Part shown: piece after piece, positions 1 to 64,000 of the stretch
How positions within the stretch are numbered: the stretch's first letter is position 1
Layout: the number at the start of each line of letters is the position of its first letter
Assembly (NCBI GenBank): GCA_032718475.1
Contig: JAUCBJ010003564.1
Coordinates: forward strand, 62,001-126,000
Origin: Nemertoderma westbladi
Taxonomy: Eukaryota > Animalia > Xenacoelomorpha
Length of the DNA: 64,000 bases
Reading direction: 5' to 3'
Notes under the pieces: model-generated
Seen by the model: the letters and a program-made list of their open reading frames with translations, nothing else
Told to the model about the DNA's origin: nothing
The model's database searches: none
Translations under genes and position numbers: made by a program

Positions 1-26
1 CCTCCCCGTTCGTCCCACATACATAC

Positions 27-165
27 CCCTAAACTACTAGATCCACCAGCTGTTGTTCCTGTTGTTCCCTCTCCGAAGAATCTATCGAAGTTAATCACGT
101 CGAATACATCGTAAGGAATGCATGCTAACATATCGATAACGAACCAACTCTTCACGTAATTCCAT
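27..165 (-). CDS. eag: Eag-subfamily K+ channel exon (S2-S3 linker and S3); gene continues left of the window
   Basis: Translates R|[21 protein letters not shown], matching the KCNH1-type motif MNYLKTWFVIDLLSCLPYD. Acceptor TTTCTTATTAG at 166-167, donor GTATGT at 26; phase fits the preceding exon. Confidence 0.88.
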
Positions 166-448
166 CTAATAAGAAAAAAAATATCAACCGAATTAAAACT
201 TCAGTACCATATACTTATTTAGTTAAAACAATATATATATATCAAATATGTTGCTAGTATTACAATGGACAATACTTATTAAATATATAAATATATAGAA
301 CATACCGGTAATTATAATTATTAAAGTAGAAAATATTGGAAAATAGTATTGGAAAAAATGTTCTCAACGTTTTTTTCCATGTAATACGTAAATTGTATTC
401 TTAAATTGGTACTTTTTTGTTGCTCAATTCTTTAATAAAATAATAAAA

Positions 449-1063
449 TATAGAACGATTTAGTGTTACAAAATAAAATGAACTCTAGTATTTTACTATA
501 ATGCTTCCATAGTTACTGCGATTTCAATTACTGTACTCTTCAACTCCTGATGCTCGACTGCGTTACTCAATGTTAAATAATTTAGTGTTCTCGAATATTT
601 ATTACGTAACTAGAGAGCCGCTCAAAAACGTAAACCAATATTGGATTTTGAGTTGATTTTGAGTTTTGAGTTTTGAGTTCGCCTTGCAGACACTAAACTT
701 CCAATAACTTTTGTGTGTATGCACGGATTTTGCTCAAATTACGTGCAAACATTTTCTACGTCGATGCTCTTTCAACACATGTAATAAATTTTAGGAGAAA
801 TTCCATCAAAAATATTTTATTTTACCTTTTTCACCGGGAAAAAGTAAAATCAATGCAATCCTATGGGTTACTTTTTCCCTAGTGTAAAAAGTGCAACTTT
901 TTCTCCCGTTTTTGGGGTATATTCGAGCGAAAAAGTAATAATTTAAGAATAAAATATTTTTGATAGAATTTCTTAAATGTTATTAAATGTGTTGAAACAG
1001 CATCGAAGTAGAAATCTTTGCAAGTCTTTTCAATATATTTTGTAACACTATATCGCTATCTAT
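449..1063. mobile_element. Degenerate inverted-repeat (MITE-like) element in intron
   Basis: tagtgttacaaaata near 461 is the reverse complement of tattttgtaacacta near 1037; there are further internal inverted segments. Ends are approximate. Confidence 0.4.
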
Positions 1064-1241
1064 CTATGTAACACTATCTCGACGCTTTATTAACTGGCGC
1101 TTGGTAAATAAAATGCATCGAGAATAGTGAATAAAGTTTTACTTTTTTTCCAATATAATAAATAATTAATTATTTCACCAAAACATTTTATTATGTGCGT
1201 AAATCTGAATATATTTAGATAATTAAGTAAAAATAATTAAC

Positions 1242-1396
1242 CTTATTAATTTAGGATCCGATATAACTTCTTCTAATGCACCAACGTATGTTGTGTGAAA
1301 GTTTAGCACTATGTCAATAAAGAATATTAAATCGATGACACAATTTGTCACAAAGAATGTGAGAGCGACTCGGTTTTTATAAATATTATTTGTGTC
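1242..1396 (-). CDS. eag: Eag-subfamily K+ channel exon (S2)
   Basis: [52 protein letters not shown] contains the diagnostic [18 protein letters not shown]. Acceptor CCCTCCACAG, donor GTTAAT. Confidence 0.93.
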
Positions 1397-1423
1397 CTGT
1401 GGAGGGAAAAATAAAAATAATTA

Positions 1424-2107
1424 GATACCGGTACACTAATGTATGATAAACTTACACTGAAATCAGACACCGGTACACTAATGTATGCTAAACTTACACT
1501 AAAATCAGATACCGGTACTCTAATGTATGCTAAACTTACACTGAAATCAGGTACCGGTACCCTACACTAATGTATGCTAAACTTACACTGAAATCAGATA
1601 CCGGTACACTAATGTATGCTAAACTTACACTAAAATCAGATACCGGTACTCTAATGTATGCTAAACTTACACTGAAATCAGGTACCGGTACCCTACACTA
1701 ATGCATGCTAAACTTACACTGAAATCATATACCGGTACACTAATGTATGCTAAACTTACACTAAAGTCAGATACCGGTACACTAATGTATGCTAAACTTA
1801 CACTGAAATCAGATACCGGTACACTAATGTATGCTAAACTTACACTGAAATCAGATACCGGTACACTAATGTATGCTAAACTTACACTGAAATCAGATAC
1901 CGGTACACTAATGTATGCTAAACTTACACTGAAATCAGATACCAGTACACTGATGTATGCTAAACTTACACTGAAATCAGATACCGGTACACTGATGTAT
2001 GCTAAACTTACACTGAAATCAGATACCGGTACACTAATGTATGCTAAACTTACACTGAAATCATATACCGGTACACTAATGTATGCTAAACTTACACTGA
2101 AATCAGA
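1424..2107. repeat. 42-bp minisatellite, ~16 copies, intronic
   Basis: Unit gataccggtacactaatgtatgctaaacttacactgaaatca; it produces the spurious ORF 1701-2123. Confidence 0.95.
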
Positions 2108-2270
2108 ATGGATATGTATCTAGTAAATGCAATTACCATGGAAACGAGAGGTCATGTAATATTCCAGCCATAACAGAAACGTGTACAAGAATCTGTTTAT
2201 TATTTAACCCATTATTTAATTCTAACCAAATAAATTGTAACGAAGATTTTATGACCCGGTAGTTACTAAC

Positions 2271-2441
2271 CTCTTGAAGAAGAGTGAATGTCAATTTATA
2301 AGGAACAACTATAGATGTGTAGAAGGTTAACAGTAAAATCATCCAATCCCAAGTTGTTTTAAAATTTTTGTAATGTAATATAATACATTGCGGAGTCTTT
2401 GGGGGTTCCTGTTTGTATTGTGGGAGTTCATCACTGTTCAC
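2271..2441 (-). CDS. eag: Eag-subfamily K+ channel exon (pre-S1 and S1)
   Basis: VNSDELPQYKQEPPKTPQCIILHYKNFKTTWDWMILLLTFYTSIVVPY matches Eag LPQYKQEAPKTPPHIILHY..FKTTWDW. Acceptor TTACAG, donor GTTAGT, phase 0/0. Confidence 0.95.
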
Positions 2442-3231
2442 CTGTAATTAAATACAATATAGAGTCAGAAACTTACCAACTCATAGCTAAGTAACTCATA
2501 GTTACACCCAAAACTTACACTTGCGACTAGTTTTAGATTTCAATATAACACTTACTTCCTCTCTTATCTAAGGCGTAAATTCGGGGGTTTTTGAAACGGA
2601 ATAAGGTCTGTAGGACTTTATTTAACCAGTGAAACGTAAAATATGCGTAATATATCGGTTAAACGTCATACAATTGGTTTAGCCGCTTCTCTCTTTCCAC
2701 ATTTACTATCAAATAAATTAATAACACACGGGATATTTAGCTCAAACAAAGAACCTCTTTGTCAAAGTCGGCTGTCAACCTGGAACATACTTGGTGCAAA
2801 GGTACAAACAACAGCTACACAATGGGTGTTGGCGCCCTCATTGGTGACACATTGCACAATAATGAATGGCCAAAGGAAAACACACGTTAATGTACCGCCG
2901 ATGTTTGACAGGCCAGGAATCGACTCTCTTTGAACATCTAGATAAGGCGTCGGCTCTGCTTGTGTTTCCAGGGAGTGTATAAATTATTAGTGTACAGTTA
3001 CAGGTACTCAAGAACAACACGGGAATTGGGAATGCTGGGAACGCGTATGGAATAGTGATAAATGATTGTATTGGTGGAACTAGTGTCGTAATGTTATCAA
3101 ATGATGGGTGTGACACGTCTGGCACTTCCTATCTTTGAGTTTTGCGGCAGTTGCTAATTTCCTGGTGTGGACTTCTATAATTATTTTACATGTATGTAGG
3201 TTGTACTTGTACTTGTACTAGCACTTGTACT

Positions 3232-3545
3232 TGTTCAAGGTTATGAACCTCGAAGCCCAGTCATACCGTGGACGCAGCACATATTCAGTGCTAGCAGAAG
3301 CAGAGGCTGCCAAATCCCGCAAGTACCAGCGCGCTTGTGAGGCGCTTGCAACCTGCACACCCATGGTTTACTCTGTCGATGGCGTATGTGGAAGGGAAAC
3401 AAGACGCTTTATGAAAAACCTTGGGCAACGACTTGCAGGAAAGTGGGGAAAGGGTTACGGAGATGTTATGGGCTGTATGAGGGCTAGGATAATGGGCATT
3501 GCGTCCGGATTCAAGGGTCAAATGGCGACGTGGGTTGGGGTTTGA
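3232..3545 (+). mobile_element. Degenerate C-terminal fragment of an RLE-type (CRE-like) non-LTR retrotransposon
   Basis: KVMNLEAQSY...AEAAKSRKYQRACE...TPMVYSVDG resembles the restriction-like endonuclease tail (E..K..KY...F.P.V..) of CRE-like elements. Confidence 0.6.
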
Positions 3546-4464
3546 AGTAGCTGCGGGTTTGGGCTTATCAATGCAATGAAAAGAACAACACACGTGGGGT
3601 CGAGAGTATAATTTGGTCTGACTTGTAATAACTTACACTAACTATTGCAACATGGGCAGTGGGTAAATATATACAGAGATTTTATGCTTTCCTTCAATTT
3701 TTATATTGTAAACTCTTGGAAAGTTTTACTTTAATTTTGTAGGATATTACGGGTGCTAATGATAATTTTACTATTACATATAAGTTGTACGTTGGACTTT
3801 TTGATTGATTGATTTATTTATTTTCCCAAATAATACATAATTATAACAAATACATTACATAATTCCCAATAAAATGGGCAGGAAGACTGCTTAGTAGCAT
3901 AGTGCTAGATAGCGCAGTATCCTGTTAGGTGCCGGAATATGTAATACATAAATTGGGTAGATACATCTTACGATAATGTGCAAGCAACTACAGGGCCGGG
4001 TTACATACCTGTAGGATCCCAACACCCAACCCACCAGTGCACCCAGTTCCCCTATATCATTGGTCAATCGACCCCCTCCCACACACCGTTGTTGCTACGT
4101 AGACCTCCTTACGATCCCTCTGTTATAAATGTACATGTAGATGTAAACGTAAATGTTGTAAATGTATAAATACAACTTTCCGCTCTATGATTTATTTGTG
4201 GTTTGGTTAATTTCTTAAATACCGATTTTGTGATAGAATTGCTACATTTTAATTTGTATCTCATAACTGAGCCTCGTGCTGCGCGAAGGCCCCACGAACA
4301 TGTAGGCTTATTATTATATCATAGTACATCATCTGCGTTAATACAACAACCACTTTTAGTAGCAAGTCGGAGCCCCCCCCCCCCCCCTCAATTCTTTTCA
4401 AATATCGATCATATACTAATAAATTTGGTGATAGTTCGACAACTTTTCTTACGGATTTTTCAAT

Positions 4465-4560
4465 TTGTATTAGACTTAGAATATAGGAGATGCGGGCAAC
4501 CTGGAAGGATCTCATTTCCACCTTCCGAGTTCGCTCGACGTACTAACAGTAATAGTAGTT
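4465..4560 (+). mobile_element. 3' end fragment of an RTE-like LINE
   Basis: Shares cctggaaggatctcatttccac..tccgagttcgctcgac plus a degenerate (TAG)n tail with the copies at 17226-17345 and 59101-59325. Confidence 0.6.
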
Positions 4561-6203
4561 GTAGAGTTATACTCAGGATTCAGTTCTAATTTAGCGAGTA
4601 CCATAAAGCTTTAACTCTAGAAGGGAGTGGTGTATCTCTTCAAAATGTAATAGTAAGGGAGAAGGAAGATTTCTTACATATTGTATTTGCACGTCCCACT
4701 TTTTCTTTATGGTAGGTTCTCTTCTTGCTTTACAAAGAACATACCCAAGTTTTCTACAACATGGAGAGAGGGGGAAAACTGGGCACATTAATATCTCGCA
4801 ATGTAAAATTGTATTTTAGGGAAAGGAACAGGTTACAGTGGCACGTTATTTTAACCAAAACAATAAACGAAACTCAATAGAACAGTTTACAGTTTTATTT
4901 TCGGGAGTAATCAGCTGTCATTTCATCGAATTTCTACTGGAGATGGGTGAATTTTGATTGCGTCGAAACTCCCCCTATCCCACAATATAAGTAACGCCCA
5001 TCCTTACCATCGTGTAACAGTTATCGAAAGAGGAACCTCATAGGGTCGCCTCCGGCTTAGGCCGACTGTTTGCTTGCTTACTTGCTTTGCTTTACTAGCT
5101 ACTAAAAACATAAGATGATAAAAAGAAAGTATTCTAGCACATTGGATGGGAAATAAGTGACATTTGATTTCCGCCTAAATAATGTAATTAGTAGAATTCG
5201 ACAGTTTTAATAAAGTTATTCGAACGTTGAATTTACTCATCTCTTTCAATTTATCACTGAGATTAAACAGCGTCCATTGTACATTAATTTGAATTTAATG
5301 TGTAGCGATAAATACCTTATTTAGGATTTAGCTATCACAATACCAGACCTTAGCAGGTCGGAGATCACAGTGGCAGGATGAGGATGTCCTAACTAAAACA
5401 ATAAACGGAATTAAACAGGTTACAGTTTCATTTTTGTTAGTGATAAGTTCGTGTCATTTGCGTTGATTGCCCATTTAAGAGAGTTAAGTATGATTGCGTC
5501 ATAGCAGCTCACCCTGGGAAAAGTGGTATAGTTTAGTGTAGTACAGTAGTAGTTAGCTGTCATCAGCTGTCAGGTTAAAAAATCTGAAGTCCCAGGATGT
5601 CCGCTCTCTTAGAAGACCTACAAGCAGAATGCCAAGGTCACATCAAATAATCCCCGATGAATTCTAATGTGAGTCCCTCGGGTGGAATTACACGCCATCA
5701 TGACGTTGCAATGATTAATAAGTTATCAATTGCTTCACTAGAATATACGCGTTATGACAGGCTTAGCTAATTACCAATTGCGGCGATTGTGGACAACACA
5801 CACTGACATCCCCTATTTGTGCAAAAAATATTTGACAAATTAACAACATGTAACTCTTGCCATGTTGTGTAAGATAACAAAAGGGAAATAGGAAAACAAT
5901 CCAGGAAAGCTGCATGTGAATTCACATTAGAATTCACTACAATGGGAAAATGAATATTAGAATATTAGAATATCAATTATGCGGGATTTAACAAATATTC
6001 ATCGCTGTTGTATCCGTTGACAAATAAATGAACATCCAAAGTCTGAATGTCCACATGGAAAGCTGATAACGTTGCCGTTGATTAACTTCTCAGCGTGAAA
6101 TATCTTTATACTTAATGTGCTTCATCCGCAGTGCTTCGTCCGCTGGTATAAACGAATCCACCAAAACGTATAATTTTGAGGGAGAGTTGAGATCGAATAG
6201 GTT

Positions 6204-6313
6204 ATATTTCTCTTTAGTTATATCTCTTTAGTTATATCTCTTTAGTTATATCTCTTTAGTTATATCTCTTTAGTTATATCTCTTTAGTTATATCTCTTTA
6301 GTTATATCTCTTT
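6204..6313. repeat. 14-bp tandem repeat, ~8 copies
   Basis: Unit ttatatctctttag. Confidence 0.9.
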
Positions 6314-6682
6314 AAAAGTTATATCTACATCTGTAAGTTTAATAAAATAGGCTATTAAGTTTATTAATTTATATTTGGTGTTTTGGTTGACTGATCGGAT
6401 AAATGTTTTGGGCACCAGTTCGATCCCACCTGGACGTCTTATTTCATGATAACATATTATAAACGTAACCACAGAAACACATACACATCGCCAATGGTAA
6501 ATTTACCGTTATTACTAAGGCCTCCCTCAACATCAGATAGAGTAACTTTTGTTGTTGCAACTTGTTTGCAACAAGTTTTTTGGTTCCAGCCAAAACTATC
6601 CTTTAAAAGTGGCCTAAAATTTTGCATGTATATAGTACTCATCAAGATGCATCGTGTGGGATAGGACATATGTCTGTGAAAA

Positions 6683-7100
6683 ACCTGGTTACCATGGCAA
6701 CAGACTTCGAAAATAGTCTATGTATTTCAAGCTAAAATTTATAACTCTATTTGTAGGAAAACTATAATAGATATAGACTTGTGTTAAAATTAGAAATTAG
6801 AAAATCCAGTTACCATGGCAACGAGGCTAAACAGATGTTTAAATTATTAAAATGGTAATTTGAAGCCTAATGAGAAGGTATTATGACTTGGACCAACCCC
6901 TACCCCTACTATATGACTTATTCTGCATCCAAATTGCATTGTACTATTTTCCAGTTTACATGACAACCGCTGCAAACAAACGTTTTGATACTAAAATCGT
7001 TTATTTTGGCATGAACTATACAATAAAATATTCTGAAACTGGAACATTTTGTAAAACTAAAAACGTTCCAGAAATATCTAGTTACCATGGTAACTGGAGT
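6683..7100. repeat. Interspersed repeat with GTTACCATGG(C/T)AAC palindromes; diverged second copy at ~8425-8760
   Basis: Segment 6805-7095 aligns by eye with 8428-8755 (ggaccaacccctaccctactatat..cttattctgcatccaaattgcattgt). Confidence 0.75.
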
Positions 7101-9677
7101 TTTAATAAAGTCGATATTATTCAAGCCAATATTTATAACTCTATTTATATCAAAACCGCAATAGATATAAACTTGGGGTTTCTCAACTGAAATATAAGAG
7201 TGTAAAAGCTTTTGCGTAATTAACCGGTTATTTCCCCTTAAAGTACTCTGTAGTTGGTTTGTCAGGCATAAAAAGGCCGTGTCCTTGCTGTACTGGTGTT
7301 TTAGAGGACACAAAAGTCATTTCTTCTGTATTTGTACTGTATTTGTACTTTAGAGGACATAATCCGCAATCTCGTGACGCGATAAGCTAGATACTCTTGA
7401 AAACAGTGTCGCTACCATGACGACGGCTAACAGCTGATATTGCCACGTCGACATTTCTTTGTTTCTTTGTTCTCTCGTTGTTCGGTTGACCAATCAGAGC
7501 GTTTTTTGTCTCTGTGTTGGAGGTGGATACAGAAACTCAGTAGTTCAGTGTTATGTTTTTGCTCAGAGCCTAAGAACATCGGCTTTTGGCACCTACGTAT
7601 ATCAGCATTCTTTAGCTTTACATTAGTAGGCTTAATTATAGAACGTATATCTGTTATCTAACCAAACGAGTTAATTACAATCTTATCATACATATCTATG
7701 CAATTCATATCTTACATTACTGCTTTTGCTGTCGGTTATTCATTATATTTGTTGATGAAATATTATATCGGAATACTGATCAATAGTCAGACACCCCACC
7801 TTCTTGATATACTAAAGGTTAGAGAGACCGGTTACAGATAAACGATTGCGACCTATGTTGAGTGGTTTGAAGTGAATCTAATGCTATTTCATATGCCCGA
7901 CATAAATTGCCTGTTGCTCTCTTTATACGTGACTAAATTTAGTGAAGGTCGGCAGACTAGTGTGCAGTATTGTGCAGCATTGTGTATGATTGTAACTGAT
8001 AACAAAGCATCTCCTAAAGAATGCGCCATATACTTAAATCTATAGCCTTTTCGTTGTGTCTAGTTTAAGCCATAACTCTGTTTACATATTTAGAGCGCCA
8101 CGTCCTAAAGGAACTGTTAATATTTCCCGAAAGTGAATAATATTTGTCAGAGATTATATATTACGATCAGTCGAATAATACGGTAGGCTTACACCATCAA
8201 TCATTAAGCTCCGAACTCAGTCTCCCGGGTATATCCAACGGGTGAATGATTGCGCATAGACTGGCTTCGGCTAATGTAGTGTATCAAATACTCGTCATAA
8301 GCTAAAGAATATATATCATCCAAAAGACATCCTAATTTGGCAGGTTAAACTGTCAAAGGTCTTCAAAAGCGCAAACAAAGAGCCATACTGTAGCCGAGGT
8401 TAAGATCGATTGATGTTAATCTAAAATCTAGTTACCATGGCAACCATGCTAAACAGATAATCAACTTTATAAAATGATAATTTGAAGCACAAGTTAATAG
8501 TATTATGACTTGGGACCAACCCCTACCCCTACTATATCACTTATTCTGCATCCAAATTGCATTGTTCTATTTTCAGTTTCCATGACAACCACTGCAAACT
8601 GATGCATTTTTGATAGAAAATCGGAAATTTAGACACAAATTACAAAATAATATTTCGGGATCTCGGTATGTGTCATCTGAACCACAACCTGACAGGAACA
8701 TTTTTTAAATGTGAAACAAACAGGTTCAGAAACCTCTAGTTTCCATGGCAATGGGAGTTGAATAAATAAGCAAATAGGCCTACCTAGTACCATCCTGTTA
8801 ACTTGGCTAGGCAAAGCAACAAACAAAAGAGTCAAAGTTTGTTTAATTTTCCTTAGCTTCGAGGTTGCATTTCCTTCAGGAAATGCCTTCCTAGTATTTA
8901 CTAATATATGAAATTAGCTATTTACGTACGTATGGTTTAAAAATTATAATACTGGTGTATTGAAATTAATCATAAAAATATGTTCAAGAAAACTTTTATT
9001 GTATATTCCTAAAAACTTAAATTAAAAACTACCGGTACGACTTATTATAAAATGAAACAAAGAGAAAGGAAAAAGGAATTAAATAAATGAAAACAGAAAA
9101 CCATGAATGAAGCAAAGTTGGAAAAGGAGAAGACGCGTAGAAATGTGGGAGAGACATTAATGAGCGAGGGAAAGAGATTGATGGAGATGGAACGCATTCG
9201 CGTACACAAACTATACTTGCCCGGTAACTTTTAGTTGATTTGGCCAATTTTGTTAATTGAGCTTGAGACGTCAAGCAGTTGGTTGTTGTAGTCGAAAAAA
9301 CCAAGTCAGTATCCTGCGCAAAAAATAGCCAGATTAATGTTTGTTAGGGTGAATAATCCCACAAAGTCGAAGCGCTCTATGTTATATTAAATCTCCTACT
9401 TTAAGTGACTTTCACTCTTAGAATTACAAACGTATTAAGATAAACAACATTTAAATTTTCATGCAATTATTATAAAATAATTTATGTCTGTGGTTTGCTC
9501 ACCACAACGAGACACACAAACACAATCGGCTGTTCATGGGATGAATTTAATTATAATGCAAAATGTACGCCTAAATACGAGGACAATGACAAATGGTAGT
9601 AAAAATATTTCATACTTTCAATATAAAAACCAAATTAAAATAAGTTAGAATTGCAGTTAAAATATATTTAGGTTGAA

Positions 9678-12517
9678 AACAACTCGGGGTGGGGCATAGC
9701 GCGGATAGTGCGGGTAATAACGTGGTGGATACATTGATCGGGAGGTTTCCAGTAGTGAGAGACAACTCAGGGTGGGGCATAGCGCGGATAGTGCGGGTAA
9801 TAACGTGGTGGATACATTGATCGGGAGGTTTCCAGTCGTGAGAGACAACTCAGGGTGGGGCATAGCGCGGATAGTGCGGGTAATAACGTGGTGGATACAT
9901 TGATCGGGAGGTTTCCATGGGGCATAGCGCGGATAGTGCGGGTAATAACGTGGTGGATACATTGATCGGGAGGTTTCCAGTCGTGAGAGACAACTCAGGG
10001 TGGGGCATAGCGCGGATAGTGCGGGTAATAACGTGGTGGATACATTGATCGGGAGGTTTCCATGGGGCATAGCGCGGATAGTGCGGGTAATAACGTGGTG
10101 GATACATTGATCGGGAGGTTTCCAGTCGTGAGAAACAACTCAGGGTGGGGCATAGCGCGGATAGTGCGGGTAATAACGTGGTGGATACATTGATCGGGAG
10201 GTTTCCATGGGGCATAGCGCGGATAGTGCGGGTAATAACGTGGTGGATACATTGATCGGGAGGTTTCCAGTAGTGAGAGACAACTCAGGGTGGGGCATAG
10301 CGCGGATAGTGCGGGTAATAACGTGGTGGATACATTGATCGGGAGGTTTCCATGGGGCATAGCGCGGATAGTGCGGGTAATAACGTGGTGGATACATTGA
10401 TCGGGAGGTTTCCAGTAGTGAGAGACAACTCAGGGTGGGGCATAGCGCGGATAGTGCGGGTAATAACGTGGTGGATACATTGATCGGGAGGTTTCCAGTA
10501 GTGAGAGACAACTCAGGGTGGGGCATAGCGCGGATAGTGCGGGTAATAACGTGGTGGATACATTGATCGGGAGGTTTCCAGTAGTGAGAGACAACTCGGG
10601 GTGGGGCATAGCGCGGATAGTGCGGGTAATAACGTGGTGGATACATTGATCGGGAGGTTTCCATGGGGCATAGCGCGGATAGTGCGGGTAATAACGTGGT
10701 GGATACATTGATCGGGAGGTTTCCAGTAGTGAGAGACAACTCAGGGTGGGGCATAGCGCGGATAGTGCGGGTAATAACGTGGTGGATACATTGATCGGGA
10801 GGTTTCCAGTAGTGAGAGACAACTCAGGGTGGGGCATAGCGCGGATAGTGCGGGTAATAACGTGGTGGATACATTGATCGGGAGGTTTCCAGTCGTGAGA
10901 GACAACTCAGGGTGGGGCATAGCGCGGATAGTGCGGGTAATAACGTGGTGGATACATTGATCGGGAGGTTTCCATGGGGCATAGCGCGGATAGTGCGGGT
11001 AATAACGTGGTGGATACATTGATCGGGAGGTTTCCATGGGGCATAGCGCGGATAGTGCGGGTAATAACGTGGTGGATACATTGATCGGGAGGTTTCCAGT
11101 AGTGAGAGACAACTCAGGGTGGGGCATAGCGCGGATAGTGCGGGTAATAACGTGGTGGATACATTGATCGGGAGGTTTCCATGGGGCATAGCGCGGATAG
11201 TGCGGGTAATAACGTGGTGGATACATTGATCGGGAGGTTTCCAGTCGTGAGAGACAACTCAGGGTGGGGCATAGCGCGGATAGTGCGGGTAATAACGTGG
11301 TGGATACATTGATCGGGAGGTTTCCATGGGACATAGCGCGGATAGTGCGGGTAATAACGTGGTGGATACATTGATCGGGAGGTTTCCAGTCGTGAGAGAC
11401 AACTCAGGATGGGGCATAGCGCGGATAGTGCGGGTAATAACGTGGTGGATACATTGATCGGGAGGTTTCCAGTAGTGAGAGACAACTCAGGGTGGGGCAT
11501 AGCGCGGATAGTGCGGGTAATAACGTGGTGGATACATTGATCGGGAGGTTTCCAGTAGTGAGAGACAACTCAGGGTGGGGCATAGCGCGGATAGTGCGGG
11601 TAATAACGTGGTGGATACATTGATCGGGAGGTTTCCAGTAGTGAGAGACAACTCAGGGTGGGGCATAGCGCGGATAGTGCGGGTAATAACGTGGTGGATA
11701 CATTGATCGGGAGGTTTCCAGTCGTGAGAGACAACTCAGGGTGGGGCATAGCGCGGATAGTGCGGGTAATAACGTGGTGGATACATTGATCGGGAGGTTT
11801 CCATGGGGCATAGCGCGGATAGTGCGGGTAATAACGTAGTGGATACATTGATCGGGAGGTTTCCAGTCGTGAGAGACAACTCAGGGTGGGGCATAGCGCG
11901 GATAGTGCGGGTAATAACGTGGTGGATACATTGATCGGGAGGTTTCCATGGGGCATAGCGCGGATAGTGCGGGTAATAACGTGGTGGATACATTGATCGG
12001 GAGGTTTCCAGTCGTGAGAGACAACTCAGGATGGGGCATAGCGCGGATAGTGCGGGTAATAACGTGGTGGATACATTGATCGGGAGGTTTCCAGTAGTGA
12101 GAGACAACTCAGGGTGGGGCATAGCGCGGATAGTGCGGGTAATAACGTGGTGGATACATTGATCGGGAGGTTTCCAGTAGTGAGAGACAACTCAGGGTGG
12201 GGCGTAGCGCGGATAGTGCGGGTAATAACGTGGTGGATACATTGATCGGGAGGTTTCCAGTAGTGAGAGACAACTCAGGGTGGGGCATAGCGCGGATAGT
12301 GCGGGTAATAACGTGGTGGATACATTGATCGGGAGGTTTCCAGTCGTGAGAGACAACTCAGGGTGGGGCATAGCGCGGATAGTGCGGGTAATAACGTGGT
12401 GGATACATTGATCGGGAGGTTTCCAGTAGTGAGAGACAACTCAGGGTGGGGCATAGCGCGGATAGTGCGGGTAATAACGTGGTGGATACATTGATCGGGA
12501 GGTTTCCAGTAGTGAGA
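9678..12517. repeat. Satellite array of interleaved 83-bp and 62-bp units
   Basis: Core ggggcatagcgcggatagtgcgggtaataacgtggtggatacattgatcgggaggtttcca, with or without the 21-bp segment gt(a/c)gtgagagacaactcaggg; near-identical copies. Confidence 0.97.
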
Positions 12518-12931
12518 GTATAAAGCTGGCGTAGATATAGTTTACGTAGTATATATTGATACGACAAGCGCGGAGGTTCTTAGAGGAAGTTATCATGGTT
12601 GGGTTGTACTCCTTTCCCTTTGTGTATAAAACCTATTTTAAGCCGTTCTTCCGCATGGTTGTGGTATCATAACATTAGAACAATATCTACTGTATTTAGA
12701 TCAGTATTGGTAAACTTATTGACGAAATCATTTGAACATCATCAGCTGGAGACAACGCACGAAGACGCCAAGCTTTATGGTATAATACCACCACCATCGG
12801 TGCAGTATCAACCACCCTCCGTGAACGCAGATTAAGATTAAGTGGGCAGTGCTCTAGAAGTAAAGACCAAACCATACAAGATCTACTTTTCTGGCAACCA
12901 ACTCATGGAAAGCGTACCCGTGGACGACCGG

Positions 12932-16963
<4,032 letters not shown>

Positions 16964-17095
16964 TATATAAATAAATTGGAGTTGAGCTGGTAATGCAACT
17001 GTAATTAAGTGTTAGGTGGGATAGTGAATGGTGTGGTGTGGTGGTATGGGATGGAATAGGTGGGATAGATTAATTAGGTGGGATAGTGAATGTCA

Positions 17096-17188
17096 GGGAC
17101 ACGTGGCTGAACTGGTTAGCGCTACTGATGAGGCCTGATAGGCTGAAACGTACGTATAGCGCTGGTTCAACCCCCGGTGACGCGCTTT
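17096..17188 (+). ncRNA. tRNA-like Pol III unit (SINE/retrozyme-like) containing a minimal type I hammerhead ribozyme
   Basis: A box TGGCTGAACTGG (17104-17115); hammerhead AGCGCTA-CTGATGA-GGCCT-GAT-AGGCT-GAAAC-GTAC-GTA-TAGCGCT (17118-17163); B box GGTTCAACCCC (17164-17174); T6 terminator at 17183-17188. Confidence 0.82.
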
Positions 17189-17225
17189 CTCATTTTTTCC
17201 ATTTCTGAACAAAACCATAATATTA

Positions 17226-17345
17226 CATAACATATATAGATCAAGTTGAAAGGGATACTGAACTTGAGAGAAACGAAATTGCGACAACTATGGAGAATCG
17301 GGAAGCCTGGAAGGATCTCATGTCCGCTGTCCGAGTTCGCTCTAC
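17226..17345 (+). mobile_element. 3' end fragment of an RTE-like LINE
   Basis: acatatatagatcaa.ttgaaagggatactgaactt...gagttcgctc matches the reverse complement of 59115-59230. Confidence 0.65.
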
Positions 17346-18149
17346 CTATTGGTAAAGGGAAGTTGTACGCAGTTGCGTCATTAGAACCATTAGAACAGTG
17401 TAAAAGGATCTCCTCTTACAGTGGTAACGTTGGAAACGCTCCCCGAAAATACATATAAATAATTTTCCCGATTGTGTCGCTATTATATAAACTATCATTG
17501 TCTCGACTCGATAACATTACATCCCGGCCCACGAAAATCGGAAACCTAGGTAACGGGATCGAGCCCCATCAGAGCCGGTTGATATTTTCTCTTTGGACAG
17601 TATTATCAATCCATTTAATTCACCATCACTCCACCCCGCAGTAATAATTGTCTTTCTGCTCCCACGGCCTATTGTAATGTAATTTATAATTTGCCGATAA
17701 ACCAACCACCAATGATATTAAACAAAACATTAAATTATCAATTATCGATAATTCGTACTTTCCTTTTAAGTCTCTCAGTAGTTCTCCTTACTCTATCTCG
17801 GCCTTAGTTTCACGTTTTCGTTAGGAAGAATATTAATACAGATTACCAACGACTCTCTTGGGGGTAACAATTGCTGGTTTGGTTACTTCCCATAATCCAC
17901 CACTGCTATTCATGCACCTGCGCCAAGGTTCCCACCCCCACTACTTCCAAGGCTGGAATAGAATGGTACTGGGATACGGTACATGTCTATCTATAATCGG
18001 CATGCCATTACATTGCAGTGTATGATTTGTCTCCAGAAAGACCTGAGGGGAAATCCCACCACGCCTATTCTCCCCCAAGAGCCCGCACAAGATCGTACAC
18101 GGACTGTTCCTCTTGGTGAAAGCAATATCTCTCAAAGCGGAGGTTCAAG

Positions 18150-18315
18150 GGAGTTGGGAGTCTAGTGAGACACTTACAATGGCATAGCGTCTGATTGGAG
18201 ATACGTTCATTGTAATTGGCATTATGACCCCGGCGTAGCTTTCTTGTGTATGTGCTATCCAGATATATAGTGTCCTTAGTTGTTAGAACCCAGGTTGACA
18301 AAAGCACTCCCATGG
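18150..18315 (-). mobile_element. RTE-like LINE internal fragment
   Basis: LSTWVLTTKDTIYLDSTYTRKLRR..YNERISNQTL is homologous to the 56700-57455 protein (CWALTAEDTKSLDGTFTRMLRR...ISNQTL). Confidence 0.7.
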
Positions 18316-18559
18316 TCCAAGGTCATGTGTATAAATAATCCACCACAATTATTAATGAATTAAAAATTTTATTATATATTTCATGTGTTATGTAATGACA
18401 AACAGTATAAAATTAAGTACATAAATTTCATTATTTTCACACAAACAGAATCTTAAAGACAACTTTAAAACAACCCCAAAAAAACTACCACACTTGTAAG
18501 ATTTTATAGTAAGATTACAGCAAGTTTATCCGGTGGCTGTTGGTTCCGTCTCATCATTT

Positions 18560-18990
18560 ACATGCAGGATTGACGTTTACGAAACCAGAGGAGAGAGAGA
18601 GAGAGAGGAACGGGGCAGTGCAAATCTGAGTTTACGTCGCACCCAGGTACCGGAGAGTATCGCACCTCCCGCTTGTCAGCCAGTATGTGAGACAGACGAG
18701 TGATGAACGGGCTTGCAGAATGCAGATGGTGCCATAACCCCAAAGGCGTTGAATATCATAGGTACAAAGTTCCCATGTTCAACTTCTCTAACCCGCTCCT
18801 CATACTTGAGGATCTTATGATCCTCGTAGTAGCGATGCACCGCCTCTAAAGTCGAACTGCGTGCGCCTGTCAACGGGTTGAAGACTGACACATCAATATG
18901 ATCAAACTGATCTGTTGAGGTGGATTTCAAGGAAAAGTGTTCGCCAGTCAGTGGCTGGCTGCAGTATGGGCTCAATTATGGGACACCCTA
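18560..18990 (-). mobile_element. Degenerate C-terminal fragment of an RLE-type (CRE-like) non-LTR retrotransposon
   Basis: DVSVFNP...E.HK..KYEERVREVEHGNFVPMIFNAFG...LADKREVRYS. Confidence 0.7.
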
Positions 18991-19559
18991 GAGGACTCCC
19001 CATACACTTCCAATGGATCTGTGTCACCATCAGCCACATCGACACAATAATAATAAATAATTTCCTCAGGAATCTCATATAATTTAAGTATGCTGAACAT
19101 ACGTGATCGAGAGACCTAATGGAAACAGCTTTCATTTCATTCGATACTGTTCCGTATGTAGTATGGAAGTCTCTAAAGTGATGTTACAAACCTCAATAAA
19201 AAATACCAATCTACGTTTACCTGGAAATACCTTCGATAATTGATGTCCTTGTGCAAATAATATTTTTTTTAAATAACAGTTTTGTTTATTCGCAACGAGA
19301 CACATAAGTCTATAGTTGAAATTTATATTGCACTACTAATCGTTTAATTACATGATATTAAATGCTTATAATTAATTAAGTTGATATCCCATCTTACCCA
19401 GTGCCATTGGGAAAAAAAGCGTGGAAAGGTAAATAAATTATTTGGGCAATATTAGAGAACTAATAATTAAATAAGTCGAACCAGTGATTCACACACGAGT
19501 ATAGAGTTTTATTATTATATTATTATACGCGGTTTACACGCGGGATATTGTACCACCTC

Positions 19560-20121
19560 CCATAATCGACGTCGGGGTCACGAGAAGAGCACCTAAATCG
19601 CGACAAATACTTTCTAGAAATTGGTTTGTTTTTCAACACTTCAAGGTATTTCTCATAATTATAAATCCTTTTAACCTCCAAAGGTCTGCTTAAATAACAG
19701 ACATTTGGAGGAGTTACTTAACTGGCCCACCACATATTGGGCTTCAAGTCGTTTTTTAAATCTAATATGAATTCATTTTCGTGCGTACTTACTGTCTATT
19801 CCAGACTGCAGAAAATCCAGTTTCATTTAACAGGTCCCTAACTAAAGATGCCCAATTCTCATTATTCCCCAACCTGTCGCGAAGCACAGTATATACTTGT
19901 TTGAGGAGTCGTAAATACGGTATTTTAATAATTTTCAACAACTAATAATTTTCTGTGACAACTGAGAGGAAACATACCGGTCTCCCCATACAACATAACA
20001 TTTGCTGTGTTTGTTTTGACGCGTAGAATGTACTTTAGGAATTTTAGATGAACCATTTCAATGCAAAAGGCCTCGTTCCACGTTCCCCACCACACTTGAC
20101 TGCCATACTCCAGATAGGTCG
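19560..20121 (-). mobile_element. Old LINE (L2/CR1-group-like) ORF2 3' part; target of the LTR insertion
   Basis: LEYGSQVW...IEMVHLKFLKYILRVKTNTANVMLYGETGMFPL; the reading continues across the GGTCG TSD into 38751 onward. Left end is approximate. Confidence 0.8.
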
Positions 20122-22311
20122 TGATAAACAACCGCGACCTCTATACTAACAGCAGAACTGTTGAACAGACAAATACCCGTTAATATCCTTCTGTCAACCT
20201 AATAAGTTCTCGTCTAACCAATAAGACACAAAGACTGCTCTACTGTTAAGTAAAGGGGATCAGGAGCGTGCTATTACTAAATTGTAAGGGTTGCTAAATA
20301 CAAAACCGCTACTTACCGTTGGATGGCGCTAATCTGCCGTCCGCTAATATATTTTACTAAATTTACACAACTCCTGCAAAATCGCTTGTTCCTTTCTCTA
20401 CCGATTGCTCGATAGAGAGCTAACTGTTCGAATCTATGAGCCACGCGGGGATAACCAAAACAATAAACCCGAGTCGGCTCCCTAAGCTTACTTAAGACGA
20501 GTGCGAGAGGCCTTGCACTCAGAGTATTCTTACGCCTAATCCTATCACTATTAAAACACGCTATTGTCTACGTCTTTTCTAATCGCGAATTCTGGGGGTT
20601 CTCTAACGTAATGTGTGAATGCGAGAATATTTAAATAATCAAATGATACAGTAATTGTTTCTACGTGGATAGTACCGCTCTGGGTCTAAACTTGCCTGCC
20701 GCTGGCTTTAGGCCAGCAAATTACTAGCGTATTGTGCGTACCGAATAGTGCGATCTAGCTGATTGCCCGCTAATGCAAATAACCGCTCAGCGTGAATAGT
20801 TTACAGTACTCTAATTATTACCTTAGCTACTCTCCGCTATGCTGCGTACTAATTCTTAATTTTTTACTAATCAATTACAGTCACAAATATGTAACAGCGT
20901 ACTAATTACTAAGAGTTCCAGAATGCGTAATTCTAATTTATTACGCAACATGTTTCGCTAGTAATAGCCTAAATTGCCGTATTACTTTGACCTAATCAGT
21001 AACTAATTGTTGTAACTAAGAAATAGAAATCAATCAAAGAGAAAAGAGCGCCTACCTAAACATTCACAATCATAGGCACACTTCAGTAACACACCAATCA
21101 GCGTCAGCAATCACAGTTCGCAATTATGCAGTTAACTACTGTATAGCCCACAATTATGCGACTCACTATTCGTACTCCACACTCAACGTTGTAATACGCG
21201 CAGGCCTCTCCCGGATACATCTAGGTTTCCTAACTAACCCGATTCCTGCCCCCCTAATACTAAATAGAGACAAAACCTGGATCATCAGCCCCCTAGTTAC
21301 TGTATCGGCGAATGGTCTGCGTGTTACAGTGCAATTGCCCGCCCGCAACGGCGACCCCCGCCAGCGTTGCCCGCTTTGAATCCTCCGCTCTCCCCTAGTC
21401 GCTCAACCCCCCGATGTGCCCACCGCCCACTGGCACCTTAGCCCTCCATTATGCTAATAGCTACCGTAGCGGCGCATGCAAATCACAAAGTCTGACAGTC
21501 TCAGAAATCCCTTAGGATTATTGCGCAGAAAGGAATCACATAGAACCATTAATCAAAAGGTAGAAATCATAGTTCCAGTTGTAATTAGCAGTAATCGAAG
21601 GAATTAATTGAGAAACACAATCAAGAGTAATCGCACTAGCAAATCATTTCAATAAATTAATCAAAATTAGCAAATTGCAGAAAATACGCTAAAATATCCG
21701 TCAAAGGTGAATAGAGACAGCTCAGCAAGTACAAAGGTGATAGCAGGTAAGGCTCTACCGGCACACCGCCAATTTATAGGTGATCCGGATGGGGTGATGC
21801 AATAGGGTGACTCAATCGCTCTCCCATTGGCTCTCCAGTCCGCGCTAGCATTAGACCAACCTGGAAGCAGTTAGTCCAATAAGGAGGCCGGATTGTAGCC
21901 CTATTGCCCTCAAATTATTACCATATATGGTAATGGATCATGTTCCTGGCTGCTGAATGGCCAGGACAGCGTCCCTATATGCTAGCCCTATTGAAGCTAA
22001 TATCAGCAAGCACAAAAAATCCAGGGTCCGACTAAACTTGCTACCCTGGAACTATCTACATATATCCTAATACAAAATTACGTAGGTAGGGCTACATACT
22101 ATACAAAATGGATGGATTCAAAATATATGGGCGTTTCGATTTCCCTATCTAAATATCATTGCGTTATTATGCCTTATCTAAAATATTATGCTGCACAACG
22201 GACTAATATTACATACAGTATAACGGACTAATATTGTGTACAGTATAACGACTAATATTGCATACTGCATAATGACTAATATATGTGGATACAGCGCCAT
22301 ATACCGTAACA
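20122..22311 (-). repeat. 3' LTR (2190 bp)
   Basis: Direct repeat of 36572-38750; differs by about six substitutions and one 11-bp indel (ggggataacca) by eye. Preceded on the minus strand by a short purine tract GGAGCGG. Confidence 0.97.
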
Positions 22312-22800
22312 CCGCTCCAAGGGAAATCATATAATGTTTCCCTCCAATTGTAGAAGAGTATAAGGTGATGTATACAAAACAAAATAAATTTCTTCCAACT
22401 AATCTAAATACTTGATACTATAAATCCTACTATTTACAAATATTGCTATAGATATTGCATAATGAATTGCATACAAATTAAATTTACAAAATATTATCTC
22501 TCTCATTGTTAACGATTATTACATACAAATTAAATTTACAAAATATTGTTTCTCGTTCTTACTACATAATGATTACTACATACAAGATCAAATATAAAAA
22601 TTTGCTAGGGCAAGAGAAAGGAGTAAGCCAAACCCGCAGGTTTGTCTCCCCAATCACTTCCTTCGCCTCTCTCATAATATAAATTCAAAACAGCTCAACT
22701 AGTGTATATGAGTCTAGTCGAAGATTTCTAAATGCTACAATATACATCAGAGCGACGATGATGTATATATCTAGAGTCTGTCGCCCTGTGCTATAATGTA

Positions 22801-23397
22801 TCATCGACCCGCTCCTGGGTTCTTTGGGCTCGCTCCTCTCTTTCGCCCTCTTCCCAGATACACCAATCGTCCTCCAGTCGACTCCATTGACGGCGTCCGT
22901 GAGGCGTCACTCCCTGGAACCGGCGACGATGTTCCCTGAGCCCCGACAGATTCCCGGCTTGTGCTCCTTCCTCGGCCTCGTCCCAATTGTCGTGCTCCCG
23001 TGGTCGCTTCCGCCAACTCTTCCTTATGCAATTGCACACGCGCCTTCTCCGACGCTCCCTGCGCCTTGCGCTGCAATCGCTGTGCTTCTATAATAGAATG
23101 ATAGTGGTCGTCCTTGACTTGACGCTTGTCTTGGACCCCTCCTCCTGGTTCCTTCCGCGAGCCTTGAGCTCCAGCGGTCGTCGCTGTGGTCGCTGCGATC
23201 CTCTGTTCCTGTATCCTCTCAGCGGTCAATGAACCCACTGGCACATGAGTCAACAAGAATTCGTTGCGGTATTGTATAGCCGCCATCCTCCAATCACCTC
23301 GCGCGCGTACCACTTTTCTAGTCTCCGTAAATACACCCTTCGTGATGCGATCGCAAATAGCAACGAAGTTCCAGGTGTACTTGTTATCCATATTCAA
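22801..23397 (-). CDS. Element ORF4: unknown basic/low-complexity protein, possibly the frameshifted C-terminus of ORF3
   Basis: 198 aa from TTG (first ATG at 23391). The frame is open from 23526, overlapping the end of ORF3 by ~70 nt in the -1 frame. R/G/S-rich tail with an RGRKR NLS-like patch. Confidence 0.55.
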   Translation of the reverse strand: MNMDNKYTWNFVAICDRITKGVFTETRKVVRARGDWRMAAIQYRNEFLLTHVPVGSLTAERIQEQRIAATTATTAGAQGSRKEPGGGVQDKRQVKDDHYHSIIEAQRLQRKAQGASEKARVQLHKEELAEATTGARQLGRGRGRSTSRESVGAQGTSSPVPGSDASRTPSMESTGGRLVYLGRGRKRGASPKNPGAGR

Positions 23398-23456
23398 TTG
23401 TCTGAAGTATTCTCGGACTACGATAACTCCAGTGTTCTGTGGAAGGTCTTGAGCAG

Positions 23457-26400
23457 TTAGGATGAGTTCCTGATATTGTGGTAGCGATTGTAGATATGGC
23501 TCGTACGCAACATGTGTACATATGTATTAAATGGTAACCAACGCATCTGCGCTTGAATATGGTAATCAGCCACACTCTCCCACTTATCTAACATCTCCCG
23601 AAGTAGGTTAGCGCTATGGTTTTGAAAGGAATCATCTCGCAGCTGACATCTCGCGCTACGATGTCCCTTTACCCCACAATATCCACATTGAGAAATGAAG
23701 ACGGTGCACGTGTGAAACGAATGGTCGGTCTCATTACACCAACGACAGACCTTATGCGCCGCCTCTACTACAGCGTCGCACGACTTTAGATTGTGCCTTG
23801 TTCTGCCGCACAATTTGCACCTACGCGCTTGTGGAAACCAGGCCCTCTCGTATATGAGGTCTCCAATCGGTTTCGCACTTCCTTCCTTCCCAATGTCTAA
23901 TACGATGTCGTCCTCTCCGGTCAACGGTTGTCGATCCGGAACAAAGTAAACATCCTCGCCATTGTCCTCTATCTCCAATATTTCCTCCCGTGTTCGTTTC
24001 GGATATGTCTTCTCCACCGGAAGATCTACTCCGAACACCTCTACTAACGTCTCCGGCCAGCCCTCCTTAACAGGTCTATCAGCCTCCGAGTGGAAGGGAG
24101 TACCAAACCCGCGGGTTTGATTCCCGAACCACTTCTCCAAAGCTTCTGGCGTCGGATATTCCATCGACGGTCGGTCTCCCAAATCTCCGATGTTCTGTCG
24201 ATATACTCCTTCGAATATCGCTAATCCTCTCCTCACCATCGACGTATTCTCTAACGATTGGTTGAAGAACGGGGTTAAGAAACGCTTCATCACGTCGGAT
24301 TGGATTCCCCCTTTCGAGCGAACGTATTGATCTCCTCCGAATACCAATGGATGACGCTTCAAAACTCGCGCAACGATATCCGCTAATAAACAAGTCACCG
24401 TGTTCGACTCAAGCACCAAATAATATTGTAGCGACGCACGGGGTGGCGCGCAAATGTTCCAATACACTAACGCTTGCCGCTTGAAGTGGGATTTGAACTC
24501 CGCTCCCGGTGGCGTGTTGTATTCGCCATACGCCTCCTCGTACTTCTTCTGCGTCTTTAACTTAAAGTCCCAATTATACAACAAGTGTGCTATAAAGCCC
24601 ATACCAGTCTTGGCAGAGTTGGGATACTCCCTATAAATTCCAATATCCTGTGCCCATAGCAACAATAGCTTGGTGTCGACAAACGGTCTCGGCAATCTAT
24701 CTTCCAGATCAGTCATGGCGTTGAAGTCGCTCTCCAAATCGCTCTGGACTCCCGATCCCACCTTGACGTAATCTTGGTTGAGAATAGCCTCTCTAACTTT
24801 CTTGGGTAGCATCCTGGCGTCGATACGTTCCGCTCCGTGCATACCTCCTCGCCTGCATACCTCCAAAATCTGCTCCCTAGGATCCTTCCCCTTCCGATAT
24901 TGTGTCGTTATGATGGGCTCCGGTCTCTCTCGATCCGCCCTCACACGCATAAACACATGAGTCACACCATCGGCCGCACGAATTTGAATACACTTGCTGG
25001 TCAAACATTCCTGATGGGACCCTCCTTCATTGTCGTAGAACATCACCCTCCAATCCTGCAGTGATTCCTCCGTTTTCCTCCACTGACGCTGAATCTCGTC
25101 TGATGGGGTCCACATGCGCTCGATAGCCTTGTGGTCATCATATCGGGTATAAGAACCCTTCCTCCTCAGCCACGTCTGGTCTACCTCCTCGTCGTCTGGG
25201 AATGTAGCCACCGCGACCCATACCTTGATGTACTTATCCAACCATCCAAATAATTTGCTCTCCTTCCCCGGAGCTCCAATCTTATCCAATGTGTCGTAAT
25301 CTGTGATCTGCATTGGGACATCACGCAAGAACTTCGCGCATAAAACTTCCCGTAGACAGTCAACGTTCCAATGATCCGCCATTCTTACCATCGGCAAGAA
25401 TCGTATCGCTTCTCGCGACTCCGGATGATCTACTAATATCGCAGGTTCGGTGCCGTCGGAATAATACACCGGTCGGGGTTGAGATACGACCTGTGGAACA
25501 AATCCGGTCACTCTCCTCGTCTCCTCTTGATGTCTATCCGCGGTCTTATTATACTCCGCTATCCTGTTCTCAAATAACTCTTTCGCCTTCGCCGCTCGCT
25601 CCTCCTGCCGCAACGCGTCTATGTCGTCCTGATGCTCAGGCGTGAGGCTTCTCGCTCGGTGAGGTGAAGTAAACGCAGTCCAGGGACTCGAGAGCTCCAA
25701 ACCCGCGGGTTTGGTACCCGAGTCCCGCGCCGCTTCGCGCCGCGCCTCTAGATGCTTATAGGCTCGGTACAGCGAAATGGCCGCTGCCGTCTCTATCAAA
25801 CTGGGTGTCGAACAGGGTTTAATCTCCGTATACGGATCTAATGTCGTAACGGTCGGCGTAATGGGTCTCGGAGGTCGCTTTCCGCTAAAGTCGATACTGA
25901 TCATCGGGTTGCTCATCGGGTAACCTCCCTCGTTGTATCTAAGGAACTGGTGAGCTGGACATCGCGTTAATATCGGTTCCGGATGTTGCTCGTCTAATCG
26001 GTCGGGAATCGCCACGTCTTGCTTATTCATGCATTCACCACACTTGTAGAACAGCTTGTACACGCTGAAGACTTTCGGCGTCTCCTGATCCTCGCCTCGA
26101 GTCCTCCGGTATAGATGCATCCCGTCGAACTGATCTCGGATTGCAGGTAGAGGTTCTTCGTGTCGTAAATACATATTCATATGGTACAGTCGTGCGATCT
26201 CCTCGTCCGGATCTGCGCTGATGTCACATACGTCCAAAGCAAAGTCGTAGGGATACCGCGTGCGATACTCTCTCCGCAAAACTTCCATCCGGTCCCCCAA
26301 CGCTCTCATTCTTTCCCTCCGTAATTCCTTATCATAAGTCGGCTTGTATTTCCCGTTTAATTCCATCACGGACCGCCCATGGTAGTAAACGTTAGAGTCT

Positions 26401-26486
26401 TTACATCCTGGTCGCGCGAATGGTAGCTCCGCCTCCTCTCTGGCAGTAAATCCTCTGCGCGGTTGCGCTCTAATATCCTTCTCCAT
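23457..26486 (-). CDS. Element ORF3: 1009-aa protein with DEDDy-like 3'-5' exonuclease domain and three C-terminal CCHC zinc knuckles
   Basis: ExoI VMFYDNEG (D485/E487) followed by IQI; LPKKVREAILNQDYVKVGSGVQSD (ExoII, D583); FVDT; GMGFIA; ExoIII-like QYYLVLE (Y689..E693). Knuckles CKLCGRTRHNLKSC, CRWCNETDHSFHTC, CGYCGVKGHRSARC. No signal peptide or TM segment seen. Confidence 0.85.
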   Translation of the reverse strand: MEKDIRAQPRRGFTAREEAELPFARPGCKDSNVYYHGRSVMELNGKYKPTYDKELRRERMRALGDRMEVLRREYRTRYPYDFALDVCDISADPDEEIARLYHMNMYLRHEEPLPAIRDQFDGMHLYRRTRGEDQETPKVFSVYKLFYKCGECMNKQDVAIPDRLDEQHPEPILTRCPAHQFLRYNEGGYPMSNPMISIDFSGKRPPRPITPTVTTLDPYTEIKPCSTPSLIETAAAISLYRAYKHLEARREAARDSGTKPAGLELSSPWTAFTSPHRARSLTPEHQDDIDALRQEERAAKAKELFENRIAEYNKTADRHQEETRRVTGFVPQVVSQPRPVYYSDGTEPAILVDHPESREAIRFLPMVRMADHWNVDCLREVLCAKFLRDVPMQITDYDTLDKIGAPGKESKLFGWLDKYIKVWVAVATFPDDEEVDQTWLRRKGSYTRYDDHKAIERMWTPSDEIQRQWRKTEESLQDWRVMFYDNEGGSHQECLTSKCIQIRAADGVTHVFMRVRADRERPEPIITTQYRKGKDPREQILEVCRRGGMHGAERIDARMLPKKVREAILNQDYVKVGSGVQSDLESDFNAMTDLEDRLPRPFVDTKLLLLWAQDIGIYREYPNSAKTGMGFIAHLLYNWDFKLKTQKKYEEAYGEYNTPPGAEFKSHFKRQALVYWNICAPPRASLQYYLVLESNTVTCLLADIVARVLKRHPLVFGGDQYVRSKGGIQSDVMKRFLTPFFNQSLENTSMVRRGLAIFEGVYRQNIGDLGDRPSMEYPTPEALEKWFGNQTRGFGTPFHSEADRPVKEGWPETLVEVFGVDLPVEKTYPKRTREEILEIEDNGEDVYFVPDRQPLTGEDDIVLDIGKEGSAKPIGDLIYERAWFPQARRCKLCGRTRHNLKSCDAVVEAAHKVCRWCNETDHSFHTCTVFISQCGYCGVKGHRSARCQLRDDSFQNHSANLLREMLDKWESVADYHIQAQMRWLPFNTYVHMLRTSHIYNRYHNIRNSS

Positions 26487-27255
26487 TATGCCTCGTGTAT
26501 ATACATATATATATATCCCAATAAGTGCCGTTACGTAACCAATTACACTGTGGGTAAATCAGTTAGATGTCGCCGAAAGACAGACCTCCCGAACCCCCCC
26601 CCCCCCCCCCGCCTTCCAGCAGTTCAGGTTCGACTCTCTAGATCCCGTCTCTTCCTAACTAACTATCCTCTAACTTATTCCCATGCATAGCGCAAAAACT
26701 TTGGAGATAAACTGGCCGTGACCAACTCACTTTTTGATGCCCAAACTACTCCCATTACTCGTACTAAACTACAGTAATTAGAAAGGACTATAGCCACAAT
26801 ACTCGACTATACCAAACCCACAGGTTTGATAATCGAACATCGCACATCCTGCAAACTACTGAGTGGGGTCCATGTACGCCTCTGGTGCTACTAACCTTTA
26901 GCACCTTAGTTGTACTGTTGGCACCAATCCGTGGAAGTTGCTAAACTCAATTTACACTCCTACGTAATATAGCCGTCACCATGGTTTCTAAATGCTATTT
27001 TCCAGGCTTCACGACTTTTCAAATTACTGTTTATCTATAGACGAATTCTAAAACGCGTCTATACACAGCGTCTGGAATTGTCTTGGGTTCACTTTTCTAA
27101 TTTTAAAATTTTCTAATTTTCCAAAAATTTTGAGAATAAAATTTTGTTTTGATACCCACCAGACAAAACTCAACGCAAATCACCACAACCCCGCTCCTAT
27201 GCATTTCCTTGTATTTGCATACGAGGAATGCATACGAAGTGAGTTGCGTCCAACA

Positions 27256-29613
27256 CTAATTCTGTTTTGAGGCAGGAGACAAATTATAATCTCCCGTCTC
27301 GATACGTGTCTCCTCTAATAACACGATATCTTGGACCGGTCGGTCCAAGGTGTGTAAACCATTAGTTTTACACTTCTTTGGGTGCGGACACTTGCACCTA
27401 ATTTTCACAGTGACTGTGCGCACTATGTTTTGCACGTCTGGGTGTGTGTGCAAGATCACTCCAGTCTCCCAATACTTTCTCTTGACAATCGGTTCGGTTA
27501 TCAATACGTAATCTCCCCTTTGGAGACTCCGAACCGTTTTGTACCACTTTGTTCTGGTGGATATGGTGGGAAGATAGTATTCCCGCCAATATTCCCAGAA
27601 TGTGTACGCTACTAATTGAGTCACTTTCCAGCTCTTACGACTATATAGGTCGGCACTAATGGGTTCTGATGCCGGCACAAGAAATGCTGGACTCTGCATT
27701 AGCAAATGATTCGGCGTTAATGCAACACCGTCTGGCAACATAGCTATCGGCCTCGAGTTTAGGGTATGCTCGATTTCAATGAAAGCTGTGACCAGTTCGT
27801 CGTCGGTAAGTTGTTTGTTCACAGGCAACGTTTTAGCAATGGCCTGCTTTACAGAGCGAACCAAACGCTCCCAACTTCCTCCTCTCCAAGGACTTTCTGG
27901 AGTATTAAATCTCCACTCTACTCTTTGCGGCAAAAGTGCTGCAGAAATTTCTTTATTCTGTGCCGCTTTATGAACTGCGTTCAACTCGCTATTCCCTCCG
28001 ACAAAGTTTGTACCCTTATCGGAGTAGAACGCCTTTACTAGTCCTCTCCTGGCCATAAATCTCTTTAAGGCCAGGAGCAGAGATTTGGTCGACATGTCTG
28101 CCACACGCTCAATATGTATGGCTCTACTAGCCATGCATGTCAGTAGCAGACCCCATCGCTTGTGGGTCAGCCGTCCACTCTTTGCCTCAATCGGACCAAA
28201 ACAATCCACCCCTGTGTTCGTAAAGGGTGGGTCATATGCCTGCACTCTCGCTTCCGGGAGTTCAGCCATCTCCTGTTCCAATACTCTGGCGTTCACTCTC
28301 TTGCAAACCAGACAGGCGTCGTACATAGTGCCTACTGCCCTGCTTGGCTGCAATAGAATGAATCGCTGTCTCGCTGCCGACAAACAGTGTAACCTTCCCG
28401 CGTGATGTAACCTCTTGTGTATATCCCATAGAATCGCTCTTTGCAATTCTATTGGGTGACTAGGGATTATCACTGGGAACCGAAACTGTGAGTTTATGTC
28501 GACAGTCTGGATTCTCGATCTATGACAAATCAAACCCTTATGGATTAATGGACTCCATTTTCTAAGGGGTTTATAGAGAACTGGTCGTTGAGCCGATAAT
28601 AGATGGAATTCTTTGGGGAAGGCACACATTTGATAATGTTTCAAATGCTTTAATTCCGCTTGATCAATCTCATCCTCTGTCAGAGGTTGTTTCAATTTCT
28701 GAATTCGCTCACTATTGGTGCTCAATGGTTCTCTCAAATGTTCCGAATGTTTTAAACAAAGGTACGAAACGTATCGGCTTAACCACACAGTTCTTTTACA
28801 AATTGTCAGCCAAGAGGCAGACGAATTTAGTAATTTGTCATAAACACTGCATGACTCTAATGCCAGCGACGGTTGTCCGCTAACCAATGGAAGTTTTGAA
28901 TCCAAACCCGCAGGTTTGGAAACCAAAGGCTCCATTGTGTCGGTCATTTTCTGTCCGTCACTTACCAACTGTGACTGTCGTCTAGTCTGTAAGGGTGGTT
29001 TTACGTCATAACTTACCCTTCCGGATCTAGTAGTCACGTAAGTCTGTTGGTCTGACAAGTCTCCGGGCCGCTCCAATGACTCTTCAGGCTGCTCCAATGA
29101 CTCTTCAGGCCGCTCCAATGACTTAAGTTTGGCTTTAGACTTTGACTTAGAGGCTTTCTCCACCTTGACTTCTGCATCTTCAGGCATCGGATTGGTCACT
29201 ATCTTTAGTCGCTCTGGCCAATGTTCCTGTGTCCTCGTTAGAAAATCAGGTCCATGCAACCAAAACTCCTGCGACTCTTCCTGACAGAATTCCGCCGGCA
29301 TTGCACCTCTCGAAGTTATGTCGGCCGGGTTCAACACTCCCGGACAATGTCTCCATTGTTCCTTCGTCGAAAAGTCAACTATCTGAGCGCGTCTATTGGC
29401 CACAAATGTCTTTAGTGCAATATTGTCGGCCGCAATGTATACTAACACCAAGGGTGCGTCCGTCCAATAGAATAAGGTCAATGTCGTGTCTAACTCCTCA
29501 GTTATCTGCTTACTTACCTCGACCGAAACTACTGCCGCCTGTAACTCTGCACGAGGGACAGTCATGTATTTGACCGGCATCATCTTTGATCTAGAAGTTA
29601 CAAAGGCCGTCTC
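27256..29613 (-). pseudogene. pol: pol 3' part: truncated RNase H, integrase (HHCC + DDE) and BEL C-terminal domain
   Basis: SRSKMMP...VPRAELQAA...YWTD...FVANR...WRHCPG..NPAD..SRG; H...HAG...CLVCKR; GVDCFGP, YSDKGTNFVG, PWRGGSWERLVRSVK; FWEYWREYYL...RPVQDIVLL. Confidence 0.93.
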
Positions 29614-32134
29614 AAACCCACTCTACGTCGGACAACCAAATTTTCCTCATGCACGCTCGTGCCTGTAATATTACCGGACTGATAAAGTTCATCGGGTCAA
29701 ATAGTCTACTTAATGTCGATAAGCAAATCCTCTTAGTCAAAACTTTGTCTGGGCTACTGGGCTCAAATCTAACTCTTACCTGGAACTTATCTGAGTTCGG
29801 GTTCCAAGCGAGTCCCAGTACTCGCGCCATGGGGATTGGTTCTACCCCCAATTCTATGTCTCCGCTCCCACGATCTTTCACCGGGAACGATTCTAATAAG
29901 GCCTCCGAGTTCGTAGTGAACTTGGTCAGAGGAAATCCCCCTGTAGCCAAGCACTCCTGCAGGCCGTGAGCCACTTCTATGGCTTGTTCCGCCGTGTCCT
30001 TGGACACCAATCCGTCGTCCATGTAGAAGTTTCTCAAGATGGACTCGATAACCTCTACTGGATACTTACCAATCTGGGCTGTTGCCGTTTTCTTTAAAAC
30101 GAACAGCGTGCCATTCGGACTATCGCGGGCGCCAAATATCCTAACGTACATTTGGTATGTAACCACTGGGCCGGATAAGTCTTCATTCTCGTACCAGAGA
30201 AAGCGAAGGCTATCCTGGTCTGCCTTACAGGCTCTTACCTGGTGGAACATCGCCTCGATGTCACAAGTAAATGCGAATCGCCACTGTCTAAAACGTAACA
30301 GTATTCCAATCAAATAGTTATTCAGGTTGGGACCATCCATCAACTCTGAATTCAGGGACATACCTCTATAGACTGCTGCACAGTCGTTGACTACTCGGAC
30401 TTTGTCTGGCTTGTCGGGGTGAGTCACATAATGGTGTGGAAGGTAATAAGTCTGGTCTGTCACTAAGTCAGGGTCCTCTACCTTCCCAGCAAATCCCTTG
30501 GCGAAATAGTTGTTGATCTGGGCGCAATACTTCTCCCTAATGCCTGGATTCTTCAACAACCGAGCCCTTACTCCGTTTAATCTTTTCAAGGCTAAGTTGT
30601 AGTTGTTCTCCAACTTAGGAGGTTGTCGACGCCACAACATTCCAACTTCAAAATGTCCAGTCGGTAGTAGACGTATGGTGTCTTCCATCATCTCCAGCGA
30701 CCGTTTCTCATCAGTAGACATGGCTAGGTCATATCCACCGGGTTCCATTGCGTCCCTATCCAGCCATTCGACGGTTCTGGCTCCTGTCTCGAGGTCCTGG
30801 CGTATCAATTCCTTCTGTAACTCCTCCTCACTGTACTGGAAAATGTCTAGGTCTCGATATTTAGCCACCTGACCCTCCACTATGTCGGTATAAGTCAAAA
30901 CGTTAGTCAAATAGGTAGCGTGGGCCGCTGAACCAGACCCACGGGTCTGATAACAGTAGTCCTCGGGTTCACTATCCGTCCGGTCATTATGAAGTGGTTC
31001 CGACAACCTAACATTATCGGGAATCAACTCCTCGTCCGACTCGCTAAAGTCACTATAATGGTCAATACAGGTTCTCCTAAACTCGTCTATGTCTGGTGGT
31101 TCTACTAACGGTGGTTGAGTTATAGGCTGTAATTCGTCATATCTGTCCATTGGCTTGTCGCCACCTGTAAACTCATAAGACATGGGTACTCTTGTATACC
31201 AACCTAATATAGTCCTATGGGCATGTGGTCCATTGACATGTGGCTCAGCTGGTCTCGTTTCCCATATCTGGTGTGCGATCAGCTGTTCTGCACCAATCAA
31301 CATAGAAACATTCCTATAACCTACCTGGTGTCTGGGTATCCTGAGCTTGTCAAAATACTCCTGTGCTATGGGACTCATCGGTGGCACCTTACCTAACTGC
31401 CTGCCGAATCCCTTCATAGCTAGACACTTAAATCCGTCCAATGGCAAAGCTTTCCGTTCTTGTCGAGTGTGTTGGTCTCTCGGAAGTAGGGAATCTAGTT
31501 CTACCGAAATTCTGTGTCCCTTGAGGTCACCTACCCCGTGCATAGACTTCAACTCTATTTGGATCTCCTCGGCGTCCTGGAAGCTAGAAACAGCTCTCGC
31601 CACTTCCTCGTCGATATAAGATAATGTGGACGCAGTGTCCAACATCACATATATTCGCTTTGATCCCTTATCGCCAGTAAGTTTCACCGGAATCACGCTA
31701 AATATTTCCGACGTGGCCGATGATAAATACGTCCGCGCGCTGGTCGATGAACTATCCGCGGTGAAACCTTGGCAGGTCACTTCTCTCGCGCTCGACTCGC
31801 CATCCTCGTCCGACGAACCTGGTTGGTAACCATCGTCCTGGATGCCGGTATACGTATTCCTCCTTATCGATACGGGTTCTTTGCTCCCCTTCCTGTGAGG
31901 ATTTCGCTGTAAGTAACGGTCCGTTGGGGTATGGAAATCCGCATGTAGCAACTTGTGATGTAGTCTGCCGCATTCCATGCATCCGTCCTTGCTGTTCGGG
32001 CACTGCCGCCGTACATGACCTGGCGCAAGACATGCCCAACAGGTGTCCAATGTCCGCACTTGAACTCTTCTCTGTTCCGAATTTAATTCTTTGAACCGTC
32101 TGCAACTATCTAACTTATGGTCGTCAGATCTTAC
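29612..32134 (-). pseudogene. pol: Nucleocapsid knuckles, aspartic protease and reverse transcriptase of the BEL element
   Basis: CWACLAPGHVRRQC and CMECGRLHHKLLH; protease MLDTASTLSYI; RT YYLPHHYV..KVRVVND..SLN..L..GP...DIEAMFHQV...FGARDSP...FYMDD...FDP. Same frame as gag, separated only by one TAG at 32135-32137. Confidence 0.93.
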
Positions 32135-35100
32135 CTACTTTAGTAAACAGTATTGGCAACCTACAAATCCATCCGGCAACTCCTGTTGCTTTAACCTGGG
32201 TCTATCTAACCGCTCACCTGACCATACTCGCGAGTCTGATCTAAAGGCTGGGGTACTCGAATTATATCTGTCTACTGAGTTAAATGTCACAGTGGTCCTG
32301 TCATCGTCAAAACTTACCATAGACTTACCGGTAACAGGTTTAGACTCTCTCATATTCTCCTCTGAGAAGTTTGATTTCATCTCTGCTACTGCGTCTGTGG
32401 CTATCATGTCATGAATATGCTGAAGTGTCAATACTTTACCTTGGCCCTCCAACTTATTCTCTAATTTGCGCCATTTCTGTCGATAACGCATGTTTAAACG
32501 TCTTATTACGCTCTTTAAGACTTCGGCGTGATCACCATGATGAGGTAGATTCACCGTCCTCAAGATGTCCAATGCGTTCGAAATAGCGTTCGCTAAGTTC
32601 AACAGCTCTAACGGAGTTGTAATCCTTCCGCCCTTACCCAAGTCTTCTACTATCGACTGCGCCATCTTGGTTTTATTCCCGTAGATGTCACTAAGCGTCT
32701 TCATTGCTAACTCGAATGCTCTTTCATTGCCGACGAAGTTGTCAGCAATGGCTCTAGGTTCTCGATGGAGCATCTGAAGCAAATAGTTGAACTTCTCGTT
32801 GGGAGTAAAGGTGCTGTTGGTTAGCTGCTCGTCGACATAGGTTTTGAAAGTCCTCCAATGCTTATGGTTGCCCATAAACTTCTGGGGTTGTTGCGTCGGC
32901 AGTCCTTGCCTAGCAGCAAACTTACCTATGTCCCTAAGGGTTGCGTCGTTCCGGGTTAACAAATGGTTTAGTTCCGCAGGGTTGTTAAGTCTGGTCCTTT
33001 CCCGGTGGTTCCAACTTACCTGCTCCGCGTCGGTCCTTCTTTCCTTATAGTTTCGGGACTTCTGACGTCTCATTTCTTCCTCTTCATCGCTTGACTCGGT
33101 GTCAGTCCTTAGCGCTCGCGATGATTTGCGCGCCGAGGCCCTGATCCAAGCCTCCTCAATAAATTTCTCGGCCGAATTTTCGAAATTGGGATTATGAATA
33201 TTCGGGACAGGCGTCCTTACCTGAGGTCTATGTGGTATAGTCTCCTCCGATATGCGTACTCGTTGACTAGGCTGGACTTTATCTAACTCAGGCCTGCTAG
33301 GATAAGAATTACTCCTTACCTGGGCTGCTTCCTTTAACCGTAGGTTGCTAAGCATGTCCGTTATAGGTTGGATGTGCGGCGATATAGCTTGCGCTAAACT
33401 AGCACTTAACTCATCCCTCGTAATAAATTCCTGGCTAGGGTTCTGTTGTATAGTCGGCTCTATCTGAGTAATCCGCTGTCTCTCATATGATCCCTCTTCC
33501 GGTTTAACCCGGAAGTTCTCCGTCGAACTGGGTCGGCGCTCCGTCCGCGTATTCCAAACCCGCGGGTTCGGTTCGCCAAGTACTCGTCCCGTTGGAGTTT
33601 CTTCTCTAAATTCTTCGTTGTCGCGTTCGGTATATAGTGGTGCTGTGTTCCGATGACGTAGATTCTGCGCGATAGGTGAAGCACTAATACCAACTGGCGT
33701 GCGATATGTAGAGAACGGTTTAGCGATCCGTGTACTCGTAATAGCTGGACCGGGTATAGGAATTCTGGTCGTCGTCGACTCGCGTATGGTCGGAGTTCTC
33801 GCTTCCTGTTCGGCCTTCTGCAGTGCGAACAGTTCTCGCAACTCTGTCCCTACACTCGCCCCACATTCTTCGATCATTCGCATCCCCTTCTCGGCGATTT
33901 CATTCGCCTTCCTAGTCCGTTCTTCGCTCTCTAAACTTAATCTCGCACTTTCCAACTGCGCCAGTTTACGTTCTTCTTCTTCCCTCGCTCGTCTCGCTGC
34001 GCCCTCTTCTTCCACACGCGCCCTTTCTTCATACAACGCTTGTTGCTCTTTCTCGATCTCGAGTTCGCGTTCCTTGCGTTCGCGTTCAAGTCGGAGTTCG
34101 CGTTCTTTCTGTTCGCGTTCAAGTCTGAGCTCGCGTTCTTTCTGTTCGCGTTCTTTCTGTTCGCGTTCAAGTTGGAGTTCGCGTTCAAGTTGGAGTTCGC
34201 ATTCCTTCTGTTCGCGTTCCGCTTGCCCACGCTTACCTTTCTCTTCCAGCTCGCGCAACTTCGCATCTAACTTACGTGTTCGCTCCCTTTCCCGCTCAGC
34301 TTCCTTCCGTGCTTCCGATGCACGCAAAACTTCCGCCTGTTGTTCGTCCAGTCGGCGTCTTCTCTCCTCCGCCGAGTTGTGCGAAACAAGGGATCTAGCA
34401 CATATAACCTTACCTCGCGCGTGACTAACCTGGGAATCGCCACTGTCTCTGGATGCGTCGTCGGGTGGAGTCAACGTCCTCTGTTGGATGTTCTCCGTCG
34501 TCGGTAGCACCTGGCCTGGTACCACCACTCCATTCTGCATCAGCCAGCTAGTAACTTCCCTCTGATAACGGCGCTCTTCTTTGTCTTGGATCTCTTCTCG
34601 CTCCACTAAGTCTCTCAACTCTGCATCACTCACCTGAGTCGCCTGCGTATGTGATGCCCATAGCAGCCAGTTCTCCGTCCTAACTCGTCGGAATCGCTCC
34701 GATAACTCGCGGTGCTCCAACAAGGCTGCTAAAACCCTGTCGTAAATCCTCGTCGCCACGTCGCTCGACTGAGACTCTACTGCCTTCTTCGCTAGGACTG
34801 CAAGCTCCTCCGTCTGCTTGAATAACGCTGAGTTATATCCTCTTCTAATCTCTACTAACTCTACCCTCCCGATGTTCGCTGAGTCAGCTAACATCTTCCT
34901 TACCTTGTCCGTCGTCCGAGTTATATGTCCGGCATGCGCGCGAAGTTTCTTCTTTATCGCAATATCAAGTTCTCTCTCGCTTACCTGACTCACACTTGGT
35001 GGACTTGAAGGAATATTTCGGGAACTACGGGTACTCCTAACAGCCGTCGGGACCACGGCACTTACCATACCCACAGGTCTGGAAACCGGGCTCCGGGCTC

Positions 35101-35380
35101 TCGCTTCTGCTACACTACTCTCCCTATCACTCACCTCTGTCTGGGCTGCCGTACAGTCCTTCCTTACAGTAGCGGTAGGGGATCCTAATACTATTACTTG
35201 AGGTTGTTGTTCTTCCTCACTAGTCACTGTCTCGTCCTCCTGTTCACTTACGTCAGCGTCGCTCGCTGCGTCGTCATAGTCGGCATTGTCATCAACAGTA
35301 ATGTTTACGCTATCGTCAGTCGGCGGTCCAGCCGCCGTCTCATAGCTGTCCTCTAGTGCCTCCTTGTCTGAGACACTCAT
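32135..35380 (-). CDS. gag: Gag of the BEL element with long acidic and coiled-coil N-terminal extension
   Basis: 1081 aa; BEL capsid-like motif LP....KFMGN...WRTF...EKFNYL...A...L...YGN; ERE-rich heptad repeats; ends inside the first zinc knuckle (CQYC). Confidence 0.9.
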   Translation of the reverse strand: MSVSDKEALEDSYETAAGPPTDDSVNITVDDNADYDDAASDADVSEQEDETVTSEEEQQPQVIVLGSPTATVRKDCTAAQTEVSDRESSVAEARARSPVSRPVGMVSAVVPTAVRSTRSSRNIPSSPPSVSQVSERELDIAIKKKLRAHAGHITRTTDKVRKMLADSANIGRVELVEIRRGYNSALFKQTEELAVLAKKAVESQSSDVATRIYDRVLAALLEHRELSERFRRVRTENWLLWASHTQATQVSDAELRDLVEREEIQDKEERRYQREVTSWLMQNGVVVPGQVLPTTENIQQRTLTPPDDASRDSGDSQVSHARGKVICARSLVSHNSAEERRRRLDEQQAEVLRASEARKEAERERERTRKLDAKLRELEEKGKRGQAEREQKECELQLERELQLEREQKEREQKERELRLEREQKERELRLERERKERELEIEKEQQALYEERARVEEEGAARRAREEEERKLAQLESARLSLESEERTRKANEIAEKGMRMIEECGASVGTELRELFALQKAEQEARTPTIRESTTTRIPIPGPAITSTRIAKPFSTYRTPVGISASPIAQNLRHRNTAPLYTERDNEEFREETPTGRVLGEPNPRVWNTRTERRPSSTENFRVKPEEGSYERQRITQIEPTIQQNPSQEFITRDELSASLAQAISPHIQPITDMLSNLRLKEAAQVRSNSYPSRPELDKVQPSQRVRISEETIPHRPQVRTPVPNIHNPNFENSAEKFIEEAWIRASARKSSRALRTDTESSDEEEEMRRQKSRNYKERRTDAEQVSWNHRERTRLNNPAELNHLLTRNDATLRDIGKFAARQGLPTQQPQKFMGNHKHWRTFKTYVDEQLTNSTFTPNEKFNYLLQMLHREPRAIADNFVGNERAFELAMKTLSDIYGNKTKMAQSIVEDLGKGGRITTPLELLNLANAISNALDILRTVNLPHHGDHAEVLKSVIRRLNMRYRQKWRKLENKLEGQGKVLTLQHIHDMIATDAVAEMKSNFSEENMRESKPVTGKSMVSFDDDRTTVTFNSVDRYNSSTPAFRSDSRVWSGERLDRPRLKQQELPDGFVGCQYCLLK

Positions 35381-36571
35381 AGTCTAAATAATGTTTGCCT
35401 TCCGGCAAAAATATCTCGCAAAAGTTCGAGATATAATTATAATTTAACCGAAAATACGGTCAAATTAATTGTCAAATAATCAGTTGGTCCAAAATGTCAA
35501 AATAAATTCGCAATGCAATATTGTGAATTTAATGGGGTATATAGTTATAGCAAATACTAGCACAATATTTAAACAAAAATATTATTATATAGCTACTATA
35601 TAGTATTAAATACCGGTATAGCACAAAATAACTTTGAATCTAATACAAAATATTCAAAATATACTTGCCGCCCGAATATTTCTAATTTTATACATATATA
35701 GCTCTAATCAACGTAATTTTAATTTCAAATATTATATGTATCCACTAGCGCGTGGCTACATCTTCGGGTTGCGACTCTCTCTAACTCTCTCTCTAACTTG
35801 AGCGATTCAAAAAACCATGGCCGGCTAAACCTAAATATCCTAACTAATAAATTGAGTTCAGCTTCGCAGTTAAACAACCGATAATTTTTTACTGCTTCCA
35901 CAAACACAATGGTGCCAACAGAACAACTAACCTTGTTTGCTGTGAGATTCCACGTCCGCGTCCAAAGATTCAGGCCCTTCGCTGATTGCAAACCGAACCC
36001 GCAGACCCACACGAACCCCAAACTCAGAAGTTCCGTCTTGCCATGTATCTCCAGATGGTATAAAATAACTAAGCGGTTACCTAACATACCGGTACAAAAC
36101 TCTAGAATTTTACAAAATAATTTTGACCGAAACTGAATTCTCGCAAACCTAGCTAATAATTTTCAAAAAACTTACTAATTACAATTGCCCTAAGGCCTAA
36201 GGAACTGCTGTATTCGCAATTAGTAAAACGCACTACTGTACATCCACTGTATGCAGTACAGTAAGTAAAACAGTACACCAACCTAACAGCCTAATGATAC
36301 TGTGTGTGGTACGGCAAAACAAATGTCCTTTCTACCGTACGCAGTAACAGCAATCAGCCTAATGTACTACTGTACTATTGTACGCAGCCAGTGAATACAG
36401 TAATCTAAACTAACAGCCTAAAATACACTATGTGTTCTACCGTACGCTAGCCTATAGCCTACAGCAGACGATCACGTGCTCCAACTTATTACTTAATACT
36501 GTGATACTACTAATCAGCCTAAGAATACTCTATTGACCGCTGCAAGCAACAGCCAGTAATACGCATATTAC

Positions 36572-38750
36572 TGATAAACAACCGCGACCTCTATACTAAC
36601 AGCAGAACTGTTGAACAGACAAATACCCGTTAATATCCTTCTGTCAACCTAATAAGTTCTCGTCTAACCAATAAGACACAAAGACTGCTCTACTGTTAAG
36701 TAAAGGGGATCAGGAGCGTGCTATTACTAAATTGTAAGGGTTGCTAAATACAAAACCGCTACTTACCGTTGGATGGCGCTAATCTGCCGTCCGCTAATAT
36801 ATTTTACTAAATTTACACAACTCCTGCAAAATCGCTTGTTCCTTTCTCTACCGATTGCTCGATAGAGAGCTAACTGTTCGAATCTATGAGCCACGCAAAC
36901 AATAAACCCGAGTCGGCTCCCTGAGCTTACTTAAGACGAGTGCGAGAGGCCTTGCACTCAGAGTATTCTTACGCCTAATCCTATCACTATTAAAACACGC
37001 TATTGTCTACGTCTTTTCTAATCGCGAATACTGGGGGTTCTCTAACGTAATGTGTGAATGCGAGAATATTTAAATAATCAAATGATACAGTAATTGTTTC
37101 TACGTGGATAGTACCGCTCTGGGTCTAAACTTGCCTGCCGCTGGCTTTAGGCCAGCAAATTACTAGCGTATTGTGCGTACCGAATAGTGCGATCTAGCTG
37201 ATTGCCCGCTAATGCAAATAACCGCTCAGCGTGAATAGTTTACAGTACTCTAATTATTACCTTAGCTACTCTCCGCTATGCTGCGTACTAATTCTTAATT
37301 TTTTACTAATCAATTACAGTCACAAATATGTAACAGCGTACTAATTACTAAGAGTTCCAGAATGCGTAATTCTAATTTATTACGCAACATGTTTCGCTAG
37401 TAATAGCCTAAATTGCCGTATTACTTTGACCTAATCAGTAACTAATTGTTGTAACTAAGAAATAGAAATCAATCAAAGAGAAAAGAGCGCCTACCTAAAC
37501 ATTCACAATCATTGGCACACTTCAGTAACACACCAATCAGCGTCAGCAATCACAGTTCGCAATTATGCAGTTAACTACTGTATAGCCCACAATTATGCGA
37601 CTCACTATTCGTACTCCACACTCAACGTTGTAATACGCGCAGGCCTCTCCCGGATACATCTAGGTTTCCTAACTAACCCGATTCCTGCCCCCCTAATACT
37701 AAATAGAGACAAAACCTGGATCATCAGCCCCCTAGTTACTGTATCGGCGAATGATCTGCGTGTTACAGTGCAATTGCCCGCCCGCAACGGTGACCCCCGC
37801 CAGCGTTGCCCGCTTTGAATCCTCCGCTCTCCCCTAGTCGCTCAACCCCCCGATGTGCCCACCGCCCACTGGCACCTTAGCCCTCCATTATGCTAATAGC
37901 TACCGTAGCGGCGCATGCAAATCACAAAGTCTGACAGTCTCAGAAATCCCTTAGGATTATTGCGCAGAAAGGAATCACATAGAACCATTAATCAAAAGGT
38001 AGAAATCATAGTTCCAGTTGTAATTAGCAGTAATCGAAGGAATTAATTGAGAAACACAATCAAGAGTAATCGCACTAGCAAATCATTTCAAGAAATTAAT
38101 CAAAATTAGCAAATTGCAGAAAATACGCTAAAATATCCGTCAAAGGTGAATAGAGACAGCTCAGCAAGTACAAAGGTGATAGCAGGTAAGGCTCTACCGG
38201 CACACCGCCAATTTATAGGTGATCCGGATGGGGTGATGCAATAGGGTGACTCAATCGCTCTCCCATTGGCTCTCCAGTCCGCGCTAGCATTAGACCAACC
38301 TGGAAGCAGTTAGTCCAATAAGGAGGCCGGATTGTAGCCCTATTGCCCTCAAATTATTACCATATATGGTAATGGATCATGTTCCTGGCTGCTGAATGGC
38401 CAGGACAGCGTCCCTATATGCTAGCCCTATTGAAGCTAATATCAGCAAGCACAAAAAATCCAGGGTCCGACTAAACTTGCTACCCTGGAACTATCTACAT
38501 ATATCCTAATACAAAATTACGTAGGTAGGGCTACATACTATACAAAATGGATGGATTCAAAATATATGGGCGTTTCGATTTCCCTATCTAAATATCATTG
38601 CGTTATTATGCCTTATCTAAAATATTATGCTGCACAACGGACTAATATTACATACAGTATAACGGACTAATATTGTGTACAGTATAACGACTAATATTGC
38701 ATACTGCATAATGACTAATATATGTGGATACAGCGCCATATACCGTAACA
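36572..38750 (-). repeat. 5' LTR (2179 bp)
   Basis: Direct repeat of 20122-22311; minus strand reads TGTTAC...TTATCA. Confidence 0.97.
38211..38369 (-). promoter_or_regulatory. Candidate LTR Pol II promoter
   Basis: TATAAAT at 38217-38211, AP-1-like TGACTCA at 38247-38253, CCAAT at 38269-38265, CArG box CCATATATGG at 38360-38369. Spacing is plausible for U3, but these are motif matches only. Confidence 0.5.
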
Positions 38751-39040
38751 GGTCGAATTGGCATGTTGAACAATAATATTAATGTATTACATGTAATGTT
38801 GTTACCAAAATTATGGAGTTAACGGGACATCCCAAAAAGGGAATTTTCTGCCCTCTCAGCCCAATTTTCTTGCTATTTTGAAAAATGAACGGAACTGCTG
38901 ATAGCAATGCCCAAATAAAAATAGCTCTGGACCACTAATTCTTTGTCTTTGTAAAACCATTTTTTTTGGTAAATTTCACTCCTAATTCTGAATACAACAA
39001 TTTTTGACTTCGTGCGGTTAAGTTCAAGACCACAAAAATC
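38751..39040 (-). mobile_element. Old LINE RT fragment (continuation of 19560-20121)
   Basis: GLELNRTKSKIVVFR...KWFYKDKELVVQSYFYLGI...LILLFNMPIRP, with stops and frameshifts. Confidence 0.8.
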
Positions 39041-40697
39041 GGTTATATTGAAAAATATAGAGACATGAAAAATATCGAAATTAAAAATATCGAGTGTTGA
39101 AACATATCGAGAATAAAATATTGATAGTAATAATTTTTTTAAATAAGGGTTGTATGATAATTTTTTTCATAAAAATGTTCTAGAACAAAAAAAATGTGTT
39201 CTAGAACAAAAATATTTATTAACATTGGTACCGGTAGCTTATACGTGTTCTATAACATTGGTACCGGTAGCTTACACGTGTTCTATAACATTGGTACCGG
39301 TAGCTTATACGTGTTCTATAACATTGGTACCGGTAGCTTACACGTGTTCTACAGTATAACATTGGTACCGGTAGCTTACACGTGTTCTATAACATTGGTA
39401 CCGGTAGATTACACGTGTTCTATAACATTGGTACCGGTAGCTTACACGTGTTCTATAACATTGGTACCGGTAGCTTACACGTGTTCTATAACATTGGTAC
39501 CGGTAGCTTACACGTGTTCTATAACATTGGTACCGGTAGCTTATACGTGTTCTATAACATTGGTACCGGTAGCTTACACGTGTTCTATAACATTGGTACC
39601 GGTAGCTTACACGTGTTCTATAACATTGGTACCGGTAGCTTACACGTGTTCTATAACATTGGTACCGGTAGCTTACACGTGTTCTATAACATTGGTACCG
39701 GTAGCCTACACGTGTTCTATAACATTGGTACCGGTAGCTTACACGTGTTCTATAACATTGGTACCGGTAGCTTACACGTGTTCTATAACATTGGTACCGG
39801 TAGCTTATACGTGTTCTATAACATTGGTACCGGTAGCTTATACGTGTTCTATAACATTGGTACCGGTAGCTTACACGTGTTCTATAACATTGGTACCGGT
39901 AGCCTACACGTGTTCTATAACATTGGTACCGGTAGCTTACACGTGTTCTATAACATTGGTACCGGTAGCTTACACGTGTTCTATAACATTGGTACCGGTA
40001 GCTTACACGTGTTCTATAACATTGGTACCGGTAGCTTATACGTGTTCTATAACATTGGTACCGGTAGCTTACACGTGTTCTATAACATTGGTACCGGTAG
40101 ATTACACGTGTTCTATAACATTGGTACCGGTAGCTTACACGTGTTCTATAACATTTATAAAATGAAGTAGAAAATACTAGCTATTTTAAAAAATTAAAAA
40201 TGTGATCTCAAACTAAAAAATGTGTTCTACCGGTAGAACTAAAATATTTATCAAAATTGATAGCTAGCACTTCTTCTATAATATTTATTTAAAAAATAAC
40301 AAAACCTAGCTAGTATAATAAATCTGGTAAATGGGTACCCAAGGTGTATTAATGCCATTCACTTGCACTTGCACTGTTGTAACCCATGCACTGAAATATT
40401 GTCCCATAATTCTAAATAAAATGCTCAAGCAAAATGCAATATTTTTACTCTCGTTATTTTTCAACACTCGATATTTTTCAACACTCGATATTTTCCAACA
40501 CTCGATATTTTTCAACACTCGATATTTTCCAACACTCGATATTTTTACTCTCGATATTTTTCAACACTCGATATTTTTACTCTCGATATTTTTCAACACT
40601 CGATATTTTCACTCTCGATATTTTTACTCTCGATATTTTTACTCTCGATATTTTCACTCTCGATATTTTTCAAGTCTCGATATTTTTCACCATTACC
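39041..40697. mobile_element. Non-autonomous TIR DNA transposon (MULE/Foldback-like) with 8-bp TSD
   Basis: TSD CAAAAATC at 39033-39040 and 40698-40705; imperfect TIRs ggttatattgaaaaatatagagac / ggtaatggtgaaaaatatcgagac; subterminal ctcgatattttt repeats in inverted orientation. Confidence 0.8.
39220..40153. repeat. 33-bp minisatellite, ~28 copies, inside the TIR element
   Basis: Unit ataacattggtaccggtagcttacacgtgttct. Confidence 0.96.
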
Positions 40698-40740
40698 CAA
40701 AAATCACAATATTGACCGAAACTATTCAGTGCTTCTTGTA

Positions 40741-40979
40741 AAGGCCATGATACACCACAGGAGCGGCGAGCGGAAGCGGCGAGCGGCAGCGGCAAGCGGC
40801 CACTTTTTAAAAACAGAACACATTATTTTCTATGGGTGATGATACACCACAAATGGCCGCTGCCGCTCGCCGCTCGCCGCTCCTATAGTGTATCATACTA
40901 AAAGTCGCCGCTCACATCGGCCGGTCGCTGCGGCCGCCGGCCGCTGCCGCTCGCAGCTCCTGTGGTGTATCATGGCCTT
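40741..40979. mobile_element. MITE (~240 bp), PIF/Harbinger-like ends
   Basis: TIR aaggccatgatacaccacaggagc / gctcctgtggtgtatcatggcctt, flanked by TA (or TWA). Confidence 0.85.
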
Positions 40980-41180
40980 TAGTCATTAAATTGTCATCTG
41001 CGAAAAGCAATTACGGAAGCGGAAGTCCTTCCAAATAGCCTCTATCTAATGACGTCATTGACTCAACGTCATTAATAAATAAAGAAAACAATAGTGGCGA
41101 AAGGGATTCACCCTGTCTGACGCCCACACGCACTCGAATGCATCTGAGAAGTCGCCTATAAATCTAACACGTGAGATCAC
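40980..41180 (-). mobile_element. Old LINE RT core fragment (5'-most piece of the split LINE)
   Basis: VGVRQGESLSPLLFSLFINDVE...LLFADD; the piece LQEALNSFGQYCDF lies at 40698-40741. Confidence 0.85.
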
Positions 41181-42630
41181 TGAATGTACAAATATTGTAT
41201 TACATTAAAAATTCTCCCAGAAAATCCCAAGTGGTCTAAAGTGCATTTCCATCTACAGTACCTTGTCGAGAAGTCCTTTGTAATGTTAATGTCTATGATA
41301 GCACCATACAATCCCCCCCATCCCCCCCCCCCCCCCCCCCCCCCCCCCTTTAGTACTGTGCACATATTTGTGAATTAGGGCTTGTAGGATAAAAATTTGG
41401 TGAGACCACGTAAGCCTGGTGTTTAGAATGGAAGTGAACAACTTCCCGATTACACTTATAAGAAAGCAAAATAAGATTAAACAATGATGTTATGGTAGGT
41501 AATTAATATGATTTAACAGATGATCAACAAAAAGAACGACCGGCACTCAATAATTTTTATTATCCATCAATAATATTTATTTATCTCTCCCATAAAACTC
41601 CAAAAAATAACTAACCAAATGGCAGATATCAAGTCCTAAAGAGGCATTGTTGCCGGCTATAAAACTCAGAGATATAAATGGTGCACCAAGTTGGGGTCAT
41701 TAATTCATGCGGAATATCCTTGCGATATCGACTAGCTACCCAGACGAGGATCTTTCAACGCAACGCAACTACAAACAAAGTCCCCTAATGAGCCGCCTTC
41801 CCTATCCATTATAAGGCAGCTGAGCAAACCCCCTGTCACAGAGTTGCGAATTGTGGTAAACACGATTATTCAGAAAACGGCAGAATTTTGCATACAAATT
41901 ATGACATTGACAACGAATCGTAAACTCGAACTTTGAGGTGTACCTGTTTATTCTGCGTCTTATGGTGGAGTAGCTACAATGGTAACTCCCGATCCATCAT
42001 ATATACGGAATTAGCAAGGTTAGTGCAACCATACCCCAAGGCGTATTCTCATAATGTAATACCCGCGTACTTATTATCTCTAATTAAGCTGCCTGGAACG
42101 TGTCCAATTAGTAAGATTCGTTATTTCTGCCACAAAAATATAGTCAGTCATCTGAAAGGAACTGTAAATGCAACATATTTTACTGCGGGATGAGAATTTT
42201 TACAGAATTACAGTGCCATAAACCCTCGTAAACCTTGGCTAAAGTTAATTGGTGTGGGAGAAGGTTGCGTGCTTTCACCAACATCTCTTAAAGGTTAGAT
42301 ATATTATTTATTAGTTCGGAACATTGGACGGAATAACTATCTCATTCTCAGTAGTCCGTCCATCATTACAGGAGTGCCGCAATGCAAAGTCATTCACTTT
42401 ATATTTTAAAACCTATCACTAAATTCAAATTACTAGGCTCATTAACGGACATGGGTTGCTTAAGGACTTAAATGACGATAAATAATTGGGTTTTGTTTAA
42501 GTTTATGGTTAGATTTAGTTTTAGAGATAACTTGATAGTTTTAAAATTACCAACGGAATTTAAACTATTATTTAGCGAGAAATGGGATATTGACTATTTT
42601 ACTTTTAGATTTTTAGGCTTATCAGCCATA

Positions 42631-44672
42631 GGGAATGCCTGTTCACCACCATGTGTAATCTTCGGTGCGCAGCAATCGTCGCCCGCAGCAATCTTCGCCC
42701 GGAGCAATCTTCGCCCTCAAAATGGCAACTATCGCCCGGCGGAAACCTTTGCCCGCAGGCAAAATTCGCCCGTGAGCAACCTTCGCCGATTAAACAATAT
42801 TGTTTGGGTTAGAAAAAGCCGTCTCTGTAACCTGCTCCTTTCCCTCAATTGGTAACTAAAATTGTTACTAACACAAACGGGCGAAGATTGCCTTGCGGGC
42901 GAAGGTTTCCCCCGGGCGAAGGTTGTACGCGGGCAAAGGTTGCACCCAACCGTAATCTTCCACAGTAAACCCTTCCACCCTGTTTTCTAAAGGAATGCCT
43001 GTTCACCACCATGGGTGATCTTCCACAGTAAACCCTTCCACTCCGTTTCCTAAAGGAATGGCTGTTCACCACCATGGGTGATCTTCCACAGTAAACCCTT
43101 CCACTCCGTTTCCTAAAGGAATGCCTGTTCACCACCATGGGTGATCTTCCACAGTAAACCCTTCCACTCTGTTTCCTAAAGGAATGCCTGTTCACCACCA
43201 TGGGCGATCTTCCACAGTAAACCCTCCCACTCCGTTTCCTAAAGGAATGCCTGTTTACCACCATGGGTGATCTGCCACAGTAAACCCTTCCACTCCGTTT
43301 CATAAAGGTATGCCTGTTCACCACCATGGGTGATCTACCATAGTAAACCCTTCCACTCTGTTTCCTAAAGGAATGCCTGTTCACCACCATGGGTGATCTT
43401 CCACAGTAAACCCTTCCACTCCGTTTCCTAAAGGAATGCCTGTTCACCACCATGGGTGATCTTCCACAGTAAACCCTTCCACTCTGTTTCCTAAAGGAAT
43501 GCCTGTTCACCACCATGGGCGATCTTCCACAGTAAACCCTTCCACTCCGTTTCCTAAAGGAATGCCTGTTTACCACCATGGGTGATCTGCCACAGTAAAC
43601 CCTTCCACTCCGTTTCATAAAGGTATGCCTGTTCACCACCATGGGTGATCTACCATAGTAAACCCTTCCACTCTGTTTCCTAAAGGAATGCCTGTTCACC
43701 ACCATGGGTGATCTTCCACAGTAAACCATTCCACTCTGTTTCCTAAAGGTATGCCTGTTCACCACCATTGGTGATCTTCCACAGTAAACCCTTCCACTCT
43801 GTTTCCTAAAGGAATGCCTGTTCACCACCATGGGTGATCTTCCACAGTAAACCATTCCACTCTGTTTCCTAAAGGTATGCCTGTTCACCACCATTGGTGA
43901 TCTTCCACAGTAAACCCTTCCACTCTGTTTCCTAAAGGAATGCCTGTTCACCACCATGGGTGATCTTCCACAGTAAACCCTTCCACTCCGTTTCCTAAAG
44001 GAATGGATGTTCACCACCATTGGTGATCTTCCACAGTAAACCCTTCCACTCCGTTTCCTAAAGGAATGCCTGTTCACCACCATGGGTGATCTTCCACAGT
44101 AAACCCTTCCACTCTGTTTCCTAAAGGAATGCCTGTTCACCACCATGGGCGATCTTCCACAGTAAACCCTTCCACTCCGTTTCCTAAAGGAATGCCTGTT
44201 TACCACCATGGGTGATCTGCCACAGTAAACCCTTCCACTCCGTTTCATAAAGGTATGCCTGTTCACCACCATGGGTGATCTACCATAGTAAACCCTTCCA
44301 CTCTGTTTCCTAAAGGAATGCCTGTTCACCACCATGGATGATCTTCCACAGTAAACCCTTCCATTCTGTTTCCTAAAGGAATGCCTGTGCACCACCATGG
44401 GTGATCTTCCACAGTAAACCCTTCCACTCCGTTTCATAAAGGTATGCCTGTTCACCACCATGGGTGATCTACCATAGTAAACCCTTCCACTCTGTTTCCT
44501 AAAGGAATGCCTGTTCACCACCATGGGTGATCTTCCACTGTAAACCCTTCCACTCTGTTTCCTAAAGGAATGCCTGTGCACCACCATGGGTGATCTTCCA
44601 CAGTAAACCCTTCCATTCTGTTTCCTAAAGGTATGCCTGTTCACCACCATGGGTGATATTCCACAGTAAACC
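42631..44672. repeat. 63-bp minisatellite, ~28 copies
   Basis: Unit ggaatgcctgttcaccaccatgggtgatcttccacagtaaacccttccactc(c/t)gtttcctaaa; it produces the spurious ORF 42845-44650. Confidence 0.96.
42664..42951. mobile_element. MULE-like MITE (288 bp) with 9-bp TSD, inserted in the first minisatellite unit
   Basis: TSD GTAATCTTC at 42655-42663 and 42952-42960; GGT...ACC ends; inverted subterminal cttcgccc / gggcgaag repeats. Confidence 0.82.
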
Positions 44673-45260
44673 CGGTAATCCTAAATCTAGTATCTATCTA
44701 TCTGTGAATAGACCTCTAGTTTTACATCTAGATCTCCTTTTCTCTAAGTGGGATTTTCATGCACCTAGTTACACCAAGTTACATCACCCTTTGTTTCGGT
44801 ATTCACAATCCTATACAGAGTTACAATGCATTTGCGATAAATCAGCAAATTACATTGTAAAATAAGCTGATGTCTTCATTTGCTAAATTTAATTTACACG
44901 AACAGAATAAATAGAAACAGGGCAGAATAAATATTATTATTGATCTTAATTATTATTGATATTATTGATGTTGGATTAAGGATTAAATGGGATCAAAAGG
45001 AGGTCAGGTTTAAATCCTGGGATTAAAATGTACAACATTAAGTTGTATACTCGATTCGGTTGCAAATTATAACTTACACAATCATGACATGTCATTCCCT
45101 TCATAGAAAATTACAATATCTAATGTTTGCATTCTATGGTTTGGTTAGTTTATGTCGAAAAAAGTAAATTACATTCTACCCAAGGCCGTGAAACCTTACA
45201 AAATAATTAATCATATTTACTCAAATATTTTATTTTTTGACAGAAACTGAAAACACTTAC

Positions 45261-45490
45261 CCTCTCCAGTGAATCCCGTTTTCCAGCCTCCAAAGAGGTT
45301 GGAGAATTGTTGTTATGGTTACGAGTACGTGTCACTGAACGGGCGAGTTTTGCGAAGCGACCAATCTTTGCCTGGTCTTCACTGGGGATCTTATGGGAGG
45401 TGATGTCCTTGAAAGTGAGAAGGAAGAGAATGACCTGGTTGGAGTCGTTAGTAACCGGTGATATGTTGAGGAGAAACCACACAGGAGATT
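45261..45490 (-). CDS. eag: Eag-subfamily K+ channel exon (PAC region and linker)
   Basis: K|SPVWFLLNISPVTNDSNQVILFLLTFKDIT..K.P.ED...GRFAKLARSVT matches Eag TPVWF..KIAPIRNE...VVLFL.TF.DIT..K.PIED...KFARL.R. Acceptor TTCTAG, donor GTAAGT. Confidence 0.93.
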
Positions 45491-45531
45491 CTAGAACAAA
45501 TTATTATTAATGTTAATTCAAAATGAACAAA

Positions 45532-45735
45532 TGTGGGGCGAGCCACGAAGTGAGCGAAAACTTAGCATATGGGTGCCATTGGCGAGTTGTCTGTCGTCGT
45601 AAATTTTTGATCGCTAATAACTCGGTTATTCCTGATGAAATTAAACGAAACTTGGTACGTATGTAGTCCGTCAAAAATTTAGAAAGAATCTGAAGTTTGG
45701 TCAAAAACGAACGAAAGCAACGAGGCACAAGAGGA
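45532..45735 (-). mobile_element. Short Helentron/DINE-like (HINE-type) non-autonomous repeat; related copies at 53748-53975 and 48538-50104
   Basis: Shared terminus tgtggggcgagccacgaa and internal aaacttggtac motif. Family assignment is by architecture only. Confidence 0.5.
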
Positions 45736-45994
45736 GGACGAGTATTGTGTTAAAGACTTCTGACTAACGGCAGGCAACTCGTTAATGGTGCCCATATGAT
45801 AAAGGCTTTGCTCAGATAGAATAAATGGCCTGCAGCGAACGATAATTCTTGCAATCTTTGAATGCCTATATCTCAGCTGTTTCTCAACGAAATTCAGATA
45901 TTGTTACATATTTGGAATCCTTGCAACGCAAGCTTTTTTGCGAATTACGACGAATGTGAACAATGGCCACGATACGGAGGGTGTGTACTACACG

Positions 45995-46652
45995 AGAGAG
46001 TGGCTTCAATACTTCCCACTTATCAGTGTGTGTTACTGCACACTATACATGCGGGAGAGTGGCTTCAATACTTCCCACATATCAGTATGTGTTACTGCAC
46101 ACTACATGGGAGAATGGCTTCAATAATTCCCACATATCAGTGTGTGTTACTAGCACACTATACATGCGGGAGAGTGGCTTCAATACTTCCCACATATCAG
46201 TGTGTGTTACTGCACACTACATGGGGAGAGTGGCTTCAATACTTCCCACATATCAGTGTGTGTTACTGCACACTACATGGGGAGAGTGGCTTCAATACTT
46301 CCCACATATCAGTGTGTGTTACTACACACTACATGGGAGAGTGGCTTCAATACTTCCCACATATCAGTGTGTGTTACTGCACACTATACGTGCGGGAGAG
46401 TGGCTTCAATACTTCCCACATATCAGTGTGTGTTACTGCACACTATACATGCGGGAGAGTGGCTTCAATACTTCCCACATATCAGTGTGTATTACTGCAC
46501 ACTACATGGGAGAGTGGTTTCAATACTTCCCACATATCAGTGTGTGTTACTGCACACTATACATGCGGGAGAGTGGCTTCAATACTTCCCACATATTAGT
46601 GTGTGTTACTGCACACTACATGGGAGAGTGGTTTCAATACTTCCCACATATC
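45995..46652. repeat. ~55-60-bp minisatellite, ~11-12 copies
   Basis: Unit gggagagtggcttcaatacttcccacatatcagtgtgtgttactgcacacta(ta)cat(gc). Confidence 0.93.
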
Positions 46653-47994
46653 GGTGTTACTGTAGAGGTTTCCATACACACATTGCTTCTATAAGTATTA
46701 GTTACACATGATAAATCTGCTATATTACCTATGCTGGTCGCGTTCGTAAGCTTATTATATTGTGTAAGGTAATCGCGGTTGGCGTTACCTAGTGATTCCG
46801 ACACTCACTAAACTGGTCGCCTGAACTCCATTGGGTTAAGAGGGACAATCCCCCCGGGGTTCCGAACCCGGCGTGTAGAAGCTGTGGACACGCCTCAATG
46901 CGAACCTCAGCAACTCCGAACTTCGGTTCAACAAAGCTCACACACTGGCTCTCTACAGATTTCCGGTTATCAGTTAAACAGACGATATTTCAACATAAGT
47001 AATTCCAAAATTGTAACATTAATCAACGCCGTTAGCATTAACAGCGAGTTGTTATTTAGAACTTTACAACTTTAGAGGACATTACAGCATTGTATTAGCC
47101 TGTACATTTAGAATTATATTGGTGTTGTAATGTCCCTTGTTTATGTGGTAACCAATGACGGCGAGCTGTAAAGTTACGGTGTCATTGGTTACCACGTAAA
47201 CAATAGGTGGTATTTATTAATAATTGTCTGATATTGAGATAGGCCTACTGCATTACCTACCGGTAGCTAATAATAACCAGTAGCTATAAACTATTAACAT
47301 GGCTCCAAACGCCACTATAAATATAAGCTAACTTATTTATAACATAATTTATGTCATTTTTACATTTATTTATACATCAACTAATTTAATTTGTGCAGTT
47401 TCTATCAATTATAATAATATATACAATCATTTCGTAATGTTACAATTTTGGAATAAAACTACATACGTACTTGTTGCAAAGTACTTTACAGTGTTCTGAT
47501 CCTCGTGGCTTTATTTTCACTCACTCACTAACGTTCGTTCGTGTAACAAAGCCACTCGAATCATCACACTGTAAAGTGCTACTGTACACACAAGTATGTA
47601 AATAGTTATTATTATGGAAACCATATGGTTCAGTGCGGTGGTGATCTCATTGCCGTATTATATACCAAACACGGTCGCTTCCAGGAAGTCAAGTCGACTA
47701 ATAATGTAGCGCCCGCGCCATGTCGCGTTCGTAGAATAATTCAGTATTCCCGGAAATCGTCATCACAATCAACGTTCTATGGCTTTAATATTATAATAGC
47801 TTTAACTAAAAATAACTTCACAATTCACAAATAGCTGAAATTTATAATGATAATTCAGGTATTTAAATATTCATGATTTCAAGATTTAACATACACATGC
47901 TTACATTGCTTACATGCTTACTTTTATTACAAGTAAATTGATATAAGTAAATAATTATTACTGTATCTTTATTATGGATTGCCTGTCAGTTACG

Positions 47995-48362
47995 AAGTTA
48001 CAATGTACAAAACTCTGCCGCACGAATATTAGAAAGTCTCAAAAAGCGAGAACACATAACTCCCGTTCTAAAACAACTTCATTGGCTCCTCATTAATAGT
48101 CGGGTGGAATTTAAACTGGGAATGTGTGTAATAAAGAGTCTAAATGGCTTTACCACCGCAGTATAACAGTGATTTACTGACGCCATTCACACCCGGTAGA
48201 GAATTACGTTCGAGCGTTGGTTATCTTTTGGTAATCCCTCGGTACTCGCTAGATAACTATGGTAGGCGCGCCTTCTCCATTGTCGTGCCACGTGTTTGGA
48301 ACTCACTACCTTATGACGTGCGATCAGCCACAACATTGACAATTTTTAAATCGAAACTGATA
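47995..48362 (+). mobile_element. 3' end of an L2/CR1-group LINE ORF2
   Basis: VQNSAARI...REHITPVLKQLHWL...R.EFK...RELRS...L.IPR....YGRRAFS...PRVWNSLP..VR...L..FKSKL. Confidence 0.85.
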
Positions 48363-48537
48363 AAGTCTCTCGGGCTCGGGGTCGGGGAGTGTTGCCCCCT
48401 GCCCCCTCTCAAAGTCCATTAGCCTTCCGACTGAGTGGAATATGCTGCTCTTTAAGCTCTTTTATTCTCCTTCAAGCGATTGCATTTCGAAGATTGCAGA
48501 ACGATATTATTCATTGACTACAAGATAATCAATTCAC

Positions 48538-50104
48538 AACACGAAGTGGGGCCTTCGCGCAGCACGTGAAATGAGTTAATGCTAAGTATCAACTCGAAAG
48601 GATTATAAAAACATAGGAGAAGATTTTCCCGGAAAACGTTAACCCTCTAGCGGGAGACTGGGTAACTGAAGAAGGAAGGATTAGTTTCCCTACAAAGCCA
48701 CATCCTATGGTCTATTACATATCTACCAAGTTTCCGATTGACGGATCATAAATAACGAAATGTTGGAAGGTTTTCACTTTCATACATTTAGCCCTCTAGC
48801 GGCATATTAAAGAACTACGGATCGATCACCTTCCTCACAAAGACGAGGCATGTGGTCTAGTACATACCGGTACTGTATATTCCAAAATTCAGCTTAAATA
48901 GATTAAGATCAAGGAATTCGCAAAGGTTATCACTTTCCTACATTTCGCCCTCTAGCGGCAGACTCGAAAACTCCGGACCGATTACTGTCCACACAAAGAC
49001 TTAGGATGTCTTCTAGTACATATATGACAAGTTTCAGCGTAATCAGATCATAAACAACTAAATGGAAGAATAATTTCACATTCGGGACATTTCGCCCTCT
49101 AGCGGCAGACTGGAGAACTGCAGACAGATTAGCCTCCTTTGAAATTTACAGCTAATGGTCTAGTACATACTTCCCAAGTTTCAGCTTAAACGGATTAAAA
49201 GCAAAGAAATGGGTGGCCATTTAATGTTTAGACATGTGGCCCTCTAGCGGGAGACTGGAAAACTTCGGACCGATTACAATCCACACAAAGACTCAGGATG
49301 TCTTCTAGTACATATATGACAAGTTTCAGCGTAATCAGATCATAAACAACTAAATGGAAGAATAATTTCACATTCGGGACATTTCGCCCTCTAGCGGCAG
49401 ACTGGAGAACTGCAGACAGATTAGCCTCCTTTGAAATTTACAGCTAATGGTCTAGTACATACTTCCCAAGTTTCAGCTTAAACGGATTAAAAGCAAAGAA
49501 ATGGGTGGCCATTTAATGTTTAGACATGTGGCCCTCTAGCGGGAGACTGGAAAACTTCGGACCGATTACAATCCACACAAAGACTCAGGATGTCATCTAG
49601 TACATATATGACAAGTTTCAGCGTAATCAGATCATAAACAACTAAATGGAAGAATAATTTCACATTCGGGACATTTCGCCCTCTAGCGGCAGACTGGAGA
49701 ACTGCAGACAGATTAGCCTCCTTTGAAATTTACAGCTAATGGTCTAGTACATACTTCCCAAGTTTCAGCTTAAACGGATTAAAAGCAAAGAAATGGGTGG
49801 CCATTTAATGTTTAGACATGTGGCCCTCTAGCGGGAGACCATTGCACTGATGGTGTCTGAAAGTCTCTCAAAAATCTCAACTTTTGCTCATATTGATACC
49901 TACAAATTTTCAACTTGGCAGCTTTAAATCCGACAAAGTTATTAGCATGTCAAAATCGTAACGACGACGACAACGACGACGACGACAACGACGACGACGA
50001 CAACGACGACGACGACGACGACGACAACTATTTGCATAAATTGACCCACCCCCTAACAGTGTCAATTCGCTAAGGCTCCGCCAACTTCGTGGCTCGCCCC
50101 ACAC
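48538..50104 (+). mobile_element. HINE/Helentron-like element with internal 146/292-bp tandem array and (ACG)n microsatellite
   Basis: Nine subunits each containing ccctctagcgg; near-exact 292-bp period over ~48990-49840; (ACG/ACA)n at 49960-50026; terminus cttcgtggctcgccccaca shared with the 45532 and 53748 copies. Confidence 0.65.
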
Positions 50105-50231
50105 AGTTTTTTCCAGATAAAACCTCATTGTATGAGAAGTCATCACTCATTAGATGCTTAGATAAACAGGCATGTCTGTTTTCTACAATGAATCAATCAA
50201 CACAAGAAGATAAACGATAAATACCTGGAAT

Positions 50232-50900
50232 AATGGGAAGGAACCGTGAGCAGAGCATACAGGGATGAATGTGGGGGTGATGGGAAGGAACCGTGAGCAT
50301 ATAGGGGTGAATGGGGGGGGTGATGGGAAGGAACCGTGAGCATATAGGGATGAATGTGGGGGTGATGGGAAGGAACCGTGAGCATATAGGGGTGAATGTG
50401 GGGGTGATGGGAAGGAACCGTGAGCATATAGGGGTGAATGGGGGGGTGATGGGAAGGAACCGTGAGCATATAGGGGTGAATGGGGGGGGGGGGTGATGGG
50501 AAGGAACCGTGAGCATATAGGGGTGAATGTGGGGGTGATGGGAAGGAACCGTGAGCATATAGGGATGAATGTGGGGGTGATGGGAAGGAACCGTGAGCAT
50601 ATAGGGGTGAATGTGGGGGTGATGGGAAGGAACCGTGAGCATATAGGGGTGAATGGGGGGGGGTGATGGGAAGGAACCGTGAGCATATAAGGATGAATGG
50701 GGGGGGGGGTGATGGGAAGGAACCGTGAGCATATAGGGGTGAATGGGGGGGGGGGGTGATGGGAAGGAACCGTGAGCATATAGGGATGAATGGGGGGGGG
50801 GGGGTGATGGGAAGGAACCGTGAGCATATAGGGGTGAATGGGGGGGGGGGGGTGATGGGAAGGAACCGTGAGCATTATACAGATATAGGGATGAATGTGG
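50232..50900. repeat. G-rich ~41-46-bp minisatellite, ~15 copies
   Basis: Unit gatgggaaggaaccgtgagcatataggg(g/a)tgaatg(g)nt with a variable G run. Confidence 0.93.
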
Positions 50901-53141
50901 AGTTGATTGGGAATGTAAATTATCTACAAATGAAACAGAATAAAATAGCGGATGTGTATTTTATTCATTATCAGGAAGAATATTGAATGATGGCAGTGAT
51001 GTTGTGACGAAGGGCCTAATAGCGCAGGAGTTAACGCCGCAGGTCCTAACTGCCCAGGTCCTAACAGCTAAAAGATTTAATAATGAAGAAGGAGCGAGGG
51101 GGGCACTATTGGCGCAATAAAAAAAGAACCCCCCCCCCCCCCCCCCCCCCCCCCCAAGAGGAAATCGATGCAATTAACAGCTGATGCAAATATGATACTG
51201 TAAACTGTTCTGCTGGCTCGTTTATTGTTTTGATGAGATTAACATGCCAATGTAATCTGCTCCTTTTCCTTTCCCTTAATAGATCATTAATGTTGTTTAT
51301 ATTAATGAATATTAATAATAATGTTGGAATGGAACTTGCGTCAATATATTAGTTACGATAGTGACTGATTTGATATAATATTATATTAAAACGTTTAATA
51401 TTTCCTGAATAAAGGCTGATCATAATCTAACTGCGCAATGCTCTAAGATAGATAATAATTATGGTCGCGATGTTCAAAAGCAGAGAATGTAATTATTCCG
51501 TATTGAAAACTTGAGAGATCAATAATCGTCAACAATGTCATGTTTCCTTCCTAAGGGCAGGATTCTAGTGGAGAGAGAGGCAGAATAATTGAGGTAGAAC
51601 CCGAATTTACCTTTCATTGATTTCTAGTGTTGCCACAATGGTTTATTAATAGGCCAACCTAGTGGTTGAGTAATCATTGAATTAACCTGAGTACCCTCAT
51701 TGCGAAATGGAAAATCAATGGGTTTATATTGCTTTTCACAGAGTCACGACTTGGTTACCAAGGTTACGTTTCGGGAAAGCGTCTTGTTTTATTAAAATCC
51801 AAAAGTCCTAATGGTTTTTTTTACCTAAGGACGTGGTTTGGGTGCGAAATGTCGAATTTTCAACTAATTTCGTAGTCAGAGTGAATTCTCATCCGTAAGT
51901 AATCCATTAAATCCTCTCCGCAAACAACAAGAGTAATTATTTAAGCTACTACGGAGGCTGTCCATCATTTTTTCTTTGGATAAAATCAATCGAAGTATCT
52001 AAGAATGCCAATTAGCATGTCACCATAACGTGAAATGGAAATTTTATTTCTATAAATATTGGCCATATACTTGTAACAATATATGTAAATTAGTTTCTTG
52101 AATTAATTCTAAAATATTTCTCCATCAAAATATGAAATAAATTATCAGACACAGGGGAAATCACCGAGAGATGGTAGAGATGCCCACGAACAGTACTGGG
52201 CTTATGCCCGCGGGTATTAATATATCCCTCATTCATTAAACACCGCGAAGAGTGCGGATGAAGGCCACCTGCGGACTCGGTTTCCGGGAGTAAATCCGGC
52301 ACCAATATATCCTCGGCCTCGCTCAACACCCTGAATGGTGCGAATAATAAAGTATATTTGCCGATATCAATCCACAAGGTAGATAACAAAAACATTGGAT
52401 CAATTTCGCAGCTACTATGCGCATATGGAACAAATAGGGAAATACGACGATGCAACCCTATACTCGGTACCGGTACCCTACCGCTGACTACTGTTAATTA
52501 AATCCCCCAACACGCCTTCTACTTCACGGCAGCTGTTCCGCCACCTGAATCCTGACCCTGGGGAACCATAGGCTGTCTTTCATCATAGCTAACATATTCT
52601 TCATAACCAACACGTCTGCAAAAATTATATGTTACCATACCACCACTGTAGTTACAGAAACTCCAAAAATGTACTCATTAGTGCGCATAATATATTGGTT
52701 GGGGTTCACACCTGGTTGACCGCCAACTCCTATAGCTATACTACAGTAGGCCTACCTGGGTTCCAACCAAGGTCATTGTTGAGTTTGGGATACTACTCGC
52801 TTCTCGCGAGTACTACGCCGCACTACGGGCTACTACTAGGAATAGCGGAGCCAATCAAACATATCGATCTACCATAATTAAAAAATGAAAACAATTCATA
52901 AACCCACGAACTTTTAAAATTAAATGCCAAAATCTAAAAATTATTATGGCCATACTATATCATTAACAATTAAATTAATACAAATATGGAATGAATTACC
53001 ACGGTCAGTAACTTCCCAACCCCAAACCAAAAGTACCACCGCGATGACCTACAGTAACATAGAACCCAAAAATAAAAGTATTACATATTTATTTTTATTT
53101 TTATTGTTTTACGTAAATTGTGTTCTTTTAGTTATTACTGC

Positions 53142-53419
53142 GCCCATGTGAAGAATACCAGGATTTCACTTTTCGGTCGACTTTTTATTGGAATTTTATA
53201 TATGAAGATTTTTTATTTTTTTTTATTTATCTTTATTACGTGTTTTATAGCGCTTATTTCTGTCTTATAACCTGTACATATACTAATTCGTTTATTGTTT
53301 TGGTTAGATTCAGCCCTTCTGTAACCTGTGGTTTTGGTGAAAACCTGGTATTCTTCACATGGGGGTTACTGCAAAGTGAAATATAACGGCAGAAAGTCTG
53401 GTATTATTCACATGGGCCT
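53142..53419. mobile_element. MITE with (G)CCCATGTGAAGAATACCAG TIRs and a duplicated right end
   Basis: cccatgtgaagaataccagg near 53143 versus cctggtattcttcacatggg near 53344, and a second variant near 53398-53418. Confidence 0.65.
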
Positions 53420-54759
53420 ATTACTGTATTATTTCTAATTTGTGCAATATCTATGATTTTAGGAATTCATTAGGGGTTAGTGTATGTTTAGGTAGATATG
53501 TAATGTAGAACCAAAAATTAAATGTCTGACCGTGCAGTCTGACGTGTATTACTGTATTCTATATTACCAGTTACCATGTGTAACTGAATGGTGTCTGTGA
53601 AATTAACTAATTACACGTTAATTACCTAATTACACGATGCAGTTTGAATATGAAAATAAAATAATAAAAAATAATGATTGCAGTGGACCTCATTAATTTT
53701 TAGTAATAAATTTTAATCAGAATTTTTAATGAGCCTAATAAAATCTATGTGGGGCGAGGCGAGCCACGAAAATAAGCGAGCTTAGCATACGGGTCCAACT
53801 AACTAAATCATTGTGTCTGTAGATCTGTCGTTTTGTAAATTCGTGTTTTTAAACGTTAAACTCAGCTAATCCTCGATGAAATCTAACCAAACTTGGTACA
53901 CATTTTGTTTGGAAAAAGTTATAAATTTTCCAAATAGAATTTGCGTGGGGCCTTCAGGACGACCGCAACGAGGCTAATGAAGGAGTCTAGAATTGTAAAA
54001 CTAGAAATGTCATACTTAACTTAAATAGCCCTATAGTTAGTTGGTTTACAAATGACAGTTAAAGCGTGTAAGGGCAAACTGAAATAGACCTGTTTATTAC
54101 AACCAGTTTAACGCAAACTGAAAGCATCGCTCATTGATATTTTGGGAATGACGGTTTTCGTATATCTAATAGAGATTAGTACACTTTCTTATATAGGCTC
54201 TTCTGCTTTGCGAAGGCCCCACAACGTGCAATGATATAAGTAAAACATAAACAACACAAGGGAGTTGCCGTAATGCGACAGCAGCTCCATCTGTATCGCG
54301 ACTTTTTCGAGTACCCGAGCCGAACCGTCACTGCCCAAGTAGACCCCCTGTAATTGGTCATGTCTCATCTCATCCGAAATTAAAACTGTGCAGTAGTAAT
54401 ACTAACTCTAAATTTGTCACATTATGCCTTGGGGTTAGGGTTACCGTACTGTTTTATTTATGGTTGGGGTGAGGCGCCGCTACTAAAACATGCGCATACA
54501 TACTATTCCGGTGCTTTACGATCCGTGCATTTACAGTTATATGTAGAAGCACAAAGTCTGAGTAGTTTTTCTGCCAGTTTTATGAACTTTTCAGTAACTT
54601 TTTATAGTGATCGTAAAAACTTGATTATGCTCCATGGTGGCGGACTATAAGGACTAAGGAAATCCAGTAAGGCAGGTCAGGCTGCCAGATAAAGCAATAA
54701 TGCATCATCGGGTGTGTGTTCACTGGAGAGTAGGCGTAAGACAAGTAAGCCTTATAATA

Positions 54760-55185
54760 TAGTACTACTACTATCGGCATGCTGCATTGAAGCTGCATTA
54801 TTTAGAATGCTGTGCCGGCTTGTCGACAAAATTGCGCTGCCACAACTCCCTATCACCCATGACATTTGCGAGATCATCCGCATCTTCAAGGCCAGTGTCA
54901 TTTAAGATGCATCTCAAGAAAGTCATGGGCTGTCCACCATGCTTATTCGCTCCATGAGGGCGCCAAAGCACAAGATTATGCACTGGCTGGTCCTCATGGC
55001 GAAAGCAATCTCCTGCAAAGCGGAGGCGGTTTCGTTCAAGTGTCAAGCTAGCAAGCTAGGGAAGACTAATGAAACACCGTGAATACACTAATGAATACAC
55101 AATGTTTTATAGTCTGATTGGAGATGTGTTCATTGTAACAATGAACCCGGCGCAGCATTCTTGTAAAAGTGCCATCAAGAGATTT
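54760..55185 (-). mobile_element. RTE-like LINE 3' fragment
   Basis: LERNRLRFAGDCFRHEDQPVHNLVLW.PH...GGQPMTF...DRELWQR with a (TAG)n tail; paralog of 56690-57470 in the opposite orientation. Confidence 0.8.
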
Positions 55186-55472
55186 ATAATTTATTATTGG
55201 TGTTATGGGTGAATGAGTGGTTTCATATGAGCGGAGGTCACCAGTTCGATCCCACCTGGGCGTCATTGCCGACTTTGCAAAAACTGTGCCCAACAAAAAG
55301 TTATAAATCAAGAGATTTGGTATCCTCTGCAGTTAGAGCCCAGCCTGGACATAGACTTCCATAACAGTAGGTATAAGACAATAGGAATATAGACATATTA
55401 CTGTATTACAAAACAGGTCTGAAATAATTAATTAAGATTGTTGTTTAATTAGAGAATATTTTGTTCACTCAC

Positions 55473-55706
55473 TGTTTTTTCGTCGCAAGACAACCTCCAA
55501 TTGATCGCAAACTTCATCTTCGAAGGCCCGCCGAATGCGCTCCACGTGTTCCGATGAGACCGAACGATCGTCCGCCATAAAGGACAGACCTCCCGCTTTC
55601 AGCATTATCTCAGCTCTGTGGTAACCAGTAATCGTACAGAAGGATTCGTTGCAATAAACTATAGGATGGTCTACTATCCGTGCGCTGGCAAGTAGGAAAC
55701 TGCTAT
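55473..55706 (-). CDS. eag: Eag-subfamily K+ channel exon (PAS domain); first coding exon not found in the window
   Basis: SSFLLASARIVDHPIVYCNESFCTITGYHRAEIM...QLEVVLRRKN matches the Eag PAS motif F.L.NAQIVD.PIVY.N..FC...GY.RAEVM. Acceptor CACACAG, donor GTGAGT, phase 1/1. Confidence 0.93.
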
Positions 55707-56081
55707 CTGTGTGACAAAAAATTAAAATAATGTAACGAAGACAAGTGAATAAGAGGGGGGGGGGGGGGGGGGGGTTGATAGCATGACCCACATACCATCT
55801 TGGCGAATTAATATCGCGCTCAATGTTATATTATGGATTCAAATCCACAGAAAAAGTTTCACTGAGGAATTCTAGGAATCCTTTATTCTTACGAGGAAAT
55901 ACTCAACTCCTCCTATCTCCCTACCTACCTCCTATATTGGAAATACCCCCCAATAATATTTATGTTAGGATTAATGTGCAGCGTTACCTAAACAAGCGAG
56001 AGTGAAGTAAATATATAACGGCGCCGACGACGGCCTTCTAGAATGTGTTAGAAGGCCGTGATTAATATATTAATAACGAAC

Positions 56082-56668
56082 GTATGGCGGAACAGAAGGG
56101 CCAATTAGATTATTTTTTATTTTTGACAGACAAATTGGTTTATTTATTTTTTTTAACTGAAAAAATAAACAAAAACAAAATTTTAGATAAGAATTGGTTT
56201 AATTCGATTAATATTTTTATAACCAGAATAAATAAACCAAAAACCAATTCATAGTAGTCGCTATTTTGATTAGACAGGATATTGAGTGCTTCTCTGGTAT
56301 AGTACAATATGTCTGATCATGATCAAGTGGATATTACACCTGATGAACTTATTATTTATTATTTTAAATTGCGGATTTCTGCAAGGGAAACCAAGTAATA
56401 TTATCTCAAAGGTGAAACGATACCGTCAAAAACTACAGTTAAAGTCAAGAAATTTCGAAAAGTAGACAGTCAGATTGGTGACATTTTTAGTTGCAATAAT
56501 AATGGAGCTCCAGGATGGTGCGATGAATTGAATGAAATGAATAAACTAATTAAACAAATTCTTATCTAAAATTTTGGTTTTTGTTTATTTTTTTCAGGTT
56601 AAAAAAATAAACCAATTTGTTAGTCAAAAATAAAAAATAATCAAATTGGCCCTTCTGGTCCACCATAC
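56082..56668. mobile_element. MITE with ~130-bp imperfect TIRs and possible 4-bp TSD (GAAC)
   Basis: gtatggcggaacagaagggccaatt.gattattttttatttttgac versus gtcaaaaataaaaaataatcaaattggcccttctggtccaccatac. Confidence 0.75.
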
Positions 56669-56689
56669 GAACGTGTTGTAGTGTTATGA

Positions 56690-57470
56690 TGATGATGGGG
56701 TGATGATAACTCCACCTACTGGCTCCAGAAGTCGAGGAAATCCTGCCAAGTACCTAACTGATCTAGACTTTGCTGATGACTTAGGAGTACTCTCAGAATC
56801 ATTAGAGGGAGCCCAACGGCTCCTCAGCTCATTAGAACATGCTGCTTCTAGTGTTGGTCTTTTTATTAACTCCAGAAAGACCAAAATTTTGACAGTTAAC
56901 TTTGAAAGTTCTCAGCAAGTCTCTGATCGGATGAGCATAAGCTCAAAGGATGATATGCTTGAGCATGTGGACGACTTCTGTTACCTGGGATCATGGATCC
57001 GGAAGTCAGGTGAAGACCTTCGAATACGTAAGGGAAAGGCATGGGCCGCCTTGAATACGCTTTCCAGGATTTGGAAGTCACCGAGAATTAATCGGAAACT
57101 TAAGGCCCGATTATTTAGAGCAGCAGTAGTTCCAGTACTCCTCTATGGGACTCCATGCTGGGCTCTAACTGCTGAGGACACCAAATCTCTGGATGGCACA
57201 TTCACAAGAATGCTACGCCGGGTTCATTGTGTCAAGTACAATGCACACATCTCCAACCAGACACTATATAACATTGGAGGTGTCTCATTGGTTCCCCCAA
57301 GCTTGACACTAGAACAAAATCGCCTCCGCTTCGCAGGACATTGCTTTCGCCGTGAGGACCAGCCAGTGCATAATCTTGTACTTTGGCAGCCTCATGTAGT
57401 GATTAAGCATGGTGGACAACCCATGACTTTCTCGAGACGCTGCAATGCAGCATGACGATACTAGTAGTAG
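56690..57470 (+). mobile_element. 5'-truncated RTE-like LINE (RT C-terminal half)
   Basis: LTDLDFADDL...GLFINSRKTK...VDDFCYLGS...LFRAAVVPVLLYG...LRFAGHCFR, followed by a tagtagtag tail. Confidence 0.9.
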
Positions 57471-59100
57471 TATACTCGGGTGGAGTACAGTATATCTCCA
57501 CGTATAATAGTAATAATACTTCTGATCGCAGAAAAATAACAACTGTACCGGTATGTATTCAGTGTGCAGTCCTCGTGAGTCAGCAGTCTGACTGGTAGCC
57601 GAAAACTATCAGTTTCCCTTCTTCAGGTTCGATGACCTTTGTATATCCTCTACAGAGCTACAGTGTATTAATTACAGTATAAAATGGGTGTTTGTACCTC
57701 TATATGAAGCAATGGAGAGATGTGAAAAGAACGAATAATGTAGGGAAGGTGCATATCACCAAATTACATTATAAATAAGGTATTTAGTAATATATGTGTG
57801 TAAAATATATTTCATTAGCTTTGATGCTAGTGGAATTCCGCGCGAAGAACAATCAATCATTATATAAAAATAAATCAATAATAGGCGTGGTTTCGGGAAA
57901 ATAACATCAAAAAATTCAAAGCGGCGCCGCACTACTGTAAGTGCAAGGTACCAAATGTAATGAATCATTTAAGAGATAAAAATAGATTGGGATTTTTTAA
58001 GCGGAAATGAAATTCGATTTTTGGGTGTTGGTTTTTCTGAGAACGCTGCGTGCAGAAACCATGTAAACTAAGTGCGTTCGTTCAATAACTGCTGTACTTA
58101 CTGGATGTACTGTATGTCCTGACCTTTTAAATGATGGAAACTGTGCCGTATATATATTATTTAATTATCCGTGACCGTATTATGGAGTTTATTATTCTCC
58201 AAACATACTGTACCCGAAACCCGAATATCCATAGCTGTATTAGTCTATGTACATGTACAATGTGCATCCACTCATACAGCTATGGATATTCGGGCCCACC
58301 TTTACTCCAATAAATTGCACCAAAACAGCTCGTATAGTTACTTCGGTTCCCATCGGACACTTTCCCAGTCAATTAGCGCAATATGAAGGATGAAAGATAA
58401 ATGAAGGGTGTTGGAGAGTGGAGATTAGGGAAATATTCCTTATAAAGTGCCTTTGTCGTCACGGCAGTTAGAGAGTGACAATGTATGCAGATTACAGTGA
58501 TACGGAGAAATCGACCAACTACACAACCGTCACAACACTTCAACAAGTACATATTAATCCATTAACAACTCATATGTCGCTCACAAGAGATTTAGTTGAA
58601 TAGTGAGTCATACATTATGAGTTGACATTGAGATTGTGGGGAGGGGGGGGGGGGGGGGGGTGGTTGGCGGTGGTGGTGGGAGGGGAGCGGAGGGCACCAC
58701 ACCATACCACACCCCAGCCCCCCCCCCCCCTCCCCTTGTTGAAATTGAATACTTACCGGAAGTGAATGCTTACCGGAAGTGTGCCGTACAAGTTATAGAT
58801 TCGCGCCGTACCCCGTACGTGATTAACAGGATACATAAATATAATAACAAACAAACTGTACAAGAAAGCTTATACTACAGGAATTAAGATAAATACTGAT
58901 TTAGGATACAGATGGACCGGTACGTACGCTGGAAATTATATGATACAAGGTGGATGAACCAGGACAAGGAAGGTTTCATCCTCCCTATGTATCAATCATA
59001 TAATTTCCGCTTTTTATAATGTACTGTAATGAATTGTCATTCATTGTACTGTATTACCGTAGTATTTCTACCTGAGTAAATATTTGTACCTTTGGTGAAT

Positions 59101-59325
59101 CTACTACTACTAGGTCGAGCGAACTCGGACAGTGGAAATGAGATCCTTCCAGGCTTCCCGATTCTCCATAGTTGTCGCAATTTCGTTTCTCCCAAGTTCA
59201 GTATCCCTTTCAAGTTGATCTATATATGTTATGGCCGGTCGTCCACGACTACGCTTTCCATGAGTTGGTTGACAGAAAAGTAGATCTGGTATGACCTCGT
59301 CTTTACTCGTCTTTGCAGTGCCCAC
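59101..59325 (-). mobile_element. RTE-like LINE 3' terminus with (TAG)n tail
   Basis: LLFCQPTHGKRSRGRPAITYIDQLERDT...MENREAWK; ends gttcgctcgacc(tag)4. Confidence 0.85.
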
Positions 59326-60329
59326 TGACTGCGTTCACGGAGGGTGGTTGATACTACTCTACTGATTCTACTAGAGTCTCTACTACCATTAATCATACTA
59401 ATTATCAGCCGCTTATCTCTCTACCCTCGACAGAGACTTTTCTCTACAATAGGACCCCTGATCTAGAGCCGTTAAGCGACGACACAACGTAAGTGAGACC
59501 GGTCACAAGCCGAGAATAATTTTACATAATTTATTGTGGAATCTATGCTGTTTTACAACAGATTATCTCCGCTTCCTGTATGGATGGATTGAAACTACCT
59601 AAATGACATTAAGGGGGGTAGGTATACCCCACCCCATTCAACTCGAAACGAACCGCAGTAATGAAAATAGTAGTATGTTTAATCCACGCAGGAAGAAATT
59701 AACTGAATTTCCTTTCAATACACAACTAAATGCCGGGTAGAGTTTGATTTAATTAATCCATCTTATAAACCATACACTGTGTACGCAGGTACACAGCCAC
59801 CCTCAACCCGCACCAGACACTGTGTACGCAGGGACACAGCCACCCTCAACCCGCACCAGACGCTGTGAATAGGTTTAAATGAGAGACCCTGCTGCCGTTA
59901 CCGCGCTTGACTGACCGCAAATATTCTGCACCCTATTTAAATTTAATGATTAATCAATTTTCGTAGAAGTCAAATAAATAAGTTTACCTGATTCAGTCTG
60001 AGACAGGGGGGAGGGACTGGACGCAAATCCCATCTTGGCGAATTAATGTCCCGCCTCAATGTTAAATTCTCAATTTAGGGAAAGGAGCAGGTTGCAGTGG
60101 CACGTTATTTTAACCAAAACAGTAAACTAAGCACAATAGAACAGGTTACAGTTTTAATTTTGAGAATAATCAGCTGTTATTTGCGTCGAAGTACCCCTGG
60201 AGGGGGATGAATTTTTATTGCGTCCAGTCCCCCCCCCCCCCCCCCCCCCCCCCCAGTGTGTTCTGTGGTTCATTTTAATATTATATTCGCCCCCCAATTA
60301 TATGTCAGATTGAAGTGGAAGAAACATTA

Positions 60330-61900
60330 AGATTAATTTATAATTATATTGTTTAATAAATTGCATCGCAAGTTAAGTAAAAAACCTTACCGGTAGGTAT
60401 GCAAGGACCAAAGTACTGTATGTAAAAAACTAAATAGCAACTGGACCTAGACGGTGCGATGCAATCAGTGATCAGTTTCGTCTTACGAAGGGAGGCATTA
60501 TTGGGAGGTCAAGCCAAGAGATGACATTACTTAGAGTTTGAAATCCCAAAGGGAGAAGGAACGGACAATGAAACAAAGATATACCAGCAACTATCCACTG
60601 GGAAGCAGCACCACAAACTTGTGCCAACACGTTTCTGCTTCATGATAATGCGCCGGCACATGCGATGATCCAACACGAGCTCACTGCTGTTAAAGCCGCA
60701 TGGGGGCGTGTGAGCAGTAGTCTTGAGGACGGGGTACCAGCGCGCTTGTTCCCTCAGAGGTCATTGACCCGGTGGATCCTGCAACTGCAGTCAATTCCAG
60801 GTGCATTATCTGTAAGTTTGAGTACCGAGGTCGGGCAACCGATCTGTTTGTGCGAAGGATGCGTGGTCTCATACCATCAACGTTGTGCACACAGCCAGTT
60901 CGGTTTGTTTTCACAACATCCAAACTGCGCCAGTCGCTCCCATCTATCTCTGAAACGATGTTAGAACAATTGCGACCTGGACAATTGCGACCCGGACAAT
61001 TGCGACCCGGACAATTGCGACCCGGTCAATTGCGACCCATGATTTTATAAAAAATTATGGGTCGCAATTGTCCGGGTCGCAATTGTCCGGGTCGCAATTG
61101 TCCGGATCCAGATAAAAATATGTAATGTATATCATTGATAAATATCATTGTATATCATTGACAATTGCGACCCGGACAATTGCGACCCGGTCAATTGCGA
61201 CCCATGTTTTTAAGTAAAAATTATGGGTCGCAATTGTCCGGGTCGCAATTATCCGGGTCGCATTTGTCCGGGTCGCAATTGTCCGGTCTCCCTCTGAAAC
61301 ACTCTGTCCCAAGTATTCTTGCTTCTAACGTCGTGTATTCATTCTCTTGTTCCTCTTGTAAGGTGGACACACTATCTAACACTTGTTTAAACAGCACCAT
61401 CATGGAGGTGAACAAGGCAAGACTGAACACAACCACATCATGACACACCGTGGGCTATTAAAACATTTCAAAGTAATTGCACTATTGTTGCCTCTTCTGC
61501 AAAAGATTGAAATGTATTATATTCGCACTCACCGGCCCGTTGCCGTTATCATCCAGCAGAAACGTGATTGGCGCAAGTTTGTGGTGCTGCTTCCCAGTGG
61601 ATAGTTACTGGTATCTCTTTGTTTCATTGCCCGTTCCTTCTCCCTTTTGGGACTTCTCAATTCATCTCTAAATGTCATCTCTTGGCTTGGCCTCCCAAGA
61701 ATGCCTTCCTTCCTTCGTGAGGCGATACCTACCGATCAGCTGGCTGCCGTCAGCTGTCACTGTTTGCATGCAACCGTCTATAGGTCCAGCTGCTCTTTAG
61801 TTTTTTACATACAGTACTTTGGTCCTTGCATACCTACCGGTAAGATTTTTTACTTAACTTGCAAAACAATTAATAAATAATATAATAATTATCAATTAAT
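60330..61900. mobile_element. Foldback-like element with ~340-370-bp inverted arms and an internal palindromic 15-bp repeat cassette
   Basis: 60330-60665 is the diverged reverse complement of 61525-61900; the centre (60967-61287) has two (gacaattgcgacccg)n / (cgggtcgcaattgtc)n palindromes. Confidence 0.8.
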
Positions 61901-62328
61901 AATTATGTCAACTACATCGGAACACTCATTGCTTTGTTTGGTATTAATTTCACCGGTTTTACAAACAGCGACTCAAACAATGAAACTGCTAACTAAATTG
62001 TTTATATTCCTTCCCTAAATGAATCGAATTGTAAATATAAATTATTTACGGATCCATTAAAATTGTTTCACTTATAGGCAAAGTATGGGTAATAAGTAAC
62101 CCCAATTAACGTAATTGATCGTTTTTCTGCCAACATGTTTGTCAGTTCATCTGTTTGTCAATGCCAGGCACCAAGCAGTATTACAGTATTTCCAAGAATC
62201 TGCACCAGCGATCGTCAATAAACTGGAACATAGACAGGCGAAAATGTCCGGGAGCCATTCATCCAACGAACATTCAAAGTACGAAGTCTGATGGTAAGAA
62301 TATCATATAATAAAAATTATAACTACTA

Positions 62329-64000
<1,672 letters not shown>

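What the first reader, a model, noticed from the sequence alone, without database searches (positions are those of the whole stretch)
23457..26486. BEL/Pao retrotransposon carries a DEDDy 3'-5' exonuclease / triple zinc-knuckle gene in the env position
Seen: an uninterrupted 1009-aa ORF between integrase and the 3' LTR, on the same strand and inside the TSD-bounded element. It has DxE (FYDNEG), KVGxGxxxD, FVD and Y-x3-E motifs in the order and spacing of WRN/RNase D/Mut-7/EXD-type exonucleases. It also has three CX2CX4HX4C knuckles and a possible N-terminal CxxC..CxxH site, with no signal peptide or TM helix. Established: extra ORFs at this position in BEL elements are usually env-like, and viral DEDD exonucleases act in proofreading (coronavirus nsp14) or dsRNA destruction (arenavirus NP). 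Host Mut-7/Nibbler and EXD1 act in small-RNA pathways. Inference: this is an accessory nuclease or RNA-binding module, possibly for piRNA/siRNA counter-defence, proofreading for an unusually large genome, or primer processing. The last acidic residue is E rather than D, so it may be a pseudo-nuclease. I have an unverified recollection of an RNase D-like domain in a nematode Cer element, so novelty must be checked.
Basis: partly seen in the sequence, partly recalled or inferred. Interest (0 to 1): 0.88.

Follow-up and report, generated by a model that had tools for sequence, protein, structure and literature searches.

The report
BEL retrotransposon carrying exonuclease-knuckle gene
An unusually long (18.6 kb) BEL/Pao jumping gene in an animal genome carries, where an envelope gene would sit, a conserved extra gene that likely encodes an RNA-trimming enzyme with three zinc knuckles; this copy is broken, similar cargo is published for rotifer elements of another lineage, and a role against host RNA defences is inferred, not shown.

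Summary
A 1009-codon ORF (26486-23457, minus strand) lies between integrase and the 3' LTR of an 18.6-kb BEL/Pao element with a 5-bp target duplication. It has three CCHC knuckles and no transmembrane helix. It is a real family gene: sibling copies differ at 17 of 19 listed sites synonymously.

The exonuclease call is likely but not proven. The protein alone has no Pfam or PDB exonuclease hit, and both AlphaFold models failed. Four distant relatives share the exonuclease-knuckle layout and the acidic residues, and their profile hits the EXD2 structure (E about 5e-4 to 9e-4). The last acidic residue is D or E in the family, so E alone does not make a pseudo-nuclease.

Correction: this copy is dead (stop in Gag, break in RNase H). 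ORF3 also looks broken near its 3' end, because the next frame (22801-23526) is under purifying selection.

Novelty is lower than claimed. DEDDy ORF3s are published for rotifer gypsy-like elements (2017). A recalled nematode BEL precedent could not be checked. Verdict: new variant of a known kind.

The parts
38751..38755 (.). 5-bp target-site duplication, 5' side of the element
   Evidence: same 5 letters as 20117-20121
36572..38750 (-). 5' LTR, 2179 bp, TG..CA; one TATAAA at 38217
32135..35383 (-). gag part (DUF1759); an in-frame stop at 32135-32137 falls inside the first Gag zinc knuckle
   Evidence: (E 2e-9)
29612..32134 (-). remaining Gag knuckles, protease (DTA), RT (YMDD), start of the Peptidase_A17/RNase H region
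27256..29622 (-). rest of the RNase H region and integrase (HHCC, DD(49)E, DUF5641), in another frame. Peptidase_A17 positions 1-40 and 107-161 flank the frame change, and no D[AG]S motif is left
23457..26486 (-). ORF3, 1009 aa as it stands in this copy
   Evidence: purifying selection
25077..26486 (-). ORF3 N-terminal ~470 aa: no family match, absent from the four relatives, but coding (11 of 12 listed differences synonymous)
24387..25049 (-). predicted DEDDy-like 3'-5' exonuclease domain, aa 480-700 (D485, E487, D583, Y689, E693); 5 of 5 listed differences synonymous
23646..23819 (-). three CX2CX4HX4C zinc knuckles, aa 890-947
22801..23526 (-). second open frame (241 codons) overlapping the ORF3 end; likely the true C-terminal part of the family gene, out of frame in this copy
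   Evidence: 18 of 22 listed differences synonymous, 3 of them before the first Met at codon 46; siblings depart from this copy at 23514-23523
20122..22311 (-). 3' LTR, 2190 bp
20117..20121 (.). 5-bp target-site duplication, 3' side of the element

Best explanation
ORF3 is a conserved accessory gene of a multi-copy BEL/Pao family that likely encodes a 3'-5' exoribonuclease of the DEDDy type, whose three zinc knuckles would grip single-stranded RNA and which would most likely act on host small-RNA guides, their precursors or host-added RNA tails to protect the element. Shown: position inside the element, many diverged copies, purifying selection, the knuckles, and acidic residues shared with four distant relatives. 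Predicted: the DnaQ fold, and two-metal catalysis with E in the last position. Inferred: translation from a separate, probably spliced mRNA; RNA rather than DNA as substrate (by analogy with trypanosome RNase D, where tandem CCHC fingers hold the RNA for the exonuclease); and counter-defence as the purpose. The window's own copy is dead, and its ORF3 is probably truncated.
For: Selection: 17 of 19 listed differences synonymous, 5 of 5 in the nuclease domain. Thousands of contigs at 80-100% likeness lie on the region in two DNA runs of two studies. All 4 of 4 relatives found among 1.84 billion representatives have the layout exonuclease-like domain, spacer, knuckles. D583 and D604 are invariant in 5 of 5, and ExoI DxE is in 4 of 5 rows; the fifth has a DxE in an upstream frame. 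Profile hits to EXD2 (6K17): E 8.8e-4, the only PDB hit with the window domain included, and E 4.7e-4 with relatives only. Atlas: 24 of 30 hits in a PF01612 set for aa 460-760; the best hit of P0002 is a PF01612 + zf-CCHC cluster (score 0.86, a lead only). The knuckle part of the profile hits TbRND 7C42 (E 1.2e-4) along with Lin28 and nucleocapsids. TbRND's fingers bind the RNA substrate (PMC7797062, passages). ORF3 is separate from Gag-Pol, and the same cargo type occurs in Penelope-like elements too (PMC5408684), which fits a job outside LTR-specific replication (inference).
Against: The window protein alone has no Pfam match at E up to 1 and no exonuclease hit in PDB. Pfam PF01612 matches only 1 of 5 aligned domains, weakly (E 0.047). 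AlphaFold failed (pLDDT 34.4 and 39.8). The local profile match covers aa 558-697 only, not ExoI. ExoI aligned in 2 of 3 MAFFT modes, and the ExoIII E/D column in 1 of 3. The Atlas feature count (161) is under the tool's 170 guide. The last acidic residue is E, not D. Nothing here identifies a substrate, and the closest solved match, EXD2, does not favour small-RNA substrates in particular. The genomic context of the four relatives could not be read.
Confidence: 0.4

Rival explanations
1. It is an active nuclease that helps replication inside the particle. It would trim the 3' end of a primer or of cDNA, or remove mismatches for an unusually long genome, and the knuckles would bring it onto the genomic RNA.
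For: The element is 18.6 kb against 4.2-10 kb in the ICTV profile. No TGG follows the 5' LTR directly, so priming looks non-canonical. The knuckles resemble nucleocapsid fingers. Rodriguez et al. suggest 3'-end processing of element RNA (PMC5408684).
Against: ORF3 is not fused to Pol. Rotifer elements with the same cargo type have short LTRs (159-551 bp) and are not described as giant. A self-priming match between the post-LTR sequence and the LTR was no better than shuffles (9 nt; 9 of 100 shuffles reach that).
Confidence: 0.28
2. It is a catalytically weak or dead nuclease fold used as an RNA-binding scaffold or decoy, like EXD1 or Maelstrom in the piRNA pathway.
For: E instead of D at ExoIII in the window and P0002; P0003 has C for the ExoIII Y. 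There is a long insertion after the first strands. An EXD1-like cluster is the second Atlas hit for P0002 (0.77, a lead only).
Against: All four acidic positions stay acidic across proteins only 21-25% identical. EXD1 and Maelstrom are described as inactive derivatives (PMC5408684), and such proteins usually lose these residues (recalled).
Confidence: 0.2
3. The middle domain is not a DEDDy nuclease at all, or ORF3 is neutral captured cargo.
For: No direct family hit for the window protein, and no usable model.
Against: Strong synonymous bias rules out neutral cargo. Profile and embedding searches point to the same family by different methods.
Confidence: 0.08

Closest known systems
DEDDy exonuclease ORF3 of bdelloid rotifer LTR retrotransposons Juno and Vesta, shared with Athena/Terminons (Rodriguez, Kenefick, Arkhipova 2017, PMC5408684; parts 1-3 of 5 read, i.e. 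the main text, plus figure legends)
   Same: Non-env ORF3 after pol; RNase D-like DEDDy domain with one D-to-E change; no TM domain; function untested.
   Different: Those are rotifer lineages outside BEL/Pao (gypsy-like: recalled) with LTRs of 159-551 bp. Their motif is DEED, here it is DEDE. No tandem CCHC array is described for their ORF3 (only a Cys-His-Cys motif in two families). The gene here is over 1000 aa with an unknown N-terminal half. Selection on the DEDDy ORFs was not tested there. Sequence kinship was not testable.
Trypanosoma brucei RNase D (TbRND; PDB 7C42 series; PMC7797062, passages read)
   Same: 3'-5' exonuclease domain followed by tandem CCHC fingers that bind the RNA substrate; called a very unusual combination in that paper.
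   Different: A cellular guide-RNA trimmer with four fingers on a short linker. Here there are three knuckles about 190 aa from the nuclease domain, in a mobile element. The profile match to 7C42 lies in the fingers, so orthology is not shown.
EXD2 (PDB 6K17) and the WRN/Mut-7/EXD group of DEDDy exonucleases
   Same: Best solved-structure sequence match to the nuclease profile; ExoI and the KVG-x-G-x3-D block align.
   Different: Weak match (E 5e-4 to 9e-4) that covers ExoI-ExoII only; no knuckles in that chain.
Env-bearing BEL/Pao elements (Tas, Cer7, roo, mosquito BEL with chuvirus-like glycoprotein; PMC554778, PMC13524379, PMC8742986)
   Same: A third gene between integrase and the 3' LTR.
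   Different: Those third genes are membrane fusogens; this one has no TM helix and has nuclease and knuckle motifs.
Nematode Cer element with an RNase D-like domain (recalled only, possibly in Malik, Henikoff and Eickbush 2000; not verified)
   Same: If the recollection is right: BEL/Pao with an exonuclease and a Cys-His motif downstream of integrase, the same architecture.
   Different: Unknown. The paper is not held, and searches for it found nothing relevant.

Membership tests
BEL/Pao (Belpaoviridae) | LTRs with TG..CA ends and a short target-site duplication | tested here: met
BEL/Pao (Belpaoviridae) | Pao-specific domains DUF1759, Peptidase_A17, DUF5641; order PR-RT-RH-IN | tested here: met
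   (all three above their curated cut-offs)
BEL/Pao (Belpaoviridae) | Integrase DD(49)E spacing and triple Cys-His Gag box, as in Sinbad | tested here: met
   D..E spacing 49 against PMC554778; three Gag Cys-His boxes, the first cut by a stop
BEL/Pao (Belpaoviridae) | tRNA primer-binding site right after the 5' LTR (descriptive in the ICTV profile) | tested here: inconclusive
   no TGG directly after the LTR, a TGG 16 nt on; no host tRNA set to compare
BEL/Pao (Belpaoviridae) | Placement in an RT phylogeny | not testable with these tools
   no reference BEL sequences could be fetched; PDB search with the RT part gave no hit
DEDDy 3'-5' exonucleases | ExoI D-x-E | tested here: met
   D485/E487 align with DxE of 3 relatives and in 2 of 3 modes; needs an insertion; outside the local HMM match
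DEDDy 3'-5' exonucleases | ExoII aspartate | tested here: met
   D583 invariant in 5 of 5, all modes; aligns with EXD2
DEDDy 3'-5' exonucleases | ExoIII Y-x3-D | tested here: not met
   window has Y689-x3-E693; relatives E, D, D, D in the genafpair mode only. Filed as DEDDy-like (DEDE variant), not as a canonical member
DEDDy 3'-5' exonucleases | DnaQ / RNase H-like fold | tested here: inconclusive
   models at pLDDT 34.4 and 39.8; Foldseek and VIA-align uninformative
DEDDy 3'-5' exonucleases | Metal-dependent 3'-5' activity | not testable with these tools
   needs an assay
Rotifer Juno/Vesta DEDDy ORF3 | DEED motif in a Juno/Vesta element | tested here: not met
   ExoII is D and the carrier is BEL/Pao
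Rotifer Juno/Vesta DEDDy ORF3 | Sequence kinship with that ORF pool | not testable with these tools
TbRND-type RNase D | Exonuclease domain plus tandem CCHC fingers | tested here: met
   (architecture only)
TbRND-type RNase D | Homology over the nuclease domain | tested here: inconclusive
   7C42 is matched in the fingers; the nuclease-only profile did not list it
env-like ORF3 | Transmembrane anchor / fusogen homology | tested here: not met
   maximum hydropathy 1.34; no Pfam match

The most novel reading that the evidence does not exclude
A widespread, deeply diverged family of exonuclease-triple-knuckle proteins is carried by giant BEL/Pao elements as a retrotransposon-encoded suppressor of RNA silencing. 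It is an active RNase, built like trypanosome RNase D, that removes piRNA/siRNA guides or the host-added 3' tails that restrict element RNA, and it has not been described in BEL/Pao.
Probability: 0.17. Interest if true: 0.85.

Novelty: new variant of a known kind. Interest (0 to 1): 0.5.

Why it matters
Rotifer work left open whether retrotransposon-borne DEDDy nucleases do anything. This family adds evidence of purifying selection, a second superfamily (BEL/Pao), and an RNA-binding knuckle array that points to RNA substrates. If the protein counters small-RNA silencing, it would be an enzymatic counter-defence gene of an animal retrotransposon. The element is also nearly twice the upper size given for its family.

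Tried and rejected
Fold: two AlphaFold jobs on 5-row alignments failed. Foldseek gave no match at E up to 0.001 and VIA-align none at Z 5 or more; these say nothing either way.

More relatives: three word-index protein searches found nothing new. One search did not even return the alignment's own members, so sensitivity was low.

Genomic context: 4 scans of viral contigs, 1 of genome contigs and 1 of metagenome contigs with the window protein found no locus. One search returned only the 2486-nt contig of P0005 (L001), too short to show pol. No whole genome is held. Linkage of the relatives to BEL pol is therefore open.

Expression: no RNA holder was listed on record. Run X4, guessed to be RNA, has 4 contigs on the region; not used as evidence. 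Summed contig depth over ORF3 is about half that over pol, but the tool says this is no copy number; not used.

Self-priming: not above shuffles; the LTR-junction fold has z -0.55.

Origin of the knuckles by duplication of the element's own Gag: no blastp support (best E 0.57, not in the knuckles). The homologue tail profile did not match the downstream frame, so that frame's link to ORF3 does not rest on homology. Rfam and ARAGORN found nothing in the window.

Literature: ten searches found no BEL/Pao exonuclease report, and no data on a D-to-E change at ExoIII. Malik 2000 is not held. Repbase, Dfam, GyDB pages and subscription papers could not be searched, so absence from print is not established. 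No supplements were opened.
Full report
1. The element. Self-comparison shows two LTRs, 20122-22311 and 36572-38750, 99.2% alike. They have TG..CA ends, 6 substitutions and one 11-nt indel, and the same 5 bp on both flanks. The element reads on the minus strand and is 18,629 bp long with a 14,260-bp interior. Pfam gives DUF1759, Peptidase_A17, Integrase_H2C2 and DUF5641. The integrase D..E spacing is 49, as reported for Sinbad (PMC554778, passages). It is a BEL/Pao element, far larger than the 4.2-10 kb and 0.2-1.2 kb LTRs of the ICTV profile (PMC8742986, whole text). It lies in an intron of a host gene with a PAS domain whose exons read like an eag-type channel (recalled motifs), so the host is an animal. 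This copy is dead: a stop lies inside the first Gag knuckle. At the frame change near 29612-29622, Peptidase_A17 jumps from model position 40 to 107, and no D[AG]S motif remains.

2. The observation. ORF3 runs from 26486 to 23457, 1009 aa, and all motifs are at the stated places. There are three exact CX2CX4HX4C knuckles and no hydrophobic stretch above 1.34. The protein alone has no Pfam match at E up to 1 and only weak PDB rows, including Lin28 knuckles.

3. It is a family gene under selection. Six public runs of four studies hold the stretch; four were laid. In runs X1 and X3, 5171 and 2492 contigs lie on 22700-26600, of which 596 and 423 are under 90% alike. The tool showed only its best-supported differences, 40 of 966 and 40 of 193. 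I classed those inside the frames, leaving out one row in a stop codon and two rows in the overlap at 23521 and 23523. In ORF3, 17 of 19 are synonymous, against an expected share of 0.22, or 0.34 for transitions (p 6e-10 and 7e-7); the shifted frames give 3 of 19 and 0 of 19. The two non-synonymous sites are carried by nearly all contig depth in X1 and X3, so they look private to this copy. This is a small, support-ranked sample, not a formal dN/dS, but it rejects the neutral-pseudogene alternative.

4. ORF3 is probably cut short here. The frame 22801-23526 overlaps the ORF3 end. It shows 18 of 22 synonymous differences (shifted frames 4 and 1 of 22), and 3 of 3 lie before its first Met at codon 46. 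All four relatives have a WGF-aromatic motif after the knuckles. The window protein lacks it, and the profile alignment stops at about aa 984. Sibling contigs depart from this copy at the same place (loose ends in 8 contigs of X3 at 23516; differences at 23514-23523 in X6). I infer that the family gene continues through the downstream frame and that this copy is broken there. Against: the relatives' tail profile does not match the downstream frame, and a programmed frameshift or splice is not excluded.

5. Is it an exonuclease? phmmer over 1.84 billion representatives found 4 proteins (E 9.5e-7 to 6.2e-4). All are unnamed, in clusters of 1-2 members, and share an exonuclease-like domain, a variable spacer and the knuckle array. 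In the domain alignment D583, D604 and K642 are invariant, and D485/E487 align with DxE in three relatives; the fourth has its DxE in an upstream frame. A profile of the relatives alone scores the window protein 62.4 bits against at most 3.5 for 500 shuffles, over aa 558-697 (partly circular, since the relatives were found with this protein). Across three MAFFT modes ExoII held in all and ExoI in two; the ExoIII column read E,E,D,D,D in one. The domain profile has one PDB hit at E up to 10, EXD2 (6K17, E 8.8e-4), and the relatives-only profile finds it at E 4.7e-4. The Atlas puts 24 of 30 hits in a PF01612 set (score 0.91, 161 shared features, below its 170 guide), and for P0002 ranks a PF01612 + zf-CCHC cluster first (0.86). 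Pfam alone is weak: 1 of 5 domains, E 0.047. Both structure predictions failed (pLDDT 34.4 and 39.8), so the fold searches are uninformative. I put a DnaQ/DEDDy-like fold at about 0.9. It is a DEDE variant, not a canonical DEDDy member.

6. How it likely works. The acidic residues are kept across proteins about 21-25% identical, which favours an active site. The pairing with tandem CCHC fingers matches trypanosome RNase D, where the fingers hold the RNA for a two-cation exonuclease (PMC7797062, passages; 7C42 is hit through the fingers). ORF3 is separate from Gag-Pol and 770 nt downstream, so it is likely made from its own mRNA (inference; expression not shown). I commit to an RNA 3'-trimming enzyme used against host small-RNA silencing or tailing (0.4). 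Rivals are a replication helper for primer or cDNA ends (0.28), a catalytically dead RNA-binding decoy (0.2), and no nuclease fold or neutral cargo (0.08). The substrate step is inference only. The N-terminal 470 aa are coding (11 of 12 synonymous) but unexplained.

7. What is known. Rodriguez et al. 2017 (PMC5408684; main text read in parts 1-3 of 5, legends as passages) describe DEDDy ORF3s in rotifer Juno and Vesta LTR elements and in Athena elements, with DEDD changed to DEED, no TM domain and untested activity. Later papers repeat this (PMC6431247, PMC5718144, PMC6338049; passages); PMC6338049 calls the domain a well-known accessory domain of LTR elements. Word look-ups for 'exonuclease' in BEL/Pao surveys and related papers gave no occurrence (PMC3118150, PMC554778, PMC3013669, PMC2774666, PMC8220671, PMC13524379, PMC7264820; passages). 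One C. elegans paper had an irrelevant occurrence (PMC11662393). Ten searches found no BEL/Pao case. Malik 2000 is not held, and repeat databases and supplements were not searched. Earlier AI notes of this scan report RRP6-like ORF3s in gypsy elements of other genomes and self-priming BEL elements; these are leads only. The self-priming test here was negative, and no look-alike of this locus was on record.

8. Verdict. The feature is real and selected, and likely a DEDDy-like nuclease with an RNA-binding knuckle array. The kind of cargo is already described. New, as far as I could check, are the BEL/Pao carrier, the triple-knuckle architecture, the DEDE motif, the size of gene and element, and the evidence of selection. 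The context of the distant relatives, the fold and the activity remain open. New variant of a known kind; interest 0.5.

Noticed in passing
window minus strand, exons near 55470-55700, 45400, 2350-2400 and 170: Host gene: a PAS domain exon (PAS_9, E 2e-8) and further exons that read like an ether-a-go-go-type potassium channel (recalled motifs). The element lies in an intron, in the same orientation.
   Followed up: partly
window 36555-36575 (-): No canonical tRNA site right after the 5' LTR; an 8-bp hairpin spans the LTR end instead. The self-priming test was not above shuffles.
   Followed up: partly
window ~26595-26612 (-): A run of about 16 G upstream of the ORF3 start; many contigs end or join here. 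Possible central purine tract or G-quadruplex; untested.
   Followed up: no
window 22312-26593: One contig in run X3 joins across the whole ORF3 region (table 5c), suggesting that ORF3-less derivatives exist; other internal deletions appear in single contigs.
   Followed up: no
window 20122-22311 and 36572-38750: LTRs of 2.2 kb and an internal region of 14.3 kb, well beyond the 0.2-1.2 kb and 4.2-10 kb in the ICTV profile.
   Followed up: partly
L001:257-571 and 546-2405: The P0005 relative is itself split: its ExoI DxE lies in an upstream frame.
   Followed up: partly
window 56682-57452 (+): Fragment of a non-LTR-type reverse transcriptase (RVT_1 E 1.3e-5, DUF6451).
   Followed up: no
window 9600-12300, 12900-15200, 39200-40200, 42800-44800, 62200-64000: Several large tandem arrays (62/83-nt units, a 4-nt microsatellite of over 2 kb, and 33-nt, 63-nt and 18-nt units).
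   Followed up: no
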